Virus record (IMG/VR): IMGVR_UViG_3300025912_000012
Span: 71,080 to 135,079 of that record
Direction: 5' to 3' (one strand)
DNA: 64,000 bases
From: a virus
Lineage: Duplodnaviria; Caudoviricetes
The translations under genes were made by a program, and so were the position numbers. The notes below the pieces were generated by a model that saw nothing but the letters and a program-made list of their open reading frames with translations, had not been told where the DNA came from and did no database searches. Of this stretch, positions 1 through 64,000 are shown piece after piece; position 1 is the stretch's first letter; every line of letters starts with the position of its first letter.

Positions 1-2
1 GG

Positions 3-152
3 TGCTGGGCGTATCCAGGAAAACCATGCGTCACAGTCTCCGGGGTGATCCGCAGGCATCCGCATAAGAGGAGGATCATCCGCGCAGAGCGCAGGGGAGT
101 CCTCGGGGGGGTGGGGAGAGTACTGATGGAAAACTGGAAGAGAAACGCATGA
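3..152 (+). CDS. partial small Zn-finger-like protein (5' truncated by window)
   Basis: Hand translation CWAYPGKPC...HPHKRR; TGA overlaps the next ATG. Confidence 0.5.
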   Translation, partial: CWAYPGKPCVTVSGVIRRHPHKRRIIRAERRGVLGGVGRVLMENWKRNA

Positions 153-307
153 CAACGGTATACAGGTGTCCTCGCGGCGGGTTTCACAAGTTCGCGAAGA
201 AGAAAGTGATCGCTATCACCTGGGTTCACAAGGTTCCGTGGATTACCAGGAAGGTTAAGTGCACGAAATGTGGCGGGCTTTTCCCTAAAGGAATCACCGC
301 ACCATAA
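149..307 (+). CDS. 52-aa Cys/His Zn-binding microprotein
   Basis: MTTVYRCPRGGFH...KCTKCGG; ATGA coupling with the upstream ORF. Confidence 0.6.
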   Translation: MTTVYRCPRGGFHKFAKKKVIAITWVHKVPWITRKVKCTKCGGLFPKGITAP

Positions 308-312
308 TACAT

Positions 313-384
313 GGTCCCATCGTCTATGGGTTAGGATCCGAGGTTTTCACCCTCGGGGACGGAGTTCGAATCTCCGTGGGATCA
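313..384 (+). tRNA. tRNA-Glu(TTC)
   Basis: Cloverleaf; anticodon arm CCGAGG-TTTTCAC-CCTCGG; TTCGAAT T-loop. Confidence 0.92.
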
Positions 385-385
385 C

Positions 386-457
386 GCCGACATGGTGAAC
401 TGGCTATCACGCGTCTCTCATAAGGACGAGTATCTCGGTCGATACGAGATGTCGGTA
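386..457 (+). tRNA. tRNA-Met/Ile2(CAT) with atypical T-loop
   Basis: Anticodon arm CGTCT-CTCATAA-GGACG; T-loop GTCGATA. Confidence 0.8.
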
Positions 458-474
458 CGCAGGAAGGAAGGATC

Positions 475-693
475 ATGAAGCAGCACATCTGGTGTCTCGT
501 TGACCGGTTCACGAAGCTGACAGACGAGATGAACGAGCTGAAAGAGCAGACCCGGGAGCTGTCCTCGGAGAGGGATCAGGTTGCCCTGGAGATGACCCTC
601 ACGGGACTGCACCTGCGGGAACTGGGGAAGATGTGCGGAGTGAGTGCCCCGCTGATCTGCCGCCTGGCACAGAAAGCCAGGAATAAGATTTGA
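475..693 (+). CDS. small coiled-coil/HTH protein
   Basis: SD-like AAGGA; C-terminal LRELGKMCGVSAPLICRL resembles an HTH. Confidence 0.65.
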   Translation: MKQHIWCLVDRFTKLTDEMNELKEQTRELSSERDQVALEMTLTGLHLRELGKMCGVSAPLICRLAQKARNKI

Positions 694-729
694 CACCGGC
701 TGCTGCTGGGTGTAGGGTTTAAACATCGA

Positions 730-803
730 CGCGGGTTGGAGAAGCTAGGTATCTCGCTGGGCTCATAACCCAGAGGACCCCGGTTCGAATCCGGGACCCG
801 CTA
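730..803 (+). tRNA. initiator tRNA-fMet(CAT)
   Basis: C1 mismatched; three G-C pairs in anticodon stem (CTGGG-CTCATAA-CCCAG). Confidence 0.92.
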
Positions 804-840
804 CTGGACCTGGGGTATGTCTGTAAACTGCCCCGAACTT

Positions 841-913
841 TGGCCTCTAGCTTAACTGGCAGAGTCACTCCCTGTTAAGGAGTTCGGTCCCGGTTCGAAT
901 CCGGGGGGGTCAG
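841..913 (+). tRNA. tRNA-Asn(GTT)
   Basis: ACTCC-CTGTTAA-GGAGT; canonical T-arm. Confidence 0.92.
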
Positions 914-954
914 CGGATCGGGGTATATGGTTCCGCCCTGCCCCGGTCACCAAT

Positions 955-1026
955 GGTCCTATAGTGAAGCGGACATCACATCGCCCCGTCAAGGCGATAG
1001 CCCGGGTTCAACTCCCGGTAGGATCG
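955..1026 (+). tRNA. tRNA-Asp(GTC), C33
   Basis: TCGCC-CCGTCAA-GGCGA; T-arm GGTTCAACTCC. Confidence 0.9.
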
Positions 1027-1160
1027 CTGGGGGAACAGTGTGGCACTGGTTAAAAAAGTACTCGTATTGTGTAGTTGCCACTGTCCCTACTGTCTCCCCA
1101 GAGGCGGAACGCATTGCGGTGTCAGCAGTAACGGATGTCCCGTAAGATGAAGGAACTGAA

Positions 1161-1349
1161 ATGATGCTTGCAGACAAACTGAACTCACCTGCCCTCACGG
1201 CTGTCGGGTTTTCTCTTACGGTAATTGCCTCAGCTTGTGTCGTGATTGCCTCAGCGCGGCTATTCGGGCTGCGGGGACTGCTAGTCTCCAGTGGCTTGCT
1301 GGCAATCGTAGCGCTTATCATGGGTATTATAGTTGCAGGACACAACTGA
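1161..1349 (+). CDS. small membrane protein (2 TM)
   Basis: SD-like AAGGA; two hydrophobic segments. Confidence 0.6.
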   Translation: MMLADKLNSPALTAVGFSLTVIASACVVIASARLFGLRGLLVSSGLLAIVALIMGIIVAGHN

Positions 1350-1354
1350 ATTCC

Positions 1355-1425
1355 GGGTGACTAGCTCAATGGGAGAGCACTGGCTCGACAAGCCAGGGAT
1401 AGGGGTTCAATTCCCTTGTCGCCTA
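1355..1425 (+). tRNA. tRNA-Val(GAC), C33
   Basis: CTGGC-TCGACAA-GCCAG. Confidence 0.9.
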
Positions 1426-1426
1426 C

Positions 1427-1508
1427 GGGGATGAGAAGGGTTCGACTAGCCTTAAAGCCGGTGATGCCGGAACTGGCTAGGACTCCGGTTCGACACCGGG
1501 CATCTCCA
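1427..1508 (+). ncRNA. tmRNA tRNA-like-domain-only RNA (mini-tmRNA)
   Basis: 5' GGGGATGA..GGTTCGAC; 3' GGAC-T-arm-CATCTCCA; G3.U70 and A73; stemless D-loop; short capped helix in place of the mRNA domain. Confidence 0.75.
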
Positions 1509-1561
1509 CGGGTCCGGGGGTTAGCTTCAAAGGATTTTGTGGTTAGGTTCTGGACTTTCAT

Positions 1562-1634
1562 GCACCCGTCGTCTAAAGGACTAGGATAACGGCCTACGAA
1601 GCCGTTGATGGAGGTTCGATTCCTCTCGGGTGTG
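1562..1634 (+). tRNA. tRNA-Arg(ACG)
   Basis: ACGGC-CTACGAA-GCCGT. Confidence 0.92.
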
Positions 1635-1653
1635 CGCAAGGAAAGGAAAAGAA

Positions 1654-1851
1654 ATGATAGCGGTACTGATAACTGCGGTAGCATTCTGCGGTACCTTGTA
1701 TGCGACAGTCCATCCTGGTCCGCTGCACGGGTTTTTTCACCCCGCGCACTATTCCACAGGGAATGCCATAGCACAGGTCAGCTACGCGCTGATCATCGGG
1801 GCGATTGCTTACATGATTGACAGGAGATTCTCGCGGAGGCGAAGAAGATAA
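1654..1851 (+). CDS. small membrane protein
   Basis: Two hydrophobic segments; basic C-terminus RRRRR. Confidence 0.6.
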   Translation: MIAVLITAVAFCGTLYATVHPGPLHGFFHPAHYSTGNAIAQVSYALIIGAIAYMIDRRFSRRRRR

Positions 1852-1854
1852 TAC

Positions 1855-1926
1855 GGTCGATTAGCTCAGCGGCAGAGCAGCGCCCCTACAAGGCGCGGCG
1901 CGGGGGTTCGAGTCCCTCATCGACTA
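1855..1926 (+). tRNA. tRNA-Val(TAC), C33
   Basis: GCGCC-CCTACAA-GGCGC. Confidence 0.9.
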
Positions 1927-1984
1927 CGAAAGTCCTGGTTAACTTACATATCACGTGTTCGCTTGCACTCCAGGGCTTTCTCAT

Positions 1985-2057
1985 GGCGGGTATAGCACAA
2001 TGGTAGTGCGCTGGACTGTGAATCCGGTTATCCGAGTTCAATTCTCGGTATTCGCCC
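1985..2057 (+). tRNA. tRNA-His(GTG)
   Basis: G-1/C73; CTGGA-CTGTGAA-TCCGG. Confidence 0.92.
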
Positions 2058-2072
2058 GAGTAAGGGGGAGTT

Positions 2073-2201
2073 GTGAGGATTCTAGGGAGACGCAGGGAAC
2101 AAAAGTGTTCCCTTTGCAGGATAAGGCGTCGCATTAAAGGTGCGACTATTTGTTCTGTATGCTACAATAAGTCGGTCGGGACTTCGGTTAGGAGCAAGTA
2201 A
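2073..2201 (+). CDS. 42-aa basic CxxC...CxxC microprotein
   Basis: SD GGGGAG; MRILGRRREQKCSLCRIRRRIKGATICSVCYNK... Confidence 0.6.
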   Translation: MRILGRRREQKCSLCRIRRRIKGATICSVCYNKSVGTSVRSK

Positions 2202-2242
2202 TGCATCGATATTATCCGGGTCAGTACACCTCGCGCTGACTC

Positions 2243-2322
2243 GCCGGATCTTGCACTGGGATGCTCGATTGCCTGTAAAGCAATTGCCTCTGGCTAGACA
2301 AGTTCGATTCTTGTATCCGGTA
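2243..2322 (+). tRNA. tRNA-Tyr(GTA)
   Basis: ATTGC-CTGTAAA-GCAAT; long variable arm. Confidence 0.85.
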
Positions 2323-2323
2323 C

Positions 2324-2479
2324 GTGGGTAAAGTCCTCAGTTTTCCGCCAAGATGCCCGAAATGCAAGGCTCCCCCGCGAAGAGCAATAGGGAGTCAGAG
2401 CACCGGGCTGATCATCTATACTTGCTCGGGCAAGGATAGGCATAAATGGAATAAGACGTTCACCAACCTAACCAGATAG
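2324..2479 (+). CDS. 51-aa Zn-ribbon-like microprotein
   Basis: CPKC...YTCSGKDRHKW. Confidence 0.5.
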   Translation: MGKVLSFPPRCPKCKAPPRRAIGSQSTGLIIYTCSGKDRHKWNKTFTNLTR

Positions 2480-2484
2480 CTGTC

Positions 2485-2604
2485 ATGAAGACTTATTTTC
2501 CGAAGGAAATGATCCACGTGCGACGCGACGGGATGACCTTCTGCGTGATCTGCCAGTACCTGTGTGTACGCGGTCAGCGCTGTAACTGTTGCAGGCGTAC
2601 CTGA
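2485..2604 (+). CDS. 39-aa Cys-rich microprotein
   Basis: FCVICQYLCVRGQRCNCC; TGATG coupling to the next ORF. Confidence 0.5.
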   Translation: MKTYFPKEMIHVRRDGMTFCVICQYLCVRGQRCNCCRRT

Positions 2605-2741
2605 TGAAAATATGGATGTGGATTAACACAGTGATAATACTGTCCTCACTTCCGCTGATAGCGGTCAGCGAGAATGCGGCAGCTGCCGCACTTATCGCCG
2701 GGGCGGTATCGACTGCCGTCAGGATGACAGTCCAGCGCTGA
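2604..2741 (+). CDS. 45-aa membrane microprotein
   Basis: MKIWMWINTVIILSSLPLIAV...; coupled start. Confidence 0.5.
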   Translation: MKIWMWINTVIILSSLPLIAVSENAAAAALIAGAVSTAVRMTVQR

Positions 2742-2745
2742 AAAT

Positions 2746-2817
2746 GCCCCCGGTGACGGACTCGCCTCGGAGCTTCCGAAGCTTTGATGTCTGGTTCGAC
2801 TCCAGACGGGGGTACCA
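2746..2817 (+). tRNA. tRNA-Arg(CCG), degenerate D-arm, encoded CCA
   Basis: GGAGC-TTCCGAA-GCTTT; T-arm TCTGG-TTCGACT-CCAGA. Confidence 0.75.
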
Positions 2818-2818
2818 T

Positions 2819-2890
2819 GGCTCGCATCTCACTGGTGTGGGAGAATGGCTGCAACCCATTCGTTGACGAGTTCGATTCTCGTGCGGGTCT
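2819..2890 (+). tRNA. tRNA-Cys(GCA)
   Basis: AATGG-CTGCAAC-CCATT; U73. Confidence 0.85.
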
Positions 2891-2906
2891 CGGAGGAGGA
2901 ACAGAA

Positions 2907-3116
2907 ATGATACTGGCAGCACAGACAGCACCGCTCGATACGTTTGATTATGTTGCCGCAACCGTCTTGTTCTGTCTCGGATGCGTCGGGCTACTGATCT
3001 GTTTCCTTTCGGAGGGATTCCGGAAGAAGCTGGGACTGGGCATTCCCGGGGGGAGTATCACGTTCGTCCTCGGGTGCCTGACCCTCCTCGGGTTGTGTGT
3101 CTTCCTTCTCCGCTAG
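2907..3116 (+). CDS. small membrane protein
   Basis: SD GGAGG; two TM segments. Confidence 0.65.
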   Translation: MILAAQTAPLDTFDYVAATVLFCLGCVGLLICFLSEGFRKKLGLGIPGGSITFVLGCLTLLGLCVFLLR

Positions 3117-3184
3117 CCCCCGATTGCGGATCTTTCACCGGGTTTCCTAAACCTGGCTGCCCGGTTCGACTCTGGGCGGGGGTG
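3116..3184 (+). tRNA. tRNA-Arg(CCT), degenerate D-arm
   Basis: CGGGT-TTCCTAA-ACCTG; T-arm CCCGG-TTCGACT-CTGGG. Confidence 0.75.
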
Positions 3185-3287
3185 CGTGAGCATAAATCCA
3201 CCGCGAATATGCCTCCGTTGCAAGGTTTATCCCGCGACAGATGGCAGTAAATATTGTCCGCGATGCAGGAAAGCAGGAGGATAAGGA

Positions 3288-3449
3288 ATGAGAAACCAGC
3301 CAGCCAGGAGAAAGACGGATTCAACCCGCAGGGTGAACGGAAAGCTCCAATGGCGCGTCTACGGGCTTGGATGGGTATCTACAAAAACGATGATAACTCT
3401 CGTTGTCATCACTGTCATCCTGATCGTGCTTATCTTCCTCGGTTTCTGA
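3288..3449 (+). CDS. small C-terminally anchored membrane protein
   Basis: SD AGGAGG; hydrophobic C-terminus; TGATG coupling. Confidence 0.55.
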   Translation: MRNQPARRKTDSTRRVNGKLQWRVYGLGWVSTKTMITLVVITVILIVLIFLGF

Positions 3450-4087
3450 TGGCGGAGGACGAAAAGAAAAAACTATCCCCGGTTACCCTCGCTGCCGGGG
3501 CAGGAGCATCCATCCTGTCCATGGTGATCGGGTCGTTTTTCAAGACAGCGGGGACTATCGCGGGGGCTGCTATCGCGTCCGTCACTTACAGCGTGGGTGC
3601 TTTCTGGTTTGAGGACAAGGCACGCAGAGCGCACGCGAGAGTGGTTGCCCGGAGGAATCAGGGGAAAACGCCAGCTCCCTACGAGCGGCTGGCAGACCTG
3701 CCCCTGGAGCGTTCCCTGATCCGTGCTGAGGCGTCGCACAGCATCACCCGGGACTGGGGGATAGGCAAGCGGGTACGTGTCTCTGCGGGCATCCTGGCGT
3801 TCTGCCTCGTGTCCGCGATCGTCACCTTGTTCGCGATAGAAGGTGTGACAGGGAAGACTCTTTCCTCGAACCTGGGGAACGGGACCCAGTACGGGACGAC
3901 ACTTGGCGGGTACAGCTCCCAGAAGCCTTCTCCCGTGTCGTCGCCCAGCACCCCCCCTAGCATCCTGCCTTCCCCTTCCAGTGCCCCTGCGGGCTCTGGA
4001 GCCCCGTCAGGAGTGACTCCTGACGCTTCCCCGACTCCTACCGCCCCCGGTAGTATTACCTACACGGGGATATCGTCAGGACAGTAG
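3449..4087 (+). CDS. membrane protein with Pro/Ser-rich tail
   Basis: Start placed at MAEDEKKK (coupled); 3 TM segments; PS/T-rich C-terminus. Confidence 0.75.
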   Translation: MAEDEKKKLSPVTLAAGAGASILSMVIGSFFKTAGTIAGAAIASVTYSVGAFWFEDKARRAHARVVARRNQGKTPAPYERLADLPLERSLIRAEASHSITRDWGIGKRVRVSAGILAFCLVSAIVTLFAIEGVTGKTLSSNLGNGTQYGTTLGGYSSQKPSPVSSPSTPPSILPSPSSAPAGSGAPSGVTPDASPTPTAPGSITYTGISSGQ

Positions 4088-4096
4088 GGGAGAAGC

Positions 4097-5110
4097 ATGA
4101 AAGTACTGGTCACCGGGAGCGCGGGATTCATCGGGGGATACCTCCTCGGGGAGCTGCTCCAGCGCGGGTACGAAGTCGTGGGGCTGGACAACTTTTCTAA
4201 ATACGGGAAGGTACGCAGATCCTACGACAATGACTATCAGCTGGTCGAAGGTGATGCGCGAGATCCCGAGACGGTGACCCGGCTGCTCCGCGATTGTGAC
4301 CATTTCATCGCGAACGCCGCGATGATAGGGGGAATCTCCTACTTCCACGCCTATCCCTACACCCTGCTGGCAGCCAACGAGCGGATCACCGCAGCTGCCT
4401 GCGATGCGGCGCTCAGCGCACGCAGGTACGGGAGGCTGAGGAAAGTCACGTTCATGTCATCCTCGATGGTGTACGAGAACGCCTCAGCGTATCCCTCATA
4501 TGAGGGGCAGCAGCTCCAGATCCCTCCCCCATCCTCAGCGTACGGATTCCAGAAGCTCGCGGTGGAATACTTCGCGAAAGCCGCCTGGGATCAGTACAAG
4601 CTTCCCTACACCCTCGTACGCCCGTTCAACTGCGTGGGCATCGGGGAATCCCAGGCTTTCCCGGAGAGGGATATTCTCCCTGGAAATACGCAGCTGGCAA
4701 CAAGTCATGTCGTTCCCGACCTGGTACAGAAAATCCTGAAAGGTCAGGATCCGCTGCACATCCTCGGGAGCGGGTCGCAGGTGCGGCATTACACTTACGG
4801 GGGGGACCTCGCGGAGGGGATCATCACCGCAATGGAACACCCTGACGCGGTGAACGAGGATTTCAACCTGTCCTCAAACCAGGGGACCACCGTACGTCAG
4901 CTCGCGGAAATGATCTGGCGGAAAATCAAAGGCGACACCCCGCTGAGGCTCATTCACGATATCCCGTTCGAGTATGATGTTCAGTGCCGCATCCCGGACG
5001 TGAGCAAGGCAGCAGGAATCCTCGGGTTCACCGCCAGCACTTCCCTTGATAAGATACTGGACGAGGTAATACCGTGGATTGACTCTGCGATCAGGTCAGG
5101 GGCGATATAA
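4097..5110 (+). CDS. NAD-dependent epimerase/dehydratase (extended SDR)
   Basis: TGSAGFIG; SSSMVY; YGFQK (YxxxK). Confidence 0.95.
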   Translation: MKVLVTGSAGFIGGYLLGELLQRGYEVVGLDNFSKYGKVRRSYDNDYQLVEGDARDPETVTRLLRDCDHFIANAAMIGGISYFHAYPYTLLAANERITAAACDAALSARRYGRLRKVTFMSSSMVYENASAYPSYEGQQLQIPPPSSAYGFQKLAVEYFAKAAWDQYKLPYTLVRPFNCVGIGESQAFPERDILPGNTQLATSHVVPDLVQKILKGQDPLHILGSGSQVRHYTYGGDLAEGIITAMEHPDAVNEDFNLSSNQGTTVRQLAEMIWRKIKGDTPLRLIHDIPFEYDVQCRIPDVSKAAGILGFTASTSLDKILDEVIPWIDSAIRSGAI

Positions 5111-5111
5111 G

Positions 5112-5573
5112 ATGGCTGACTGGGATGCTCGCTGGCTCGGGCTTGCACGGGAAATCGGGAGCTGGAGCAAGGACCGCAATACTAAAGTCGGGTGCGTGAT
5201 TATCGGGCTGGAATCCCGGCAGCTTCTCTCCGCTGGATATAACGGATTCCCCCGGGGAGTAGACGACAGCATTGAGGAACGGTACAGCGGTGAGGTGCGT
5301 GATGGGATCCGAGAGAAACTCCGGTGGACTGAACACGCTGAACGTAACGCGATCTACAACGCGGCACGTCACGGGGTCAGAGTCTGGGGTGCGGTCATGT
5401 ACGTCCCCCTTTTCCCTTGCTGCGACTGCGCTCGTGCTATTATCCAGGCGGGACTGAAAGCGGTAGTGACCTGCGATAAGCCTGACCTTGTTCACCCGGT
5501 CTGGGGAAGCTCATGGGAGGTGTCCCAGATCATGATGCAGGAATCCGGGGTCAGGATTTTCTACACGTCCTGA
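5112..5573 (+). CDS. dCMP deaminase
   Basis: GYNGFP; HAERNAI; PCCDC. Confidence 0.93.
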   Translation: MADWDARWLGLAREIGSWSKDRNTKVGCVIIGLESRQLLSAGYNGFPRGVDDSIEERYSGEVRDGIREKLRWTEHAERNAIYNAARHGVRVWGAVMYVPLFPCCDCARAIIQAGLKAVVTCDKPDLVHPVWGSSWEVSQIMMQESGVRIFYTS

Positions 5574-5932
5574 GAGATGATCCTGCTCTTGACCGTCTCG
5601 TAAAGCATTCCCTGCACGTTGAACAGGACAGCGCACAGGACTTCCTCCAGGTCGCTTTCCCCGGCTTGCTGGCTGGAACCTTCCAGGATCAGCCTGAGAT
5701 CCTGGATATGCCTGGACAGGGAATGCTTGTATACCTCCATGGGTATCCCCTGCTTCCAGTTGTCGCTGTCACGCATCTTCCCGTCGCTCTGCTGGCGATG
5801 CTTGTGCATGTACTCGCAGAACCGCTTCTCCACCAGGGCGCTGGTGAAATTCCACGGCTCGTGCTTGCCCTCGGTGGTGTCCCGGGTTGCCCCGGTGGAA
5901 AACGTGCGCAGCTCAGACATGGGAATGATCAT
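5561..5932 (-). CDS. dATP/dGTP diphosphohydrolase-like protein (DUF5664-like)
   Basis: FSTGATRD..GK; NWKQGIP; SLSRH motifs. Confidence 0.7.
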   Translation of the reverse strand: MIIPMSELRTFSTGATRDTTEGKHEPWNFTSALVEKRFCEYMHKHRQQSDGKMRDSDNWKQGIPMEVYKHSLSRHIQDLRLILEGSSQQAGESDLEEVLCAVLFNVQGMLYETVKSRIISQDV

Positions 5933-6041
5933 ACCAGCTTCGCGATGATCAGGATCAGCGCGATTGCGAGGAGCACCAGGACAGGGTATTTGACGCACTC
6001 CCAGAAAAACTTGAGATTCACCGTATTCCTCCTGGAATAGT

Positions 6042-6079
6042 AAAAGCAGCCCCTGTCAGCCTCTCGTCCTGACAGGGGC
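6042..6079 (-). terminator. intrinsic terminator after lysis genes
   Basis: GCCCCTGTCAG/CTGACAGGGGC stem followed by a T run on the - strand. Confidence 0.6.
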
Positions 6080-6093
6080 ATGCTCACGCCTGA

Positions 6094-6270
6094 TTATACG
6101 ACAGGCGGCTTCGAGTTGGGGACCGCGTAGATGCCAAGAGCTGCCGCTGCGGCAACTGCAGCGGAAACCCAGTGGTTCGTCCCGTAATACAAGGTCGCGA
6201 ACGTCAGTGCCTGACCCGCGATCCCGGTGAGGAACTTCGAGTACTGCCCGAGGTTCTTCAGCTTGCTCAT
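6094..6270 (-). CDS. holin
   Basis: 58 aa; 2 TM; C-terminal YAVPN motif; follows the endolysin. Confidence 0.7.
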   Translation of the reverse strand: MSKLKNLGQYSKFLTGIAGQALTFATLYYGTNHWVSAAVAAAAALGIYAVPNSKPPVV

Positions 6271-6271
6271 A

Positions 6272-7039
6272 TTATCCTCCGACGATTTTCTCCCAGGTCT
6301 GCACACCGCAGATCCCGTCTTCTGTGAGGTTGTACTGCCGCTGGAGCAGTTTCACCGCGTTCGCGGTTTCCGGACCATACTCCCCGTCCACGCTGCACTT
6401 GTACCCGTAGATGTAGTTCACGATCGCCTGGACTCTCCGCACATACCAGTGCGGGAGGTTCGTATCGGAAACCCCCTGCTGCAATACGGGAAGCAGCCTG
6501 GTCACTGAGGAATATGTCACTGGTATCACGGTCCCTCCGGTAGAATCTGTCGTTCCTGCGCCCCCGAAAAAGTCATCATGTAGCAATGACTGATCCAGGG
6601 AGATTCCCCGGGCGACATCAGTCCACTGCGTCCCGTCCATCGCGGAGTTCACCAGCTTGCACGTGGACGGTCCGCAGATGTGCTCCCCGTGCCCGTAGTG
6701 GGCACTCCAGAGCCTCACGGAGTTCCGCTGGATTCCCGCCTTAGCCAGGATGGTCAGCACCCCGTTCATCGTGCTCACGCTCGCGTACAGGCACGGGCGG
6801 GGGGCTTTCTGCCGCTTAACCCACGCGGGAGCCTGCGCGGGGGTGGCGTCCCCGGGTTCCACATCGAGGCAGTCCGCGTCATCGTGCGCGAACACCGCGA
6901 TGGACAGCAGGTTCGCGTGGGGAAACTTTGCCTTCAGCTTCGGGTACGTAGCCCAGTGCCCGTCCACATACCCTGCATATGCAAAGTTACCTGCGGGGAG
7001 TGTGCTGACATCGATTGAGTCAAACATGGTGATGGTCAT
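6272..7039 (-). CDS. endolysin (GH25-like muramidase + peptidoglycan-binding domain)
   Basis: LDVEPGD; WSAHY; QWT; C-terminal DGEYGPET..VKLLQ..EDGICGVQTW. Confidence 0.85.
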   Translation of the reverse strand: MTITMFDSIDVSTLPAGNFAYAGYVDGHWATYPKLKAKFPHANLLSIAVFAHDDADCLDVEPGDATPAQAPAWVKRQKAPRPCLYASVSTMNGVLTILAKAGIQRNSVRLWSAHYGHGEHICGPSTCKLVNSAMDGTQWTDVARGISLDQSLLHDDFFGGAGTTDSTGGTVIPVTYSSVTRLLPVLQQGVSDTNLPHWYVRRVQAIVNYIYGYKCSVDGEYGPETANAVKLLQRQYNLTEDGICGVQTWEKIVGG

Positions 7040-7242
7040 GAACCCTCCTCATTTCCTGAGGGTAGATCATCCCCAGAAGCTTGTCCAGTACTAGCGGTAA
7101 TGTGTTCTTTCAGTTCCTCGTGCTTTGCGGTGATATGCTTTTTCAGGGAGAAATGGTGCCAGATGAACAGCGCTATCGTCCACACAGAGATCGCGAACAC
7201 GTTAGGCCACAGCTGAGCCCAGTCTTCAGCAATGAGATGCAC
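7036..7242 (-). CDS. small membrane protein (lysis cluster)
   Basis: One TM; overlaps the endolysin start. Confidence 0.6.
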   Translation of the reverse strand: MHLIAEDWAQLWPNVFAISVWTIALFIWHHFSLKKHITAKHEELKEHITASTGQASGDDLPSGNEEGS

Positions 7243-7471
7243 GGTAACCCTCGCACCAGTTGTCGTAGCATTCAGTGCACATCGCGGCAGTTTTTATCTC
7301 CAGCCACCGACCGCACTCTTTGCAGTAGTCTTCTCTCACGGGGTTTCACCTGGCAGTCGCAGTCCTTTTGCTTGCATTTATCATGCCACATGCGTATCCC
7401 TGCTGAGAAGTCTTTCTCCAGCAGCGAGGCTTCCTCTGTCAGGTATTCCGCGATCTCACAAGGACGGCAGA

Positions 7472-7633
7472 CTACCCTCGACGCCACGGGGTATGATCCC
7501 AGCCTTCGCTGATGCACCACAGCAGCAGTCCGAGGATGAGCAGCAGCATCGAGTCGATCCGGTCGTGATGCAGGTTCCATGCGTAGAAAACGAACGAGAA
7601 TGCGAGACTTATTATCGCGAGCAAGCGAACCAT
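7472..7633 (-). CDS. small membrane protein
   Basis: 2 TM; TAATG coupling. Confidence 0.6.
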   Translation of the reverse strand: MVRLLAIISLAFSFVFYAWNLHHDRIDSMLLLILGLLLWCISEGWDHTPWRRG

Positions 7634-7974
7634 TATGACTCCTCTGTAGATGATTCTTCTTTCCTGGAATCCTTGTGAATCTGAATCCACCTGATCGAAC
7701 GCCACACCATTCCCCCTGCGATCAGGATGAAAATCCCGATGTCAACCCATGCCGCGATGTATGATGTCAGCCGGTTGAACGACCAGAACAGGGAGATCGT
7801 GGAAGGAATGAACGCCATCCCCAGGAGAACGTCAAGGAATACGATGCTCCTCCCGATGACATTCTCCCACCAGGGGGCAAGCCTCGTGTAGATCGCGATG
7901 AACGCGAGGATCGAGGCAATGTTCGTGAGCAGCACGATCTTGTAGAGAAGGATGATTAGCTGGTCCTGTGTCAT
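7633..7974 (-). CDS. 3-TM holin-like protein
   Basis: Three TM segments; PWW...GRS motif; lysis context. Confidence 0.65.
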   Translation of the reverse strand: MTQDQLIILLYKIVLLTNIASILAFIAIYTRLAPWWENVIGRSIVFLDVLLGMAFIPSTISLFWSFNRLTSYIAAWVDIGIFILIAGGMVWRSIRWIQIHKDSRKEESSTEES

Positions 7975-8195
7975 GCTGGTGTCCTATTGTGATGATGCCC
8001 GTTGACGAGCGTTGCCCGCAGCAGCTCCGCGAACTGATTATGTTCTGCCGCTTTCTTCAGCGGCGCGACAATCTGAGAGCGGATTTCCTCATGTCGCTCA
8101 GCGGAATACTGGGCTTCCTGCTCAGCACTTTCCGCACGTTCTTTCGCGGCGGCTACCCGCTCATCAAGTTCCGCTATACGTCTCCGCCATCTCAC
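7971..8195 (-). CDS. small coiled-coil protein (lysis cluster)
   Basis: Coupled ORF; EHNQFAELL. Confidence 0.65.
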   Translation of the reverse strand: MRWRRRIAELDERVAAAKERAESAEQEAQYSAERHEEIRSQIVAPLKKAAEHNQFAELLRATLVNGHHHNRTPA

Positions 8196-8515
8196 AGCCC
8201 CACGTCCTTCGCGGTCAGCTCCAGCGGCGCGGACGGCGGTGGAGTCGGGTTTCTCCCGGCAGCAAGACCAGCCAGGGCGCTGATCAGCTGATTGGTAACC
8301 TGCCCTGCTGAGGCAGTCTCGTCAACTGTTTTCCGCTCCGAAGATATGGCTGAACGCAGGGCGTTATTCTCTGTGTGCAGTTCCTTGTTTTCTTCTTCCA
8401 GCCGGGAGAACTCCTGTTCAGAGTGGATTTTCCCGGTGAAAAACGCGTACACCCAGAGAGCCAGAACGATAAGCGCCCCGCCACCCCCGGTAATCAATGG
8501 CAGGAAGCTTTCCAC
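8192..8515 (-). CDS. membrane-anchored coiled-coil protein
   Basis: N-terminal TM then coiled coil. Confidence 0.7.
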   Translation of the reverse strand: MESFLPLITGGGGALIVLALWVYAFFTGKIHSEQEFSRLEEENKELHTENNALRSAISSERKTVDETASAGQVTNQLISALAGLAAGRNPTPPPSAPLELTAKDVGL

Positions 8516-8544
8516 AAGGATTCCCCTCTCTAGCTATTTAGTTT

Positions 8545-9207
8545 TCAGTTTTTGCGAGCACGCACCCATTTCGGGTACGTCTCATCTATCTCTGAATGCA
8601 GCAGTGCAATCCCGTCCGGGTGCACGTTCCCCTCCGGGGGTTCTTCTCCCAGCATGGACAGCCTGGTGCCCGCGTTCACGATCGCGGGGAGGGTGAGTCT
8701 TTTCTCCCTCATCCCGGAGAAGCTCCCGACGAGCCGCCACTCCTGTGCTACCGTTCCCCGCCAGGGACGAGGATGCATCAGGTTCGGGGAGTACGCGCAC
8801 CAGCGCATCTCCATTCCCACGGGGACGTGAGCCTCCCGGGAGATCAGCCCCTGCACCGCAGCCTCGGAGGGAATCTCGTCAATCCCCCCGTGCATCACGA
8901 TGTCATCCTGTTCCGCATTCACTGCCTGTGCCAGGTATTCCCGCAATGCGTTCTTCTTTTCCAGGGCTGGAGCGTTCTGCGGGAGTTCATGCGCCTCCAC
9001 CCGGACGTGATTCCATCTTCCCCGGTAGGTTTCCCAGAGGTTACTCTCCGCGAAATGCAAAGGTTTCGGGGTCTTGTCAAGAGTTACCGCTGCCTCGCAG
9101 ATGACATGCACTACGTCAAGATCCTCAAGCTCAGTGAAACGTGCTTCGAGAAGTTGCAGGTCAGCCTCTGAGCTGACGATGACGCAATCGAAAACCCGCA
9201 TAGCCAT
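8545..9207 (-). CDS. GT17-like glycosyltransferase paralogue, DxD motif lost
   Basis: Aligns by eye with 28056-28832; GGIDEIP replaces SDVDEIP. Confidence 0.7.
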   Translation of the reverse strand: MAMRVFDCVIVSSEADLQLLEARFTELEDLDVVHVICEAAVTLDKTPKPLHFAESNLWETYRGRWNHVRVEAHELPQNAPALEKKNALREYLAQAVNAEQDDIVMHGGIDEIPSEAAVQGLISREAHVPVGMEMRWCAYSPNLMHPRPWRGTVAQEWRLVGSFSGMREKRLTLPAIVNAGTRLSMLGEEPPEGNVHPDGIALLHSEIDETYPKWVRARKN

Positions 9208-9212
9208 CCTTT

Positions 9213-12200
9213 CTAATAGTAACTAGGAGGCTCGAAATCACAGATAAGCTCAATGTTAGCAACAACCTCGCCGTCACCTGCGTTGTTGTTGTTCTGTCCC
9301 CCGAACCGGATTCTCCGGTTGATTTCCGTGACGCGGAGCGTGAGAACTTCTCCGCCTCCTCCCACTTGCCATTCTTCCAGGGTGAGGATATCCCCGATGT
9401 TTATGCTCGCCACGATATTCCACGCGGGAGGATAGGGTGCAGCGTCAATATGCACATTCTGAGCCCGGGTCTGCGGGCTCCCGAAGTTGGTGAACAGCCA
9501 GTTAGCCTGACTCTGCATCACAGTCTGATCCTGCAGCCAGGAGACAACCGCGAGAGGCTGAGCCCCGTGCTGTATCTGCGAAGCCAGCACGTCAGCAGCA
9601 TCACTCGGGGTGAGCAGCGGCAGCTGAGCCCCGCTCGGGGAGAACGGCTGCACGGTAATCACGTTGTAGATACGCTGTGGATCGTTAACAAGCTGATACT
9701 GCTCGTAATACGGGATTTTATCAGTGGTAGCCCCCGCCGTAGGAGGAGCGTTCGGGGTGAGAGTCCACACCGGGTTACTGTACTGGGATGCAAGATGATC
9801 CCGCATCCAGTACGTGAGATTCCCCTGGTTGTCCACGTAAAGCATTCCCCCGTCAGACTGCTGGATCGCCTGAACAGAGCTTCCCACCTGCTGCCCGCCG
9901 CCAGAGAAACCAGGAGCTTGCACCAGGTCAGGAGCCGGGTCGATGGAACGCTGCGGGGTCGTGCATCTCCCGGCGCGCATCAGGCGCTCAATCCGCTGTC
10001 CCACGGAATCCCCGAGAGCTGTCGCGGCACTCGGGGGGGAGGCACCCGACCCGAACCCGGATTGCAGTGAATCCCCGCTTCCCACGACAGTTTCCAGGAG
10101 TTTCTCAGTGCCCACGCTCGCGGACGTATACACGGTGAACAATGGTGCCAGCCCTACCCAGGACATCCACATGGCGTAAGGCCATGCGAAAAACTGGTTA
10201 ATCCCGGTGCTGGTGTACTGGATAACCTGCCCGATACCCGAGGTGATCGCACGAGCTGACGGACCGGAAGAATAAGCTCCCGCGTTCGCGGTCGCGATAA
10301 GCGAGAACGTGAACCCGGAGACGCTGCCCGCCCCCCCGCTCGGGGGATTACCAGGGGAACCCCCGTAACTTCCCGAATAGAACGCCCCGTCCGGGGTCGT
10401 CTGATATCCCCCGTCACTGGTCTGGTCCAGTCCCGAGAAGTCCAGCGACACACCGGCACCCGGAGGGGAGGACACCGGAGCGAGGGAGACGATAGGAGCG
10501 GGAATCAGCCCGAACCCGGTGATCGCGGCAGTGTAATGCGCAAGCAGTCGCCATACGGGGAGCTGATAAGAGAACACTGCCCAGTGGGACAGTGCCATGT
10601 TCCCCCCGTGCACCAGGTTGGACGTGTTCGTGCCACCCCCGGACCCCATGTCCCCGCAGAGGATCAGGTATTTCCACGCAGATGTCATTCCTGTCGCGGA
10701 CCCGGAGACATTCGCGGTTATTCCCCCGTTGAGCAGTACCTGCCATGTCGTTGTGGTCAGCAGGATGTCCACGGAATTCCATGCCCCGGAGCGCAGGTCG
10801 GATGCGGAATAAATGCTATGCGAAGTTCCTGTCGCCCCATTATAGGTAATCAGATTGAGGTGCCCGCTGGAATCCAGCTGGAGGACGCACACGGGAGCTG
10901 TCGCGGTAGCCAGTTCGCAGATGGTAATCGAGGTGAACGGCTGTGCGGTCAGGGACGTGTTATCAAAGTTGTCCATGGAGACAAAGTAGTTGTACCCGCT
11001 CCCGGATCCCTGCAATCCGACGTTGAACCAGCCTTTAATCGTAACCCCCCCGGAAAGCCCGGGGAAACTGTTATCGTTCGCGGACAGGAACCATCCGTGC
11101 GACCCGGTACTCCCAAGCATCCCCGACTGCTGCCAGCTTGCGCTCCCGGGGGCAGCCTGGACCGGGTTCCCGGAGGAGGCGATTGCAGAAGGACTGGATA
11201 CAGGATCCCCGTACATCCATCCCGAGTTTGCCCCCACTCCGTATGTGGCGACACTCCCGGCAGGAGGGGTGACTGATCCTACGATCCCGAAGAAACCATT
11301 GGAAGCCACTTTTGCCGTGATGTCAACCCCGTTAAATCCGTAAGTATCCTGCGCGGTGATCCCGTTCGGGGACGGGACGATATTCATCACCGTCGTATTC
11401 CCGGAGGCAGCGTTCAGCAGGATAAGAGGGAGAACCCCGCCTTCCAGGGGCTGGTCGTCCATCGGGTACCACGCGTACGGGTTGTCCTCGTAAATCTCAG
11501 ACCTGTAGAACGCAGGAGCAACAGCGGACATCGCGGACCAGATGTCCGTTCCCGTAACAGGAGACCACTTGCGCAGGACACTGGATAGCTGTCCCTCCCA
11601 TTCGTGGGAGTTCCGCTGGATTGAATACCAGCGGTTAATAGTGCGACCCCCGAAAGTCCCCAGCGCGAACCGGATACGTATCGGAGTCCCGTCAGTAAGA
11701 CTTACCTGACTTACCGTATCGCTGGTCATGACACTGGTCGCGGACGGGGAGAACGTGATGTTCACGTTACCGCCACTGGGAGTCCCGATGCTCGTAACGG
11801 TAAAGAAAGTCCCCGAGTTCACGGTGTCAGTGAATCCGTCACCTACGCTGATGCTCGCGGCATTCGCGGTTGTCACCGTGAAAAAGTTATGCAGCCCCGG
11901 GGTTCCGACAGTGGAAAAACTCCACGGGGTCGCACTCGGGGTGAGCGCCCCGTCAAAGTTGTCCAGTTCGAGGGCAAGGTTCGTGGACTGAAGCTGCCCC
12001 AGCTGATACTGAATTCCCGTGGTTTCATCCCAGGACCACAGCCTGCTCGTCAGATCCGTCCAGGTCAGTTCCGAATTCGGAGTGTTGAACCCTCCCCCGA
12101 ATGCTGCCTCGAACTTCGTGTAAGGCCAATTCGGATTCTGGCTCGCGGGTACCGGGGATGCTGCTGATACGAGCACCTGGAGCAGTATCCCTGACAGATC

Positions 12201-13766
12201 CTCCGAGGAACTGGAAGTCCCCGATACGCTTACTGATCCCAGGGTACTTGAAAGGAATGCTGCGGTGAGAATATTATCGCACGTAGTGTCTACGTCGTTG
12301 CTCTGCGTTTGGGTAGCGAGAGTCGTCCATGTCGCGGGGGCGAAAGCCTGCCCTGATGCGATGTTATCTCCCCCCACGGCACCCATCGTGAAAGCTGCCT
12401 GTGACGGGGCTCCCAGCGACAGGCTCACCGAGGTTCCCGAGGATGTGTAGTTACTCGTCCTCGCCGTTACCGTATCCCATGGTCCGAGACCCGCGATTTC
12501 CACGACGAGAACGTTGATAGCCGCGATCGACATGTCCGGGGCGCAGTAAACGTACTGCGGGACAATCGTATTGGTTGCTCCCATCCCGATGTTGGGAACA
12601 TATGAAATCCCGGTGCGGACGTTCTGTCCCGATCCGCTCGCGGGGAACTGCCGCCACCACTGATGAGTGTCGTCAGAAACTCCCGTGTGAACGTTGATGA
12701 TCTGAGGGTCCTGTGTCCACGACGCAATGCAGAACAGCCAGTTTCCCGCAGTAGGAGTACCCGATCCGACCCCGACTGAGTTTGCCAGGTTCAGCGGGAC
12801 GACGCAGGATTGCAGCGCAGATGTGGTACTTCCGAAAGTAGTTCCCTGTCCGTACGAGTTCGCCCACTGGTTGACGATCGTGGCACTGGGGAGCCCCCCG
12901 GACGCGGACATGGTACCGACGCCCGAGATGCTTGCCTTCACGCCCAGGGTGGCGTTAGGCGTCATCGTGCCAACCCCGGAAAGGGTGGCGTTCCCCGCTC
13001 CGGTACGCAGCGCGGAAAGAGTACCTACCCCGGAAAGGGTCGCGGCCCCTCGCGGACCGCCCTGCGCGGTGAGCGTTCCCACCCCAGTCATGGTCGCGGT
13101 CCCGGAAATCGCAGCAGTATAAGTCAGGCTGATCTGCCCGCCAGCGCCATTCCCGCCAGTGGTGCCCCCTGTGCGCCCGGAACCGCCACCCCCGCCACCT
13201 CCGAGGCTGTTCCCGTCCGACCCGGGGTTCCCGGTGGTATTCCCGTTCCCGCCTTTACCGCCAGCTCCCCCGTCCGGGGAACCAGCAGAACCACCTGAGG
13301 CTCCGACAGCGTTCCCGAATCCGTTACCTCCGGTACCGCCTGCGCTTGACGATCCCGCGCCACCACCGCCGCCGCCCCCGGCAGGGTTGCTGGTGAGGAT
13401 ACCGGTACCGCCAGCTCCTCCGTCGTGGTGAATGCTGTTAGTGCTGCCGGTGCCTTTCGTACCTGCCGTCTGCCCGAGAGTATTTCCCCCGTGATGCGCG
13501 GTGACGGTTACCGAATCGCCCGGGAAAACGGTATTAGTACTGCTTCCGCCAGTCCCGATCGTAAACGAGTAGTTGGACGCAGGAGTGACGGCAAGAGTTG
13601 TTTCTTCCGCATACTCCCCGCCTCCGCCTCCACCGCCCGAGTGGGAGCTGCCACCGGTAACCCCGTTCCCTCCGTCTCCGCCTTCTGCCCAGCACTGGCA
13701 GTCGATGGAGCTGATCCCGGCTGGGGCGCTCCAGCTTCCGGATGACGTAAAAGTGACCGTAGTCAT
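9213..13766 (-). CDS. large minor tail/tail-tip protein with Gly-rich and LamG-like segments
   Basis: 1517 aa; downstream of tape measure; Gly-rich N-terminus; AWYPMDD and LamG-like beta region. Confidence 0.75.
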   Translation of the reverse strand: MTTVTFTSSGSWSAPAGISSIDCQCWAEGGDGGNGVTGGSSHSGGGGGGGEYAEETTLAVTPASNYSFTIGTGGSSTNTVFPGDSVTVTAHHGGNTLGQTAGTKGTGSTNSIHHDGGAGGTGILTSNPAGGGGGGGAGSSSAGGTGGNGFGNAVGASGGSAGSPDGGAGGKGGNGNTTGNPGSDGNSLGGGGGGGSGRTGGTTGGNGAGGQISLTYTAAISGTATMTGVGTLTAQGGPRGAATLSGVGTLSALRTGAGNATLSGVGTMTPNATLGVKASISGVGTMSASGGLPSATIVNQWANSYGQGTTFGSTTSALQSCVVPLNLANSVGVGSGTPTAGNWLFCIASWTQDPQIINVHTGVSDDTHQWWRQFPASGSGQNVRTGISYVPNIGMGATNTIVPQYVYCAPDMSIAAINVLVVEIAGLGPWDTVTARTSNYTSSGTSVSLSLGAPSQAAFTMGAVGGDNIASGQAFAPATWTTLATQTQSNDVDTTCDNILTAAFLSSTLGSVSVSGTSSSSEDLSGILLQVLVSAASPVPASQNPNWPYTKFEAAFGGGFNTPNSELTWTDLTSRLWSWDETTGIQYQLGQLQSTNLALELDNFDGALTPSATPWSFSTVGTPGLHNFFTVTTANAASISVGDGFTDTVNSGTFFTVTSIGTPSGGNVNITFSPSATSVMTSDTVSQVSLTDGTPIRIRFALGTFGGRTINRWYSIQRNSHEWEGQLSSVLRKWSPVTGTDIWSAMSAVAPAFYRSEIYEDNPYAWYPMDDQPLEGGVLPLILLNAASGNTTVMNIVPSPNGITAQDTYGFNGVDITAKVASNGFFGIVGSVTPPAGSVATYGVGANSGWMYGDPVSSPSAIASSGNPVQAAPGSASWQQSGMLGSTGSHGWFLSANDNSFPGLSGGVTIKGWFNVGLQGSGSGYNYFVSMDNFDNTSLTAQPFTSITICELATATAPVCVLQLDSSGHLNLITYNGATGTSHSIYSASDLRSGAWNSVDILLTTTTWQVLLNGGITANVSGSATGMTSAWKYLILCGDMGSGGGTNTSNLVHGGNMALSHWAVFSYQLPVWRLLAHYTAAITGFGLIPAPIVSLAPVSSPPGAGVSLDFSGLDQTSDGGYQTTPDGAFYSGSYGGSPGNPPSGGAGSVSGFTFSLIATANAGAYSSGPSARAITSGIGQVIQYTSTGINQFFAWPYAMWMSWVGLAPLFTVYTSASVGTEKLLETVVGSGDSLQSGFGSGASPPSAATALGDSVGQRIERLMRAGRCTTPQRSIDPAPDLVQAPGFSGGGQQVGSSVQAIQQSDGGMLYVDNQGNLTYWMRDHLASQYSNPVWTLTPNAPPTAGATTDKIPYYEQYQLVNDPQRIYNVITVQPFSPSGAQLPLLTPSDAADVLASQIQHGAQPLAVVSWLQDQTVMQSQANWLFTNFGSPQTRAQNVHIDAAPYPPAWNIVASINIGDILTLEEWQVGGGGEVLTLRVTEINRRIRFGGQNNNNAGDGEVVANIELICDFEPPSYY

Positions 13767-13805
13767 TCAGCGCCTCCAAGAAGATAAGGAAAACCCAGGG
13801 GGAAA

Positions 13806-14201
13806 TTAAACGAGGGAAATGGAGATACCGGCAGCAGCTACCTGGAATGTGTTCCCGTTGGCGATAGTAATAGGCTGCCCGGTCCAGGACCCGAAAAGAT
13901 GCCTTAGCGGAGTCCCTTCATTGCCCCAGGTTTCCAGTCCGACAATCGACCAGTTTCCACCGCTCCCGTTCGTCCACGAAGCGGTAGACGAATTGGATGT
14001 TGCCGCAGCGGACGCGGCGTTGAATGTCATCACCGTACCGCCAGCGGTATACCCGGTCCCGGTCAGCTCCGTCATGTTACTTGTCGCGGTCGGGGCGCTC
14101 GTTCCCAGCCTGGTTTTAACCGTAGTCGCGGCTGTATAGTTCGTTGCGGTCAGCTCAGCGTTAAGAACACGGTTAGCGTCCGTCTGGTCGAACATTGCCA
14201 T
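13806..14201 (-). CDS. minor tail/tail-fibre-associated protein
   Basis: TELTGTGY motif; NTFQVAAAGISISL C-terminus; position. Confidence 0.7.
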   Translation of the reverse strand: MAMFDQTDANRVLNAELTATNYTAATTVKTRLGTSAPTATSNMTELTGTGYTAGGTVMTFNAASAAATSNSSTASWTNGSGGNWSIVGLETWGNEGTPLRHLFGSWTGQPITIANGNTFQVAAAGISISLV

Positions 14202-14204
14202 TTT

Positions 14205-14453
14205 TTAACGCACCTCCTCAAAAGTAGTTTCCGGGACAACCCCCGCGACATCCATCAGGTATTCAATGTCAAACAGAGTGAGGTCAGCCCGCCCCGTGAT
14301 CGTGACAGGGCGGCATCCGATACCTGCATGATCGTGCGCTATCAGGCAGCAGTTGCATACGACCGCCAGGTCAGGGTGCTGGAAATCCCATGTTTCCGCA
14401 GACTTCCCGCATGAATTGCATTCGACCAGCAGTGGCTTAGGCTCGAAACGCAT
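14205..14453 (-). CDS. small Cys/His protein
   Basis: CNSC..CNCC..HDH; SD AGGAGG. Confidence 0.6.
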   Translation of the reverse strand: MRFEPKPLLVECNSCGKSAETWDFQHPDLAVVCNCCLIAHDHAGIGCRPVTITGRADLTLFDIEYLMDVAGVVPETTFEEVR

Positions 14454-14465
14454 GATATGCCTCCT

Positions 14466-17400
14466 TTATGCACCTTTCCCGGAGAGCTGAATCCCGGTCT
14501 TGTTGTTGCGCTTGGCTTGCTTCAGCAACGCAGCCTGGATTTTCGCGACCAGTGCCTTGATCTGCGCCTCAGTCAGGTTCAGGGTCCCGCTCTGTCCCGC
14601 GTTCACGTTGATGTTGATCGAGGTTCCGCCCTGCCCTACGAATGTCCCGGAGCGGAGATTAGGTGCGAGCATCCCCCCGTACTGAGCCATTGCCGCCTGC
14701 GCGCCCAGTCCTTTCGTTGCCCCGCCAAGCTGACTCCACAGGGAGTTGACGCCTTTAATTCCCCCGTAGTCGTTCATGATCGATTGCGCGAGAGCGTCAC
14801 CCTGCACGGGTCCTGCCGCGATCAGCTGGGAAATGATATTCTTGTTCAGCTTTCCCTTGCGGAGAGTCGCGATGTCTTTTGTGAAAGACTGCACTGACCC
14901 GAGATAGGACTGCATCTGCTCGTAGACGGTCCCCCCGCCTGAGCCCGGGGTAACATTCATGTTCCCGAAAATTCCCGAATCCCCGAAGCCCTGACCTTTC
15001 ATTGCAGCAGAGGCAACGTTTCTTGCCAGCCCTACCTCCTGGCTGATCTTTTTCACCAGAGAGGTTGCTATCTCTTTCGCGGAAGCGGAATTCTTGATTT
15101 CTTTCGCGATAGCCCCGGAAAGAGTGAACGCGAATTCTTTCGCAATTTTCGCCAGGTCCGACGCGGGAATCCCCCCGCTGCTTTTCGCATGGGGAACAAC
15201 CCCGCCAGCCGCGAAATGGGATGCGGAAGACTGGGGAACTCCCCCGAACCCGGGAACCTTATGTGCCGCCAGGATAGGCGCGATCAGCGGGACAAGATAC
15301 CTGGGGATAATTGCCTCCCCTGGTTCAAGCATCGCGGGAATGATATCTCCCAGCCCCGTCCCGGGGACCATTCCCCCGGTCTGCATCCCGATCCCCTTCG
15401 TGGTTACCAGCCCCCCGTAATGCCCATGGGAAAGCAGATATCCAGGGGAGACTCCCGCCGCTACGCTTTTCGGGACACCCAGCTGGGTGTGGACTGTGTT
15501 GATGTAGTTAGTAACCACGTTCGTGGTTACAGTTACCGTCTTCCCGGTGAGTCCCGCGATGGCAGCCTGGAGAGTCTGCACAGGGTGTGAGTTCGCGTAA
15601 GCAGCCACGTTCACGTTTTTCCCGTGCAGGCTGTTAACCAGCTGCTGGAGGGTCTTGACTTTCCCGTCCCCGGTGACCTGTGCCTCGATCTTCAGTCGTA
15701 CCGCTTTCGAGACACCTGCCTGCCGAAGCACGGCATCCAGGCTGGCTTTCATCGCAGCCCCGCCTTGCACTCCAGCTGCCCGCAGCTGGCTTACCATGTC
15801 CTGCACGGCGCTCTGATTGATCATCGGACCACCGAAAGTCCCGCCCCCGAATTTACCGCTCGCCCCGGCAGTTGCTGTCTTCTGGATTGCCATTGCATCC
15901 TGGTAGACTTTAGCCAGCCGGTGCGCCCCGACCTGGGCACCCGTGTAATCCGCAAACTGCTTTGCCACCTCGGGCAGGTTGGCTGACGCGACGACAGTAT
16001 CGGTCATGTTCTTGTTGAATGTCTTTGAACTGCCAGCCATTCTCGTGATCGACTGCTCAGCGCTCTTGAAGTTCTGCGCCAGGGACTTGCTCGTATCGTA
16101 ATATCCGGTGACCCCCATCTGGGCACCCTGCTGCATGAGCATCGCAAGAGCTGACTTGGACTGCCTTGCCTGCGGAAGAATGGACTTCAGCTGGAAGGCG
16201 CTCATTTCCTGCGCCTGCGGGAGTCCCGCAGTCCCGAGTGTCAGGTAGGTCCGCATCTGGTCATTGAAACCCTGCATCTGGGTGATGAACCCGGGCTTAG
16301 ACGAGCTTGTGGATGCGAACGCCTGCCATGCTGCCGCCCCGCCAGGAGTGGTATAGGAGGTGAGAGCTTTCGCTATCGCAGCGGCAGGTGCCGCGCCCGC
16401 TGCTGCTGCCAATCCCGCTCCGGTAGGACCGCCAGCGATGATCTGCTGATAGGAGTCCATTGCCTGATTGACTTTCGCCAGGTTCTGCATTGCACCCTGG
16501 CTCATGATCGTCTGCCCTGCGACAGCAGCCCCGAACGCCCCGGAAGATTGCGTCATCGGGGCGATGACCCTCGCGTAAGAGGTCACCATTTCTTGCGCAG
16601 CGGCAGTTAGCTTCCCGTTTTTCCCGAACGCATGGGACATGTCCAGCATCGCGTTCTGCCCGATCTGGAACGCGTCCGCGAGGGAAACGCTTTTCAGTCC
16701 TGCCTTTTTCAGTGCAGCCATCAACTCGGGAGCTGAATTAGCCAGGTTCCCCATCTGGGTTGCGAAACCCTGCATCCCCGCCCTGTACTGATTCGCGTCA
16801 TATGTCGGGAGGGTTGCCAGCCTCTGTGCTGCCCGAGGGTCGGGGCTGACATTAACAGGAAGCCCGAGAGCCCCTGCTTTTCCTACATATCTCCCGGAGG
16901 TAGCCGCGAGTCCGCTGGCAGTAGTGACCGCATGCGCGAGCGGCTGCCAGGCATCACTGAAACCAGCCTGGTTAATGCTATCCTGCAGCCATCCCAGTCG
17001 CTGCTGCGGGAGGTTTTTAGCGGTAAGTCCCGCTGACATCAGGTAAGCAGTTCCCCCGAGGAGACCCGCAGGCCATCCGGCGATACCCGCGAGCGCTTCC
17101 CCAGCTCCGGATATCCCTAGCCCGAGACCTTCCAGCATTCCCCCTGAGGCTCCCATTCCCCCGAGGGCAATCCCGCCTTTGGAGATCAGTCCCCCGAGTC
17201 CCCCGACGCCTTTAAGTCCGAGCATCCGCCCGATAAGCCCTTCCCCCCCGAGCAGCGCCGGTCCCCAGCGGGACGCAGCCTCATAGGAGAGCAGTGCTCC
17301 GATAACAGGTCCGGGAGTGTCGCGGGTGATTCTCGCGAGCAGCCCGGTCCCGCCCTGGACGGTGGACAGCAGATCCTGCCCGACCCCGGGGAGGTTGGGC

Positions 17401-18593
17401 GCAACATTCAGCAGGGTGTTCCCGATATTCGCCCCGATGTCCCCGAACTGGCGGAGGTATTCGGGACCTCCTCCGAGAGCATCGGAAAGCCTCTTCCCTG
17501 TTCCGCCTTTAGTGAAGTTGATCGCCATCTGGGCAAATCCCCGGTCCAGCATGCTCAGGGTGTTCGTGCCCATGTCGATGAAACCCTGACCGCCTCCGCT
17601 CTGGAGGATTCCCAGGAGACTCCCTGCGATATCATACCCGGCACCCTGCGCCCTGTCCTGAGCTGTCTGCAGTGCCGTCCCGCCCCCGAGGAATTTCCCT
17701 GTGGTCATATTGAAGGCATCCCCGAGGGCTTCACTCGTGGTGAAAATCGCCTTGTATCTCGGGACCATTGCCTCAATCGACTGCACTCCGACAAGGGCAG
17801 CCGCACCCGCTGCGGTCAATGCAGGGACAACAGTGGCTGCAACCTCGGCGGTCATCATCCCCCAGAAGCGGACAGCATTCCAGCCTCCCCCTCGCCAGGG
17901 GACAAAACTCCCGCCGCCGCCCCCGGAAGGACTGCCGGTCCCGAAAATCGTGCGAGGATTAATGCCGCCGTCACCGCCGCCGCCTGCTGCCATGCGGGCA
18001 GCCATGATGGCTGCGGCACCTCCGCCACCGCCACCCCCGCCCCCGCCTGCTGCGCTGGCAATAGCGGCATCGATGATGCCCGCGCCATCCCTGTTCTTGC
18101 CTCGTGTCGCTGCAGCAAGATAATCAGAGGTTCCCTTATGGATAGCCGCAATACTGGTAGCAGCATCGTCAGCTTCTTTCCTGACCGCTTCCAGCTTTTT
18201 ACGGTAATCATCAAGGGCTCTTGAGCCTGATGCTATCGAGGTAGTAGTATCGTCATGCGTCCGACCCAGCTCCCTGACCATGATCGCCTGATCGCGGGAG
18301 GCATTCTGAAGGTTGGCATACATGTGCACTGCGTCTTTGACAGCCTCAGTATGCTCTATGACTGAAGCGGAACCCTCCCTGTTAGCCATGACCATGGAAC
18401 TCATGTCGTTCCTGAGATCAATGTTGATCTTCATCATTTCTCTCTGGGAGGCAATCATGTCATCGATGGCGGTCCTGTTTTCCTTCGCCATCTTGATAGC
18501 CGCAATGACAACCTCGTCAGCGGCTCTCGTATATCCGCTGCTGTCAGCGTCAAAACGCTGAGTTACATCAGGTAGACCGCCAGCCTTAGGCAT
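14466..18593 (-). CDS. tape measure protein
   Basis: 1375 aa; Ala/Gly-rich helical; AMLEPGE motif; downstream of tail tube and chaperones. Confidence 0.85.
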   Translation of the reverse strand: MPKAGGLPDVTQRFDADSSGYTRAADEVVIAAIKMAKENRTAIDDMIASQREMMKINIDLRNDMSSMVMANREGSASVIEHTEAVKDAVHMYANLQNASRDQAIMVRELGRTHDDTTTSIASGSRALDDYRKKLEAVRKEADDAATSIAAIHKGTSDYLAAATRGKNRDGAGIIDAAIASAAGGGGGGGGGGAAAIMAARMAAGGGGDGGINPRTIFGTGSPSGGGGGSFVPWRGGGWNAVRFWGMMTAEVAATVVPALTAAGAAALVGVQSIEAMVPRYKAIFTTSEALGDAFNMTTGKFLGGGTALQTAQDRAQGAGYDIAGSLLGILQSGGGQGFIDMGTNTLSMLDRGFAQMAINFTKGGTGKRLSDALGGGPEYLRQFGDIGANIGNTLLNVAPNLPGVGQDLLSTVQGGTGLLARITRDTPGPVIGALLSYEAASRWGPALLGGEGLIGRMLGLKGVGGLGGLISKGGIALGGMGASGGMLEGLGLGISGAGEALAGIAGWPAGLLGGTAYLMSAGLTAKNLPQQRLGWLQDSINQAGFSDAWQPLAHAVTTASGLAATSGRYVGKAGALGLPVNVSPDPRAAQRLATLPTYDANQYRAGMQGFATQMGNLANSAPELMAALKKAGLKSVSLADAFQIGQNAMLDMSHAFGKNGKLTAAAQEMVTSYARVIAPMTQSSGAFGAAVAGQTIMSQGAMQNLAKVNQAMDSYQQIIAGGPTGAGLAAAAGAAPAAAIAKALTSYTTPGGAAAWQAFASTSSSKPGFITQMQGFNDQMRTYLTLGTAGLPQAQEMSAFQLKSILPQARQSKSALAMLMQQGAQMGVTGYYDTSKSLAQNFKSAEQSITRMAGSSKTFNKNMTDTVVASANLPEVAKQFADYTGAQVGAHRLAKVYQDAMAIQKTATAGASGKFGGGTFGGPMINQSAVQDMVSQLRAAGVQGGAAMKASLDAVLRQAGVSKAVRLKIEAQVTGDGKVKTLQQLVNSLHGKNVNVAAYANSHPVQTLQAAIAGLTGKTVTVTTNVVTNYINTVHTQLGVPKSVAAGVSPGYLLSHGHYGGLVTTKGIGMQTGGMVPGTGLGDIIPAMLEPGEAIIPRYLVPLIAPILAAHKVPGFGGVPQSSASHFAAGGVVPHAKSSGGIPASDLAKIAKEFAFTLSGAIAKEIKNSASAKEIATSLVKKISQEVGLARNVASAAMKGQGFGDSGIFGNMNVTPGSGGGTVYEQMQSYLGSVQSFTKDIATLRKGKLNKNIISQLIAAGPVQGDALAQSIMNDYGGIKGVNSLWSQLGGATKGLGAQAAMAQYGGMLAPNLRSGTFVGQGGTSININVNAGQSGTLNLTEAQIKALVAKIQAALLKQAKRNNKTGIQLSGKGA

Positions 18594-18607
18594 GATTCAC
18601 CTCCTTT

Positions 18608-19090
18608 TTACGGGTCGTACGGCTCGAATGCTTTGATACCGTGATCACGCAGTGATCCGTCGTCAACGGACTCATCTACGGTCGGTTCGAGGAATGGATG
18701 CTCAGGGGATTCGAGGAACGTGTGATACCAGGCTCCCCCGGAGTCACGCCACTGGAGGAATTTCTTTCCCACCGGCTCGATGGTGCACCCGTATTCAAGA
18801 ATCCGGGAGTAGTCAACCCGGTTTCCCACCCACGCGGATGCTTTCCCTCCGCTCCCGTACGAGGGCTTGTAGAACATCCCCCGGGCGAGCTTCCCGGTAC
18901 CACGCGCAGGAGGCTCCCCCGGGCGAGTACGGTGCCATGCGCCTGATCCGTGGCTTGATCTGGTCAGGGTGTCTTTCGCGGTACGTTCGGAGATGAATTT
19001 CGCCATTGCGGTAGCGGCGGCAGCGGCACCCCCGTGCGTTCCGGCAGCAATCGCCTTCCAGACATCTATGTTTTCCTCGAAAGAAGCCAC
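18608..19090 (-). CDS. HK97 gp10-like tail completion protein
   Basis: PGEPPARGTGKL; YSRILEYG; PEHPFLEP. Confidence 0.75.
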   Translation of the reverse strand: MASFEENIDVWKAIAAGTHGGAAAAATAMAKFISERTAKDTLTRSSHGSGAWHRTRPGEPPARGTGKLARGMFYKPSYGSGGKASAWVGNRVDYSRILEYGCTIEPVGKKFLQWRDSGGAWYHTFLESPEHPFLEPTVDESVDDGSLRDHGIKAFEPYDP

Positions 19091-19092
19091 AC

Positions 19093-20226
19093 TTACCGAT
19101 TAGCCATCCTCTGAGCCAGCTCCGCGACAGCTGGTCCCATGTATTTCTCCGCGACATTATCAATACTATATGTTTCCGCGAATTCCCGCAGCTGCTTGCG
19201 GTCAATGTCACGGTTATCGTACGACTCGGTGAAGGCGTCAACCATTTGCTGAATATCAGGGCGGATCCACCAGCCTTTATGGACGCCATTCCAGAACGGG
19301 GTCCCGTCTATCTGGATCCCGTACGGGTTGAGTTCTTCCATGGAGGATGCCTTCGTGGTGATCACCGGGGTTCCGCAGGCTTGCGCCTCCATGATAGGGA
19401 GACCGAACCCTTCCGCGTACGTGCATGCCGCGAGCACGTCGATCGCGTGATACCAGTCTGCGAGTTCTTTCTGTGACACCATTCCCGCGTGATAGTGATA
19501 CTGGTCAGTAACCCGTATCCTGTCGGTGATCCCGAGGGATTCCGCGAGGAATTCCAGATCCTGACCTCCCTCGCTGTGAACCCCTGCGTGAACCGCGAGG
19601 ATGGCATCCGGGTGATCAGTGAGGAACTTCGCGAAAGCCAGGAACATCTCCGGGGCTGCCTTACGTACCGCATCGTTGTTCGCGGCATTGACCCCTATAA
19701 CGAACTCATCCTGCCGCAGACCGAACTTCTCCCGGATGGCTACCTTATCACCTCCCGGGGCATAAAGGTCCGTGTCGATCCCGTGAGGGACATACAGGGG
19801 GTTAAGCCCGGCGTCGGTGAACCTGTCCTTCCCGAAAAGGCTCATCGCGATCACCTCATCCCCGGTGGCATCCACGATGCTCTTGTCCGCAGCGGACATG
19901 GGACGGCAATCACACGGGAGCCAGTGAGCTACCGGGAGTTCCCGCAGGAGATTCGGGTCCATCACCCAGATATCCCCGAGAGTGATTATGATATCGGGGT
20001 TGAGGGCTTTCGCGTGCTCATAGAGACTGGCAGAGCAGTACGCGTGCCCGAATCCGGGGAGCACGGGGATTCCGTGCCATTCTGTCGGGCTACCGCTCAG
20101 TCCCCAGTAGGAGCTGATCGCGACCTCGTGACCCATTTCGATCAGTTTCCGTGTCCAGATTGCGGTCTGGTTCCCGTAACCCGAGGGAGCCCAGGGTGCG
20201 GTGGAATGCCAGAGAATAGAACTCAC
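19093..20226 (-). CDS. GT4 (GT-B) glycosyltransferase
   Basis: PHGID; EGFGLPIMEAQACG. Confidence 0.92.
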   Translation of the reverse strand: MSSILWHSTAPWAPSGYGNQTAIWTRKLIEMGHEVAISSYWGLSGSPTEWHGIPVLPGFGHAYCSASLYEHAKALNPDIIITLGDIWVMDPNLLRELPVAHWLPCDCRPMSAADKSIVDATGDEVIAMSLFGKDRFTDAGLNPLYVPHGIDTDLYAPGGDKVAIREKFGLRQDEFVIGVNAANNDAVRKAAPEMFLAFAKFLTDHPDAILAVHAGVHSEGGQDLEFLAESLGITDRIRVTDQYHYHAGMVSQKELADWYHAIDVLAACTYAEGFGLPIMEAQACGTPVITTKASSMEELNPYGIQIDGTPFWNGVHKGWWIRPDIQQMVDAFTESYDNRDIDRKQLREFAETYSIDNVAEKYMGPAVAELAQRMANR

Positions 20227-20246
20227 GTGCGGCTTCTTCCTTTTAG

Positions 20247-20487
20247 TTATTCGTCTTTCGGGGCAAGCTGAACTGCCGCCCTGCCTTTCGCTTCCATGGT
20301 GAGCGGAAGCCAGTGTGCCTGCTCCAGGGTCAGTTCATCGACCTGCTGAGGGGTCCAGCGGAAATTATCCGCGAACCAGTGATAAGTCCACATAACGTCA
20401 GGAAAACCTTCCGGGCTTTCCGGGGCGAACTTCTGATCATGCCCGTTCGCGGAGAATATGAAAATCTGCGTTAGTCGCTGGACGGCT
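20247..20487 (-). CDS. tail assembly chaperone -1 frameshift extension (gpT-like)
   Basis: Slippery CCCAAAAAAG at 20486-20495; -1 frame open, reading WFADNFRWTPQQVDELTL. Confidence 0.8.
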
Positions 20488-20836
20488 TTTTTGGGTCTGC
20501 CGCACCTACGGCACCGCGACCGGCGATCTTATCCATGAGAGGCTGCACAGCTTCTTCCAGGGCTGCGTAATCGTCCAGGTCCATCTGATCCCCGATGATC
20601 ACGTCAGCAGCCGCGAAATGATTCTGGGCTGGCACCGGGACCGGATAGGACCAGCTGGTGATGATCCTCCCGAGCAGGGCGTTCCGCATGTCATTCTGCA
20701 TCGCGAGGAAACTAGTCGAGTTTCCTTCCTCGCGGATGTCAACTTTCGCTACTTCCTGTACTGCGAACCGGTCGATAACTTTCAGCTGGTCCCTGTATTC
20801 TACCCACGCTCCGCTAGGAAGCTCGATACGAGGCAT
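20471..20836 (-). CDS. tail assembly chaperone (gpG-like)
   Basis: Follows tail tube; ends DPKK at the slippery site. Confidence 0.85.
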   Translation of the reverse strand: MPRIELPSGAWVEYRDQLKVIDRFAVQEVAKVDIREEGNSTSFLAMQNDMRNALLGRIITSWSYPVPVPAQNHFAAADVIIGDQMDLDDYAALEEAVQPLMDKIAGRGAVGAADPKKPSSD

Positions 20837-20861
20837 TCGCGTCTCCTTGATTGGTTGTTAC

Positions 20862-20905
20862 AAGAAAAAGGGCAGCAGCAAGAAAGAAATCCTGCTGCTG
20901 CCCTT
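20862..20905 (-). terminator. terminator/attenuator after major tail gene
   Basis: AGGGCAGCAGCA/TGCTGCTGCCCT stem plus T tract. Confidence 0.65.
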
Positions 20906-20919
20906 CTGTGAAAAAACTG

Positions 20920-22272
20920 CTAGTACGTGGGAGTGCTGTTAATCAGGGTGACCGTCCCCGGTCCGAGTCCTCCCGAGCCCCCGATGTCCGTCGAGTTGGC
21001 GACACCTTCGAAACTGTTTCCGTATCCGATGAGCAGCTTATTCCGCATGATCTTCGACTTAACGTTTGCCACCTGGTTCGCGTTGAACGTGAGGGTGAAA
21101 GGCGTTCCCGCGTTGGGGATGCCCGCGTTGGTCACCGAGATGCTCATCGGAGCCTGCGCGTTGAGCAGCATCAGGTCCAGCGGAGCCTCAGAGTTCGTGG
21201 GATCCCACTGGATACTCCCGTCCATTGTCAGCGGTCCGCGACCGATAATGAACGGCTGCTGCGTTCCCGCGACAATCCAGTACACCTGGGTTGCACGCTT
21301 GAAGCTGACATCAAACTCCCCGATACCTGAGTAAGCTCCCGTGCTGCTTACAGTGTTACCCGCGACGACAACCGTGGAGTTCCAGTTGGGGATAGGGCGG
21401 GAGTTTGTCGTGGTATTAGTTACCGCGTTAGTCGCGACAGTGGAAATCCACGAATCACCCATCATCTTGATGTTCAGCAGCTGCTCCGCGTTCCCGGAGA
21501 AGTCCAGCGACTTAAGTACCCCGGAGGGGTACTGCCGAGCCCCGAAAGTGTTCGTCGGGGCAGTCCCGTAAGTAGCGCTCGTGAATACGTTGACTATGTT
21601 GGTTACATCCGTGAATGTGTGAGTCGGAGGCTGTGCGCCGTACGCTCCCCCGTATCCCAGGGGAGTGTTCAGTGCCGCGAAACGGTGGGTGAATGTGGTA
21701 CCGGCACAGAAACTGAACACGGTGTTTCCTGCCGCAAGACCCGAGTTGTGAGCGAAACGCAGCGGGGTGTTCGCGAACCCGATAGTGGATGCGGCAGTGT
21801 TGCTGATGATCACCACTTCGTTAAGATACGAAGCGGGTGTGTTAGTGGTGAGCGCAGTTCCCAGCTGGATAGCAGCACCCACGGTGAACTGCGAGGGAAC
21901 AGCGCTCACAGTGGCGACTGTCGCCCCTACCGCCAGCGAGCTGGAAACCGTCGTCGGGTTGGACACCGAGTTGCAGGTGGTGGAAAGGTCCCCGAAAACG
22001 TTGTCAAAGAAATATCCGTGGGAATCCAGGAAGTTAGGTCCCCCGAAAGAGAACGTACCCTGGTTAACCCCGATAGTCTTGTAAAACAAGTCCGTCATGC
22101 TTCCCCTGATGGCTTTATCATCAAGGAAATGCGGGGTGTCTTCTGGCTCGAATGAATTCTGATCCAGCGGGTGCGTGATAACCGGGTTTACCGGGGTGCC
22201 CGCTGTCAGTTCACGGGCAATCCCCAGCCAGGACAGGACGCCAGGGTACACGTTCGGTGTGCCAAGAGCCAC
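20920..22272 (-). CDS. major tail tube protein with inserted domain
   Basis: N-terminal WLGIARE..GT; position; Thr/Ser-rich insertion. Confidence 0.8.
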   Translation of the reverse strand: MALGTPNVYPGVLSWLGIARELTAGTPVNPVITHPLDQNSFEPEDTPHFLDDKAIRGSMTDLFYKTIGVNQGTFSFGGPNFLDSHGYFFDNVFGDLSTTCNSVSNPTTVSSSLAVGATVATVSAVPSQFTVGAAIQLGTALTTNTPASYLNEVVIISNTAASTIGFANTPLRFAHNSGLAAGNTVFSFCAGTTFTHRFAALNTPLGYGGAYGAQPPTHTFTDVTNIVNVFTSATYGTAPTNTFGARQYPSGVLKSLDFSGNAEQLLNIKMMGDSWISTVATNAVTNTTTNSRPIPNWNSTVVVAGNTVSSTGAYSGIGEFDVSFKRATQVYWIVAGTQQPFIIGRGPLTMDGSIQWDPTNSEAPLDLMLLNAQAPMSISVTNAGIPNAGTPFTLTFNANQVANVKSKIMRNKLLIGYGNSFEGVANSTDIGGSGGLGPGTVTLINSTPTY

Positions 22273-22300
22273 ACAACTCCTTCTGCCCTGTTAGTGGGCT

Positions 22301-22816
22301 CTATGCGTTAAACAGTTCCCAGATAGAAACATTAACCAGAGCGTCATATCTTTTACGCCGCTGGTCAGCGAGAGATTCGATACCGGTCCGGTATGTCATC
22401 TGCTCTCCGGTATTGTAGATCGTGGAAGTCAGGTTCGTGTTCGGGTCAGTGATGTACGCGGGATTCGGGAGGGAAAACCTCAGCGCGAACATTACCGCGT
22501 CCACCATTCCCGGGAAAATCGGGTCCTGCTGCGTACCCGAGCCCCCGGAGGTCCATGTCATGTAAATATCAGTGCGGTGCAGGATTCCCTTCGTGCCCGA
22601 GGAGGTTCCCACCCCTGTATTCCGGGGGATCGTCCCCCCCAGCTCACTTGAACGATTCTCGTCCCCGTCCGAAGGCCATATGTAAATGGCAGGGATTGAT
22701 GTCTGGATCCTCGGGTCAGGAGGGGTAATGAAAGCCTGCGCGTCAGGGATCCCGTACGGCATAGGGAGACCGTCAAGGAGGGACACAAGGAAAGACTGAA
22801 CCGCGACAATTGACAT
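22301..22816 (-). CDS. tail terminator-like protein
   Basis: Size and position; PAIYIWP. Confidence 0.55.
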   Translation of the reverse strand: MSIVAVQSFLVSLLDGLPMPYGIPDAQAFITPPDPRIQTSIPAIYIWPSDGDENRSSELGGTIPRNTGVGTSSGTKGILHRTDIYMTWTSGGSGTQQDPIFPGMVDAVMFALRFSLPNPAYITDPNTNLTSTIYNTGEQMTYRTGIESLADQRRKRYDALVNVSIWELFNA

Positions 22817-22856
22817 GGTTCACCTGTATCCCTTTATATTAGCACGAATAAGAAAA

Positions 22857-23027
22857 CTAGCTAGCGCGACGCGCTTTCTGCGCACGCTGCGGAGCCTGCG
22901 CCCTGCCATTCCCGTTCGCACCCTGGGTAGAGGAGAAATACACCTGCGAGACAACACCCTGCCTGCGTGCCCGGGTATGAGCGCGCCTGCGGCAGCGTAC
23001 CGCCTGTGATCTGCGTGTCTGCATCAT
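22857..23027 (-). CDS. 56-aa Arg-rich protein
   Basis: TAATG coupling; MMQTRRSQAVRCRRRAH... Confidence 0.35.
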   Translation of the reverse strand: MMQTRRSQAVRCRRRAHTRARRQGVVSQVYFSSTQGANGNGRAQAPQRAQKARRAS

Positions 23028-24016
23028 TAGACAGTCCTCCGGTATGGTGAGCAGAGAAGCTCAGCCTCAGTATTCAATCCCACGATATCCCCGCCAGTTC
23101 CCTGTGAATGTCCCCCGATGTCATGAATCGTCGTTGAGGTGGCACCACGGGTAAGAGCTTCAGCTGTCGCGAACAGGATGCAGGCTTCCTCGATCGCGGC
23201 AGGGAGGGTGCTGACGATAATCCCCGCCTGATGCGGATATGCGAGCGGTTCGGCAAGAGTCAGGATGCCCGGACCTGTACTTGCGGAGGCGGCGGTTACC
23301 CGGACGGCTTCCTGCTGTCCCGCGTCTTTGATGATCCCGGTAGCTCCGGTGTATGTCCCGAAATAGTTGGTGATCGCCCATCCGGTGCAGTCATCTACGG
23401 GGAGCGTCGTGGAACCTGCGTCTATGAATTCATCGATCTCTGCGTGAGGCCACCCGTTAATATAGGTGGTTTTGACAGCCCATCCGTTACGCCCGTACTG
23501 CCAGTTAATATAGCCAGGAGCTACCAGGATTGCCTGAGAACCCTGAGCGGTGCCCCCGGGTGATGTACTCCCGTACAGTCCGATGGGAGGCTGCTCAGGC
23601 TCGTAGAGTCCTGTGGGGAGGGAGGTCCACTGTCGAGGCCACAAGTTGTTGGGGCAGGTTTCGACGTTCAGCACTTCCAGTACAGGCCACCGGGAGAGGA
23701 TGATGCGGGAGTTGAACCCGGAAAGCCCCCAGTAGGGACTTGCGGACTGTCCTCCAGCTCCGGGACCGGAGGTGATGCGGAAGTCAGGTCCGTGCAGCAG
23801 CTCGACATCCATGGTGGCACGGAGAACCTGGTTGCAGTAATTGTCCACTTTCGAGGTTGCCCTCGCGCACATATTCCAGATTTCAGCCTGCGTCTGGGCA
23901 GGGGTGGCGTCATCCCAGGGAGTTATCGAGGTCCAGTCAATCCCTGTGGGTGCCTGCTGGAGTGTCACAGCGGAAATATAAGGAGCAAGCCCCCTGGAGA
24001 TGGGTGATGCCATCAA
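23027..24016 (-). CDS. head-tail adaptor-like protein with insertion
   Basis: ATSKVDNYC; TYINGW; LPAAIEEAC; LCSPYRR. Confidence 0.7.
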   Translation of the reverse strand: MMASPISRGLAPYISAVTLQQAPTGIDWTSITPWDDATPAQTQAEIWNMCARATSKVDNYCNQVLRATMDVELLHGPDFRITSGPGAGGQSASPYWGLSGFNSRIILSRWPVLEVLNVETCPNNLWPRQWTSLPTGLYEPEQPPIGLYGSTSPGGTAQGSQAILVAPGYINWQYGRNGWAVKTTYINGWPHAEIDEFIDAGSTTLPVDDCTGWAITNYFGTYTGATGIIKDAGQQEAVRVTAASASTGPGILTLAEPLAYPHQAGIIVSTLPAAIEEACILFATAEALTRGATSTTIHDIGGHSQGTGGDIVGLNTEAELLCSPYRRTV

Positions 24017-24099
24017 AACACCCTCCCCTGATAGTCCTGTTGTTTAAGGATAGCGTTTAGCTGCTGTCTTCGGAAGTGTTCTCGTCTTCTTGTTCTTCT

Positions 24100-24390
24100 T
24101 TAAGCCACTTCTCGATCAGTCTCTCCCGGGTTTTCCCTGTGATCAGGTGACCCATCACGGAGTCCACTATCTGCGCCATGGTTCTCCTCTGGCAGTTCGA
24201 TCCGTACGTCGCTTTTCTTGCCTAGTCTCTCGCACTTGTAGCAGAGATAATAATCCCCCTGCCATCTCGCGTGCTTCAGGCAGATATCGCCGCGACATGA
24301 CTCGCATTGCGCGATAGGAGCAGCACTCCGGGCTGAGCGTCCGCGACGGGGACCGCCGCATTTGATGCACAACCCGGGTGCTCTGCTCAA
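24100..24390 (-). CDS. Zn-finger protein
   Basis: CIKC; CESC; CLKH; CYKC. Confidence 0.6.
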   Translation of the reverse strand: MSRAPGLCIKCGGPRRGRSARSAAPIAQCESCRGDICLKHARWQGDYYLCYKCERLGKKSDVRIELPEENHGADSGLRDGSPDHRENPGETDREVA

Positions 24391-24398
24391 TAGGACTC

Positions 24399-25061
24399 CT
24401 ATGTAGTAAGCCTTGCGATAAGCTCGTCTTTCTTGCCTTTATCGGAAAGACCCGCCTCGCGGCATCTAGCTTTCAGGGTCGCGATATGCAACCTGTTCAG
24501 GGGAATATCATCCACGGTCGCGGTGATTTCCTTCTGCTCGTTCATGGAGATTCCGCATTCACCGCAGAACTTGACGCCAGCGGTATTGTCATGCCCAGCA
24601 GGGCAGATGACACTCCCGTGAATCACCGCATCGTTCAGTCCGGACTTCTGCAGGAAGAACAGGACATCGGGGCGGGTGGTAACGTCAATCCCTGCGGATT
24701 TCAGTGCGATCAGGGATTCAAGGGCTTTCAGCTGCTGTTCTCCGCGTTCCTTGATGACGTGATTGACCTGGATTTCATCAGGAGTCAGCGGGACAGTATC
24801 AGGGGTACTCGACCACATCGGGTCCGCGTCGGGGACGCGTTCCTGTCTTGAGGGAATACCGGCTTCCTTGTTCCCGGGGATTGTCCGCAAGACTTTCGGC
24901 TTGCGATCCCCTTTCAGGTGCCCCTCGCAAAGGGGGCAGGTAAGCTTGAATTCTTCACTGGGGGCTCCGTTACGCACGGGTCGGGAATGCGTTTCGCCGC
25001 ACCCTCCGGACGTAACCGGAATAGAGACGGAACATACGTCTCTGCGGGCATAAAGAACCAC
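24399..25061 (-). CDS. Zn-ribbon + SAP domain protein
   Basis: CPAGH..KFCGECG; C-terminal LKARCREAGLSDKGKKDELIARL. Confidence 0.75.
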   Translation of the reverse strand: MVLYARRDVCSVSIPVTSGGCGETHSRPVRNGAPSEEFKLTCPLCEGHLKGDRKPKVLRTIPGNKEAGIPSRQERVPDADPMWSSTPDTVPLTPDEIQVNHVIKERGEQQLKALESLIALKSAGIDVTTRPDVLFFLQKSGLNDAVIHGSVICPAGHDNTAGVKFCGECGISMNEQKEITATVDDIPLNRLHIATLKARCREAGLSDKGKKDELIARLTT

Positions 25062-25077
25062 GTTAAATCACCTTTCA

Positions 25078-25404
25078 TCAAGGAACGTAATGTCCTTCTA
25101 GTTTATTTTTTTCCATTTCAGATTCGGGAACAGTATCCGCCCCGCATTTAGGGCAAGTCCTCGTCCAGGAATGATGGATCGTGTTACTGGGGCAGCTCGG
25201 GCACCACCTGCCCTGCGGACCGCCTTTGATGTACAGCTTCTCCGGACCGGCGTCCACGAGCCCGCCTTGTGCGTAATTGTTGTTCTTCAATGCCGCGAGG
25301 TGATGATCCGCCACATCTACGAAAGTTCCTGGTTTTGCCACGTACCTTGTCCCGTCCTGCGCCTTGAAACCCATGCAGCCAGGGGGAAGATTAACCCTCG
25401 TCAC
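25078..25404 (-). CDS. Zn-ribbon protein
   Basis: CPSC..CPKCG. Confidence 0.65.
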   Translation of the reverse strand: MTRVNLPPGCMGFKAQDGTRYVAKPGTFVDVADHHLAALKNNNYAQGGLVDAGPEKLYIKGGPQGRWCPSCPSNTIHHSWTRTCPKCGADTVPESEMEKNKLEGHYVP

Positions 25405-25411
25405 CGAGTTT

Positions 25412-25687
25412 TTACCCTTCAGTGGAAATGATGTAATTAACCGGGATCGTAGTAGAGGCAGTGTTCAGCCCGAATACGGTCGCACCCTGGGAACTCGGGA
25501 AAGTCTCGAACATTGTCGGGCTGGTCGCTACCCCGTATCCGTTACTTGCGGTAAGCCTTGAGCTTGTCCCGAGATACAGCTGTCCGGTGGCTGCCGTGGA
25601 ATAAAATGTGACACTGCATGCGCCCGGAGGGATGGTGAAAAGAGGTGCCGTACCGGCAACAGCAGCCTGCCCCATGATTATCGCCAT
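25412..25687 (-). CDS. small beta-sandwich virion decoration-like protein
   Basis: LYLG...LTASNG; resembles 33295 and 32736 ORFs. Confidence 0.6.
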   Translation of the reverse strand: MAIIMGQAAVAGTAPLFTIPPGACSVTFYSTAATGQLYLGTSSRLTASNGYGVATSPTMFETFPSSQGATVFGLNTASTTIPVNYIISTEG

Positions 25688-25694
25688 ACAGCTC

Positions 25695-26411
25695 CTAAAA
25701 CCTTTTAAGCACCCAGGACACATCTTTGTTGAATTTCCTTCTCAGCAGGGAAATCTGGTGCGGCATAACGGCAGCCCGCCACTGATGGAAAGCCTGCAAG
25801 TCAGATTTCCCGAACCAGTCCTCCGCGTAATGATACAATTCGTCGTATTCAGTTTCCGGGTCAACGGAATAATGATGATGCTCAATGACAACCTCGGGGA
25901 CATACCGGAGCAATCCTGAGCGCTTGCCTGTCTCAGCCCAGGCGTTATCGATGTAGTAATGACTGAAGCTTGCTTCCGCGAACTGCCCCATCACCTTTAC
26001 GATATCGCTGGAAATCATGATGATCTCAGGGATGTCATTCCTGCGCTTATCGTCCGGGTAAAGCATCCCTGTTCCGCCCATGCTTTCCAGCTTGCGGAGC
26101 ATGATCGTATCCCAGTGCGGGGTGCGGAATACATGGTCATTTCCTACGAACATCAGCGCGTCGTAATCATCCCAGAATGCCTGCGCAGTCCTGTTCAGCT
26201 TCTCGACGTTCGTCCCTCTCGGGGACAGGGTGCTGGTAAGAGCGCTTCCCCAGTCAATCCCGTTGTACGTATCCTCATCATCAGGGTCCATGATGAACAC
26301 GACATCCGCAGCGTCCGTGTTCTCCCTGTAAGAATCCAGCAGGCGCTCAACCTGCTTCCGGCGACCCCGGGTGGTAACCATGACAAGCAAGGTCAGATCT
26401 GACACGATCAT
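25695..26411 (-). CDS. GT2-like (GT-A) glycosyltransferase
   Basis: VTTRGR; DPDD; GNDH..TPHWD; HYYIDN; EHHH. Confidence 0.8.
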   Translation of the reverse strand: MIVSDLTLLVMVTTRGRRKQVERLLDSYRENTDAADVVFIMDPDDEDTYNGIDWGSALTSTLSPRGTNVEKLNRTAQAFWDDYDALMFVGNDHVFRTPHWDTIMLRKLESMGGTGMLYPDDKRRNDIPEIIMISSDIVKVMGQFAEASFSHYYIDNAWAETGKRSGLLRYVPEVVIEHHHYSVDPETEYDELYHYAEDWFGKSDLQAFHQWRAAVMPHQISLLRRKFNKDVSWVLKRF

Positions 26412-26414
26412 CTC

Positions 26415-27092
26415 CTAATTCCACCACTCAAAGTAATCGCCAACCTCTAGCGATTTCCCTGCGTGGACAGTTTTCAGCCCTTTGGGGCGGTAAAGACTTT
26501 CCGGGATGCACCGGAAGTCAAAGCTGACCCGGGTCTGACCGGTAGTGTTCAGCTTGTTCCCGTGTTCCCACTGGACCGCATCGAACGTGACGATATCCCC
26601 GTAGTCTGCCCGGATAGGGATGAATTCCTGGCTCCCCCAGGAGGATTCGATGTACACCGAGTTGCTTTCGAAAGCCTGAGTGAACGGAACCCAGTAATTG
26701 ATCTCCCCGGGGGAGTGGTTGTAATCCTCGTCCGTGTGAAACTCCCCGACCGCGACATTCCCCGGGAGGTGAACCCGGAACGTGGGGACATTCTGGTAAC
26801 AGAAAGGCTCATCAATGCGCGGGGCGATGATATTCTCTATGAGCTTCAGGTAATCAGCCCTGATCTCACTGAAATGATCATAGAATTTACGGTGAAACTC
26901 AGTGGACTGATCCGTCTTGCAGGACAGGACATCAATATCATCCCCGACCCCGAGGTTTTCCAGCTTGCCTACACTGAAAATCTCGCAGAGCAGCTCACGA
27001 AACCTGTATTCCCGCGTATCGTAGGTGAAAATACTAGGAGGAAACGTCTCTTCTGGTAGTGACACTTTCACGTCCTCTTGTGGCATGAGCAT
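26415..27092 (-). CDS. 2OG-Fe(II) oxygenase (StrG-like)
   Basis: HTD...HGN..N.TGQTRVSFDFR. Confidence 0.75.
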   Translation of the reverse strand: MLMPQEDVKVSLPEETFPPSIFTYDTREYRFRELLCEIFSVGKLENLGVGDDIDVLSCKTDQSTEFHRKFYDHFSEIRADYLKLIENIIAPRIDEPFCYQNVPTFRVHLPGNVAVGEFHTDEDYNHSPGEINYWVPFTQAFESNSVYIESSWGSQEFIPIRADYGDIVTFDAVQWEHGNKLNTTGQTRVSFDFRCIPESLYRPKGLKTVHAGKSLEVGDYFEWWN

Positions 27093-27150
27093 TCACAGGT
27101 CTTCGACTTGCATTTAGGGGCATGCTCCCCCAGCTGGCAGCGAATCGAGA

Positions 27151-28059
27151 TCATGAGTACCGCCAGGAGACGAGTTCTTTCAATCCTGTTTTCAGGTCAA
27201 CCTGAGGCTCCCACCCGAGTTGCTTTCTCGCGAGGGAGATGTCTGCCTTTTTCCGGGGACATGGGTCGATCTTCCTGACCGGACCGTATTCTGGCTGCAA
27301 ATCCGATCCCATGATCTCCAGCAGCATCCCTGCCAGGTCAGTGAGAGTTGTCTCTATCCCTGAGGCGATGTTGAACGCACCCACGACATCGCTTTGCGCT
27401 GCGAGGATGTTAGCTCTCGCCACATCCCCGACATACACGAAATCGCGAGTCGCAGTTCCGTCACCTTCGATATACGGGGGGAGTCCAGCGGAAATCCTGT
27501 CCATCCACCTGGGGAGAACCTCCGTGTAAATCCCGCTGACATCCACCCGGGGGCCGTAAACGCTGAAATACCGCAGCATCACGCAGTCCAGGTCAAGACT
27601 GCGTGCTATCCCCTCGGTGAACGCTTTCCCTGCCCCGTATAGCGTCGTATCGTTGTACGAGTGATGTTTCTCGTTCGTGGGGAACTCGTCCGCAAGCCCG
27701 TAGATACTGGAGGAACTCGCGGCTACGACCCTGGCTTTCGCTCTTTTCGCAGCCTGGAAAACGTTGAGAGTCCCTGTCGCAATCACATCAATCCCCAGCT
27801 GGGGGTCTTCCGCGCACTGCTTGATTTTCACCGCAGCCTGATGGAAAACGTAATCAACTCCGTACATCAGGCTTTCAAGCAGTTTCTCATCGCGGATATC
27901 ACCCAGGTAGAACTGAGTTCCCGGAGGGACATTCTTCCTGTCTCCCCCGGAGAGGTTGTCCAGGACGAAAACTTCCGCCCCTGCCTCGATGAGCTGATCA
28001 GCGATATGACTCCCGATCAGTCCTGCTCCTCCGGTGATCAGGCACCGTGAGCCTTTCAT
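27151..28059 (-). CDS. NAD-dependent epimerase/dehydratase (extended SDR)
   Basis: TGGAGLIG; SSSSIYG; YGAGK. Confidence 0.95.
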   Translation of the reverse strand: MKGSRCLITGGAGLIGSHIADQLIEAGAEVFVLDNLSGGDRKNVPPGTQFYLGDIRDEKLLESLMYGVDYVFHQAAVKIKQCAEDPQLGIDVIATGTLNVFQAAKRAKARVVAASSSSIYGLADEFPTNEKHHSYNDTTLYGAGKAFTEGIARSLDLDCVMLRYFSVYGPRVDVSGIYTEVLPRWMDRISAGLPPYIEGDGTATRDFVYVGDVARANILAAQSDVVGAFNIASGIETTLTDLAGMLLEIMGSDLQPEYGPVRKIDPCPRKKADISLARKQLGWEPQVDLKTGLKELVSWRYS

Positions 28060-28832
28060 TTACGTTCCCCTTCAGGACGGAACCATTCTTGCGGGCAGTG
28101 ACGTTCCTGAATCCACAAAGGGAGATCGCCAGTTCCCGTAGGACGCATCTGGGTGGTCAGCCCGAAAGGCTTCCCGTCCTCCCAGGAGCGTCCCTGCTCG
28201 TACAGCAGGCCCGCGTCAGCCCATTCCAGCATCTGGCTGGTAGTTTCAGTGTGAGAGGTTGCGAGAGCTTTCTCCTTGATGGCTTCCACTCCCCCGAGCC
28301 AGGAGAAATGCCATCCCGCCCCGGGAATGCGCGGGAAGAAATTCCTCATGTTGCGCATTCTCTCGAAATCAGTGATGTCTTTCATCTTCGCGGTCACCGG
28401 ACCGCACCAGGGGAGCGGATGCAGCCAGTCAACGGCGAAATTATGGAATGACATTTCCAGCGCCCGGTTGGGAGGGAGGAATTCTGCGACGATCTCGTTG
28501 CGGGGAATCTCATCCACATCGGAAAGCATGATCAGGTCATCACGATCCGCATCCCCGAGCCCCTGCATGAGATGCCTGCGATGCGCGATAGCACGACGAT
28601 GATTATCCCCGGGGACATCCAGGTCTTTCGCAGGGAGCATGACGTGAATGATCTTGTCTTCCCATGCCGCGAAACGTTCCCTGTTCTCAGCGTAATAGAA
28701 AGGCTTCGGGGCACCCTGATGGGTAGCGGCAGCTTCCGCCAGGACATGCTTAAGGGGAATATCTTCCAGTTCCCTCAGTCTGCATTCCAGGAGGTCAAGC
28801 TCATTATGAAACAGGAAGCAGTCGTAAATCAA
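28056..28832 (-). CDS. GT17 family glycosyltransferase
   Basis: IYDCFLFHNELDLLECRL; SDVDEIP; GWHFSW. Confidence 0.85.
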   Translation of the reverse strand: MIYDCFLFHNELDLLECRLRELEDIPLKHVLAEAAATHQGAPKPFYYAENRERFAAWEDKIIHVMLPAKDLDVPGDNHRRAIAHRRHLMQGLGDADRDDLIMLSDVDEIPRNEIVAEFLPPNRALEMSFHNFAVDWLHPLPWCGPVTAKMKDITDFERMRNMRNFFPRIPGAGWHFSWLGGVEAIKEKALATSHTETTSQMLEWADAGLLYEQGRSWEDGKPFGLTTQMRPTGTGDLPLWIQERHCPQEWFRPEGERK

Positions 28833-29407
28833 CGTGCAGCCTCGCTGGAGGCAGACCATCTTGCCTTCACGTGAGCAGCGAAAGCGTGCAGGATTGCCTG
28901 ATGCGCGGTTTCCACCACTCCGTAATCATGCACGTCCGCTTCCACGTGCACCGATACGTCAGCCCGTTCACGCGCCTTGCCCCCGGTGAACCCGGTAAGC
29001 GAGACCGACTTCAGCCCGTTGTCGCTCGCGTATTCCAGTGCCCGGATGATGTTCGGGGATTTCCCCGAGGAGGAGATGGTGAGCAGCATGTCGCCAGTTC
29101 GGGCAAGCATCTCCAGCTGGCTGGAGAACACGTTCTCGTATCCATCATCGTTTCCTGCGGCGGTAATCAGCTCCGGGCTCTGCCCCAGGGAGATGGCATG
29201 CAGTCCCGCTTTCGCGAAATCGTTGGCTGCGTGATTCGCCAGCCCTGCGGACCCGCCATTCCCGCAAAGGAACACGAACCTGCCCATCCTCCGGGTGTTC
29301 AGCAGCATTCCTGCTGCTCTTTCCAGGTCTGCGGGGTCCATTGCCTTGCAGGCGATGTCAACCCCGGAAGTCAGGTCATTCAGTTGCTCGCTTAGCGTTT
29401 GATTCAT
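28829..29407 (-). CDS. gmhA: SIS-domain phosphoheptose isomerase
   Basis: CGNGGSA; GNDDGY; ISSSGKSPN; E..HQ..LH. Confidence 0.88.
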   Translation of the reverse strand: MNQTLSEQLNDLTSGVDIACKAMDPADLERAAGMLLNTRRMGRFVFLCGNGGSAGLANHAANDFAKAGLHAISLGQSPELITAAGNDDGYENVFSSQLEMLARTGDMLLTISSSGKSPNIIRALEYASDNGLKSVSLTGFTGGKARERADVSVHVEADVHDYGVVETAHQAILHAFAAHVKARWSASSEAAR

Positions 29408-29847
29408 TCCGCTAGCATAGCAGAAATCCTAGCGAGAACAGCGGGGGTTCCAGCCTCGATCATGTCAAGCGCATGAGCAAAATCAGCAGGTCCCCCGAAG
29501 AAAGGATCAGGGATTTCCTCATCGCAGAACAGGTGCACCCTGTCATCCCCGCCAAGCTCCCGGAGATCTGCAAGGTTCTTCTTGTCCATGGCGAAAAGCA
29601 GGTCCCGTTCGGTGAGCCACGAAGACTGGAACTGCCTAGCTATATGCCCTGACCCGTCGTAACCTCGATCAGCCAGTGCTTTCTGGGATTCGATGTGCAT
29701 CGGGAGACCAGCATGTCCCGTGTTAGTACCCGCGCTGTCCACGATGACATCCCTGATACCGGCACGAGCCAGCTCAGCACGCAATACGATTTCAGCCAGC
29801 GGGGAGCGGCAGATGTTACCCAGGCAGACGAAACAGACGCGGATCAT
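29404..29847 (-). CDS. low molecular weight protein-tyrosine phosphatase
   Basis: VCLGNICRSP; DSAGT; IPDPF. Confidence 0.93.
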   Translation of the reverse strand: MIRVCFVCLGNICRSPLAEIVLRAELARAGIRDVIVDSAGTNTGHAGLPMHIESQKALADRGYDGSGHIARQFQSSWLTERDLLFAMDKKNLADLRELGGDDRVHLFCDEEIPDPFFGGPADFAHALDMIEAGTPAVLARISAMLAE

Positions 29848-30413
29848 ATCCTCACCCACCACAGCGCAGACTCGTCGTTGGCATCGAAACACCGGGCGAC
29901 ACCCTCGGAAACCGGGGGATATTGATAGTCATCTCCGCAGAAAATAGCGCCCTCGACCGCGAACGGGAGAAATGCCCTGATATTATCCGCAACCTCATCA
30001 GCGGTGTGCATCGCGTCAATATGAAGAAACCTGACAGGTCTCGTCCACTGTGCCGCGAACTCCCGCCATCCCATCTTCCAGATCTGAACGTTACCCTGGG
30101 TGCCTTCCCTGACGTTCTCCTGGAATATCCCGTGATTGTCCCTGGAGATGATTTCCTGTGTCAGCCCGATCGCGGAGAGACTCCCTGCGTGGTCATGAGG
30201 ATCGTATCTCTCATCTCCGTTGAGCACCTGCTGCCAGTCCCAGTGATCAACTGCGTGCAAGACTTTCGGGTAAACAGCGTTCGCGATGGGGATCGCGGAG
30301 AGACCCTGATGCACCCCTATCTCAATAACCTCCCCAGGGAGGTCATTCGTGGATGCCGCCAGTTCCGCAGTCCTGCTGAGCTGACCTTCGCTGATCCAGT
30401 GCTCGTCAAACAA
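29844..30413 (-). CDS. class I SAM methyltransferase (Methyltransf_24-like)
   Basis: EIGVHQG; LHIDAMH; GDDY. Confidence 0.85.
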   Translation of the reverse strand: MFDEHWISEGQLSRTAELAASTNDLPGEVIEIGVHQGLSAIPIANAVYPKVLHAVDHWDWQQVLNGDERYDPHDHAGSLSAIGLTQEIISRDNHGIFQENVREGTQGNVQIWKMGWREFAAQWTRPVRFLHIDAMHTADEVADNIRAFLPFAVEGAIFCGDDYQYPPVSEGVARCFDANDESALWWVRI

Positions 30414-31443
30414 GGAAACTCCTGACCGCATCAATGACCTGCCCGAGATCATCGTCAGTCATATCGGGATACAGGGGGAACGTGACCAGGGTTTTCCATA
30501 CCCTGTCCGTGACGGGGAGTTTCTTGTGTTCCCCGAAAATCCTGTGCAGGTTGAGTGGCTTGTAGTGCACTCCTGCTGATACCCCGCGAGAATACATGTG
30601 AGTGATCAGGCTGTCCCTGTGCTGCGTTCTCGCCACGAACATGTGCCAGGAGGAGTTCTCATCCCACTCGGGGAGTCTCAGCCAGTCCAGGTCGCTGAAT
30701 TCTTTCATATAGGTCAGCACGATCTTCCTGCGCAGCTCGTTCATCTCGTCCAGCCGCTGGAGCTGAGCCAGGGCAATAGCTGCGGTGATATCGTTCATGT
30801 CCGCTTTCCAGCCAGGGTCGGGAATGCTGTAATCCCAGCCTTTGCGGTCAATCCCGAACCTGCGGAGTCTCCGTAGTCTCGCGGCAAGTTCCCCGTCAGG
30901 AGTGGTGATCATCCCGCCATCCCCGGAGGCGAGGTTTTTCACTGCATTGAACGACCAGCAGGCGACATCCCCGATCTGCCCTGCAAGCATATTGCCAGCA
31001 GCATGAGCGCAATCTTCGATAATCCACCCGGAGGGGAAAGAACGAGGGGAGTTCACGGTCCCCCCGTACCATACCGGGATGATCGCGGCAGTCCGCTGGG
31101 TTTCCTTGCTTTTCACGTCATCCCAGTCGATGCACAAGGTATTCTCATCGATGTCCGCGAGAACGACCCTACCCCCGCTGTGCAGCACTGAGAGTCCCGT
31201 AGCGGCGAATGTCAGCGCGGGCATGATAACTTCCCCGTCGCGTACCCCGAGAGTCTCCAGAGCGAGCTGGAGGGCTGCAGTGCAGTTGCTCACGGCAACT
31301 GCATGCCGGGAACCGGTGTATTTCGCGAACTGTTCTTCCAGTTCCTCAACAACAGGACCCATCGACCAGAATCCGCTGCGGAGAACCCTGGTGACATTCT
31401 GAATCTCAAGGTCAGAGCAGCTGGGCTTGAAAAGCGGGATCAC
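30406..31443 (-). CDS. DegT/DnrJ/EryC1/StrS sugar aminotransferase
   Basis: EDCAHA; SFNAVKNL..GDGG. Confidence 0.95.
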   Translation of the reverse strand: MIPLFKPSCSDLEIQNVTRVLRSGFWSMGPVVEELEEQFAKYTGSRHAVAVSNCTAALQLALETLGVRDGEVIMPALTFAATGLSVLHSGGRVVLADIDENTLCIDWDDVKSKETQRTAAIIPVWYGGTVNSPRSFPSGWIIEDCAHAAGNMLAGQIGDVACWSFNAVKNLASGDGGMITTPDGELAARLRRLRRFGIDRKGWDYSIPDPGWKADMNDITAAIALAQLQRLDEMNELRRKIVLTYMKEFSDLDWLRLPEWDENSSWHMFVARTQHRDSLITHMYSRGVSAGVHYKPLNLHRIFGEHKKLPVTDRVWKTLVTFPLYPDMTDDDLGQVIDAVRSFLV

Positions 31444-32105
31444 CGGATCGCACCCGACTCGTATTCGTGCTCGACTTCGCGGATAACTTTCGCAGGATTA
31501 CCCGCGACCACCGTGTATTCGGGAACGTCTTTCGTGACCACCGAGCCAGCCCCGATAATCGACCATCTCCCCAGGGTGAGGTTCGGGAGGATCGTCGCGT
31601 TCGTCCCGACGTAAACTCCGTCCTCGATGTCCACGCATCCTGAGATGGAGACGGCATGCGCGATGAAACATGAGTCCCCGACCCAGCTCTCGTGAGAGAC
31701 GAGGGCAGCCATATGGATACTTGTATTGTCACCAATAGCTGCTGACTGCTGGATATGCACGCCTTCCTGGACATACAACCCGACCCCGAGCTGCACGCCT
31801 TCCAGGTCAACCCCCGGGTCGATCAGGTTCGCGAACCGGCAGCCTTTATCCGCGAGCACCCGCGATGTCTTGTAGCGACTCGCGCAGTTACCGCTGACCA
31901 GGTTGACGAACGACACATCGAACAAATCGAGAACTGTGAGGACATCAATCCCCGTTACCGGATATCCCGCGAACATCGTTCCCCGTTTGGCAGGATCGTC
32001 ATCGATGAACCCGAGGATCTCCAGGTTCGGGTCAGCTGCCGTAACCCTGCGGAGCAGCCGCTCCACGTGAGGGTTGGATGCGCCATAGAGAGCTATCCGC
32101 GTCAT
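31440..32105 (-). CDS. PglD/NeuD/VioB-type sugar acetyltransferase
   Basis: N-terminal Rossmann-like GFIDD; hexapeptide repeats; VVAGNPAK. Confidence 0.92.
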   Translation of the reverse strand: MTRIALYGASNPHVERLLRRVTAADPNLEILGFIDDDPAKRGTMFAGYPVTGIDVLTVLDLFDVSFVNLVSGNCASRYKTSRVLADKGCRFANLIDPGVDLEGVQLGVGLYVQEGVHIQQSAAIGDNTSIHMAALVSHESWVGDSCFIAHAVSISGCVDIEDGVYVGTNATILPNLTLGRWSIIGAGSVVTKDVPEYTVVAGNPAKVIREVEHEYESGAIR

Positions 32106-32677
32106 GGGGTTATCTTAGCAGGAACCTTATGGACGATCGCGAGTCCGTAGCGGAACAGGACTGAATCGCACTCCCCGTCCCGGGTTTTCAGCAGCTCCAG
32201 CAGGGATGTCATCGTGCTGATCATCTCTGGTTCGTACTGGGTGGGGACCAGTCCGTGGAACCCTACGTACCAGTCTTCGATAACGTAGTAACCACCGGGG
32301 GCAACCTGGGGCCACAGGATTTCGAAGGTTCTCTTCGAGAGTGTCCCGTTATGGCTGGCATCTTCAACGATCAGGTCGAAGGGACCGAGTTCAGCAAGTG
32401 AAAGGTCATCCTGGTTCTTGACAACTTTCACTGTTCCCTGTGGCCATATAGCCGCCTGGTTGCAATCCACCCCGGTGATTGTTCCCAGCGGGAAAAGCCC
32501 CTGCCACATCCGCAGGGATTCCCCCTCGTAAACCCCTACTTCACAGACGTTCCCGAAAGGACCGATATCTGCGGCAATCTTCAGGTACTCCCGGAAGTAT
32601 CCGTGCGGTTCGATCTTATCTGTCTCGATATAGCTGGGCACCTGTATTCCTGCGGAATACGGATACAAGTAAGCCAT
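32102..32677 (-). CDS. sugar O-methyltransferase-like (MycE-like)
   Basis: TDK..HGY; EVGV..GESLRMW; EDASH; PGGYYVIED. Confidence 0.8.
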   Translation of the reverse strand: MAYLYPYSAGIQVPSYIETDKIEPHGYFREYLKIAADIGPFGNVCEVGVYEGESLRMWQGLFPLGTITGVDCNQAAIWPQGTVKVVKNQDDLSLAELGPFDLIVEDASHNGTLSKRTFEILWPQVAPGGYYVIEDWYVGFHGLVPTQYEPEMISTMTSLLELLKTRDGECDSVLFRYGLAIVHKVPAKITP

Positions 32678-32735
32678 CTGCGATTACCTTCCTGAGTTCA
32701 CCGGGGGCATTGCGCCCCCGGTGAACTACAGGATA

Positions 32736-33257
32736 CTAGAGAACGCCGCCGCGAACGGAAATCTGCCCGAAAGTGGGGGCAACCGCGTAAATCAGGTCCG
32801 TTGTCCCGTGCGCATACAGTGCAGGGGTGGACGTGGAAACCGTGGTTGTCCCGACCGAGGTGGCAACATTGAGAACCTCCAGGTTGGAGGTCCACTGAGT
32901 GTTCGCGATAATGAACTGCGTCCCCGGGGGGAGTGCCGTGACCGCACCAGCAGAGAAAATCTGAGTGGTGCTGCCCGCAGTGGAGGCACTGCTCACCGTC
33001 CCGAGCAATGTACCCTGGCTGATCGCAGAAATCGCGTACAGCGGGGTGAGCACATTAGTCAGGAACACCGGCTTCGTCCTCGGGGGGATGGGGAGTCCGC
33101 TGGTGGTGGTGACGTTTGCCTGCCCCACGTAAACAGTGTTATTCCCGTTGTTGTGCAATTCAACCGTGTTCGGGGCACTCGTTGACGGGGTGAACAGCCA
33201 CGTCGGGGTGTAAGACAGGTTTACCCAGTTCGGGGAGCCTGGAGGAAGGTTAGCCAT
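32736..33257 (-). CDS. head decoration-like protein with inserted domain
   Basis: HNNGNNTVYVG..VTTTSG; downstream of capsid. Confidence 0.6.
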   Translation of the reverse strand: MANLPPGSPNWVNLSYTPTWLFTPSTSAPNTVELHNNGNNTVYVGQANVTTTSGLPIPPRTKPVFLTNVLTPLYAISAISQGTLLGTVSSASTAGSTTQIFSAGAVTALPPGTQFIIANTQWTSNLEVLNVATSVGTTTVSTSTPALYAHGTTDLIYAVAPTFGQISVRGGVL

Positions 33258-33294
33258 GATGTCTCCTTAAAGAGAAAGTTTCCTCTTATTTAAT

Positions 33295-33615
33295 TTAGAT
33301 AACGGAGACAACCGAGCCATACCCAATGGACACGTTCAGCCCGCCAGCAGGCGATGCGGCAGCAAACCCGTAAAGGATAGTGCTGTTCGGGACCTGGCAC
33401 TCGGTAAGTACTACAGAAGAGCCAGTCGGAAGCCCGAAGCTGGTGGTCGTAGCTGCACTGGTAACCCCGGTCCCGAGGGCGATGAAGCATGTGCTCGCAC
33501 CGCTATTGGTCACGACCAGATCACGCTGGTAGCCAGTTGTCGAAGTCGTGTAAAGCGCTGTTGACGTAGTAGCAGCAGCAGTAACGACTGTCTGGTAAGA
33601 GGTAGCGATAGCCAC
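33295..33615 (-). CDS. head decoration-like small beta protein
   Basis: Thr/Ser-rich; immediately after capsid. Confidence 0.6.
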   Translation of the reverse strand: MAIATSYQTVVTAAATTSTALYTTSTTGYQRDLVVTNSGASTCFIALGTGVTSAATTTSFGLPTGSSVVLTECQVPNSTILYGFAAASPAGGLNVSIGYGSVVSVI

Positions 33616-33736
33616 AAAACTCCTTTTTGTATCTGAAATGATGCGGCTAAGCTGCCGCTTTGCGGGTTAAAGAACGTAACCCAGAACCCGGAGGGGAGGG
33701 GTCATTGTAGTCCCGCCCCCTCCGGGAACCTGGAGA

Positions 33737-35650
33737 TTAACTGAAAGGCGTAATATCGCTGACCTGGAGTCCCTGGAGGATTCCGCTGTACATAGGAGCA
33801 TGCGCAACGAGAGTCCCGAGGAGGAAAATGGAGTAGCGGAAGGAAGCGTCAATGACAGGCCATGCGACACTAACGTAATCCTGCACGCAGGTCATTTCCC
33901 ACGCATTGTCAACGTGGCTCCACGTCTGCGGGAGCTGGTAGCTCATAAGCAGCGCGGTGCCCTGGCTCATCCACGGGTGGACAGTCAGCTTGACAGTGCT
34001 CCTGGTGACCGGGTTGACGAACTCTGCAACCGCAGCGCCAGCACGAATGCCGCCGATCTGCGACTGGTCGATGTTCAGCAGGTAGTTAAGAGCGCTACCC
34101 TGGTTGAGCATGTCATTTGCGAGCCTCATGAGGTCGCCACCATCAGCGACAATCTCAGAAGGATCAGCCTTGAACACGCCCGGGGTGACATTGTTCATGC
34201 CATTGTTTTCCCACAGGGCATCCAGTGCGGTGAAAATGACGTTAGTGCTCAGGTGAGTTCCGACGCTCTGGTTGACATATCCGCCCTTCCAGACGTTCCC
34301 GCCTCCGAACCCGACGTTAGAGTAGGGACCGCTACCGGTTGCGGAAAGCCCGGTGAGAGTGGGGATAAGCCCCTCCATCCGGTTTCCGGAACCCGTTCCG
34401 GTGTCTGTGGTCGGGAAAGAACCGTTAGCGGACGTGGGGTCAGCACCCTGGATAGTGAACCGGATACCACCGACAGCGTTCGCGGTCTGCGCACCGCTGG
34501 TGGTGACTCCTGCCTGCACGGTGGTTCCTGCCATCAGGAATACGGTGGCAGAGTTACCTGCGTAGTAAAGGTTGTACTGCTGGGCTCCGGTAACTGGCGC
34601 AATGGTTACGTCAATAACCTGACCAGCGGAAGTGGTGACAGTCGCGGCAGTGCTAGCGGCAGTCTCCCCGAAGTAGTTCAGCGCGGAGACCCTGACACGG
34701 GCAGTACCAGTGGTTCCGACAGCAGTCTCATTCGATCCTGCAGTACGGGCAACCAGAGTGGGGGCGCTGGGAGTAGCCAGAGGCTGGGAAGACCCAGCAA
34801 TCATCTGGTACTCTTCACCCAACATCATCTCCTGGAGAAGCACCAGGTTTGCCAGGGCAGAAATATCTTCGAATCCCTGACCTTCGAACTGAGCGAGCCA
34901 CGAGAGCGACTCAGTAAGCCCGAAGAAACGGTAAGGGACATTCAGCTTGAACTCAGTCTGCTTACCAGAACCCGGGAGGTTCATGGGCCACTGAGTGCTC
35001 GCCATCGTCCCGCCTGCCTGGACCAGCTCAGGAATGGAGATGTCAATAACGCCCTGACCCCCGGTCTGGGAGCCGCTGACCCCGAGCAGACCGTAGACCT
35101 GGCGGGAAGCACCCTGACCGGCAGGACGGGGGAACTTGTTGCGGAAAAGGGTATATACCGGGTAGATGAGCCTCGACGGTGCGAGCAGGTCAAAGGGGAC
35201 CAGCCCATAGGGAGCACCGTTAAGCCCCAGGTTTCCCGCAGTGAAAGACTTCCCGAGAGCAGCGTCCTGAGACTTGCGGACTTCCGCGTCATTGTTCAGC
35301 TGCATTCCCAGACCCTTGTACTGCTGGGGTGCCTGCCGCCACAGCTCAGGGTTAATCCGGGATACGGTGTCAGCGGAATTCCACCGACCGTCAAAAGCAG
35401 CAGCCCTGGTATCGAGAATCGCCTGATGCGACTTGGACAGGATCTGGGTGCTGTGGGCTCCCTCACTGAGGGGACGCCCGTCATTGGTAATGTGCCCGAC
35501 ACCCTTGACAAGGGACTTGGTAAGGGTAGTCATCGTACCCTCGTAGTCGGACCGGCGAGCTACGCGCTCACCGAAAGCGCTCGCACTGCCAGCAGAGGAC
35601 CCGCCCATTCCTGGGGCGGTAACCTCATCGGCTGTAAGAACGTCAGCCAT
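33737..35650 (-). CDS. major capsid protein with Thr/Ala-rich insertion
   Basis: SD GGAG before MADVLT; follows protease/scaffold; HPWMSQGT and LVAHAP C-terminal motifs. Confidence 0.8.
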   Translation of the reverse strand: MADVLTADEVTAPGMGGSSAGSASAFGERVARRSDYEGTMTTLTKSLVKGVGHITNDGRPLSEGAHSTQILSKSHQAILDTRAAAFDGRWNSADTVSRINPELWRQAPQQYKGLGMQLNNDAEVRKSQDAALGKSFTAGNLGLNGAPYGLVPFDLLAPSRLIYPVYTLFRNKFPRPAGQGASRQVYGLLGVSGSQTGGQGVIDISIPELVQAGGTMASTQWPMNLPGSGKQTEFKLNVPYRFFGLTESLSWLAQFEGQGFEDISALANLVLLQEMMLGEEYQMIAGSSQPLATPSAPTLVARTAGSNETAVGTTGTARVRVSALNYFGETAASTAATVTTSAGQVIDVTIAPVTGAQQYNLYYAGNSATVFLMAGTTVQAGVTTSGAQTANAVGGIRFTIQGADPTSANGSFPTTDTGTGSGNRMEGLIPTLTGLSATGSGPYSNVGFGGGNVWKGGYVNQSVGTHLSTNVIFTALDALWENNGMNNVTPGVFKADPSEIVADGGDLMRLANDMLNQGSALNYLLNIDQSQIGGIRAGAAVAEFVNPVTRSTVKLTVHPWMSQGTALLMSYQLPQTWSHVDNAWEMTCVQDYVSVAWPVIDASFRYSIFLLGTLVAHAPMYSGILQGLQVSDITPFS

Positions 35651-35683
35651 ACGAATTCTCCGATCTTGGAGCGAACTCAATAA

Positions 35684-38437
35684 TTACTCTGTAATCCCGC
35701 CGCGCTTGTCCAGCTCGTTACGGGCTGCTTCCCGCTCATGCGGGTTCTCACTCGTACGCCAGACGTGATGCAGCTGGCGGTTAATCATCTGCTGAGTGCG
35801 CTCCGCGATCTCAGCCTGCTTGGTAACAGCCACCGGCTGTACCGACTTCATGGCAAGACCTGCCCATGAAGTAGTCTTGGGGTCAGCAGCGTTAGCGGCA
35901 GCCTCCCAGCGGGCTTCCTGCTCGCTGATAGTTGCCTGCTGCTTGTTGATCTGCTCAACCAGCGGAGCAATAGCATCCGCGATGGCAGACTTGATAATGT
36001 CCTCAGAGGAAACCTCGGGGGCGCTCTTGGTAATCTCGGGAGTCTCCGCAGCCTTCTCGACAGGAGCCACGACGGGAGCCTCAGTCTCGAACCCGAGCAT
36101 CTTAAGGGCTTCCTCGCGGGTGATGATCCCGCTCTCGAACTGCGTCTTGACAAGCTCAGCCTGCTGCAATTCGAGTGCCTTCTGGGTTACCCTGCGACCC
36201 AGCTTGGTGCGAGCCTCATCGACAGTCATCTTGCCTGCGAGCACCTTCTTGCCCAGCTTCTTCTTCATCCCCTTCTCAGCGAGAGCAAGGAACTCAGCAG
36301 AAACCTCGGGGGTCTCGACAGTCTTGGAGAGAGCCGCGTCAGTCTCAGCGACCTCAACCTGCTTGCCCAGACCAGCCGCAGGCGGAATGGGGCGAGACTC
36401 GGGCTGCGTCACATTCTGCGTCATCGGGCACAGCGGGGGGAACATCCGCGAAACGTTATCGTGGATCAGGGAGAGCGCCTGGCGTGCCTTCTCCTTTTCC
36501 ACGTGCGCGTAATCGATCCGCGTGGGAACTCCCTGTGCGTCTGGGTACTCAGCTCCGCCCTTCATGTGAGAGGGGCTTGGAGACTGATGTCCCGACGCCA
36601 GCGGGGGACGGTCAAACGAATGCGCGTTGGGGGAGCCGCTGGCAACATCCGGGGAGGAGTTAGGTCCGTCATACCCCGGGGAGTTAGCGGCGTGCCCTGC
36701 GGTGATCACCGGGCGGTTATACCCGTTCGGGGTAACCGAACCAGGGGAAGGATAGCTGGTGGGACCAGGGTTAGCATCCCTGAACGCCTTGTGCAGTTCC
36801 AGCCGGTAGTCGTTCAGCTCAGCAGCATCAGCGGACTTAAGGGTCTGCGCCGCGCTCCATGCCTTCGTCAGCTCCAGTGCGGTCTCGATAGGACCGCAAG
36901 CCGCGTCAACAGCCTTGCGCTGCCACACGTCCAGGTCAATCACCGAGGACAGATCCGCGTACGGGTGATACTTGCTAACCTCGTCCGGGTGATATGCGGG
37001 GCAGGTCAGGTCGTGCAGCTTACCCAGGTCCGTGTCAACCCCGACAGACTTGAACCGCATGAGTGCTGCGGTCTCAGGGGAACCCCCGACAGTCTTAAGG
37101 TCAGCAGTACGGATACCACTCGGGGCGGGGGTTTCCAGCGCCGGTCCGGTGTTGGGGATCTCATTCATAGCCTGAGCATCACTGGCACCGCTGGCAGACT
37201 GGGGAGTCCCGGAGCACTTCTCGGAGTGAACGTGATCCATCTTGCAGGAATCATCGTCATCCCCGGAGGGCTTCTTGTCATCGTCGCCATTCAGCCACGG
37301 GGGCATCTTCTTGCCCTTGGGCTTCTTAGCCTTCTCCTCACCGACAGAATCGGTAACGGCGTCATCGTCCCCGTCTTTCAGCATGGCAGCGTCAAGATCC
37401 TTGTCCGCACCCATGCCCATGCCCGTCATGTCATCCTTGAGGACTTCCGGAGCAGCAGTCTCTTCGACCACACTTGTGATTCCTTTCTCCGAGTCCTCGG
37501 AGTCATTAAGTGGATTGGGCACATGAAGCCTTTCTGCTTCGCTTGCGATAAGGCGACGTGCGCCCGCAACGTTACCGTGACCGGTTCTTGCCAGATGTGC
37601 GGCATTATGCAGGTCCCCGGCATTCTCAATGGGATACGAGCCATCCGGGAGAGCATGCCCCTCGGATGCAAGCCGCCTTCTGGTAGCGGTGTTGATGTCA
37701 CGCTTATATACTGCCTCTTCGGCCTCGTACAGGGCTTTCAGGGCAAGCTCGTCGTAATGCTGGTCGATGATCTTCGACTTGAGGATTTTAGCGAGATCAT
37801 TCGGGGTGAACGTGAGGCTCATGTCGTCCGCGAAAGGAACCTGGGCACTTTCGTCTTTCGTTACCAGGTCTTCCCCGGAGAACTTGGCGATGATCTCGTC
37901 ATCCGCGTGCATCTCCTGGACGTATTCGCAGGAGTCGCCAGCGGACTTAGCGATATCCAGGTACGAGGACTTATTGCTGGGACGGTCAACCACGGATACT
38001 TCCGCGAAATCCCCGCCGCAGATGCGCCCGTTGCGGACCCGAGGGTCATGCTTGATAACCGGACGGGAAATCCCCACGGAGTAAGCCTGGAGGACGCCCT
38101 TCTTGATCAGCTTCTGCGCCAGCGGATCAACGATGACGGCGGTCAGCCAGTGCTTATCCGTGCCATCCTTGTTGATCTCGACTTTGAGACCTTTCCCGAT
38201 GGGGCGGTGAGCATCGTGGGACATCCGGACATTACCACCGGTTGCGAGCCAGTCCCCGAGGGCTTTTGCGGACCAAACCGGATCTACGATCTGGTCGTCC
38301 GAGTCTACGGTGCCATCGGTCGCGATCCCCTTGATAATCAGGTCCCCGTCATCATCCTGCTCCCACTTGAGAATGGGGATGGAGATGTGCACAAGATCCT
38401 GTGCAGTCTCCGCAGGGGCAGCTAGCGTAGTAGCCAT
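35684..38437 (-). CDS. prohead protease-scaffold fusion
   Basis: VDSDDQ; RMSH; AYSVG; EVSVVDRPSN; long charged scaffold tail. Confidence 0.85.
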   Translation of the reverse strand: MATTLAAPAETAQDLVHISIPILKWEQDDDGDLIIKGIATDGTVDSDDQIVDPVWSAKALGDWLATGGNVRMSHDAHRPIGKGLKVEINKDGTDKHWLTAVIVDPLAQKLIKKGVLQAYSVGISRPVIKHDPRVRNGRICGGDFAEVSVVDRPSNKSSYLDIAKSAGDSCEYVQEMHADDEIIAKFSGEDLVTKDESAQVPFADDMSLTFTPNDLAKILKSKIIDQHYDELALKALYEAEEAVYKRDINTATRRRLASEGHALPDGSYPIENAGDLHNAAHLARTGHGNVAGARRLIASEAERLHVPNPLNDSEDSEKGITSVVEETAAPEVLKDDMTGMGMGADKDLDAAMLKDGDDDAVTDSVGEEKAKKPKGKKMPPWLNGDDDKKPSGDDDDSCKMDHVHSEKCSGTPQSASGASDAQAMNEIPNTGPALETPAPSGIRTADLKTVGGSPETAALMRFKSVGVDTDLGKLHDLTCPAYHPDEVSKYHPYADLSSVIDLDVWQRKAVDAACGPIETALELTKAWSAAQTLKSADAAELNDYRLELHKAFRDANPGPTSYPSPGSVTPNGYNRPVITAGHAANSPGYDGPNSSPDVASGSPNAHSFDRPPLASGHQSPSPSHMKGGAEYPDAQGVPTRIDYAHVEKEKARQALSLIHDNVSRMFPPLCPMTQNVTQPESRPIPPAAGLGKQVEVAETDAALSKTVETPEVSAEFLALAEKGMKKKLGKKVLAGKMTVDEARTKLGRRVTQKALELQQAELVKTQFESGIITREEALKMLGFETEAPVVAPVEKAAETPEITKSAPEVSSEDIIKSAIADAIAPLVEQINKQQATISEQEARWEAAANAADPKTTSWAGLAMKSVQPVAVTKQAEIAERTQQMINRQLHHVWRTSENPHEREAARNELDKRGGITE

Positions 38438-38457
38438 ACATCTCCTTGTTCAGGCAT

Positions 38458-38482
38458 AAAAAAAGCCCGTACAAGGACGGGC
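38458..38482 (-). terminator. intrinsic terminator upstream of protease gene
   Basis: GCCCGT-loop-ACGGGC followed by T7. Confidence 0.65.
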
Positions 38483-38537
38483 AGAGGTTATGGTTCTCAG
38501 CTGGGATAACACAAAGGACCCCTGCTGGGATTATATA

Positions 38538-38720
38538 CTATTTAAAATGCCTTAGCAAGCGCACTTGCCACCTGTCTTTCACCGGGAGGATAAACCCGAT
38601 AGAGGTGACGATAATCCCGTGATGGAATTTTGGGTCAAGTCCAGCGCGCTCGCAGGCTTGCATGGCGCAGGCAAGGTCATGCAGCAGCAGTGCCTGTTTT
38701 CTTTTCTTTCTCTTACTCAT
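38538..38720 (-). CDS. small basic protein
   Basis: Coupled to the upstream ORF. Confidence 0.5.
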   Translation of the reverse strand: MSKRKKRKQALLLHDLACAMQACERAGLDPKFHHGIIVTSIGFILPVKDRWQVRLLRHFK

Positions 38721-39186
38721 GTGTTTCTTTCAGCTTCTCCCATTCAGCAAGGGCATTCCTGGAGGCTTCAATCACCTCGGGGTGTACGTTACCTTTTCCC
38801 GATGCCCATCTGCGGGTCGCATTGATAGCTGTTGCTATAGCCTGACCCTCTTCCATTCCGTTGCGGATCAGGGCATGAGCGATATTCTGTATGTACGCTG
38901 GAAGCTGCTGTCGTTCTGCAGTATGCCTGTCCGGGGTATTCCACAGCCCGTGAGTTCCCAGGGGATTATGGGTACTGGACAGGGCAGGAGTCTGCTCTGA
39001 CTTTTCCGTTACCGCTTCCCAGCGATTACAGACATCGTTAGCAAAAATGTTACCTTCAACGAGATCGCATCCTCCGCTGTTCATCCGGTGAGATTTCGGG
39101 TGAAACATGACGCAGTTTCCGCAGTGTTTTGAAGAATCAGCAGAGCGGTAGTTGACGCTTTCCTTGCTGACTTTCTCCACACTCAC
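38713..39186 (-). CDS. HiPIP-like domain + helical domain protein
   Basis: NYR..CGNCVMF..CDLVEG.I....VCNRW; then LPAYIQNIAHAL..AEWEKLK. Confidence 0.7.
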   Translation of the reverse strand: MSVEKVSKESVNYRSADSSKHCGNCVMFHPKSHRMNSGGCDLVEGNIFANDVCNRWEAVTEKSEQTPALSSTHNPLGTHGLWNTPDRHTAERQQLPAYIQNIAHALIRNGMEEGQAIATAINATRRWASGKGNVHPEVIEASRNALAEWEKLKETHE

Positions 39187-39191
39187 CTATG

Positions 39192-39422
39192 CTAGCTTGT
39201 CGTGATAGTGACAACCGCAGTCCACGGGGAAGCAGTCGCGAACACCGGGTCAGACAGCGCCTGGGTTACCGCTGCCATGATTGCCTGCGGACTGGGGGCA
39301 CCAGCAGGATTCTGGGTGATAGCAGCAGCGACGCTCAGAGTTTTGACAGCCACGGGAATCTCCTCGGGAGGGTCGGGAAGTGCTTCATAGTTGGGACGCC
39401 AAGCCAGGAAAGGCATTTTCAC
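39192..39422 (-). CDS. hypothetical protein
   Basis: In operon order between portal and HiPIP-like ORF. Confidence 0.45.
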   Translation of the reverse strand: MKMPFLAWRPNYEALPDPPEEIPVAVKTLSVAAAITQNPAGAPSPQAIMAAVTQALSDPVFATASPWTAVVTITTS

Positions 39423-39425
39423 AGT

Positions 39426-42400
39426 TTAGCGATTCCCGGGATCACTGCCCTGGTGTATCTGAGATGAATGCGTCTCAAGTGCCTGCTGCATCCATCGTTC
39501 GGGCACGGTGCCAACATACGCAAGTACCGGCTTGTTCAGCTTGAAATGCCGTGCCATTGCCCTGTGATGTCCGTCAATCACGATCGCACGACCGTCAGGA
39601 TGATCGGCTCGCTGGACTAGAATGGACGGATCAGTGTGTGCCCCGCCTTTAGCGATCTCTTTCGCGAACCTGGCAACAGCCTCAGGCTGATGTGATGCCG
39701 CCCAGGAATCAATATCGTCATCATCCACTCTCTCCCAGGGGACGTTGACTGGACCGATCCAGGTGCTGTGCTTCACCCATTCGAGAGCTTTATCGGGGAA
39801 ATTCCCTTCTAGCTGGGCGTATACATGACGCCACTCAACCGGGTTAGGATCGCCTATGTCAGCCGCCCCTTTTGGGAGGGTAAGCATTGTCCTGTTGTTG
39901 CGGCGAGCCTGCTTGAGGAGATTTTCCTGGATTTTCCTGGTCAGCTGCTCGATCTGCTTCGCGGACAGTTTCACGCCCGAAAGATCGTGAACAACATCGC
40001 TTTCCCTGTCAGGGTCCCACTGCTCAACAGTATCCGCAGGGTTGAACACCTCAGGAGGCTCTGAATGCGGAGACATGGGACGCGGGGTTCTCGCGGGAAC
40101 TGACCCTACTACAGGATGTACGCCTTTCCCGCTCGGGGGAACTCCTGTGTTCGCAGATATATTCTGAATCCCGGTGGAGTTAACTTCCTGCTCCTCTGGA
40201 TCTTCCACCACCGGGAAACCGCCAGCAGGAGTCTTACGTCTCCTCGCGGGGGGCTTTTCCCGTTCCTCCGGGAACTCGTCCTCGTGACCACGCGGATACA
40301 CCCTGGTCTGCGGGGGAGCGTCCATCCTGTTCGCCTCGAAATGAGGAGGATTACCTCCCGGGGTTGCCCCTGGATAGCCGCCAGGACCCGCATCCCCGAA
40401 CTCCTCACCGTTAGCGTGGTGAGGATATACCCAGCGCGAACCCATCCCGGCTCCGTGCCTGTCAGGGTCGTCTAGGACCATCCATTCGCCGTTTTCGTTG
40501 ACGAGATTCTGCGGAGATTTCATGTCCCCTAGCTGGTCACGCAGGTGGATTTCTTTCACCCAGTCGTCGCGGAACTTCCCGACAAGATCAAGATCTTCGA
40601 TCTCGCCCCTGCGGAACCACGCGGTGGAAAGAGTTTCCTCCGGGGTGCTCCCGTTCATCAGCGGCTTGAACATGTTCGTCTCGCACAAGTACAGGTATGC
40701 AGTCTTTCCGTCCGGGTCCTGGTGGGTGAAATCACGGATCACAGTGAGCGCGGGGAGAGCCCCGATTTCCTCTTCCGTCTCCCGGTAAGCAGCACTCCAC
40801 CCGGGTTCGTCAATATGAGTGGTGCCCCCGGGCATTCCCCAGGAACCATCAGGACGCTGCTGGAGAAGATACCGCCATTTTCCCTTCTCATCCTTTGCCC
40901 GGATGAGCAGCCACGCGGTACGGGTACTGTCTTCTACGTTAGAGTCCGACTTTCCCAGGTGAGACTGAGGAGGGACGATATTCATCCCAGCGGGGAGCGG
41001 GACGCACCTGCACTGTACGTGACAGGGACCCCCTAGACCCCCGCTGGAAAACGGGGCGTCCAGGGGGATCGGTCCCTCGTTCGCTACCTTCCTGCAGATC
41101 TTGCAGGCGTCATCAGGGGCAATCCCCAGGTGCTTGTGCGTTACCCCATTATCGCGGTAGCACTGGATAACCCCTGCGTTCAGGGCGCGGGCAATCTCGG
41201 TCCTCGCGATGACCTCACTGCGGGAGTTCGCGTTTTTCAGTCCTGTGCGGGCAACCTGGTCCAGCCAGTGAGCACCCTCGGTGTCGAGGAACGCCTGGAG
41301 ATTATCAGTAGTCCCCAGGATTCCCGCGTCTTTCCCTAGAAGCTGATTCGCGGAGCTGTATCCGAGATTCCATGCTTTCTCCCAGAGCGGGGTCATCACC
41401 TCAGTGAGAACCTCCCGGACTTTCTCCGAGATCAGGTCGTACATCACCCGGTTGGGGATCATTAGCTTCCCCACCGCGACCTGCTGGCGGATTTCTGAAC
41501 CCGCCTCTTCTGCTTTCGCGAAACCCTGGGCGATCTCCTGCTTGTATCTCCCGATGAGACCTAGGTCATGCTCCCATCCTGGAAAGGGGGCATCAGACTT
41601 CTCCAGGTTCCATCCCACCGGGTACTTCCACCAGGTAGGGTCGAGAGCATTTACCGTGTTCTCGTCAACAGGAACAGGAGCGATAGGGATTTCGGGAGCA
41701 AACTTCTCGGTCATGTCGAGAGCGCGGTCTATCGCGGTGTCCAGCATGACGCCTTTCGCGATATCCTCCGCGATCATCCCGAGAATGCGGTTCGTGATAT
41801 GCACTGGCTCCCAGGAAGTAATCTCCCTGCCCTTGCGGAGGTGTCGTTTCAGGGATTCCAGCTCGCTGGCAGCAGCTTTCTTGCGGCTCCCTGCCGTGCT
41901 TGTCCTGTTAGTGGTCCCGCCTGTCCTTGGAGTGGGAGACTGGACGGCACCCTGGGCAGCCTGGTGCTGCGGAGTGCCGACGCCTTCGCGATGAGGAGAC
42001 AACGGGGCTGGGTGGCTGCCATTCGGCTTGGTTCCCCCGCCTTTACGCGGCTTTGGCTTCTTCTTGACTGCTTTCTGACCGCCGTTAGTACCCTGACCGC
42101 CAGCAGCACCGCCCTGTGCTGCCATCATGATCAGTTCGGCTGCCATCTTGAAAGGCACGGGACCCTGCGCGGTAAAGACAACAGGCTCCCCGGTTTCGTC
42201 AAGTCCCCACGGGGGAAGATCGAGACGCTCGCGGACCTCATCAATGCTCGCGATGCCATTCTGGACCTGCTGTACGCCTAGTTCAGTGATAGCCTGCTTG
42301 TCTTCGTCGTTGACAAGCCCCTCGAACTGGAACTGCATGTCATGCTGCTGGCAGATGTCCTGAATAGCGTAATTGAAAATATTGCAGATGAACTTGAGGA

Positions 42401-43670
42401 GAGGCTTCGCGGATTTCCGGGACTGGATACTCCGTGATTCCTGTCCTGCCATCCTGATACCGGAAGCAGAAGGTCCCGTTGGGGTTGCCCCGACGTTCGG
42501 GATGATCCCCAGCTCCTCAGGCTGCACATCCGCTGCCATGCATACCTGGTTCATGACCAGGAAGTCAAAGCTGTCAGAAAGGTCAACGGGGCGCTGCGGC
42601 TCAACCTTGCTCCCTGGAGGGAGAACGACTACTTTCAGGTGATACGCGGGGTCTCCTGCGATAGCGTTCAGCGCGTTCTGAAGCTCCCCGATCTGCGTGG
42701 GAGTGATGTTCGTATCGCCAGGCGAAATGTAAACCGCTGGAACTGTGCCTTCAGTGAAGTAGTTAAGCTGGAATTCCTGCTTCTGCAACCCGGAGATAAT
42801 CGGGAGGAGCGCCCTCTCGATGAACGGGAATCCGTACGGAGTCTCCCTTCTGCTCACCAGGGGCGCGTACAGCATGATATCGGAGGAGAATTCGTTGACT
42901 TCAGCCCCGGCAAGCCCCGCGTCATCGATATCCCTGCCAGTAGCCATCGTCATATAGTCACTACGGGGAACCCCGTAGAGATATTGCTGGTACGCGGGGG
43001 CTGGAGGGCGGGGTCTCCCGCCATGCAGGTCGAGAAGGGGTCGGATTGTCGGTCCGGAGACGAGATTCAGGGAGTCCAGGTCACTCCCGAGGAGCCCTCT
43101 CCCTCCCATTCCGATGGAAGCTCCGTATTTCGGGCGGTAAATGACCGCGAGCGCGTCATAAACGAAGATTTCCTCAAGCAGCGCGTCCAGGAACGAGGAA
43201 AATGACCAGTAATCAGGGTCCGGGCGCTTGAAAAACCTGGTAACCTCTGCTTTCCGCTCCCCGAAGTCCCGCATAGCCTTACGATCACCCTGGTAAGCCT
43301 TCGCGGCGTCCGTGGTCATCGTGATTTCCCAGTTCAGCCCCAGGATTTCGTCTTTCCGCAGCTCAATGCACTGCCGTGCGACAGAATAACGCTCAGAAAG
43401 GGTTTTCAGCTGCTCAAATGAGCATAGTTTCAGCCCTTCAGATCCCGGCTGGGTGGGAAGGTTCCACCCAACGGGGTACTGCCACCATCTGGGGTCCGCG
43501 AAAAGCCCGCCAGGGGGAGGAGTGTCCAGCGGAACAGGCTGGATCGGGGACATCGGGGCGAAAGCGCCATCGGTGAACACGCTGCTCGGGCGAGGCAGGA
43601 ACGGACCATAGGAATCCTGGTACGGATTCGCGTACATGGCGTTCGCCTGGACAGGGGAAATGCGACCCAT
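39426..43670 (-). CDS. portal-MuF-Nudix-ParB-like polyprotein (may start at ATC 43754)
   Basis: Portal motifs (YGFP.IE, YFTEGTVP, IDEVRE..DLPP); MuF (ARTEI..C..C..HVQCRC); Nudix box; IDGHHR. Confidence 0.88.
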   Translation of the reverse strand: MGRISPVQANAMYANPYQDSYGPFLPRPSSVFTDGAFAPMSPIQPVPLDTPPPGGLFADPRWWQYPVGWNLPTQPGSEGLKLCSFEQLKTLSERYSVARQCIELRKDEILGLNWEITMTTDAAKAYQGDRKAMRDFGERKAEVTRFFKRPDPDYWSFSSFLDALLEEIFVYDALAVIYRPKYGASIGMGGRGLLGSDLDSLNLVSGPTIRPLLDLHGGRPRPPAPAYQQYLYGVPRSDYMTMATGRDIDDAGLAGAEVNEFSSDIMLYAPLVSRRETPYGFPFIERALLPIISGLQKQEFQLNYFTEGTVPAVYISPGDTNITPTQIGELQNALNAIAGDPAYHLKVVVLPPGSKVEPQRPVDLSDSFDFLVMNQVCMAADVQPEELGIIPNVGATPTGPSASGIRMAGQESRSIQSRKSAKPLLKFICNIFNYAIQDICQQHDMQFQFEGLVNDEDKQAITELGVQQVQNGIASIDEVRERLDLPPWGLDETGEPVVFTAQGPVPFKMAAELIMMAAQGGAAGGQGTNGGQKAVKKKPKPRKGGGTKPNGSHPAPLSPHREGVGTPQHQAAQGAVQSPTPRTGGTTNRTSTAGSRKKAAASELESLKRHLRKGREITSWEPVHITNRILGMIAEDIAKGVMLDTAIDRALDMTEKFAPEIPIAPVPVDENTVNALDPTWWKYPVGWNLEKSDAPFPGWEHDLGLIGRYKQEIAQGFAKAEEAGSEIRQQVAVGKLMIPNRVMYDLISEKVREVLTEVMTPLWEKAWNLGYSSANQLLGKDAGILGTTDNLQAFLDTEGAHWLDQVARTGLKNANSRSEVIARTEIARALNAGVIQCYRDNGVTHKHLGIAPDDACKICRKVANEGPIPLDAPFSSGGLGGPCHVQCRCVPLPAGMNIVPPQSHLGKSDSNVEDSTRTAWLLIRAKDEKGKWRYLLQQRPDGSWGMPGGTTHIDEPGWSAAYRETEEEIGALPALTVIRDFTHQDPDGKTAYLYLCETNMFKPLMNGSTPEETLSTAWFRRGEIEDLDLVGKFRDDWVKEIHLRDQLGDMKSPQNLVNENGEWMVLDDPDRHGAGMGSRWVYPHHANGEEFGDAGPGGYPGATPGGNPPHFEANRMDAPPQTRVYPRGHEDEFPEEREKPPARRRKTPAGGFPVVEDPEEQEVNSTGIQNISANTGVPPSGKGVHPVVGSVPARTPRPMSPHSEPPEVFNPADTVEQWDPDRESDVVHDLSGVKLSAKQIEQLTRKIQENLLKQARRNNRTMLTLPKGAADIGDPNPVEWRHVYAQLEGNFPDKALEWVKHSTWIGPVNVPWERVDDDDIDSWAASHQPEAVARFAKEIAKGGAHTDPSILVQRADHPDGRAIVIDGHHRAMARHFKLNKPVLAYVGTVPERWMQQALETHSSQIHQGSDPGNR

Positions 43671-43765
43671 GCCGCTCGACTGAGGAGCATACGTGGGGCG
43701 CGCACCCCCGGGGATTGACTTGAGCGCATTAACGATAGCGCCGGTTCTTGCGATGGTAGCCTCGC

Positions 43766-44107
43766 TTACGAAATCTGGAGCTGTCCTGCTGTCTGCACGG
43801 GGATCTCTGGATTGTCCGTGATCTTAAGGTAAATGATATACGTTCCGATTCCCAGCTGAATGGTTCCGCCAGGACCGACCAGGCAGGCAGCGGCATACGG
43901 CTCGATGACATTACTGCTCCTGACCGCCCAGATTGCGGTATTCCAGTCGGAAGGTCCCGGAACTTGGTAAGCGGTCGGCATGAATGCCATCGCCACCGGA
44001 TCGGAAGTCGGATTGAAAGGTTCCCCGTTCAGCAGCAGGGGTTTCACCGGCACGCCAACATACTGCAACGACAGGTGGGATATGGAAATCACGCTATTGT
44101 TAGCCAC
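43766..44107 (-). CDS. small beta-rich structural protein
   Basis: LVGPGG..L..GTY..Y.KITDNPEIPV. Confidence 0.65.
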   Translation of the reverse strand: MANNSVISISHLSLQYVGVPVKPLLLNGEPFNPTSDPVAMAFMPTAYQVPGPSDWNTAIWAVRSSNVIEPYAAACLVGPGGTIQLGIGTYIIYLKITDNPEIPVQTAGQLQIS

Positions 44108-44139
44108 ATTCCGCCTTTATATTGATTTGGATGCCCGCG

Positions 44140-47097
44140 TTATCCTTCTGTGATAAACACGTCTCCTGTTGACCAGTCGGTAAACGGAGCGCCAGTCTCC
44201 CAGAGAACAAAAACATCCCCGGTTGACCAGTTGACGAACGGATTCCCCGCCAGCCAGTTAGTGAATACGTCCCCCGTGGTGAACGTTCCCTGCCGTACCG
44301 GGATATTCTCGACGGGACCGCCAGGATTCCCGTAGGTACGCCCGCGTGGCGCATTCTTCGGGATGATCCCCCGGATGGGATGAACCGCCTGGACGAACCT
44401 CGGACCCCTGGTGGGGTTGTGAACCGGGGCACCCTTATTGAAGTACGTCCGTCCCCTGACCGGAAGGGAGGGGCGTATTCTCGCAGGCGCATTCCTGGGA
44501 ATAAACCTTACAGGCGTCGGGGTGACGGCAACCGGGGTTCCCGGGTTACGGTAAACCCTTCCTCGTACGGGGAGCGGCTGGCGAGCCCGGATTGGCTCAT
44601 TTACCTGGCGGAACACTGGTCCGGAGGTGACCAGAGGTGCCCCGTTATCGGAGTAGACCCGACCCCGCATGGGCAGCGGGATTCTTGCCTGTACCGGGTG
44701 GTTCAGCGGGACGAAACGGGGACCCTGGCTTGGCGGGTTGTTTACCGGGGCACCAGGATTACCGTAGGTACGACCCTTGCTCCAGGTTTGCAGTATCTGC
44801 GACCGGATCGGATCCGTTGCCTGGCGGAACTGCGGACCCGTGGAAGGGTTCCTGACCGGGGCTCCGCTGTTACCTGCGACACGTCCGCGTGGAGGCTGCG
44901 TGATACGGATACGCGCAGGGTCGTGTCTCGGATAGAATACCGGACCGATGACAACCGGGGGCGGATTCTGGACGGGACCGCCCGGGTTGGAGTAAACCCG
45001 ACCTTTACGCGGGAGCGGATCAGCAGACTGTACCGGGAATGTCTTCTGCCGGAATACCGGACCAGCACTCGGGTTGCGTACCGGAGCGCCCGCGTTCCCG
45101 TATGTTCTGCCTCGAATGGGAAGACTCGGGCGGATTCTCGCAGGGTAATTCTTCGGGTAGAAAACTGGTCCTACGACAACCGGAGGCGGGTTCTGAACTG
45201 GACCACCGGGGTTGCTGTAAGTGCGTCCCCTGCGTGGCAGCGAATCAGTCGCCTGGACAGGGAAAGTCTTCTGGCGGAATACAGGACCCGTGCTCGGGTT
45301 CTGTACGGGAGCCCCGTCGTTAGAATATGTCCTGCCGCGAAGCAAAGGCTGCAATGGCAGCTTAGCGTGCAGCGCCTGGACTGCGGGATAGAATACCGGA
45401 CCGGTAGTCTTGATAGTCCCCTGGCTGGAGTTTACCCTGCCTTTGGAGAATGTCTGCGGAATCGGGGCACGGACAGGACGGGGAAGCTGCCGGAACTGCG
45501 GACCTGTAGATGGATTGCGTACCGGCGCTCCGGGGTTGGAGCTGATTCTCCCCTTTGAGAACGTCTGGGGAATCTCACTGCGAACCGGGTCAGTTACCTG
45601 ACGGAACTGGGGACCAGTCGAGGGATTCTGTACGGGAGCGCCAGAATTAGACCCTATGCGTCCTTTGGAGAAAGTCTGCGGGATTCTGCTACGAACTGGT
45701 CCTTCAAGGGGGTAAATCCGAGGACCAACCGCAGGAGGAGTGACGGTTACGGAAGTACCCGGATTGGACGCGACTCGTCCCTTGCGAGGGAGAGGATCAG
45801 CAGCCGCAATCGGGTATTTCTGCGGATAAAATACAGGACCGCGTGAAGGGTTCCTGACTGGAGCGCCAGGGTTCGACCCTATGCGACCAGCGCGGGGTGC
45901 CAGCTGGGGCAGCCTCCCGCGTACGGGACCTTCTAGTGGGTATACAGGAGGTCCGCGATGCGGGTTGATTACCGGGGCACCGAAGCTGCTCCCGATACGA
46001 CCAGCTCTAGGCTGCCAGTTCGGGATGATGAACCGTACCGGGGTTTTCCGCTGGATAAAGACAGGACCCGGAGTGGGATTGCGTACGGGAGCACCGCCGC
46101 ATCCCATTCCCCCACCAGGGCGACCCCCTGATACGGGACCGGAAATGTTCCCTGTCCCTACCGGCAGCTCAGCGAAAACCCCCCCGGACTGTGACTGGAA
46201 CAGGGTGATTTTTGCCCGGACAGCCCAGCGGAACGGGTAGAACGGGGGTCCGACTGTGGGGGTCGGAGGAGGGGCGACAGTGGCGCTGGGAATGAATGTC
46301 GCCATTCCCAGCCCGACACGGACCGGGACGGAGATGTTTCCGACCGGATGGGACCATGCGGAGTTCAGCGTCGGTCCGGACTGGGCAGCGGCAACGACGA
46401 CGATTGCACCCGCCCCGAAGGCAAGCGTGCCAGTACCGCTCCAGGTTGTTACGTCACTTGCAGTCGCACCACTGGTAACGTTTGCAAGGTAAGCGGTTCC
46501 AGTGTGAGCGACGCTGCTAGTCGCCCCATCATTTGCGCCATTCGTCCACGAAGCACTGTAAGTTACTGTCGTGGTACCAGCAGTACGTTCGCGGCAGGCA
46601 ACTGATATGGCAAAATGACCAGCACTGCTGACATTAGCACTCGTGGTGGTCGTAGTGGTCGTGATTGTGGCAGTGCTGGCACCGCTAGATTGAGTACCTG
46701 AAACATCAAGCGGATTCAGTCCTCTTGCACCGGACAGCTCGTAAATAGTGCAAGTCATCGCGAACGTCGTAGTACCGCCCGCGTTCGTCATCGTGAACGT
46801 CGTGTCGCCGTTAGACTCAGTACCGGTGGCTACCTTGTACCAGATGTCAACAAGGTTGGTGCAAGCCGTAGCGCTGCCGACTCCGATATTGGTAACGAAG
46901 TTGGTTGGGAGCAGTCGCGTCCACCCAGCCGAAACAGTGCTTGTCGGGCTTGCAGTAGCCGTACTTCCGACTCGGGAGACAACCGCGACCAGCAGGTTTC
47001 TGGCAGTCGGAGTCTGACCGTACGTGCTGGTAATGGTAGTGCCAGCAGTAACCCGGGTAGCGTTTCCTACGGCCCCGACGAGCGCAATAGCCACCAT
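44140..47097 (-). CDS. Thr-rich beta domain + ~16 Pro/Arg-rich repeats (probable virion protein)
   Basis: GPxF...RGR..SNPGAPV.NP repeats; C-terminal W.TGD.F 9-mers. Confidence 0.8.
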   Translation of the reverse strand: MVAIALVGAVGNATRVTAGTTITSTYGQTPTARNLLVAVVSRVGSTATASPTSTVSAGWTRLLPTNFVTNIGVGSATACTNLVDIWYKVATGTESNGDTTFTMTNAGGTTTFAMTCTIYELSGARGLNPLDVSGTQSSGASTATITTTTTTTSANVSSAGHFAISVACRERTAGTTTVTYSASWTNGANDGATSSVAHTGTAYLANVTSGATASDVTTWSGTGTLAFGAGAIVVVAAAQSGPTLNSAWSHPVGNISVPVRVGLGMATFIPSATVAPPPTPTVGPPFYPFRWAVRAKITLFQSQSGGVFAELPVGTGNISGPVSGGRPGGGMGCGGAPVRNPTPGPVFIQRKTPVRFIIPNWQPRAGRIGSSFGAPVINPHRGPPVYPLEGPVRGRLPQLAPRAGRIGSNPGAPVRNPSRGPVFYPQKYPIAAADPLPRKGRVASNPGTSVTVTPPAVGPRIYPLEGPVRSRIPQTFSKGRIGSNSGAPVQNPSTGPQFRQVTDPVRSEIPQTFSKGRISSNPGAPVRNPSTGPQFRQLPRPVRAPIPQTFSKGRVNSSQGTIKTTGPVFYPAVQALHAKLPLQPLLRGRTYSNDGAPVQNPSTGPVFRQKTFPVQATDSLPRRGRTYSNPGGPVQNPPPVVVGPVFYPKNYPARIRPSLPIRGRTYGNAGAPVRNPSAGPVFRQKTFPVQSADPLPRKGRVYSNPGGPVQNPPPVVIGPVFYPRHDPARIRITQPPRGRVAGNSGAPVRNPSTGPQFRQATDPIRSQILQTWSKGRTYGNPGAPVNNPPSQGPRFVPLNHPVQARIPLPMRGRVYSDNGAPLVTSGPVFRQVNEPIRARQPLPVRGRVYRNPGTPVAVTPTPVRFIPRNAPARIRPSLPVRGRTYFNKGAPVHNPTRGPRFVQAVHPIRGIIPKNAPRGRTYGNPGGPVENIPVRQGTFTTGDVFTNWLAGNPFVNWSTGDVFVLWETGAPFTDWSTGDVFITEG
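44290..46070 (-). repeat. ~16 degenerate coding repeats of 34-39 aa
   Basis: Counted by eye in the translation. Confidence 0.85.
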
Positions 47098-47125
47098 GCG
47101 CTCCTTTCAGTGGACCGCTAACCTT

Positions 47126-47845
47126 TTACCGGGAGTGTCCTGCGTTCCTCCAGCCTGCATTACTGACCAGGGTTACCACTCGCTGCGGCATGTCCAGCTG
47201 ACCTAGCGGAGGACCGGCAGCCACCGGAGGGGTGGATATCAGGGACAGCAGTATCGCTGTCATCGGACCGGAAATATTCGCTGTCCCGGTGACGTTTCCT
47301 GTTGCCCCGCCCGCAGCATTCGTCTTGAACGCATCCCCGAGAACGTCAAGATCAGTCAGGTTGCCGAACCCACCGGGAACAGTCCACACGTTACCACCGG
47401 TAAAGTCGGTACCCGCCCAGTACAGCAGCGTGTTCGCGCTCGTTGAAGCAATCGAGACGTTCAGCGTTGCCACGCTGGTGTTGCTGCTGTTGGTGGAAGG
47501 TGCAGAGAGAGTATTCTCGTACGGGTTACCCGAGGTGGTGCACCCGGAAATCCGGTGAGCGGCGGCAGCATGGAACACGCTCCCCGTCCAGGAAAACGTG
47601 ACCGTCCCGGTTTCCCCTCCGACTGCGCGGTACCAGAAAGTATGCTGCTCCTGGACCGCTGTCGTCTGCGGTGCAGTCGGGATTTCCGCGAACCCGGCAG
47701 GGGGAGTGACCGCGTTCGCGTTCTCCTTGTAAATGGAGACAATAACGATGTCATTCGCGGCAATGCTGGCAGGATAAGTGACCGCCACGCTAGCCGAGGT
47801 GGCACCAGCCGAGGTCGTGCTGGTTTGCAAAACCGGTGCTGCCAT
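47126..47845 (-). CDS. Thr/Ser-rich beta-sandwich virion protein
   Basis: Resembles the N-terminal domain of the 44140 ORF (FWYRAVGGE vs IWYKVATGTE). Confidence 0.65.
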   Translation of the reverse strand: MAAPVLQTSTTSAGATSASVAVTYPASIAANDIVIVSIYKENANAVTPPAGFAEIPTAPQTTAVQEQHTFWYRAVGGETGTVTFSWTGSVFHAAAAHRISGCTTSGNPYENTLSAPSTNSSNTSVATLNVSIASTSANTLLYWAGTDFTGGNVWTVPGGFGNLTDLDVLGDAFKTNAAGGATGNVTGTANISGPMTAILLSLISTPPVAAGPPLGQLDMPQRVVTLVSNAGWRNAGHSR

Positions 47846-47885
47846 AAGATAATCTCCTTAACTATGACAGCACCGGTTCCACTGT

Positions 47886-48407
47886 TTACTCGGAGATAAC
47901 CAGTTCCGCCATCAGGTTAACGGCAGATGTGGTACCCGCAGCACCCAGCTCGTAGGTGAGCGCCAGGGTCCCGTTCGTCTGGTTAAGCTCGAAACCAGGA
48001 GTGAACCACTCGCCCCAGTTAGCACCAGCGGTGCAGGGAATTGTCTGGCTCCAGACAACCGCACCCGGGGTTGCGAATGTCGCGGTCCCGGATCCGTTAG
48101 CCGTGGAGTAAATCCACACGGAGGATGCCGCAGTGGTAGACTGCGAAATGGGACGTGCAGTCGCGGTTCCTGCGAGAATCGCGGTGTTCGTGGACGACAC
48201 CCTGCGCAGACGCCAGGTGATCGTACCGTTAGAAGGGTAAGACGCGCTCGACCCGGAGTAGGTGGAGACACGCACTGCGGAGACATTGAACTCCCCAGCA
48301 CTCCCCCCGTACATCAGGACGTACTCAGTACCCGGGACGCCACCAGTTCCGATGGAGATTCCCGTGGTCTGCTCCGCATCTACGTTGTAGGTTCTGGCAA
48401 CAGCCAC
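47886..48407 (-). CDS. Thr/Ser-rich beta virion protein
   Basis: Composition and context. Confidence 0.6.
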   Translation of the reverse strand: MAVARTYNVDAEQTTGISIGTGGVPGTEYVLMYGGSAGEFNVSAVRVSTYSGSSASYPSNGTITWRLRRVSSTNTAILAGTATARPISQSTTAASSVWIYSTANGSGTATFATPGAVVWSQTIPCTAGANWGEWFTPGFELNQTNGTLALTYELGAAGTTSAVNLMAELVISE

Positions 48408-48468
48408 ACAGCCTCTTTCTTATGCCGAGATAAGTTCCCCGGCACAGCCGGGATTGGTGGTTAAACAA

Positions 48469-49161
48469 TTATACGGAGACAGTACCCCGCACCGCAAGGA
48501 CTGTTTTGATATCGTCAGCCATGCAGGTCTTGCGCCAGGAATAATACTTGTCGCGATCAGCGATCAGTTTCTCCCCGGAATCTTTTGATGTCTTATCTGC
48601 TTTCCATACATGTTTCACGGAAATGGCGCGTAGATGCCGGATGCACCCGGCACCCATTCCCAGGTCAGCCCATACGTTATCGATGTACCAGTGATCCAGG
48701 TCAGGGAGTGCCATCCACCCGAGGGCTTCTACGATATTGCTGGACACGCAGACAGCCTCAGGGATGTCTTCCCGCACTCCGTCCCAGGGGTAAGTGAACC
48801 CGACCCCCCCCATGCGGATAATTCCCCGGATGAGGGCACGATCCCATCCCGGGGTTTCCGGAACCATGTCATCCCCGAGGGACGCGAGATACGGGTAATC
48901 CTTGTACCGCAATCTCGCGATCTCATTTGTCCACGCGGTCAGTCCCATTCTCTGACCCACATCGAGGAAATCCCCGTCGCGTCCCGCTTTGCTCATGATG
49001 AACTTGTAGCGCTCAAGCTCAGGATCGTCATCGTCCACGCATACATGGAGATGAGTTTTCATTTTCGCGGTATCATGCACCGCATCAAGCAGCCTCGCGA
49101 TGTTCTGCGGACGATTACGGGAAGGGACGATTACGAGCAGGTCACCCATAGGGTCACTCAT
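48469..49161 (-). CDS. GT2-like glycosyltransferase
   Basis: VPSRNRP; VDDDD; LGDDM..TPGWD; HWYIDN; paralogue of 25695. Confidence 0.82.
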   Translation of the reverse strand: MSDPMGDLLVIVPSRNRPQNIARLLDAVHDTAKMKTHLHVCVDDDDPELERYKFIMSKAGRDGDFLDVGQRMGLTAWTNEIARLRYKDYPYLASLGDDMVPETPGWDRALIRGIIRMGGVGFTYPWDGVREDIPEAVCVSSNIVEALGWMALPDLDHWYIDNVWADLGMGAGCIRHLRAISVKHVWKADKTSKDSGEKLIADRDKYYSWRKTCMADDIKTVLAVRGTVSV

Positions 49162-49288
49162 CTGCGGGGTCTTCCTCTGCTTCTCTCGGGGCTTTAACCC
49201 ATTCTTTCAGGTACATCTCCCGATGATGCGGGTTATCCCAGTCGAGATCGTCGTCTTCCAGGAGCTGCCTCAACCTCGGGTTAGACGT
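49154..49288 (-). CDS. 44-aa acidic microprotein (start uncertain)
   Basis: Fills the gap; GGAG SD then ACG; overlaps both neighbours. Confidence 0.4.
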   Translation of the reverse strand, partial: TSNPRLRQLLEDDDLDWDNPHHREMYLKEWVKAPREAEEDPADE

Positions 49289-49454
49289 GATATCTCCCAA
49301 ATTGCGGGTTCCCTTTTTTGTCACGTTTGACAACCTTTAGCACTGTCACCGGTCGGTTCTTCGGGATAAGATTCCCTTTTCTGTCATAGCAGGCACCCGT
49401 GTGCCCGTTCAGGGCGCGGCATCCACGGGTCTTACGGCATCTCGTGTTGATCAT
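49281..49454 (-). CDS. small basic Cys/His protein
   Basis: ATGA coupling; C..C..GH.GAC. Confidence 0.5.
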   Translation of the reverse strand: MINTRCRKTRGCRALNGHTGACYDRKGNLIPKNRPVTVLKVVKRDKKGNPQFGRYHV

Positions 49455-50062
49455 GCCCGGATTATACCAAGCCCGTACCTCCCGGGGAGGTTCTCCCAGG
49501 TCTTCCCCGTAGCGGCGCAGTACACGTCGAGAGCCTCCTGAACCGGGGGGACGGTACCCTTCCAGTCGTACCCAGGCCACCCGATAAGGTTCGTGTCGTG
49601 GAACAACGCGACACCTTTGTTCGAGAGCCTAGGCATGTACGCGTATAGCTCAGCGAGAGTATGCTCATACTCGTGGGAGGTGTCTATGAACAGGACATCC
49701 ACCTGGGGGGGAAGCTGCGCCTGAACGAATTCATCCATGTCGTCACCCTGGATGAATGTCCATCTCGGGGTTTTCCGCCAGGGACGCATTCCCGCAGGGT
49801 CATCCGCGACAGGATCGATATCCACGGATACGACATGCCCGTCAGAATAGACAGCTGCCGCAAGGAAAGCGAGAGTAGAATTCCCTTTCCGTGACCCGAG
49901 TTCCAGCACTCGCACGTGCTCGTAAGATTTCGCGGTCTCATACAGGTACGGGAGATATTCCTGGATATCGCTCCATCTTCCCAGGCGGTCCATGTACCCG
50001 TCGTGGAGAGTGCTCGTGATCGCGTCCAGCGCGATGTCATACACCCTGCGGAGCGCCATCAC
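49451..50062 (-). CDS. class I SAM methyltransferase (Methyltransf_24-like)
   Basis: LELGSRKGNS; FIDTSHEY; FHDT. Confidence 0.88.
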   Translation of the reverse strand: MMALRRVYDIALDAITSTLHDGYMDRLGRWSDIQEYLPYLYETAKSYEHVRVLELGSRKGNSTLAFLAAAVYSDGHVVSVDIDPVADDPAGMRPWRKTPRWTFIQGDDMDEFVQAQLPPQVDVLFIDTSHEYEHTLAELYAYMPRLSNKGVALFHDTNLIGWPGYDWKGTVPPVQEALDVYCAATGKTWENLPGRYGLGIIRA

Positions 50063-50808
50063 AGCCCTTTCAACTGAGCACCGTGACGATACCGGAAATC
50101 CTCGTCAGCCTGACGCTGATATTCCTCGTCGGAAATCTTCTTCGCGTGAAAGATCGTCCTATTCCCTGCATGCAACTGCACGACGCTCAGCGCGGGATTA
50201 AAGCCCGCAACGTTCAGCATCGCAGACAGGCAGGGAATATTCGGGGTCCACCATGAGGTGGGATCGTTATTCAGCTCTCCCCCGGGATGGAATGCCATCC
50301 TCGGGGCGTCCAAGAGCTTTTCCGTGTCCACAACAGTTTCCACGACGGCGACACCCCCGGGACGGGTGCATTCCGCAAGCTTTTCCAATCCGAGGAGCGG
50401 ATGGCGCAGGTGATATAGCACCCCAAGGAAAAGCACCAGGTCGAAACGCTCACCCTGAAGCTTCTCCGGGAGATCGTAAATGCTTGCCTCAACAGGAACA
50501 ACATTAGACCCGAGTGTCTCGTGAGCCAGGTCGAATGCATCCCTACCGGCAGACTCCCAGATATCTGCCGCTACAACTCGCTTTGCGCCGCGACGTTCGC
50601 ATTCAAAAGAGAAGAACCCGTCCCAGCATCCCACGTCCAGTACGGACAGTCCTGTCATTTTCTCCGGGAGCAAGAGATGCGGGAGCGTATTTTGCTCTCC
50701 GGATCGCCCTGGAGTGATAATTCCCGGGCGCAGTTCGATGGAGTGAAACCAGAAATGCTTCTTGATAGTTTCACGGAGTTCATTATCTGTCATCGCTGAC
50801 TCAGACAA
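50059..50808 (-). CDS. class I SAM methyltransferase (CmoB/DUF1698-like)
   Basis: WFHSIEL; VLDVGCWDG; FLGVLYHLRHP. Confidence 0.88.
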   Translation of the reverse strand: MSESAMTDNELRETIKKHFWFHSIELRPGIITPGRSGEQNTLPHLLLPEKMTGLSVLDVGCWDGFFSFECERRGAKRVVAADIWESAGRDAFDLAHETLGSNVVPVEASIYDLPEKLQGERFDLVLFLGVLYHLRHPLLGLEKLAECTRPGGVAVVETVVDTEKLLDAPRMAFHPGGELNNDPTSWWTPNIPCLSAMLNVAGFNPALSVVQLHAGNRTIFHAKKISDEEYQRQADEDFRYRHGAQLKGL

Positions 50809-51718
50809 AGATTATCTCCGTCGAGTAGTCACCTAGTGCTGCACGAACCGCGTTAGCGAGGTTTTCGCGGATAAGCTCAGGCGAATCTCCGTAGTTGATA
50901 GGAGATGTGATACGAACCGGCAGTCCATCGCCTGTAGCAGCCACAACACTGTTCGTGCTAGACAGAACTACGACCGATGCCGACACAAGCGATGTGGCAG
51001 GAACCGAAGAGTCGTAAGTAAATGGAACTTCTATCCCTGCTGCCGCAGCTCCAGCACCACCCGGGTACTGGAAACCGATGGTATAATTACTAAAGACTGC
51101 CGTCGAAGCAACACTGCCAGCTGAGTAATTCACTAGCTCGACATAAGGTGCTGACGAACCAAAGGCGGTGAATGCAGCCCCCGCCCCGGTCCACTGGTTT
51201 GCCCACGTAATCCCGTCAGCTGATGTCTGCGCCTGGAAGTTACTGTTGTTAAAGTTCGCGAAGATACGAATAAACTTGTGGTTTATGGGATCGTAAGTTC
51301 CACTGCCAACCGTAACGAACCCTGATCCTACGTTGTAACCAAACAACAGCGAACCTTGTTCAACCGCGAGCCTCAAAGTTATGTAGAAGTTATGCGTGGG
51401 GTCACCGTTAGTGAACGACGGGTTAGGAACGACAGAGCTTAGCTGAATACCAGCCCACATGTTATTGGAGCCACTAGATGCACCACCGGGGTCTAGCTGA
51501 GTTGCCGCAAAACCTATGGTCATCATCGCGGGTATAGAACCCTGAGTACAAAGCCCTGCCCATTCGTTCCCGCCGCCACTTCCGGGAACGGAAATCTGAA
51601 GCGTATTCTCAGCAGTGTTTACAGCTGTTCCCACGGTCGGCGGTAGCTGCTGCCAGTAAGAGTTGAGATCCTGCACATCGTGATCTACTTCGTAAGTAAC
51701 ATAAGCGATGTTGCTCAC
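50801..51718 (-). CDS. concanavalin/lectin-like beta-sandwich protein
   Basis: FIRI...AQTSADGITW..; beta-rich; different codon usage. Confidence 0.6.
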   Translation of the reverse strand: MSNIAYVTYEVDHDVQDLNSYWQQLPPTVGTAVNTAENTLQISVPGSGGGNEWAGLCTQGSIPAMMTIGFAATQLDPGGASSGSNNMWAGIQLSSVVPNPSFTNGDPTHNFYITLRLAVEQGSLLFGYNVGSGFVTVGSGTYDPINHKFIRIFANFNNSNFQAQTSADGITWANQWTGAGAAFTAFGSSAPYVELVNYSAGSVASTAVFSNYTIGFQYPGGAGAAAAGIEVPFTYDSSVPATSLVSASVVVLSSTNSVVAATGDGLPVRITSPINYGDSPELIRENLANAVRAALGDYSTEIIFV

Positions 51719-51884
51719 TTTGAATCCTCCTCATTGGCAGTGTAGCAGTTACACCCTGCGTAATGACGGAAAGAATCAGTCCCGGGGCATCCGCAGTTCT
51801 CCCGGTGCTCCCCTGGGCAGGTTGTTCCTATCCATCTCCAGACGCAGGGAATGCGATCATCGTCAGGGAGGGGCGTCCACGAGG

Positions 51885-53042
51885 TCACGTCAGGGACTCC
51901 TCAATACGGTCAAGCGCGGGAACCCAGTAATCGGTGAACACTTTCTCCACGTCGAACTTCTGCGCGAAATCGTACGCGGGTTTCCGTGGCATCCTGTCCT
52001 GCTCCCATGCCTGATATGCAGCCTCGAAAGCATTCTCGATATCAGGAGCGTCAGGACGAGTCCACCATGCCCCGTGTCCGTCCTCCCAGTCAGGAGTCCC
52101 GGAGACAAGCCAGCCTGCACCGCACAGTTCTGATGTTGCTGAGCCATCAGTGGTGACCACGGGGATTCCGCAAGCCTGAGCCTCGATCAGGGGAACTCCG
52201 AAGCCTTCCCCGTAGGAACACAGGGAAAGAATGTTCAGCCCGTTGTACCAGATCGCCATCTGCTCATTCGTGACCTGCCCCGTATCGTACATGTACGCAT
52301 CGGGGAAACTTACGGCACCGCTGATACCCAGTCGTGCCGCGAGTCCCGGGAGATTCGTTCCTCCCGGGGATACCTGGGCACTGTGGATGGTCAGGTGCGT
52401 GTCAGGGTGTCGTGCGTGAAACCTGGAGAACGCGAGGAGCTGCTGATCGAAAGCCTTCCGTCTTCCCCGGTTCATCGCGACGATCCCGATGACAAACGTG
52501 TCCTGATCAATTGAAGGGACCGTCTTGCGATATTCTGTGGGATCCCCCGGGCGATAAACGGCGGTGTCCACGCCATGCGGGATATACAGGGGTTCCGCAC
52601 CCTCATTCTGGAGGACCATCTCCCCGAAGCGGGACATCGCTATCGGGGTGGTGCATCTCGCTTCCCGGAGGACTGTCACGTCTCCCTCGCCCAGGGGGTT
52701 GCAGTCCACGGGGAACCAGGGAAACCAGTTTATTGCTGACAGTGCGCTTGCGCACTTCAGCAATCCGAAAGGGTCGCACAGGGAGATGAGGATGTCAGCC
52801 TTGAAATACTCATAATGCTGCGGGAGGATGTCGCAGCCTGCTGCATCCCTGACTGCCGGGAGGATGGGAATCCCTTCCCATTCCAGCCAGGTGCCAGCCC
52901 CGGAATAGGGTGCGGATATCGCGACGATCTCGTGATCGGTCTGCTCGTTGATGCGCCTGGTGAATAGTGCCGTCTGATGTGCGTACGCAGAGGTCAGGAA
53001 AGGGCTATTCGAGTGCCAGAGAATCCTTAGCGACACGATCAT
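51885..53042 (-). CDS. GT4 glycosyltransferase
   Basis: PHGVD; EGFGVPLIEAQACG; paralogue of 19093. Confidence 0.92.
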   Translation of the reverse strand: MIVSLRILWHSNSPFLTSAYAHQTALFTRRINEQTDHEIVAISAPYSGAGTWLEWEGIPILPAVRDAAGCDILPQHYEYFKADILISLCDPFGLLKCASALSAINWFPWFPVDCNPLGEGDVTVLREARCTTPIAMSRFGEMVLQNEGAEPLYIPHGVDTAVYRPGDPTEYRKTVPSIDQDTFVIGIVAMNRGRRKAFDQQLLAFSRFHARHPDTHLTIHSAQVSPGGTNLPGLAARLGISGAVSFPDAYMYDTGQVTNEQMAIWYNGLNILSLCSYGEGFGVPLIEAQACGIPVVTTDGSATSELCGAGWLVSGTPDWEDGHGAWWTRPDAPDIENAFEAAYQAWEQDRMPRKPAYDFAQKFDVEKVFTDYWVPALDRIEESLT

Positions 53043-53170
53043 CTCCAGGTGGGCACAAAAGACCCATCGTCTTATATATAGCACAGCTTAAAACTTTAAT
53101 CAAGCACCATGCCCGCGACGTGTGCCTGGCTGATAAAAAATTACCCCAGGTCGTGCTGACGATGGCAGTT

Positions 53171-53377
53171 TTATTCTACCGCATTCCCGCTGTCTCCGGG
53201 AGTGTTCTGCATATTCATCGTGGAAAACCCGATGAAAACGTCCGCGATAAACTTGGTTGCAGTGGACTCGGAAAGCCCTGACATGATCGCGGCAGTATGC
53301 AGCTGAGCCAGGGATTTCATTATCTCGATCATGTCTTCGGGGGGTCCGAACGGGTCCGGGATATTGTCAATCATCAA
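53171..53377 (-). CDS. hypothetical protein
   Basis: SD AGGA; coupled to the HNH gene. Confidence 0.55.
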   Translation of the reverse strand: MMIDNIPDPFGPPEDMIEIMKSLAQLHTAAIMSGLSESTATKFIADVFIGFSTMNMQNTPGDSGNAVE

Positions 53378-53922
53378 TCCTGCTCCTCATATCGCTCCCA
53401 GATCGTAAACTGACGTTCAGCCAGTCTGGTGATCCAGTCTGCAAACTCCGGGTAAGTCATGTCCTTCTTGGCATTATTGCACTTCCAGCAGCAGGTAACT
53501 ACGTTACCAGAGGTGTAACCTTCAAGGTTGTCAACTCGATCTATCCCGTTGTAAGTAAAATCTCCGTTGTTTTTTCCTACCCGGATAGTTCTACCTGGTG
53601 GTTCTCCGCAGTAGAAGCAGTCAGCGGAAGTCAGCTTGTCAAAATCACCCTCGGAAAGCTCCCAGGCGTGTCCTCTTCGCTTTGCGCCAGAGATGTAGCT
53701 TCGAAGAATCGCACACCGCGCAGCCTCTCCCAGTGCGCGACCCAAGTCTCGCTGACAACCACAGCTTTTTATTCTTCCCCAGTTTCCGCTAGTGACAAAA
53801 GTTTCATTGCCGCAATCACACATGCAACGCCATAGAGCCATATTGGAGCGTGTACCAGAACGCTCAATGGCGATAAGTTTCGCGAACCGCTGCCCAGCGA
53901 GGTCGCGACAGTGATTGCTCAT
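53374..53922 (-). CDS. HNH homing endonuclease-like protein
   Basis: DLAGQRF..WRCMCDCG; CFYCG..GIDRVDN..GY..NVVTCC..CN. Confidence 0.85.
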   Translation of the reverse strand: MSNHCRDLAGQRFAKLIAIERSGTRSNMALWRCMCDCGNETFVTSGNWGRIKSCGCQRDLGRALGEAARCAILRSYISGAKRRGHAWELSEGDFDKLTSADCFYCGEPPGRTIRVGKNNGDFTYNGIDRVDNLEGYTSGNVVTCCWKCNNAKKDMTYPEFADWITRLAERQFTIWERYEEQD

Positions 53923-54159
53923 TCAGTCCTCGGGAGAGTCATCGTACACATCCTCTGGATAGATGGTGTTACTTTCGTCCCATTGCGCCCAGTATTCCAC
54001 CTCGGTGCGGTTACCGTTCCCGAGTTTCACCTCGCGCTTAATGCGAGGACATGCTCTCAGGTGATACCCTCCGCAATCCTCGCATAGGGATTCAGGGCGG
54101 GTGTCGAAAATCCCGGAAGAACGGAACGCTGTCCGTTCCTCAGGAGTCAGCTTGGTCAT
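53923..54159 (-). CDS. small Zn-finger protein
   Basis: CEDCGGYH..ACP. Confidence 0.6.
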   Translation of the reverse strand: MTKLTPEERTAFRSSGIFDTRPESLCEDCGGYHLRACPRIKREVKLGNGNRTEVEYWAQWDESNTIYPEDVYDDSPED

Positions 54160-54284
54160 ATTCCGTCCAGCTTACTGAAAACACCTCATCGTAGTGCTTG
54201 TTTCCCTCATGTTCTTCCAATGTACAGGAAATGTCCGTGATCCCCGGTTCGAGTGCCGCCCGGATCGTCTTGCCGCACAGCATC

Positions 54285-55976
54285 TTACAGCTTCCTGCCC
54301 GCGAGCCAGTTCCTCGGAGTATACCCTGGACCTGTAGCATTTCCTGAGACTTTCATCACCTGTGCCATATACACATTCGGGTCAGGGGCGCACTCGGGGC
54401 AGGTTTTCAGTTTCATCGGGTACTCGTGTCCCTGCGGGCAGTTCCGATAATAAGCAGCTGACCAGCGGATCGCGGACTTTCTCCTCGTATTATCTGGCTC
54501 TTTCGCCTCCGCAACCACAGGGGTCCCGCAATGCTTGCATCTTTTGTCGATATAGACGTGAACGTCTTCCCCGCAGCCTTTACACGCGGAAAACCCGTAG
54601 ATTTCCTTGTAGTTGACTGCCCCGAATCCGCAGAGTTCCCGCATCGCGTACACCCATGCGTCTGCCCTGTCATCATGGGCTTTCACCCGGTCGTCATAGG
54701 AGGTGAGGGCGCACAGCTGCCGCTCCAGTTCCTCGAACTGACCACGATCCCCCACCATGTGAATCCTCCCCTGTTCTGCAAGAGGAGACACTGGCTGCGC
54801 CCTGATCTTCTTTGAGTTCATCGCCTGGATCAGTTTCAGGGGGATATAAGGGTCTTTCTGGTACAGCATTCCCTTGAAATAGTCCCCGACCCCGTTTTTC
54901 TCCCCAACCACGAGGGAGGCATCCCACCGGTAATAAGCATCTACCAGCGCGTCCATGACCTTATCCGGGGTTCCCTGCATAGAGCAATCCTGGAGGGTGT
55001 ACAGGTGATGATCTTCCCCTTCCGCGCAGACCGCGATCCCGGTTTCGTCGCTTTTGATATTGGAGGAGCTTGCCGGGTCTACCGCTACTACGACTCTCCT
55101 GAAATCAGGGACCTCGTGTTCTTCCACCCGGTACTCGTCAAACCATTCCATCTGGAATAGCGCCCCGGGGATTTCCGCGATAAACTCACCCTGCAGCTCC
55201 TGCCGTTCCAGGAACGTCCCCTCCCCGAATTTGGAGGTGACTTTCGCGATCATCTTCCCGACGCCTTCGGCTTTCCAGTTCTCGGAGCTGGTGGCGCGGG
55301 TGAAATGGAACCTGCTCGGGTCTCTTTCCGCTTCCTTGATGATTTCCCGGAGGAGTTTCGTGTTTCTCGGGGTGGTGGTGATCATCAGCTGACCTTTAGA
55401 GGTTCGCAGCGCAGGAAGGAGACCTGCCTCGTAGAACTCGGGGTAGCGGATAATCCCCAGCTCGTCAAACCAGCAGTAACCCAGGTTAGCGCCTCGGATA
55501 GATTCAGCTTTCTCAGCGGAATACCCCTGGATTATGCTCCCGTTGCGCAAGGTGATACGGAGATCGTTTTTGTTGTGGTCGATGATCTCGCCTGGCTGCG
55601 CCGCGTTCTTGATCCCGGAGGGACCTTCGAAACAGGTGTTTTTCACGTCCGCGAACGTTGGAGCGCAGACCGCGACCCAGATGCCCGGCTCGGAGAGCCC
55701 CCTGGAGAGCGCCCAGTTGGCTCCTGTGAGGGTTTTCCCGAACCCCCGCCCCGTCATGAGCAGCCAGGTCTCCCAGTCGGGATAGGGACGCTCACAGCCG
55801 CACGACTTGCCTGTCCTTGGGTCGGGGAGGTGATGCCTCGGATGGTCCGGGGGGAGCTGCTTGTTGTACGCCTGGACTTCCCACGGGCGGGGCTCGACCT
55901 CGGCTTTCTTCGCGAGGATCGCCTCCCGGATACGTGCCCGCGTTTCCGGGGATAGTTTCGAGAAATCTTTGCCCAC
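54285..55976 (-). CDS. terL: terminase large subunit with C-terminal Zn ribbons
   Basis: GRGFGKT; WFDE; TTTP; AVDPA; HDDRADA. Confidence 0.95.
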   Translation of the reverse strand: MGKDFSKLSPETRARIREAILAKKAEVEPRPWEVQAYNKQLPPDHPRHHLPDPRTGKSCGCERPYPDWETWLLMTGRGFGKTLTGANWALSRGLSEPGIWVAVCAPTFADVKNTCFEGPSGIKNAAQPGEIIDHNKNDLRITLRNGSIIQGYSAEKAESIRGANLGYCWFDELGIIRYPEFYEAGLLPALRTSKGQLMITTTPRNTKLLREIIKEAERDPSRFHFTRATSSENWKAEGVGKMIAKVTSKFGEGTFLERQELQGEFIAEIPGALFQMEWFDEYRVEEHEVPDFRRVVVAVDPASSSNIKSDETGIAVCAEGEDHHLYTLQDCSMQGTPDKVMDALVDAYYRWDASLVVGEKNGVGDYFKGMLYQKDPYIPLKLIQAMNSKKIRAQPVSPLAEQGRIHMVGDRGQFEELERQLCALTSYDDRVKAHDDRADAWVYAMRELCGFGAVNYKEIYGFSACKGCGEDVHVYIDKRCKHCGTPVVAEAKEPDNTRRKSAIRWSAAYYRNCPQGHEYPMKLKTCPECAPDPNVYMAQVMKVSGNATGPGYTPRNWLAGRKL

Positions 55977-56009
55977 ACGCTCCCTGGGGAATGCTAGTTC
56001 GAATCTTAG

Positions 56010-56018
56010 ATTCTAGCA
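56010..56018 (-). promoter_or_regulatory. extended -10 (TGcTAGAAT), candidate late promoter
   Basis: Upstream of terminase; similar motifs at 53075-53083 and 22836-22844. Confidence 0.45.
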
Positions 56019-56022
56019 TAAC

Positions 56023-56057
56023 AAAAACCCCTGGACGCCCATGGTCCAGGGGTTTTT
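56023..56057. terminator. bidirectional intrinsic terminator
   Basis: AAAAACCCCTGGAC/GTCCAGGGGTTTTT. Confidence 0.8.
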
Positions 56058-56118
56058 GCCAGGAGCGGGGCAGTCATCCCGTTCCTTTGCCTTCGCGGGG
56101 GATCGCGAGGCGAGACTA

Positions 56119-56616
56119 TTACCCTACCACACGCCAGAAGGAGGATGGGGCGTATCCCCCGCCATAAGGATGCCACCACACCCGCGTCCCTGACTGCTGA
56201 GCCCCGAACGTCATATGATGCCACCTGGTGACGAACTCGACGTGATACGGGGCTGACACGGGACCCCAGAATGCGAGGTCACCCCGCTGGGGGTTGGTCA
56301 CCTGCACCATCTTCCCTGAATGCACCATCGCGACGGTGTTGTGCGGGAGGTTCACTCCCACGTGCGCGAACGAGGACATAACCAGCCCTGAGCAGTCATA
56401 CCCGTACGGACCCGCCCCTCCCCAGGAGTACCAGTGCCCTATCGCGTGAGACTCAGCCCAGTTGAGGGCTGCGTTGGAGATGTGCACCGCACGGGTTTGG
56501 GATGCGTCAGCGGGGGCAGCCAGGGCAGTACCCACCCCCAGCATCGCAGTTACCGCGACAGCGAACACGGAGGCACGGGGAGCTATCTTCCGTGGCTTAC
56601 GATGCCGCCCCCTCAC
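56119..56616 (-). CDS. secreted NlpC/P60 peptidoglycan peptidase
   Basis: GRHRK leader plus signal peptide; YSWGG..YDCSGL..GDL.F..HV. Confidence 0.9.
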   Translation of the reverse strand: MRGRHRKPRKIAPRASVFAVAVTAMLGVGTALAAPADASQTRAVHISNAALNWAESHAIGHWYSWGGAGPYGYDCSGLVMSSFAHVGVNLPHNTVAMVHSGKMVQVTNPQRGDLAFWGPVSAPYHVEFVTRWHHMTFGAQQSGTRVWWHPYGGGYAPSSFWRVVG

Positions 56617-57341
56617 GGCTTGCACACCCACTGCGCGAACGTCTTCCCGGACGCTCTCCACTTGGATACCGCGTTGAGCGCGTTCACCATCGGGTCAAAG
56701 ACATTCCCGGGGACTACTTCCCCGAGGATCTGCCAGTACCCGCTAGCGTCCGAGGTGGGGTTTTTCGCGTACTGCCTCCCCCCGGATTCGCATTCCGCGA
56801 CCGTGGCAGCGGCAGACGCCGCCCATGCGTCACCTCCAGCCGCGATCCACAGGCGCTCCAGTCCCGCGAAGGACAAGTTCCCTCCGCTGACGCTCCCGTG
56901 AAGGCGATGATGCTTGCCCTGGGGCTGGATATCCGCAGCCACCGTGATCCTGGGGCGGTGAACGACTGCCTCGTGGCAGGTTTTCGCCAACTTCTGCCCG
57001 GGGAGGATAACATCAGGATTCCCCCCGATGACTTTCTGGTTTTCCTCGTAGAGCCCCGTCCAGTATTTCGGGTCTCCGCAGGATTTCGCTGCGATACTCC
57101 CCAGGGTATCGCCGCTATGAACAACCAGGGTTTCTGCTTGGTGTTTCGGGACGTAGCGCTGGATAACCGCCGTGATAGACGCAAGTCCCGGGTCGGGAGC
57201 TTGCGGAGGATCGGGGATTACTACCGCGTTTGCTGCTGTCGCGGGGAGGATCATTCCCAGTGCCGCTGTCGCGGCTGTCACTCCCGGAGCGATCAGTCTT
57301 ACGGGACGCTTGGCTTTACGATGCTTCCCTCGGCATGACAT
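56613..57341 (-). CDS. secreted LysM + lytic transglycosylase (Rpf/SLT-like)
   Basis: GKHRK leader; LysM (GDTLGSIA..NPDVILPGQKL); ECESGG..ASGYWQI. Confidence 0.9.
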   Translation of the reverse strand: MSCRGKHRKAKRPVRLIAPGVTAATAALGMILPATAANAVVIPDPPQAPDPGLASITAVIQRYVPKHQAETLVVHSGDTLGSIAAKSCGDPKYWTGLYEENQKVIGGNPDVILPGQKLAKTCHEAVVHRPRITVAADIQPQGKHHRLHGSVSGGNLSFAGLERLWIAAGGDAWAASAAATVAECESGGRQYAKNPTSDASGYWQILGEVVPGNVFDPMVNALNAVSKWRASGKTFAQWVCKP

Positions 57342-57494
57342 ATGACTCCTGAGTTTGCAGTTCGCTCACACGGGTCCTCAGGAATCGAAGGACGTGAGCC
57401 TGTCGTCCCATGGGAAAGGTGACTCCCTCCCCACTGGGGTAGACTCAGGATGACATGCGCTACCAGGACTGTCAGCAAGATGATGAAAAAAGTT

Positions 57495-57773
57495 TCAGGT
57501 CAGTTGTGACTCTTTCAGGGACATGAGTGCCTCCGCGATGTCGATCAGCGTTTTCGCAGGATACGCCCGTGCTGCCCGCCCCTGGGAGCGGTACTCGCGG
57601 AGGTTCATGGTCCCGCTCGGGGAGAGTCCGGTATACTTCACGACCTCGCGGAGCAGTCCCTCGGGGATTTCCAGGTGTTTAGCCGCGAACGCGAGAGTCC
57701 AGTTCGTCCCGTCCAGCTCCACGAGAGGGACCCCGGTCCAGCCCTTCCCCCGGGGCAGCTCGTCATCGCTCAC
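57495..57773 (-). CDS. putative HTH DNA-binding protein
   Basis: WTLAFAAKHLEIPEGLLR. Confidence 0.55.
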   Translation of the reverse strand: MSDDELPRGKGWTGVPLVELDGTNWTLAFAAKHLEIPEGLLREVVKYTGLSPSGTMNLREYRSQGRAARAYPAKTLIDIAEALMSLKESQLT

Positions 57774-58396
57774 GCAGGAACCCCGATGATGCTATCCTGC
57801 CAGCGCAGGACCATCTCCTGCTCAAAGAACTCCAGTCTTGCCACCGGGCGTCGTCCCTCCTCGTCCTTGCACTCCGGGTTGAGGCATTTCACTGTCCCGT
57901 GCAGCGGGAACATCCGCAACGTGCGTCCCTGACACCAGGGGCACGGGGGCTCGGGGGAACCTTCTATCCGGGGGAGCCTCCGGGGCAGTTCTGTCTCGTT
58001 CAGCGCGATCGAGGCTTTCCGTGACCATCCGTCCAGCCATTTCGTATTCGAGATCACATAGCTATCCTGCGCTCCCTGGGACAGCCGCACGATATTCTCC
58101 AGCGCCCTGAGAGTATTCCCGTTACTCCCGCCCCGTTCCCTCCTGGGGAGCCTCAGGGAGATGCGCAGACAGGCTTCCGCGTCCCTGCTGCGAGCATGCA
58201 GGTCCATGATCGCGTGCGCGACCGCTGCGCACCACGGGGGCTGGGAATGGTCAATCTTCCCGTGAAACCCTCCCTGTCCTGTCTGGGATTTCACCGCGAT
58301 CACGCATTCCAGTCGTTCATTCAGCTTCCATGCGTGCTGCGCGGAGTCTTTAAGTCTCATGCGGATCGCGACATGCGCGGGAATAATCGGGGGCAT
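57770..58396 (-). CDS. Zn-finger protein, possible late transcription regulator
   Basis: CPWC..CLNPEC; precedes HTH gene and late region. Confidence 0.6.
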   Translation of the reverse strand: MPPIIPAHVAIRMRLKDSAQHAWKLNERLECVIAVKSQTGQGGFHGKIDHSQPPWCAAVAHAIMDLHARSRDAEACLRISLRLPRRERGGSNGNTLRALENIVRLSQGAQDSYVISNTKWLDGWSRKASIALNETELPRRLPRIEGSPEPPCPWCQGRTLRMFPLHGTVKCLNPECKDEEGRRPVARLEFFEQEMVLRWQDSIIGVPA

Positions 58397-58432
58397 ATCC
58401 CCTAGGATAAATTACCCAGGGATGATCCGCAA

Positions 58433-58810
58433 TTACGAGAGGTCAATAGAGCCCGTGAAAGCCCCCTGGACTATGTTGTACGCGAGCTGGACTTTCCTCT
58501 TCTCCCACTCCGGAAGGAATCTCCACTCCACCATGCACGGGTGGGTTTTTCTTACCGGGTCTTTACTCGGACCCCAGCACCAGCCATCCTGCGCCATTTT
58601 CTCCACCCACATTTCCTGCACGTACTCCGTGGGATATCCTGCCGCGATCAGCCGCACCAGGGACTGCACAGGCGCTCGTGCCACCTCGGAGATGGCGTCA
58701 TACGGGGCTGGCGGATACGGGTCGTCCAGCCAGTACCCGAGGTCACGCTGCGCGTTATGCACGATCCTGGCTACCGCGTCAACGGTGATACTGTCGCTGT
58801 CAGCTTTCAT
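58433..58810 (-). CDS. RyR-domain protein
   Basis: W...KM..GW.WG..KD...KTHPCMV.W..LPE.EK.K. Confidence 0.8.
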   Translation of the reverse strand: MKADSDSITVDAVARIVHNAQRDLGYWLDDPYPPAPYDAISEVARAPVQSLVRLIAAGYPTEYVQEMWVEKMAQDGWCWGPSKDPVRKTHPCMVEWRFLPEWEKRKVQLAYNIVQGAFTGSIDLS

Positions 58811-58819
58811 GATTCCTCC

Positions 58820-59017
58820 CTACAGGTATTCTTCCAGCGGGAAAACGTCCTCTTTTCTCCTCCACTGTACGAGATGATGACATTTCCCGTGAAGAGTGAA
58901 ACTGGCGCACCTGCATCCCCAGTTCCCCCTTGCTGAATCCCAGAAAACCCGTATGGGGACGTACTCGCCGTCCTCATACGGGTCTTCGTCGTAGTAGTTA
59001 TCCGATGTGCTCGTCAT
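58820..59017 (-). CDS. SWIM Zn-finger microprotein
   Basis: CRC..F....KCHH. Confidence 0.7.
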   Translation of the reverse strand: MTSTSDNYYDEDPYEDGEYVPIRVFWDSARGNWGCRCASFTLHGKCHHLVQWRRKEDVFPLEEYL

Positions 59018-59261
59018 TGAGAAGCCCGAGAACTGCGTCCCGCGTCTCGAACGAGACGAGCCTCACATCGACTAGCATCTTCCCCTTGCGGTCCATGGAG
59101 ATAAATGCCACCCGGGTGAGACCTGCTTCCGCGAGATCCTTTACTGCGCCCATCTGCTCATCCCTGATTGTGCGGAATATCGGGGAATCCCCGAGGATCG
59201 CGGGGAGAAGCTCCGTCTCCGCTACTGCTTTCTCGTTTTCCTTCGTGGCTGGGGCAGCCAT
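58998..59261 (-). CDS. hypothetical protein
   Basis: SD AGGA; in operon. Confidence 0.65.
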   Translation of the reverse strand: MAAPATKENEKAVAETELLPAILGDSPIFRTIRDEQMGAVKDLAEAGLTRVAFISMDRKGKMLVDVRLVSFETRDAVLGLLNDEHIG

Positions 59262-59273
59262 TCCTGTCCTTTC

Positions 59274-60041
59274 CTATGCCAGGAGGAAGCTCATCAGGGC
59301 TTCCCCTTCTTTCACGTCCACGAGCGGGGTCTGGTTAGCGCGGGCAGTCGCGTCATCCACCGCCGCGATCACCATATCAAACCGGTCCATCAGCTCCCGC
59401 TTCCGCGAGGGATAGACCGCGCCAGACAGGGCAACCGACTGGTAGTGTCCCGTGGGGATGGTGTCCTCGATTGCCTGGACCTGGGGCGCGTGCTTGTCGT
59501 TCCCCTGGTGCAAGACAAGGGGAACGACCTTCTTGGTGCTGCTCACGCGGGTTTCCATGTCAGCCTTGTACACGTGAGAGTCCCCTGCGGTCCAGTTCTT
59601 CGTCGGGTCGAGGACAGGCAGGACCGCGATGAACTTGCGCCACTCGGACAGGTACTTGCCCAGCCACAGCAGGTGACTGACTGGGACGTTCGCAAGCAGT
59701 ACCGTCCCGTCCGGGAGGACGACATCCGCGTTCGCGTCCTGGTTGGTACGGTCGTTGGTGGCAACCGCGTCCAGCGCCGGGATCGCGTACTCCATTGCCT
59801 GGCGGAGCGCGTCAGGAACAGTCAGCGCAACCTGCTTGTTAACGTCAGGCTGCGTCCCGAGGAGCATGCCCCTGCGCTGTTCCTCAGTCAGCTCCTCAAG
59901 CGGGTGGTGAATTTTCACCAGACCCGTGGTCAGGGATTCGTTCTGAACCCTCTTGATCATTTCCTTCCCGAAATCGTTATCCCGGGCTCGGATACCCGTG
60001 ATCGTGGAAACCAGCTGGGAAAGCGTGCGTGCGCGTGCCAT
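59274..60041 (-). CDS. conserved hypothetical protein (actinomycete family; DUF7873-like from memory)
   Basis: A.ADV..DG.VLL..VPV..LL.L.K.L....F...LPVLD; KHAPQV; SGA. Confidence 0.75.
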   Translation of the reverse strand: MARARTLSQLVSTITGIRARDNDFGKEMIKRVQNESLTTGLVKIHHPLEELTEEQRRGMLLGTQPDVNKQVALTVPDALRQAMEYAIPALDAVATNDRTNQDANADVVLPDGTVLLANVPVSHLLWLGKYLSEWRKFIAVLPVLDPTKNWTAGDSHVYKADMETRVSSTKKVVPLVLHQGNDKHAPQVQAIEDTIPTGHYQSVALSGAVYPSRKRELMDRFDMVIAAVDDATARANQTPLVDVKEGEALMSFLLA

Positions 60042-60063
60042 TCTTTCCTCATCCCATGTAGGT

Positions 60064-60097
60064 GCCCCCCCGAGACCTAGCCTTGCCCCGGGGGGGC
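60064..60097. promoter_or_regulatory. GC-rich hairpin between ncRNA and downstream gene
   Basis: GCCCCCCCG/CGGGGGGGC arms. Confidence 0.55.
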
Positions 60098-60099
60098 GA

Positions 60100-60400
60100 A
60101 AAGTGTTTTGTCACAGCTTCACAGGCTGATGCGAATTGCGGTTCGCTGACAAGCCCGTCACTGTCATCGGCGGTCGAGGTGCGTCTGTCTTGTCTCGAAG
60201 CGTCCTAGCCATTAGACCAGAGGACGATGAGCCGTCCCCGGGGGATTCGAACCCCCATCTCAGTGAGTTGCGCACCTGCGGTAGATATGACAGCACAGGC
60301 TGAGCTTAGGCTTTAAGCGAGCAGTCTTCGTCTTTCTCCGCGCAGCTGCATAGTGAGCTTGGCGGTTCTGGTCTTAGACTTCGGCTTCGGCTTGCGCTCA
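60100..60400 (-). ncRNA. ~300-nt ncRNA: hexamer-repeat leader + permuted tRNA-like (Y RNA/YrlA-like) domain
   Basis: T-arm, loop-closed acceptor stem, then D-arm; long closing stem; own promoter. Confidence 0.75.
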
Positions 60401-60406
60401 GCGACT

Positions 60407-60434
60407 ACTCTACCAGCGATGCCGATCTTGTCAA
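60407..60434 (-). promoter_or_regulatory. sigma70/HrdB-type promoter TTGACA-N16-TAGAGT
   Basis: Perfect -35; TGn extended -10. Confidence 0.75.
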
Positions 60435-60497
60435 ACCTAACGCTCACCTGGGGGCATACTAGGGTATGCTGCCAGCGAACAACCGCAGAAGGGAACT

Positions 60498-60740
60498 GTG
60501 ATGCCTGCTGTCCTCGAAAAACTGATCGAAGGAATCTCCGAGGAGACCCCTCCCTGCATGTGCCTGTGGAAAAGAATGCGCTGCCGGAACCTCAGCTCCT
60601 GGCGGATCGTCTCCACGTGCCCGCACTGCAACTCTCGTGTCATCGGGTTCATCTGCGCCCGGTGCCACGAGGACGGGGTGCTGCACGGGTTCGAATGCGG
60701 TATCTGCCTGAAAGTACGCGGGATCGACAGGTACCTGTAG
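60498..60740 (+). CDS. Cys-rich Zn-binding protein
   Basis: CPHC; CARC; CGIC. Confidence 0.6.
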   Translation: MMPAVLEKLIEGISEETPPCMCLWKRMRCRNLSSWRIVSTCPHCNSRVIGFICARCHEDGVLHGFECGICLKVRGIDRYL

Positions 60741-60949
60741 TGAGCGAGAAACGCACTATGAGCAAGGTCGTCAGGACGAAAAACAACCTGCGCCCGAAAG
60801 CTGTCGCTGATGTGACGAGAAGGAATAGCAACACGATCATGGACGTGCTCGCGGCGCTGGTCAGCGGGATCGCGATACTGTTCGTCGTGGCAGTCGCCAT
60901 TGCTGGCGTATCTTACATCCTTCTGCTCATACTGGGGGCTATCGGGTGA
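60740..60949 (+). CDS. small membrane protein
   Basis: Coupled GTG; hydrophobic C-terminus. Confidence 0.55.
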   Translation: MSEKRTMSKVVRTKNNLRPKAVADVTRRNSNTIMDVLAALVSGIAILFVVAVAIAGVSYILLLILGAIG

Positions 60950-60971
60950 TTACCGGAAATGACGGGAAATC

Positions 60972-61400
60972 ATGATAATCGGGGTGACTGGCTCCCGCAC
61001 CTGGAACAACTGGGAGATGATCACTGAGGCGTTCGATAAAGCCTTCCATGATTTCGGGGACCCCGCGTACCCGAATGTGGTGATCGTCGGGAGTGCAGGC
61101 GGGGCTGACGGGATGTGCAAGGCAGAGGCTATTCGCAGGGGATGGCATCCCGCGCAGATGATGCCGCTGTGGGGACACTACGGGAAAGCCGCTGGGTATA
61201 TGCGGGATACCGCGATGGTGTACGTGGGGATGCACGCGGACTGCTGGCTCGCGTTCATCGATGAATGCGCGAAAGAAGACTGCATCCGCAAGACTCCGCA
61301 TGATTCCCACGGGACCGCGATAACCGTGAAAGCCGCAAGGAAAGCAGGGATAGAGGTAAGAGAGCACAGAGGCAGTCAGGGAAAGGAAGTGAAATCCTGA
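60972..61400 (+). CDS. SLOG/YspA-like (DUF2493) protein
   Basis: IGVTGSRTW; GSAGGAD; W..YGKAAG..R; SHGT. Confidence 0.8.
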   Translation: MIIGVTGSRTWNNWEMITEAFDKAFHDFGDPAYPNVVIVGSAGGADGMCKAEAIRRGWHPAQMMPLWGHYGKAAGYMRDTAMVYVGMHADCWLAFIDECAKEDCIRKTPHDSHGTAITVKAARKAGIEVREHRGSQGKEVKS

Positions 61401-61804
61401 GGGAGGGTGGTTATCATGTCCTCCTGAGACCGCAAATCGTCTTTCCTCAGACCCTGGCGATAGCGCATCTCCTCCAGTCTCAGCTGGAGCAGGCGGTTCT
61501 TCAAGCGGGACAGCTCCCTGGCATCCCTCTTGCTCCGGACGTACGGGAGGTGACGAGAATCTGCTCTCGCTTTGTTCAGCACCGCGATCACCCCGAGGAG
61601 CAGGGACACTCCCAGCCACCACAGGAGACACGCGGTCCAGGAGGAGGTATCCCACACCCATCCCCCAGACTGATCTGTCCCATGCCAGATAAAGTAGGGC
61701 CAGCAGCAAGTGACAAACACTGCTATCGCGACAGTGAGATGCAGGATATAACTGCTCTCCCCGGACTGGATCTTGCGGTAGGATGGCAGGTTAGTTCTGT
61801 TCAT
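61376..61804 (-). CDS. membrane protein
   Basis: 2 TM plus coiled tail; single inverted gene. Confidence 0.5.
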   Translation of the reverse strand: MNRTNLPSYRKIQSGESSYILHLTVAIAVFVTCCWPYFIWHGTDQSGGWVWDTSSWTACLLWWLGVSLLLGVIAVLNKARADSRHLPYVRSKRDARELSRLKNRLLQLRLEEMRYRQGLRKDDLRSQEDMITTLPQDFTSFP

Positions 61805-62688
61805 GCCTCGTGCAACACCACAGTCCGCGATCTTATTCCCAGAGGAGGGACCATGAGAGGAAGACTGCGCCCGTGCTTCCGGTGCAGGGTACTGCTGATG
61901 CATCACCCGTTCCGGGTAAAGAAAAACTGCACCTGCCCCTGCGGGCTCAACCGGAGGAGGACCCGCTGAACACGCATGAGGTAGCCGTGCTCAACGGGAG
62001 CATTGATGTCACCTGGAGAGCCCATCAGGAGCATGTCTTCTACGAGGCGGAGGAAACCCTGTCAGGGATGATCATCCTCACCCCGAGGGCGGAGATTCCC
62101 GCGAGAAGGAGGAAAGAGCCTATCCCGCTGAGAGGACAGTCCGAGGAAGTATTCGATCCTCGCGCTTACTGGGAGAATAAATACCAGGAAGAAGGACCAT
62201 GGTAACGAGAACCCCGAAAAAGAAACGGGCACACAAGTTCATCCCCGATCCGCATACTCACCCCCAGTCTAAATACAGGTTTTGCGAAACCTGTCTCAGG
62301 ATGAGCCACTACAGAATGCACCAGCCGCTATGGTGGAGGATATTCCATAAGGAGCTGTACAGGAATTGAAAAGAGACAAGCCTCACAGATTCACCCCTTC
62401 CCCTAGGAGCATGGCGAGACCAAGATACAAGTTCTGCGATACATGCGGGAGACAGAGACACTACTACCTGCACCAGCCCTGGTGGTGGAGGATTACCCAC
62501 AAGGATCAGAACTGGAGAGGCGTCCTGGAATGATCCGGATACTGAAACGAATCCTCACCAACCCAGGGCATGACGAGGACATGTGCACCAGGAGGAAATG
62601 CGCTACCTGCGAACTCCAGGACACAGGGCATTTCGAGGCACTGAAAGAGATGAATGAGCAGCTAGAAGACTAGTCTCAAAGAGTAACA

Positions 62689-62723
62689 CAGAACCCCCTG
62701 GGAGTCTCTTAGGGGGTTTTCTG
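62689..62723 (+). terminator. intrinsic terminator
   Basis: AACCCCCT/AGGGGGTT followed by TTTT. Confidence 0.65.
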
Positions 62724-62729
62724 TATTCC

Positions 62730-63415
62730 TGCATTCGAATTCCTTACGTACGAGGGATTTTACTTTACTAAAATCTGAACTCAGAAACTGAGACAACAAC
62801 CTTACGTGCTGAGAAACTTCTAGAAATTCGCTTGGTGGTCTGACGGCATTTTTCGAACATCAGCTCTATCTAAGCGAATCTTTAGCCTCGCTAACTAACC
62901 TGTGTTCGAATTCAGCTCAGGCTACGTAATTCGAACACAGTAACGTTAGTCTAGCTAACTACATCGTATATCCCTACTGTTAGCTAGGGAAACTACTTTG
63001 GTTAGCAGTGCTAACGATCCTCTGAGCTGGTCATATACGATATCGTTAGCGTGACTAACGTTCGAACGCTCGAACACTATTTCGAGTTTCTGGAGGCGCG
63101 AGAAATTCGAACTCAATATCGAACAGCGTAGCATGGCACACTCTGTTGTGTTCGAACGCTACCTGTACACTGTACGTGTACCCTGGTTGTCGAGGTAATT
63201 CGAACTCTTTCTCTAGCACCGGGGCACCATCACAGGGTAGCATACATTTTTTCGAATTTCAACTACTACCATGTGCAATGTGCCTATTCCAGGTCTGTGA
63301 CCAGGGATTCTGTGGGTGAAATTCGAAATAGGGTTCTAGTACCATACCCCGTAGGGGTATGCGTACCTTTCGAACGAGGCATCTGAGAGAGTCTGAAACG
63401 GCTTTGTTCGAATGA
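62730..63415. repeat. non-coding TTCGAA-rich tract with inverted repeats
   Basis: About 12 TTCGAA; perfect 13-bp inverted repeat at 62900-62940. Confidence 0.8.
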
Positions 63416-63754
63416 CCCTGGGGATTGTGCCTGAGAGGTACCAAAACCCTCCTGGTGGCTCTCTGAGAGCCAGCTAGAGGCATCGTCCCAGGATCGCAGG
63501 TCACAGGATCGCTCACCAGGGCGAGGATTGGTTGCAATGCAACTAGTCTGCCTGTACTAGGACATTCAGGATATATGCGGATAAATGCATTCCCTAGTTT
63601 TCCTATAGGGAAGCTTCTCAGCTGTTTCCCTACCATTCTGGTTCTAGGGTGTTTCCGCAGGTCAGACCCTATTTCCTACCAAAGCGCTAGATGTTAAAGA
63701 ACGTAAAGCCAAGGTAAAGGGAGAGTAAAGTCTGACTGACTGTTCAGTCAATGC

Positions 63755-63965
63755 CTCAATTCGGACATCAGGGGACATAACGGACATCTGAATTCGGACA
63801 TTCCCGGCATTTCGGACAGGGGGTGACCTGGACAAAACGGACATATCGGGCGTCAATTGTAACGGAATGGTAACGGAATTTCGGATTCCAGGGCGAAAAC
63901 TAGGGCAATTCAGGCAATTCGGGCATGTCCGAAATATCCGGAATGTCCGTAGACAAAACGGACAC
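63755..63965. repeat. GGACA iteron-like repeats
   Basis: About 7 (C)GGACA copies at 63762-63843, inverted TGTCCG copies, GTAACGGAAT x2. Confidence 0.7.
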
Positions 63966-64000
63966 TGCTAACGCCGTTAACAGTTAGCCTCGCTAAGGAC

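Follow-up and report, generated by a model that had tools for sequence, protein, structure and literature searches.

The window analysed here, a 64,000-nt stretch of phage DNA (positions 71,080 to 135,079 of IMG/VR record IMGVR_UViG_3300025912_000012), was confirmed to carry, at positions 1427-1508 (+), a genuine 82-nt tmRNA gene that consists of the tRNA-like domain (TLD) only and that is devoid of a tag. Trans-translation, a drug target, is the main pathway by which bacteria rescue ribosomes and perform quality control. By analogy with the single experiment reported for this type of RNA, we favour, with a probability of about 0.6, a role of this mini-tmRNA as a decoy or inhibitor, which would compete with the host tmRNA for SmpB and thereby lower tagging.

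Anatomy of the gene

The following features were delineated in the gene and on either side of it (window coordinates).

1355..1426 (+): tRNA-Val(GAC), called by ARAGORN and by RF00005 (62 bits); discriminator A at 1425, then a single C at 1426
1427..1508 (+): whole mini-tmRNA, 82 nt to discriminator A73; RF00023 global match and family model R1
1427..1433 (+): acceptor stem, 5' strand GGGGATG; G1429 provides G3 to the alanine identity pair G3:U70
1434..1445 (+): D-loop analogue AGAAGGGTTCGA, without a D stem, ending TTCGA; RF00023 consensus alignment
1446..1451 (+): P2 stem, 5' strand CTAGCC, pairing with 1475-1480
1452..1457 (+): 5' internal loop TTAAAG, A-rich; the long-form family consensus at this place is (U)AAR
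1458..1470 (+): closing hairpin CCGG-TGATG-CCGG; predicted folds
1471..1474 (+): 3' internal loop AACT; predicted fold
1475..1480 (+): P2 stem, 3' strand GGCTAG, pairing with 1446-1451 (6 bp)
1480..1483 (+): GGAC connector, typical of tmRNA; RF00023 alignment
1484..1500 (+): T arm TCCGG / TTCGACA / CCGGG; RF00023 alignment
1501..1508 (+): acceptor stem, 3' strand CATCTCC, and discriminator A73 (1508); T1505 is U70
1562..1635 (+): tRNA-Arg(ACG), next gene of the array; ARAGORN and Rfam

The two acceptor strands, GGGGATG and CATCTCC, pair at 7 of 7 positions; in the alignment to the Rfam consensus of tmRNA, G1444 and A1445 face A1482 and G1481, forming non-canonical pairs. In a full tmRNA, the place of the hairpin at 1458-1470 is taken by the tag frame, with pseudoknot 1 before it and pseudoknots 2-4 after it. 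The fold of 1427-1508 contains this one small hairpin and none of the pseudoknots PK1-PK4, and no anticodon arm with a 7-nt loop was found in the predicted folds, where the hairpin loop measures 3-5 nt. CCA is absent from the gene, since the bases after 1508 are CGG. The initial annotation, made from the letters of the sequence, had described tmRNA ends with G3:U70, A73, a stemless D-loop and GGAC, enclosing a TAGCC/GGCTA stem, an internal loop and a CCGG-TGATG-CCGG hairpin, the whole starting 2 nt after tRNA-Val. All of these elements are indeed present, the ends being recovered in the RF00023 alignment as well as in the sequence, while P2 is more precisely a 6-bp stem (CTAGCC/GGCTAG) and the distance of 2 nt, counted from the discriminator at 1425, corresponds to a spacer of one C (1426).

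Distinction between a tmRNA head and a tRNA

The tmRNA model RF00023 matched 1427-1511 globally, over model positions 1-374, with 48.9 bits and an E-value of about 1e-16, 19 nt standing for 308 model positions of the full tmRNA in this alignment. Such a match is no proof by itself, because the score is borderline with respect to the cut-off of 47 bits (it drops to 40.4 bits in a shorter slice) and because the model cross-matches tRNA-Ala, giving 37.9 bits to the genuine tRNA-Ala of phage Lacusarx. The tRNA model RF00005 showed no match at the mini-tmRNA, even at E <= 10, while it matched 28 tRNAs of the same array, and ARAGORN called neither a tRNA nor a tmRNA at 1427-1508. The check by ARAGORN and tmRNA covariance models, which had been proposed at the outset, was thus borne out by RF00023, whose score of 48.9 bits exceeds the cut-off, but not by ARAGORN.

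A family covariance model, named R1, was built from 89 minimal forms. It attributed 71.1 bits to the mini-tmRNA and 68.9 bits to the minimal form of mycobacteriophage DS6A (see below), 24-29 bits to true tRNA-Ala (the phage's own and that of Lacusarx), and at most 32 bits to 3' tmRNA fragments and full tmRNAs of cultured phages. The silence of RF00005 and ARAGORN, together with 71.1 bits versus 24-29 bits in R1, identifies the mini-tmRNA as a tmRNA head and not as a tRNA, and the resemblance greatly exceeds what chance would give. Its gene order is standard and not permuted. The mitochondrial tmRNA model RF02544 found nothing at the locus, its sole match in the genome lying elsewhere with 12.7 bits, and models of permuted or two-piece tmRNA (RF04321 tmRNA_permuted, RF01851) reached at best 13.1 bits in the 135-kb record, for a cut-off of 47.

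As a side observation, the best RF00023 match in Sphingobium phage Lacusarx (KY629563 64000-73000) was the tRNA-Ala mentioned above, at 37.9 bits. One tmRNA, "possibly counteracting host tagging", is mentioned in the publication on Lacusarx, a phage of 130 kb, but RF00023 and ARAGORN gave nothing besides cross-matches to tRNA-Ala in the tRNA array and its surroundings.

Absence of a message in the gene and in the record

The TLD halves are separated by just 33 nt, and neither a resume codon nor a tag frame with a stop was found in the mini-tmRNA. The insert does contain a 10-codon frame ending TAG, located within P2 and the hairpin; it was rejected as a hidden tag frame, being absent in the nearest relative and unconserved in the family. 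In 12 of the 76 members of the long form, DS6A and the nearest relative among them, the insert lacks any stop, and no insert frame ending in the Ala-Ala typical of tags was found among these 76. No second standard tmRNA (RF00023) is present in the 135-kb record, and a separate tag-coding piece was rejected as well, with no standard or permuted tmRNA elsewhere in this record. The RF00023 alignment, R1 and the frame check therefore agree with the original reading of this gene as a tRNA-like domain only, without tag frame, pseudoknots or anticodon loop. In the absence of the whole mRNA-like domain, the mini-tmRNA cannot template a tag.

Another tRNA-like module was noticed at window 60202-60259 (-), upstream of a 255-aa ORF (59274-60041), with the order T arm, closed acceptor-like stem, D arm. 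It matches YrlA (RF02553) weakly, with 17.5 bits for a cut-off of 69, and cyano_tmRNA with 10.9 bits. This module may represent a Y-RNA-like RNA of the phage, and it was rejected as a coding piece of a tmRNA.

Genomic context

The 135-kb IMG/VR record, estimated to be 88% complete, carries an 11-kb tRNA array on a single strand (record 62429-73403; locus L131 2430-13403), with 35 tRNA genes covering most amino acids and many small ORFs between them. The 3' part of this array corresponds to window 313-2323 and includes the mini-tmRNA. Because one C separates tRNA-Val(GAC) from the mini-tmRNA, these two genes are probably co-transcribed neighbours. The tRNA genes inspected in the array, including tRNA-Val(GAC), have no encoded CCA. 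Two ordinary tRNA-Ala genes stand elsewhere in the array, so that the mini-tmRNA is no substitute for tRNA-Ala. No SmpB, peptidyl-tRNA hydrolase, RF-1/ArfB domain or CCA-adding enzyme was found to be encoded in the 135-kb record, and processing, CCA addition, charging and protein partners must therefore be provided by the host. As to the host of the phage, the terminase matches phages of Proteobacteria, Actinobacteria and cyanobacteria with 29-36% identity at best, and cultured phages yielded no BLAST match to the region.

Several unusual tRNA-like sequences were observed in the same part of the window. The segment 2819-2889 (+) has a selenocysteine-tRNA-type fold, with a 6-bp D stem, a 4-nt loop, a 6-bp anticodon stem and the anticodon GCA (Cys); Rfam tRNA-Sec gave 40.8 bits for a cut-off of 47, and ARAGORN and RF00005 were silent. 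Two non-canonical tRNA-like genes, at 2746-2817 (+) and 3116-3184 (+), have in common the acceptor stem GCCCCCG/CGGGGGT; their T arms are normal and their D arms poor, and the anticodon loops would read CCG and CCU (Arg); the former is followed by an encoded CCA, and neither was called at threshold by ARAGORN or Rfam. Lastly, 386-458 (+), called tRNA-Met(CAT) by ARAGORN and abutting tRNA-Glu, had no RF00005 match at E <= 10 and a weak fold (z = -1.7).

Relatives and environmental sequence runs

A terminase search yielded six related contigs, of which just one is large (87 kb, with a terminase 77% identical). This related phage, IMGVR_UViG_3300024284_000007, carries a 78-nt mini-tmRNA (locus L148 1501-1578; 60.6 bits), and both phages have the gene order Val(gac), mini-tmRNA, Arg(acg), Val(tac), His, Tyr, with Asp preceding Val(gac). 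In this relative, the P2 strands CGGGCTG/CAGCCCG and the T stem strands CAGGG/CCCTG differ from those of the window and still pair. Its T loop, CTCGGTA, is unusual, the common form being TTCGANN, and 114 nt lie between tRNA-Val and the mini-tmRNA, versus 1 nt in the window. The initial annotation had recommended a hunt for homologues in phage tRNA arrays, and had allowed for a unique deletion, with relatives carrying a full tmRNA at this place. The hunt was fruitful, with this 78-nt copy in the tRNA array of a related phage and at least 119 viral contigs in a pattern scan (see below), and the nearest relative that was found has the minimal form at the syntenic site, with no full tmRNA, so that the case is not a unique deletion.

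Independent DNA runs from soil and rhizosphere contain 69-100% of the sampled words of window 1000-2400; the contigs of two DNA runs examined over this interval do not span the mini-tmRNA itself. Two rhizosphere metatranscriptome runs contain 46% and 32% of the words of the same interval. The contigs of the RNA libraries (contigs and not reads) cover the small ORFs at 1040-1394, 1645-1863 and 2043-2343 and not 1395-1644, and a DNA run shows the same gap. One contig of a rhizosphere DNA run joins 1165 to 1503, with one side of 36 nt, skipping a small ORF, tRNA-Val(GAC) and most of the mini-tmRNA; it is possibly a strain variant in which this segment is lacking or replaced.

A phage-borne family under selection

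A first pattern, which required two TLD halves 15-45 nt apart and nothing else, retrieved five more viral contigs, and a looser pattern retrieved at least 119 viral contigs with such RNAs. Applied to one genome each of 185,579 prokaryote species, the same looser pattern retrieved 10 contigs, all of them metagenome-assembled. The mini-tmRNA family is almost entirely phage-borne.

This family is, moreover, a real RNA under clear selection. Covariation was evaluated in 100 distinct members aligned to the family model, with slid partners as the control. Standard pairs occupied 97.5% of the pair cells in the 100 members, versus 41-59% when slid; cells changed on both sides amounted to 599, versus 71-85; and the covariation score was 0.764, versus at most 0.13, in agreement with RNAalifold. 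Changes on both sides were found for 13 of the 19 pairs in the 100 members, and compensatory changes affected all three helices: acceptor pairs 5 and 6 covary (GC, CG, AU, UA), 6 of the 7 pairs of P2 changed on both sides, and the T stem has 100% of its cells paired, with 4 of its 5 pairs covarying. The invariance of the invariant positions is no evidence in this respect, because the search pattern fixed them.

Members fall into size classes which differ in P2. A plain hairpin is found in the class of 63-69 nt, and P2 is closed by a 12-nt A/U-rich loop in the class of 75 nt. The class of 77-82 nt, to which the RNA of the window belongs, combines P2, the (U)AAR internal loop and a GC hairpin of 3-5 bp and varying sequence. 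Most members stand alone, a tRNA lying within 500 nt at 17 of 120 family loci among the matches listed. When the ORFs within 4 kb of 89 family members were clustered, no universal recurrent partner gene was found, the largest groups, at 9 loci or fewer, being DnaB helicase, terminase, SNF2 helicase and unknowns; no integrase was found among the recurrent neighbour genes tested by Pfam. With few tRNA neighbours and no widely recurring gene beside it, the mini-tmRNA is a self-contained module. Candidates for further examples in cultured phages were rejected, the BLAST matches being full tmRNAs (Kumao), 3' fragments (phi30c) or other forms, all at 32 bits or less in R1.

Comparison with known systems

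A phage RNA of this kind had already been published, although barely described, and it is the size of the family which merits attention. An entry "Mycobacterium phage DS6A (TLD only)" appears in the list given by Hudson, Lau and Williams (2014; PMC4131195), and a 2025 tmRNA database paper names no phage example besides DS6A (PMC11915505). In a full-text literature search for mini-, minimal, truncated or tag-less tmRNA, no phage family was found to be described. The novelty suggested by the initial annotation, which had cited mitochondrial tmRNAs without a coding sequence as the only precedent, was accordingly overrated. Both functions that it suggested, sequestration of SmpB and rescue without a tag, had already been put forward for the DS6A form (PMC4131195 and PMC11915505, each citing Mao et al., 2009).

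We located the DS6A gene at JN698994 28478-28560 (tmID 11587 in the tmRNA Website), where it is unannotated and sits alone between gp33 and a DNA pol III gene. The two RNAs are close in size (80-83 nt in DS6A, 82 nt here) and have the same architecture. Each combines an acceptor stem bearing G3:U70 and A73 with a D-loop analogue that lacks a stem and ends TCGAC; P2 has 6 bp and leads through an A-rich internal loop to a small GC hairpin, and the connector G-N-AC precedes the T arm. The gene of the window thus falls within the DS6A type, an RNA of 60-85 nt in standard order in which a short loop or hairpin closes P2 of the tmRNA TLD. Both are phage-borne, CCA is unencoded in both, and their scores are similar (43.2 bits for DS6A versus 48.9 here with RF00023, and 68.9 versus 71.1 with R1). 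They differ in sequence outside the conserved core, including the connector (GCAC in DS6A, GGAC here), and in location, since the DS6A copy lies between protein genes whereas the present one follows tRNA-Val by 1 nt within an array of 35 tRNAs. The phages also belong to different lineages, the source being here soil or rhizosphere.

With respect to standard one-piece tmRNA (RF00023; e.g., mycobacteriophage Bxz1, or Kumao with 407 nt), the tRNA-like domain aligns from end to end, but the mini-tmRNA has no resume codon, no tag frame closed by a stop and none of the pseudoknots 1-4. An alanine tRNA, or a minihelix, has in common with it the 7-bp acceptor, G3:U70, A73 and the T arm, but the mini-tmRNA has neither a D stem nor an anticodon arm, and it is not matched by RF00005. 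A 7-bp acceptor that carries G3:U70 and A73 and stacks on a T arm is the minimal substrate of alanyl-tRNA synthetase. The tmRNAs of jakobid and oomycete mitochondria (RF02544), together with plastid forms of about 65 bp, also consist of the tRNA-like domain alone, without a tag frame (PMC11915505). These organellar forms are, however, usually circularly permuted and presumed to act with a dedicated imported SmpB, whereas the mini-tmRNA gives no RF02544 match, is viral, has the standard order and presumably acts on the system of the host.

Proposed function and alternative readings

From a mechanistic point of view, the mini-tmRNA would be cut from the transcript of the tRNA array by host RNase P and 3'-end enzymes. 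Its CCA would be added by host enzymes, as the phage encodes no CCA enzyme and as its tRNA genes are also devoid of CCA. Host alanyl-tRNA synthetase would then charge it via G3:U70 and A73, and the charged RNA would bind host SmpB and EF-Tu. As it supplies no message, it would be a competitor of host tmRNA, both for SmpB and at stalled ribosomes, and degradation-tagging would drop during infection. The decoy model is favoured since it is the direction indicated by the single experiment on record for RNAs of this type. According to Hudson, Lau and Williams (2014), a molecule similar to the DS6A form strongly inhibits tmRNA, whether or not it can be charged, perhaps by titrating SmpB (PMC4131195, citing Mao et al., 2009). 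The database paper likewise reports inhibition of the endogenous tmRNA of E. coli, a heterologous host, by the DS6A form (PMC11915505, citing Mao et al., 2009). Pure titration may nevertheless be too simple, because a TLD-only RNA can accept a nascent peptide in vitro (Shimizu and Ueda, 2006, as described in PMC3895274).

A second reading is tag-less rescue, which we regard as rather unlikely. The alanyl-mini-tmRNA, with host SmpB and EF-Tu, would enter the stalled ribosome and take over the nascent chain, after which the peptidyl-RNA would drop off or be hydrolysed by host factors, releasing the ribosome, with phage proteins gaining one alanine and no degradation tag. Such a rescue would help when host nucleases yield many broken mRNAs during infection. 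All the determinants for charging and delivery are kept, and they covary; peptidyl transfer to a truncated, TLD-only tmRNA does occur in vitro (PMC3895274); and mitochondrial tmRNAs devoid of a tag frame have been conserved along with SmpB, a remaining role on incomplete mRNAs being assumed for them (PMC11915505). However, there is no known route by which a peptidyl-TLD could leave the P site when no stop codon is present, and the phage has no peptidyl-tRNA hydrolase and no ArfB-type release domain. Moreover, the DS6A form is reported to inhibit trans-translation and not to replace it, even when it is unchargeable (PMC4131195).

A bolder version, which we hold to be unlikely too, would make of the mini-tmRNA an active counter-measure of the phage, either as a tag-less rescue device which would keep ribosomes active when abortive-infection nucleases of the host give rise to non-stop complexes or as a decoy for SmpB-like defence proteins, the size classes (63-69, 75 and 77-82 nt) being perhaps tuned to hosts or targets. 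A target altogether outside trans-translation is more improbable still: the RNA would act as a decoy for a defence or RNA-processing protein (CoCoNuT SmpB-like domains, or a tRNA/tmRNA nuclease), or as a non-ribosomal donor of alanine. Defence systems with SmpB-like OB folds, which are predicted tmRNA binders, do exist (PMC11090510), and this reading fits with the almost entirely phage-borne distribution of the family and with the isolation of most of its members (a tRNA within 500 nt at 17 of the 120 loci, among the matches listed). Against it, no recurrent partner gene was found beside family members, nothing in the window points to such a target, and the conserved features are exactly those that AlaRS, EF-Tu and SmpB use.

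Lastly, a non-functional relic, i.e., a decayed tRNA-Ala, a tmRNA pseudogene, an attP-type fragment or the assembly collapse of a full tmRNA, is hardly credible: ssrA-integrating phages do carry 3' fragments of this gene, one of them beside an integrase in Streptococcus phage phi30c, and RF00023 can cross-match tRNA-Ala (37.9 bits), but both acceptor strands are present here and pair at 7 of 7 positions, compensatory changes affect all three helices in 100 members, a syntenic copy exists in a related phage, 69-100% of the sampled words of the surrounding 1000-2400 recur in independent DNA runs from soil and rhizosphere (the contigs of two DNA runs missing the gene), fragments and full tmRNAs score 32 bits or less in R1 versus 71 for the present gene, and no integrase was found among the recurrent neighbours tested by Pfam.

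Significance for phage biology

In the literature searched, DS6A is the one phage for which an RNA limited to the head of tmRNA, the part that binds SmpB and AlaRS, is on record. With 82 nt, the RNA described here is small enough for direct biochemistry, and its family offers predicted natural minimal ligands of SmpB. This mini-tmRNA device is common in uncultivated phages and clearly selected, and phages may therefore manipulate the rescue of ribosomes on a wide scale.

Follow-up and report, generated by a model that had tools for sequence, protein, structure and literature searches.

A ten-gene glycan island inserted in the head operon of an uncultured soil phage, and its probable role in coating the phage particle with sugar

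Results

The locus lies in a 64,000-nucleotide window (positions 71,080 to 135,079) of the virus record IMGVR_UViG_3300025912_000012, a 135-kb record of an uncultured soil phage that is 88% complete (~12% missing). Ten co-directional reading frames exactly fill positions 25695-32677 of the window and occupy the late strand, as a preliminary description made from the sequence had proposed. In order of transcription they are:

32102..32677, minus strand: methyltransferase 1, first island gene (Methyltransf_24 PF13578, 34 bits; phrog_21658 methyltransferase)
31440..32105, minus strand: left-handed beta-helix (hexapeptide) N-acetyltransferase of the NeuD/PglD/PerB/VioB class (TIGR03570)
30406..31443, minus strand: DegT/DnrJ/EryC1 PLP sugar aminotransferase (PF01041, 308.7 bits)
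29844..30452, minus strand: methyltransferase 2 (Methyltransf_24 PF13578, 53 bits)
29404..29892, minus strand: low-molecular-weight phosphatase, LMW-PTP fold (PF01451, 104.7 bits)
28829..29407, minus strand: GmhA-like SIS-domain sugar-phosphate isomerase (PF13580, 59 bits; phrog_14703, 125 bits)
28056..28859, minus strand: GT17-family glycosyltransferase, GT17a (PF04724, 84.8 bits against a cut-off of 26)
27151..28059, minus strand: GalE-type NDP-hexose 4-epimerase (SDR) (PF01370, 167 bits)
26415..27092, minus strand: StrG-like PhyH-family Fe(II)/2-oxoglutarate oxygenase (TIGR04324 and StrG identity)
25695..26411, minus strand: GT2-like GT-A glycosyltransferase, GT2a, the 3'-end anchor gene (phrog_14945, E 3e-25)

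All ten genes had been named correctly at the level given in the preliminary description, and the subtypes of the SDR and oxygenase are refined here. The tight coupling it reported was also confirmed. Start and stop overlap by 4 nt at four junctions (the N-acetyltransferase with each neighbor, the phosphatase with the isomerase, and GT17a with the SDR) and at a fifth if the phosphatase begins at ATG 29847, the likely true start, while the largest intergenic gap is 58 nt. Promoter-like and terminator-like sites were not enriched across the island. Comparisons were made with 77 related uncultured phages (IMG/VR) found via the capsid protein. The island genes are under purifying selection and functional, with dN/dS values of 0.11-0.20, similar to those of the structural neighbors, for all nine genes common to the related locus L005 (methyltransferase 1, 85% identical, 0.11; aminotransferase, 0.19). 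Membrane-type hydrophobic segments were detected in none of the ten island proteins, which are all soluble, and in none of seven other glycan proteins checked. The ten genes are best explained as one co-transcribed, functional glycan island within the late structural operon.

The aminotransferase has ArnB as its closest solved structure (PDB; 1.9e-59), followed by scyllo-inosose aminotransferase. The best solved relatives of the N-acetyltransferase were PerB (1.6e-22) and VioB (2.6e-18), and the score against the NeuD/PglB/VioB model TIGR03570 was 156.4 bits (cut-off 160.8). The isomerase scored 103 bits against TIGR00441 (gmhA), under the cut-off of 209, and the phosphatase contains the CX5R(S) motif, as CLGNICRS, and the DP motif. 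Methyltransferase 1, probably a sugar O-methyltransferase, is also found in the islands of L012, L014, L015, L021 and L022. Methyltransferase 2 resembles the methyltransferase half of the GT-methyltransferase fusion family phrog_2675/Pas34 and is strain-specific, with no counterpart in L005 or any of the 77 related loci. The top PDB matches of the SDR were UDP-Glc/GlcNAc 4-epimerases (1e-47) and its signature (SSSSIYG and YGAGK) is of the epimerase type; the TDE acid/base residues of 4,6-dehydratases and the SE of decarboxylases are both missing. GT17a carries a DVDE motif (SDVDEIP) and belongs to a family with no member in any of 14 control prokaryote genomes. The D42-x-D44-D45 motif of GT2a is invariant, and its Atlas structure neighbors are GT2 enzymes and GT-methyltransferase fusions.

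The oxygenase had no Pfam match. It matched TIGR04324 with an E value of 1.7e-15 but with 57 bits, far under the 150-bit cut-off, and is 47% identical to proteins named StrG of streptomycin-type producers. The HxD...H...R residues (H119, D121, H177 and R188) are invariant. The AlphaFold model (pLDDT 91), with SptF, PtlH, AndA, SnoK/SnoN and PhyH as top Foldseek matches, predicts a PhyH-type fold that is not TET/JBP-like. A DegT homologue lies within 10 kb of the oxygenase homologue in about half of 69 bacterial loci, and in Streptomyces griseus both DegT and SDR genes adjoin the gene. StrG is assumed to act in the N-methyl-L-glucosamine branch, although its chemistry is not established. These findings, together with the StrS-like aminotransferase, its scyllo-inosose aminotransferase relative and the methyltransferases, could indicate that the products are destined for host or non-structural phage proteins, or for a small glycoside resembling a secondary metabolite. 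This is the least probable of the explanations considered: genes for an aglycone, cyclitol, exporter or resistance were not seen, the whole cassette was present in no bacterial locus examined, and a surface glycan better fits the position and variability of the island.

The genes flanking the island and the candidate virion proteins that bear on its role are:

33737..35680, minus strand: probable major capsid protein, 647 aa, after the portal and protease-like genes
33295..33615, minus strand: d106, small Thr-rich paralog of the d173 N-domain (hhalign 98% to the d173 and d103 families)
32736..33257, minus strand: d173, two-domain beta-sandwich virion-type protein, upstream flank (AlphaFold pLDDT 88)
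25412..25723, minus strand: d103, small Thr-rich paralog, downstream flank (hhalign 96-98%)
20920..22272, minus strand: p450, probable major tail (tube) protein, from its position and a Mystique tail-tube match

The order on this strand is terminase, portal fusion, protease-like gene, capsid, d106, d173, island, d103, and then neck and tail genes. Atlas feature neighbors of the capsid candidate include clusters with SU10_MCP in 15% of members. Profile-profile comparison (hhalign) matched d106, the d173 N-domain and d103 to one another at 96-98% probability, establishing the paralogy of the flanking genes; the label of decoration genes, also given them in the preliminary description, is plausible from fold and position. 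The C-domain of d173 resembles surface insertion domains of tail-tube, capsid and baseplate proteins (Z 10-12) and the P22 I-domain (Z 8.1). The d173 and p450 families matched with 97.4% probability (E 1e-11), and a surface beta-barrel module is common to the d173 C-domain, on the head side, and p450. This module is possibly a common acceptor of sugars. It is also present in relatives without the island, and the Ser/Thr content of the Thr-rich flanking proteins is no higher in transferase-bearing phages than in those without.

The flanking paralogs sit side by side where a relative carries no sugar genes and, therefore, the island is a true insertion inside the head operon, as had been suggested. 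Within the phage family, the slot that the island occupies is hypervariable: the ~22 loci of the clade with ~70% capsid identity carry at least 12 different sets of sugar genes in it, the alternatives including a C-methyltransferase with a cupin, a TDE-type 4,6-dehydratase with DegT, UDP-galactopyranose mutase, RGP/GT75 and extra GT2s. GT2a is the last sugar gene in all but one of the ~70% relatives whose slot was read, and usually adjoins the d103 homologue. In a second subclade SDR and GT2 genes lie elsewhere in the head-neck block, after a zinc-finger gene, indicating repeated placement among structural genes.

The island belongs to a set of ~20 glycan genes, all within the structural half of the record. 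Those outside the island include:

48469..53084, minus strand: second glycan module of five genes, just after the large terminase
51885-53084, minus strand: GT1/4, second module
50801-51718, minus strand: gene of unassigned function, second module
50059-50808, minus strand: methyltransferase, second module
49451-50062, minus strand: Methyltransf_24 / rhamnosyl-O-methyltransferase-like, second module
48469-49161, minus strand: GT2b, second module, 32% identical to GT2a
19093..20226, minus strand: GT4-type glycosyltransferase (phrog_2170, E 6.5e-39; PF00534, 55 bits)
8545..9207, minus strand: GT17b, second GT17-like gene, after a 1517-aa tail protein (PF04724, 49.9 bits)
4097..5110, plus strand: SDR2, epimerase/dehydratase family (PF01370, 153 bits)

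Six transferases are spread over five or more sites among the virion genes of the phage, and every GT1, GT2-like and GT17 match in the 135-kb record falls in the structural half. The GT4-type gene, situated between p121 (by position a probable tail assembly chaperone) and the neck and tape-measure genes, has a 59-64% identical copy in the ~70% clade and is missing at that spot in island-free relatives. GT17b is 32% identical to GT17a with a degenerate DxD motif (GGIDEIP), and SDR2 is 27% identical to the island SDR and has no TDE motif. Neither the hypervariable slot nor the wider system of ~20 genes had been recognized in the first reading.

This distribution bears on the proposal that the tailored sugars are put on modified phage bases before packaging to evade host nucleases. 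Glycosylation of phage DNA with phage-made NDP-sugars is known, involves an isomerase, a phosphatase and a nucleotidyltransferase, and occurs late, shortly before packaging (bioRxiv 10.1101/2025.06.16.659550), a precedent with which late expression alone is compatible. The GT-methyltransferase fusion family is labeled 'DNA methyltransferase' in PHROG, and the closest cultured homologues of GT2a, from Streptomyces cluster BE phages, are grouped with a nucleotidyltransferase in regions of replication or lysis genes rather than structural genes; ~12% of the genome is also absent from the record. DNA modification is nonetheless very improbable. The early/replication half of the record holds no transferase, and the record contains neither a ThyA (thymidylate-synthase)-family hydroxylase/hydroxymethylase nor a C5 DNA methylase. 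The oxygenase has the fold of small-molecule PhyH enzymes and its bacterial homologues co-occur with DegT. Finally, among five near-complete relatives whose slot is empty and whose replication-type genomes are of the same kind, four lack all three of the transferase types that were searched for.

The preliminary description held that the phage makes its own sugar donors, which was not borne out. The island SDR is an epimerase, and the 135-kb record contains no NTP_transferase or cytidylyltransferase-like gene and no 4,6-dehydratase, its only two SDRs both being without the TDE motif. No sugar kinase surfaced, nor did a heptose kinase or GmhB in searches aimed at other functions. The missing genes argue that the phage re-tailors host sugar nucleotides and does not build donors from scratch, so that the amino-sugar and heptose branches would both have to start from host intermediates. 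These gaps were counted against the reading preferred below, in a record that is 88% complete.

Discussion

The position of ten genes behind the capsid gene, in a slot that is variable or empty in relatives, suggests that the phage most likely covers its own virion with a sugar specific to the strain. We assign a probability of about 0.55 to glycosylation of virion proteins in the cytoplasm, accompanied by tailoring of the sugars and by variability like that of O antigens. A virion glycan, the target named in the preliminary description, is thus the best supported by the soluble proteins, the placement among structural genes and the absence of parts for DNA-base modification, while the accompanying claim of phage-made donors did not stand. 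The identity of the sugar, the sequence of reactions and, above all, the role of virion proteins as acceptor are inferred, not observed.

In the proposed pathway the soluble enzymes would act in the cytoplasm late in infection on host sugar nucleotides. A host-made 4-keto sugar would be aminated by the DegT enzyme, N-acetylated by the PerB/VioB-like transferase, and further modified by the StrG-like oxygenase and one or two methyltransferases. A hexose or HexNAc 4-epimer would come from the epimerase, with the coupled GT17 as its probable user, and the isomerase and phosphatase may pass a heptose-type sugar phosphate, or a related one, to the host for activation. GT2a and GT17a would then transfer sugars to newly made virion proteins before or during assembly. 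The same system would include four more transferases, three more methyltransferases and the second epimerase-family SDR elsewhere in the structural operon.

The enzymes could instead be directed at the host, changing the sugar-nucleotide pool or the wall or surface polysaccharides late in infection, for example to stop progeny binding debris, block superinfection or aid release, with the phosphatase targeting host tyrosine-kinase control of polysaccharide synthesis. Bacterial surface-polysaccharide loci typically contain LMW-PTPs (such as Wzb) alongside GmhA, DegT and acetyltransferases, the StrG-like oxygenase and its best relatives are from Actinomycetota carbohydrate clusters, the phage relies on host precursors, and the GT2a homologues of cultured Streptomyces phages sit outside structural operons. 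Against this, no island protein has a segment of the kind found in flippases, polymerases, polyprenyl-phosphate transferases or Gtr-type parts, and the glycan genes are scattered only among virion genes. Lysogenic conversion is unlikely because no tyrosine integrase was found. Remodeling of the host is therefore considered unlikely, and glycosylation of the virion is preferred.

Parts of the island resemble known systems. As with StrG of the streptomycin cluster and the TIGR04324 'sporadic carbohydrate cluster 2OG-Fe(II) oxygenase', whose bacterial genes adjoin DegT and acetyltransferase genes, the oxygenase has the conserved HxD...H...R residues, and it is 47% identical to proteins named StrG. 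DegT followed by a NeuD/PglD-class beta-helix N-acetyltransferase, here translationally coupled, recalls the VioA/VioB, PglE/PglD and perosamine/PerB routes to NDP-4-acetamido-4,6-dideoxyhexoses, although the 4,6-dehydratase supplying the 4-keto substrate is missing and the aminotransferase is nearest ArnB, which acts on a 4-keto pentose. With its conserved flanks and anchor gene, and with sugar-pathway and transferase genes that are swapped like cassettes among close relatives, the slot is reminiscent of bacterial O-antigen and capsule loci; in contrast, the island encodes exclusively soluble proteins, without Wzx/Wzy, an ABC exporter or a polyprenyl-phosphate priming transferase, and is located in a viral head operon.

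Virus-encoded clusters of sugar-pathway and transferase genes are also found in the Megavirinae (Mimivirus and relatives), in which fibril glycosylation clusters of 6-33 genes with nucleotide-sugar pathways and transferases supply the virion surface with clade-specific sets of rare amino sugars of bacterial type, among them N-acetylated 4-amino-4,6-dideoxy sugars (Notaro et al. 2022, PMC10117803). Those giant eukaryotic viruses have complete pathways with a dehydratase and chemically proven glycans, and their glycosylation genes lie outside any head-tail assembly operon. An actinophage-type setting is shared with mycobacteriophages, as far as described in PMC11600133 and PMC12363180: capsid and tail-tube proteins of Che8, Corndog and Myrna are glycosylated (Freeman et al. 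2023, Cell Host Microbe), in Che8 and Corndog by phage glycosyltransferases, and in Corndog and other cluster O phages three tandem glycosyltransferase genes are directly preceded by one for an O-methyltransferase. Corndog genes 35-38, the glycosylation genes of those papers, lie directly upstream of the capsid protease gene. BLAST of the transferases and methyltransferases of the phage against Corndog gp35-38 revealed no similarity; glycosylation is demonstrated for those phages and predicted here from gene content. As with Corndog gp35-38 and Che8 gp110, soluble glycosyltransferases and an O-methyltransferase reside in an actinophage-type virion structural operon, to which this phage adds an aminotransferase, N-acetyltransferase, epimerase, 2OG oxygenase, SIS isomerase and phosphatase, a wider dispersal of transferases and, in its family, a hypervariable slot.

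Phage, Host and Gene Order

The window forms the final 64 kb of a 135,079-bp IMG/VR record with an estimated completeness of 88%, has a GC content of 57.7% and carries a tRNA array at its left end. A nucleotide search revealed no match of the region to a cultured phage, and the portal shared no more than 24-32% identity with those of Thermoanaerobacterium, Arthrobacter, Brevundimonas and Alicyclobacillus phages, results indicating only distant relatives among cultured phages. Since homologues of GT2a, the last glycosyltransferase of the sugar island, are almost confined to Streptomyces, Arthrobacter and Actinoplanes phages, and the best cellular relatives of the island oxygenase are all from Actinomycetota, the host is probably an actinobacterium. 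One related locus, L016 (record IMGVR_UViG_3300036790_000811), is classed as a provirus by IMG/VR and its flanks could name the host of the family if the classing is correct.

The structural genes follow one another on the same strand in the order large terminase, five-gene glycan module, Thr-rich small proteins, portal-MuF-Nudix fusion, protease-like gene, capsid, d106, d173, island, d103, zinc-finger protein, SAP-domain protein, and neck and tail genes.

Features of the structural region

54285-55976, minus strand, large terminase, head of the structural gene order
48469-53084, minus strand, second glycan module directly after the terminase: GT1/4, 305-aa unknown protein, class I methyltransferase, Methyltransf_24/rhamnosyl-O-methyltransferase-like protein, GT2b
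47126-48407, minus strand, Thr-rich small proteins after the second glycan module
33737-35680, minus strand, probable capsid protein, part of whose Atlas neighbours carry SU10_MCP
33295-33615, minus strand, d106, upstream flank of the island
32736-33257, minus strand, d173, upstream flank of the island
25695-32677, minus strand, island
25412-25723, minus strand, d103, downstream flank of the island
20920-22272, minus strand, p450, probable tail-tube protein

Glycosyltransferase genes lie within the virion structural operon: the island is between the capsid and neck genes, and others follow the terminase, precede the tape measure (GT4) and follow the large tail protein (second GT17). In nearly all relatives d103 is followed by two conserved Cys-rich proteins (24399-25404, minus strand, in the window), a 108-aa zinc-finger protein and a protein of 220 aa that has CxxC pairs like those of zinc ribbons and ends in a SAP DNA-binding domain. 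Neither is a usual find at a position between head and neck genes.

Identity and Coupling of the Island Genes

Ten minus-strand ORFs fill the interval 25695-32677 exactly, in agreement with the ten genes first described. Eight of the ten functional labels were confirmed by Pfam, PHROGs and NCBIfam, and those of the oxygenase and GT2a were backed by further evidence. The genes are tightly coupled. Overlaps of 4 nt join the first methyltransferase (MT1) to the acetyltransferase, the acetyltransferase to DegT, the phosphatase (PTP) to the SIS isomerase gene and GT17 to the SDR, and, should ATG 29847 be the phosphatase start, the second methyltransferase (MT2) to PTP as well; the widest intergenic gaps are 58 nt, and promoter-like and terminator-like sites were no more frequent than in shuffled sequence.

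Island genes with individual assignments

30406-31443, minus strand, DegT aminotransferase, PF01041 at 308.7 bits (cut-off 19.8), ArnB the closest solved relative
29404-29892, minus strand, LMW protein-tyrosine phosphatase, PF01451 at 104.7 bits, CX5R(S/T) P-loop CLGNICRS, DP motif IPDPF
28056-28859, minus strand, GT17a, PF04724 at 84.8 bits (gathering cut-off 26), DxD motif as SDVDEIP
26415-27092, minus strand, StrG-like oxygenase
25695-26411, minus strand, GT2a

The acetyltransferase scored 156.4 bits with TIGR03570 (NeuD/PglD class), just below the 160.8 cut-off, and its matches in the PDB were PerB (1.6e-22), VioB (2.6e-18) and PglD (~4e-11). The SIS protein scored 103 bits with TIGR00441 (GmhA), under the cut-off of 209, and has a clear SIS_2 domain. 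GT2a is a divergent GT-A protein matching phrog_14945, with DxDD invariant in its family. Its structure neighbours in the Atlas were GT2 proteins and same-fold fusions to methyltransferases (TM 0.83-0.91), and the family profile retrieved only PglI (E 0.14) from PDB sequences.

No Pfam match was found for the oxygenase, the TIGR04324 match was weak and a phmmer search of the PDB gave none. Proteins named StrG by their sources share 47% identity with the oxygenase across 91% of its length, and residues H119-x-D121, H177 and the 2OG-binding R188 were invariant across 31 oxygenase sequences. The predicted structure (pLDDT 91) is a double-stranded beta-helix for which Foldseek returned SptF, PtlH, AndA, SnoK/SnoN and human PhyH with probability 1.00 and TM 0.45-0.52. 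The HxD...H triad, the Arg and the modelled fold are all present, indicating a PhyH-type Fe(II)/2-oxoglutarate oxygenase. In about half of 69 bacterial loci a DegT homologue is found no more than 10 kb from the gene of the StrG-like oxygenase, frequently accompanied by a hexapeptide acetyltransferase, a neighbourhood which argues that the substrate is the amino sugar. The fold and this neighbourhood ruled out a TET-like DNA enzyme and a protein prolyl or lysyl hydroxylase. None of the 69 loci contained the complete cassette, and a literature search turned up nothing on the chemistry of StrG and nothing on glycosylation in Streptomyces cluster BE phages.

Sugar Chemistry and Dependence on the Host

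The island SDR has the motifs SSSSIYG...YGAGK, and the solved structures nearest to it are those of UDP-Glc/GlcNAc 4-epimerases. Only two PF01370 genes are present in the record, with the motifs SSSSIYG (island SDR) and SSSMVYE (SDR2, a second SDR gene outside the island), and neither has the Thr-Asp-Glu typical of 4,6-dehydratases or the Ser-Glu that marks UXS/ArnA decarboxylases; the catalytic motif ruled out either activity for the island SDR. SDR2 (4097-5110, plus strand) overlaps a dCMP/cytidine deaminase gene (5079-5573) and is on the strand opposite to the structural operon. Since the record has no TDE-type dehydratase, the ArnB-like DegT and the PerB/VioB-like acetyltransferase must draw on a 4-keto sugar nucleotide from the host. 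Neither PF01467 (cytidylyltransferase-like) nor PF00483 (NTP_transferase) matched the 135-kb record (88% complete), and no sugar kinase turned up alongside these direct searches for nucleotidyltransferases, so host enzymes would have to activate what the GmhA-like isomerase makes. The proposal that the phage makes its own donors was not upheld, the lack of a TDE dehydratase and a nucleotidyltransferase in the record indicating that host sugar nucleotides would be re-tailored rather than donors synthesized from scratch. Self-sufficiency in donors varies within the family since in one related locus (L013) a TDE-type dehydratase (STDEVYG) adjoins DegT. Phages RB69 and DLP3 have isomerase-phosphatase-nucleotidyltransferase sets (bioRxiv 10.1101/2025.06.16.659550), by analogy with which sugar phosphates could be the substrates of the PTP, whose gene shows translational coupling to that of the SIS protein.

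The Island Slot across Related Phages

Window proteins were mapped on 77 IMG/VR loci retrieved by the capsid protein, and the ORFs of the slot, the space between the second dA gene (d173 type) and the dB gene (d103 type), were clustered. The order conserved across the family is capsid, dA (~106 aa), dA (~170 aa), dB (~93 aa) and zinc-finger gene. These genes are usually contiguous in the clade with ~55% capsid identity, bearing out the description of the cassette as inserted. Almost every locus of the ~70% clade has sugar genes in the slot, and in all but one the series ends with a homologue of GT2a (44-59% identical). At least 12 slot architectures were found in about 22 loci.

Examples of slot architectures

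SDR, sugar C-methyltransferase and cupin
DegT and dehydratase
methyltransferase and one or two SDRs
extra GT2 and RGP/GT75-like protein
GT17 and two SDRs
UDP-galactopyranose mutase, SDR and methyltransferase
GT2a alone

The gene set of the window is shared only by L005 (capsid 93% identical), which lacks MT2, a gene present in no other locus of the comparison set. At about 8.7 kb the slot of the window is the longest of all. One subclade of the ~55% group has SDR and GT2 genes after the zinc-finger gene instead, so that this head-neck block has received sugar genes at two places. Five near-complete (96-100%) empty-slot relatives of 97-108 kb were searched for GT1-family and GT2a/b-type genes, and in four of them neither type was found anywhere, whereas both a GT1-family and a GT2a-type gene were present in all eight island-bearing records tested. 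This distribution indicates that the glycan system is accessory and confined to some members of the family. The dN/dS between the window and L005 was 0.11-0.20 in the nine shared island genes, values which show that they are maintained by selection, and 0.06-0.23 in structural neighbours. Judged from its sequence, the island is a real and functional feature.

The slots of L015 (15858-16862) and L060 (cluster c34) contain a protein homologous to 'reversibly glycosylated polypeptide' (PF03214, E 1.5e-40), which we take to belong to the plant UDP-arabinopyranose mutase/GT75 family and which would be unusual in a phage. The island of L067 includes a UDP-galactopyranose mutase (15443-16393, PF03275), suggesting that the glycan of this strain contains galactofuranose. 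In L028, L055, L065, L067-L069 and L074-L076 the capsid match spans 2.5-2.8 kb compared with 1.9 kb, a single piece covering only the C-terminal two thirds, and in L016, L027 and L061 a LAGLIDADG/HTH homing-endonuclease-like ORF is located just 3' of the capsid gene; the capsid gene of such relatives may contain an intron, intein or homing-endonuclease insertion.

Flanking Proteins and the Probable Tail Tube

The flanks had been described as paralogous decoration genes. Profile-profile comparison showed that d106, the d173 N-domain and d103 are homologous (98%, 98% and 96% probability), which establishes the paralogy; the decoration role is one that we infer. The d173 model (pLDDT 88) is composed of an N-domain, jelly-roll or cupin-like at a Z of about 7-8, which is a common level, and a C-terminal beta-barrel matching surface insertion domains of virion proteins (Z 11.9 to the Mystique tail tube, 9.9 to VP1 capsid chain M and 8.1 to the P22 coat I-domain, with matches to the JBD30 baseplate and Chi tail tip as well). 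In p450 this C-domain recurs as an insertion spanning roughly residues 100-190 (hhalign probability 97.4%, E 1e-11), and it is plausible that d173 and p450 face outward. The shared module, which has an extra Thr-rich loop in the window and some relatives, also occurs in relatives without the island. A weak cupin match raised an FdtA/RmlC-type sugar isomerase for d173, by which the cassette would have been longer, a reading rejected in view of the two-domain virion-type beta-sandwich and of N-domain paralogs on both sides of the slot. Thr-richness of the flanks was likewise rejected as acceptor evidence because Ser/Thr content was not higher in transferase-bearing phages, dA being slightly lower (p 0.03, the wrong direction) and dB unchanged.

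Target of the Glycan

Virion proteins are the best-supported acceptor. Transferases occur only among structural genes, at no fewer than five sites, and follow an all-or-none pattern across relatives. In addition, virion glycosylation has experimental precedent in Che8, Corndog and Myrna, whose capsid and tail-tube subunits are reported to carry glycans (Freeman et al. 2023 via PMC11600133, PMC12363180).

Remodelling of host glycans is an unlikely target. The island proteins are soluble, the highest 19-residue hydropathy mean among 17 glycan and flanking proteins being 1.62, at the phosphatase P-loop, and the same 17 proteins included no membrane flippase, polymerase or polyprenyl-phosphate transferase of the Gtr or Wzx/Wzy type; a search found no tyrosine integrase. 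These features, too, favour the virion. DNA modification is far less probable still, since neither PF00303 (thymidylate-synthase family) nor PF00145 (C5 methylase) matched the record (88% complete) and the oxygenase is not TET-like, the absence of DNA-glycosylation precursors again favouring virion proteins; any other target is given marginally less weight again, with some probability left unassigned.

Several observations count against a virion acceptor: Ser/Thr is not raised in dA and dB, the shared surface module is kept in island-less relatives, no sequence relationship links the system to Corndog gp35-38, and in cultured Streptomyces BE phages GT2a homologues with a nucleotidyltransferase sit among replication or lysis genes. 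When all 14 glycan proteins were compared by BLASTP with Corndog gp34-38 and gp41, nothing beyond short matches expected by chance resulted (best E 0.003 over 33 residues). In Blueeyedbeauty (genes 76-78, L002) and EGole (genes 35-37, L085), both of cluster BE, the set outside the structural operon consists of two GT2a-type transferases and a small nucleotidyltransferase resembling RfaE domain II. Overall, glycosylation of virion proteins by the island is favoured at a probability of about 0.55; the preliminary description holds for gene labels, coupling, insertion and paralogous flanks and fails for donor synthesis.

Significance and Comparison with Known Systems

To our knowledge, particle glycosylation is known only for a few mycobacteriophages, which use transferases and one methyltransferase. 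If the island works as proposed, the abilities of tailed phages extend to tailoring rare amino sugars and methylated sugars with which to coat themselves, and coat chemistry is a fast-evolving, exchangeable trait inside one phage family, an optional one since near-complete relatives lack it. A working island would also bear on particle survival and sticking in soil, on recognition by hosts, decoys and immune systems, and on the reading of 'auxiliary metabolic' sugar genes in viromes. More tentatively, and with somewhat less than even confidence, a large uncultured soil-phage family, probably on Actinomycetota, may keep an O-antigen-like 'serotype island' in the head operon, in which a conserved anchor transferase is combined with at least 12 exchanged tailoring cassettes so that particles of close relatives would display chemically different glycans made from re-tailored host sugar nucleotides. 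Glycan diversity of tailed-phage virions would then evolve by cassette swapping, like bacterial surface antigens. The compact soluble enzymes (prokaryotic GT17, StrG-like oxygenase and virus-specific GT-A family) are a potential source for glyco-engineering.

The nearest likeness in function is to the mycobacteriophage virion glycosylation genes, of which those numbered 35-38 in Corndog immediately precede the gene for the capsid protease. The island is no sequence member of the group at the level of BLASTP and is far richer in sugar-tailoring enzymes. An incomplete literature search found no account of a sugar island of variable content within the head operon of a tailed phage. The gene content and the clade-specific variability are like those of the Megavirinae clusters for fibril glycosylation (PMC10117803), and the population genetics are like those of bacterial O-antigen loci, although the island is without any membrane machinery. 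What is new is the slot's hypervariable yet anchored make-up and its reliance on precursors from the host.

Follow-up and report, generated by a model that had tools for sequence, protein, structure and literature searches.

Why would a phage portal protein carry the motif of its own N-terminus a second time, in front of its MuF domain? The question is raised by one long gene of an uncultured tailed phage (G000; IMG/VR virus record IMGVR_UViG_3300025912_000012, 135,079 bp), of which a stretch of 64,000 nucleotides was analysed (the window; positions 71,080 to 135,079 of the record). A first-pass annotation had taken the internal copy for a docking peptide that competes for, or re-occupies, the site of the portal N-terminal arm (N-arm) and so anchors the MuF module. 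Our analysis points to another answer, namely that the internal copy is probably a lineage-restricted, in-frame insertion of the family's N-terminal motif into the spacer between portal and MuF, and that it would act today mostly as part of a tether.

The gene and the parts of its product other than the repeat are as follows, in window coordinates.

39426..43670, minus strand: open reading frame of the 1414-aa fusion protein (portal, conserved disordered segment, MuF, NUDIX, ParB-like C-terminus)
42111..43418, minus strand: portal core (wing, stem, clip, crown), aa 85-520, confident in AlphaFold2 model m607a5cd8c63e
41886..42110, minus strand: predicted disordered segment, aa 521-595 (pLDDT 35-44), near-invariant family-wide, with many near-invariant columns
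41703..41885, minus strand: three-helix block upstream of the spacer, aa 596-656, …AEDIAKGVMLDTAIDRALDMTEK, pLDDT >90 in both models
40956..41597, minus strand: MuF module downstream of the spacer, aa 692-905, beginning SDAPFPGWEHDLGLIGRYK, model mac92aaf60b0f, mean pLDDT 87.5

By profile, by fold and by its site near the terminase, the fusion protein is a portal protein. The PHROG portal family phrog_2662 matches aa 60-587 (E 3.5e-48), and Phage_portal (PF04860), which is precomputed on relatives of the protein, marginally misses its Pfam gathering cut-off here (38.9 against 39.1 bits). In Foldseek the portal core matched the portals of phage 812, HK97, GTA, lambda and T5 with probability 1.0 (E 4.5e-10 to 1e-6). 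The large terminase subunit (phrog_2, 1.9e-31) is encoded upstream on the same strand, at window positions 54285-55976. For the MuF module, Phage_Mu_F (PF04233) gave a weak Pfam match of 19.9 bits against a cut-off of 29.6 bits and is precomputed on many relatives, and the PHROG families for the minor head protein (phrog_115, E 6e-9) and for head morphogenesis (E 1.5e-8) matched as well, the Pfam and PHROG matches lying at aa 810-898. The NUDIX domain was detected by Pfam at 2.6e-10. When the PDB was searched by sequence, neither the portal half nor the family profile brought up a portal relative, the only matches being to Nudix proteins, and a wide VIA-align search with the MuF model gave only generic helical matches (Z at most 6.6). 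The three-helix block is conserved throughout the family, and over aa 521-610 the window and its relative L003 differ by 17 synonymous and 0 non-synonymous changes.

Fusions of portal, MuF and, in some cases, an effector form a described class of 'polyvalent' virion proteins (Iyer et al. 2017, PMC5512222). Examples are gp3 of Arthrobacter phage Sonali, a 'portal and MuF-like fusion protein', and gp3 of Mufasa8. Like this class, the protein studied here is a single polypeptide in which the portal is followed by MuF and an enzymatic cargo (NUDIX); like the Sonali-type fusions, it belongs to phrog_2662, has the N-terminal F.P..P..P.P...PR.W.Y..G.N motif and is encoded in a packaging/head operon downstream of the large terminase subunit. 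Unlike the known fusions and about 120 metagenomic relatives, in which the motif stands once, it has a second, partly degenerate copy in the spacer between portal and MuF.

43458..43562, minus strand: copy 1, the native portal N-terminal motif, aa 37-71, FAPMSPIQPVPLD...DPRWWQYPVGWNL, from translation
41604..41702, minus strand: copy 2, the internal one, aa 657-689, FAPEIPIAPVPVDENTVNALDPTWWKYPVGWNL, from translation, BLASTP and the motif HMM

Translating 43458-43562 and 41605-41702 on the minus strand reproduced both peptides quoted in the first-pass annotation, within the same single ORF; copy 2 had been located correctly, with its end set one base short of the last codon, which ends at 41604. 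When aa 1-120 were compared with aa 121-1414 by BLASTP, the two copies shared 21 of 35 residues (48 bits, E 2e-11), against E 1.2 for the runner-up segment. Copy 2 (aa 657-689) also scored 38 bits (E ~1e-11) with an HMM of the N-terminal motif trained on family members only from outside the window's own cluster, and the whole genome holds these two copies of the motif only. Judged by these alignments, the similarity of the two copies is true homology. That their codons differ, as had been noted, was borne out: nucleotide identity is 59/99, and a codon is shared at 10 of the 21 identical residues, three of these being Trp.

The native motif was found in all of the approximately 128 N-termini of the family, with F37, P39, P42, I43, P45, P47, D49, P51, P60, R61, W63, W69, N70 and L71 (near-)invariant, and it is present in Thermoanaerobacterium phage THSA-485A as well as in Sonali. 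It is thus a true linear motif of the portal family, with deep conservation. Our literature search on the role of portal N-terminal tails found nothing applicable. Measured against this motif, copy 2 does not retain all of the invariant residues. It keeps the F, P39, P42, I43, P45, P47, D49, P60, W63, W69, N70 and L71, and it is without P51, the PPPGG core, P72, T73 and R61, which is Thr or Ala in copy 2 and invariant in the family, even in THSA-485A and Sonali.

The second copy proved not to be conserved in homologous portals. It is confined to one cluster of proteins that are at least 90% identical, and none was found in about 120 homologues at 58-86% identity, among 26 shorter MuF forms, or in Sonali and THSA-485A, which have one motif copy each. 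No spacer among the roughly 120 relatives scored above 4 bits with the motif HMM, and a region-specific search of 5.8 billion clusters returned the window's own cluster only. With copy 2 (38 aa) as query, phmmer gave just two matches among 1.84 billion representatives, both spurious and to repeat proteins, the query being too short for conservation to be judged from it. Within the clade, three variants of copy 2 were recovered from cluster members and L003, in independent assemblies. The same two-copy arrangement is present in independent JGI, ENA and Logan assemblies and in a contig that differs at synonymous sites (IMGVR_UViG_3300025949_000530 / Ga0207667_10010538).

Copy 2 lies within a spacer, between the three-helix block and the MuF module, that is hypervariable: 18-72 aa long across the family, and different in length and sequence in every other lineage. 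Its flanks are TEK/F and LEK/S, as first described; the 'Lys-bounded cassette' is better explained by pre-existing flanks, since the Lys flanks are found also in relatives without the cassette. One such relative (L014) reads DITEK, an unrelated 25 aa and APFPGW, and in another (L015) an unrelated spacer leads into VGKSATPFPGW. Among 80 relatives, a Lys stands at most 8 aa from the [FW]PGW block in 72, and K-[S/A/T] lies shortly before that block in 53. On this comparison both Lys-containing flanks are older than copy 2 and are ancestral residues. An internal translation start at M653 was considered and rejected: no Shine-Dalgarno-like sequence lies upstream and the Met is missing in L014. At the DNA level, each border of copy 2 coincides with the same hexamer.

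41703..41708, minus strand: left GAGAAG hexamer, E655-K656, abutting the start of copy 2, from sequence reading
41598..41603, minus strand: right GAGAAG hexamer, E690-K691, abutting the end of copy 2, from sequence reading

Flanking the 99-nt insert, GAGAAG forms a direct repeat with the look of an insertion footprint. The hexamer occurs three times in the 4245-nt gene, and about 1.1% of the gene's positions are preceded by a hexamer that recurs 90-120 nt downstream.

How old is copy 2, and where did it come from? Between the two copies pS is 0.82 and pN 0.28, so that synonymous sites are saturated; the corresponding pS is 0.53-0.57 between the window and the cassette-less L014 and L015, and the most distant family members sampled reach pS 0.65-0.70 and pN 0.30. 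Copy 2 has the family-consensus PVPVDE, whereas the gene's own lineage has PVPLDT. This saturation and the PVPVDE make a diverged portal gene of the family, or an old duplicate, the probable source. Among the sampled N-termini, none clearly surpasses the protein's own copy 1 in closeness to copy 2 (22 against 21 identities).

Selection on copy 2 was examined between close relatives. The window and L003 differ in it by 6 synonymous and 2 non-synonymous changes (dN/dS ~0.085), and neutrality is rejected (p = 0.003), so that copy 2 is not drifting freely in these two lineages. Their dS is about 0.32-0.45. The rough 95% range of omega for copy 2 reaches ~0.6, which still fits a constrained linker. 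The whole gene has a dN/dS of 0.079 and the poorly conserved linker2 one of 0.09. Pairs intended as spacer controls were uninformative, since L004/L015 and L005/L016/L017 are identical and L018/L019 have the same spacer with diverged flanks. At the protein level copy 2 changes faster within the clade than the true N-terminal copy. In the variant P0132 it is badly eroded, scoring 8 bits with the motif HMM against 38-42 bits in the other variants, with 6 unique substitutions and a 3-aa deletion within 33 aa. It has further lost P60, Y65, G68 and P42-I43 (P to S, Y to N, G to M, PIA gone). Upstream of copy 2, P0132 hardly differs from P0133, with 449/449 identical residues in the portal core and 620/622 in the first 656 residues. 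Compared with the rest of the protein, copy 2 has an excess of amino-acid changes and indels between the window and P0132 (Fisher p = 8e-4), calibrated at the protein level only and on an assembly that is a mosaic. Viral contigs searched with a degenerate DNA pattern of this variant gave no match. A diversity-generating retroelement was rejected as the cause of the P0132 changes, the pattern not being adenine-specific.

Taken together, these results make copy 2 look like an insertion that is tolerated rather than like a docking tag of general use. The Pro/Trp-rich N-terminal motif, encoded by 99 nt, would have entered the disordered, hypervariable spacer in frame, probably by illegitimate or microhomology-mediated recombination, at what is probably a recombination and indel hot spot of these mosaic genes. 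The donor would more probably have been a diverged portal gene of the family, or an old duplicate, than the fresh 5' end of the gene itself. Copy 2 would now be mainly part of a flexible tether, and if it still binds the N-arm's partner at all, this would be a putative by-product rather than a conserved mechanism of localisation. Lineage-specific insertions occur in the variable linkers of mosaic phage structural genes. Copy 2 is like them in being in frame, at a putative recombination and indel hot spot, between short direct repeats, in a loop predicted to be disordered and in a terminal clade; it is unlike them in that the insert is non-random, copies a strongly conserved functional motif of its own family and seems to be under short-range purifying selection.

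That selection may reflect a clade-specific function, and we consider it unlikely that copy 2 is an N-arm mimic restricted to this clade, one that would bind the motif's partner (the capsid, the scaffold or an adjacent portal subunit) and would hold the MuF-Nudix-ParB cargo at the portal vertex. The low dN/dS would be expected of such a mimic; most of the invariant motif positions have been kept despite synonymous saturation; and the 2 substitutions and 3-codon indel between the window and L003 sit where the family motif varies anyway. The native motif, too, is disordered in the AlphaFold2 monomer model (pLDDT ~40, undocked), which would suit a peptide whose binding partner is in trans. However, omega is comparably low in poorly conserved linkers such as linker2, Arg61 and the PPPGG core are lost, P0132 has decayed, and copy 2 is missing outside its one cluster, including from the known portal-MuF fusions and the stand-alone MuF forms. 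Copy 2 itself is disordered in both monomer models (pLDDT 37-51), with no docking predicted in either; since copy 1 is undocked there as well, no binding site can be defined from these models. A functional precedent for MuF at the portal exists in SPP1, in which gp7 (MuF) binds the gp6 portal non-covalently, with 1-2 copies per capsid (cited in Jamet et al. 2017, PMC5576092). As with gp7, the MuF module here would be portal-associated inside the head. In SPP1 the two are separate proteins, whereas here a covalent bond joins MuF to the portal, which makes a docking peptide unnecessary for co-localisation and an extra anchor superfluous; gp7-type proteins are not known to have any relative, in sequence or structure, of an N-arm-like peptide, and none was found in the 26 shorter forms. 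Of the docking reading, then, the repeat, the domain order and the linear motif stand, while the second copy is neither conserved nor intact, and it has no predicted binding site as far as monomer models go. Slightly more doubtful still is a specific version in which a captured N-arm copy was recently co-opted as an intramolecular mimic, would occupy the N-arm groove, parking the cargo until ejection, and was lost in one sub-lineage.

Could the second motif instead be ancestral? A duplication at the level of the family, with the window's clade as the last keeper of a motif that other lineages lost or replaced, would account for a divergence between the copies as deep as that between the most distant members sampled, and for the consensus-like PVPVDE; P0007 and P0010 also have short PVPVD or PIAPLPV strings in their spacers. 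These Pro-rich strings are, however, of low complexity and in a different register, the spacers of the roughly 120 relatives stay at or below 4 bits, and many independent losses would be needed, even in L014 and L015, which are close relatives. We regard this history as improbable.

Cleavage by a prohead protease (HK97-like, cutting after Lys) at TEK/F and LEK/S, which would free the MuF-effector module or a 35-aa peptide, is very improbable. Both borders do carry Lys, and K-[S/A/T] is frequent before the [FW]PGW block, but both Lys are ancestral flanks that occur without the cassette, the borders are one duplicated hexamer in the DNA, and even a family-wide K-S cleavage would leave the copying of the motif unexplained. 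Chance similarity or an assembly artefact, for which nothing speaks except the short match, is already refuted by the E-value, by the score with an independent profile and by the recurrence of the arrangement in independent assemblies and in the synonymously differing contig.

If copy 2 is a tolerated insertion, as we favour, its value is descriptive, in that it marks the portal-MuF spacer as a hot spot of insertion and recombination in a large, uncultured family of phages of ~130 kb whose polyvalent proteins combine portal, MuF and Nudix. Copy 2 also draws attention to a deeply conserved linear motif at the N-terminus of this portal family. Should copy 2 bind the N-arm's partner, it would help in finding that partner and would be a natural experiment in making cargo-localisation tags by copying the interface peptides of the virion; a true mimic would be an interface motif of the virion put to new use as a localisation tag and caught soon after its birth.

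A single long ORF on the minus strand encodes a portal-MuF-Nudix-ParB-like fusion protein, whose portal, MuF and NUDIX domains were assigned by Pfam and PHROG searches, and a large terminase subunit is encoded upstream of this gene on the same strand. The features concerned are as follows, with nucleotide positions in the window and residues (aa) of the fusion protein.

39426-43670, minus strand: single long ORF, fusion protein of 1414 aa
aa 60-587: portal domain (phrog_2662, E 3.5e-48)
aa about 810-898: MuF core
aa 918-1029: NUDIX domain
39864-39974, minus strand: aa 1233-1269, segment resembling the end of ORF 14466-18593
14466-14582, minus strand: the matching extreme C-terminus of the 1375-aa ORF 14466-18593

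The C-terminus of the fusion protein carries a ParB-like DGHHR motif. Portal-MuF(-effector) fusions are an already known kind of protein, the class having been described by Iyer et al. 2017 (PMC5512222), and gp3 of Arthrobacter phage Sonali is annotated as a portal-MuF fusion.

Both peptides quoted in the first-pass annotation were reproduced exactly by translation, the native portal N-terminal motif at aa 37-71 (copy 1) and the internal copy at aa 657-689 (copy 2). When residues 1-120 were compared with the remainder of the protein by BLASTP, the match had 21/35 identities (48 bits, E 2e-11) and no other segment fell below E 1. Copy 2 scored 38 bits against an N-terminal motif profile trained only on family members outside the window protein's own cluster (at least 90% identity). 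The two copies are truly homologous; a third copy is absent from the 135,079-bp IMG/VR virus record, of which the window forms the right-hand part. Their DNA is identical at 59 of 99 positions, with pS 0.82 and the same codon at 10 of the 21 conserved residues, so the earlier remark that the motif is kept while the codons differ is correct.

The native N-terminal motif is real and old. The pattern F.P..PI.P.P.D..PPGG...PR.W.Y..GWNLPT is found in all of about 128 family N-termini, phage THSA-485A has it as FGPLSPPQPFPLQGEPRQWQYRPAWNIP, and Sonali retains the PRLW..TGYN half. In the AlphaFold2 monomer, copy 1 is disordered (pLDDT about 40) ahead of a confident portal core that resembles solved portals; sequence searches among solved structures with the portal half and with the family profile returned no portal relative. 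The model fits copy 1 being a linear motif, ordered only within an assembly. Copy 2 lacks the PPPGG core and also Arg61, a residue that never varies in 113 aligned relatives or in THSA-485A and Sonali.

Conservation of the second copy in homologous portals was not borne out, as it is confined to one cluster of at least 90% identity. The 120 best homologues share 58-86% identity and are mostly portal-MuF-Nudix fusions, on contigs as long as about 135 kb. Two motif copies were seen in the window's own protein alone, and the profile gave no second-copy score above 4 bits in the remainder. A search of a 5.8-billion-cluster database with aa 640-700 returned solely the window protein's cluster, and copy 2 is missing from 26/26 shorter MuF or MuF-Nudix forms. 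Three variants occur within this cluster plus L003 (contig IMGVR_UViG_3300025949_000530): the window type, that of L003 and cluster protein P0133 (I to T, T to A and a TAS insertion relative to the window type), and that of cluster protein P0132, FAPET---PVPADENTINALDSAWWNNPVMWN, in which P42-I43, P60, Y65 and G68 are gone and which scores only 8 bits against the profile.

Between the window and L003, copy 2 shows 6 synonymous and 2 non-synonymous differences and one 3-codon indel (dS 0.32, dN 0.027, omega 0.085; whole gene omega 0.079). A binomial test rejects neutrality (p 0.003); between these two genomes, copy 2 does not appear to be drifting freely. Our own estimate of the upper limit of its omega, from eight changes, is about 0.6, and other poorly conserved linkers of the protein have an omega of 0.09, as low as that of copy 2. 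No segment of the first 900 residues changes more among the three variants than copy 2 does; the window and P0132 differ there by 8 substitutions and 3 gap positions in 33 aa (Fisher p 8e-4 versus the rest of the protein), and copy 1 varies at only 1 of 35 positions (L to M).

Copy 2 occupies a spacer bounded by the conserved blocks ...AEDIAKGVLLDTAIDRA... and ...[FW]PGWEHDLGLVG.YK...; in other lineages of the family this spacer measures 18-72 aa and its sequence is unrelated. In two AlphaFold2 models copy 2 has pLDDT 37-51 and the flanking helices exceed 90. Copy 2 had been described as a Lys-bounded cassette (TEK|F and LEK|S). Among the closest relatives without it, L014 reads ...DITEK, then 25 unrelated aa, then APFPGW, and in L015/P0005 VGKSATPFPGW comes after a spacer of unrelated sequence. 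Of 80 relatives, 72 have a Lys no more than 8 residues away from the [FW]PGW block. The lysines are therefore ancestral flanks outside the cassette. K-[S/A/T] within 8 residues upstream of the block (window about 41590-41600) is present in 53/80 relatives, occurs independently of the cassette, and could represent a site conserved for processing or for interaction.

The 99-nt insert (TTT...CTG) has the hexamer GAGAAG on either side; GAGAAG occurs only 3 times in the whole gene, and a hexamer would be expected to recur in this way at about 1% of positions. On the simplest reading, an ancestor with ...ACC GAG AAG TCT GAT... (TEK-SD) would have gained the insert together with a 6-bp duplication. 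The gene is mosaic within the clade: P0132 matches P0133 in the portal half (449/449 core residues) and comes close to the window protein in the MuF half (207/211 aa), with the joint in or close to the spacer that contains copy 2. The Nudix domain of P0132 differs from that of both.

As to its source, copy 2 is unlikely to derive from a recent duplication of the 5' end of this same gene. The divergence between the copies (pN 0.28 beside the pS of 0.82) is as deep as that of the most distant sampled family members (pS 0.65-0.70, pN 0.30) and exceeds the split of the window from the cassette-less L014 and L015 (pS 0.53-0.57). Copy 2 also has the family consensus PVPVDE, versus PVPLDT in the window's copy 1 and the L015/P0005 N-terminus. 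More probably it stems from capture of a diverged portal gene of the family, or it is an older duplicate lost elsewhere; no clear donor was found among the sampled family N-termini.

Several other features of the gene were observed. Residues 521-595 (window 41886-42110, minus strand) are predicted to be disordered (AlphaFold2 pLDDT 35-44) and are near-invariant in 113 family members (GSHPAP..PHRE..TP.H.AA.GA.QSPTPRTGGT.SR.S.AGSRKK), with 17 synonymous and 0 non-synonymous changes over aa 521-610 between the window and L003; this is a conserved disordered element lying between portal crown and MuF. The ParB-like C-terminus (aa 1231-1414; window 39426-39980, minus strand) has a dS of 1.37 in the same comparison, versus about 0.4 in the rest of the gene, and a 32-aa indel, which suggests exchange of the C-terminal module. 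In P0005/L015/L004 an insert of ~350 aa starting CYSDDTEVLTRRGW... splits the portal domain after ...LNLVSGP and looks intein-like; it is absent from the window's gene. Very large ORFs of the late operon, all on the minus strand, lie at window 44140-47097 (985 aa), 35684-38437 (917 aa) and 14466-18593 (1375 aa), with no Pfam matches and at most PHROG matches of unknown function.

The first-pass annotation had proposed that copy 2 is a docking peptide anchoring MuF and, together with a tape-measure-like copy, that duplicated virion interfaces appear to serve the polyprotein as tags for localisation. The second resemblance was recovered: aa 1233-1269 match the C-terminal 38 residues of the 1375-aa ORF with 20/38 identities (E 5e-5). 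This ORF, with 0 matches in Pfam and PHROG, was read as a tape measure protein in the earlier annotation. The general claim finds no support from conservation, and anchoring does not call for a docking copy, since the portal and MuF are already one covalent chain. A function of copy 2 specific to its clade is conceivable, though we consider it improbable. Copy 2 is probably a young, lineage-restricted insertion in a disordered, indel-prone spacer.
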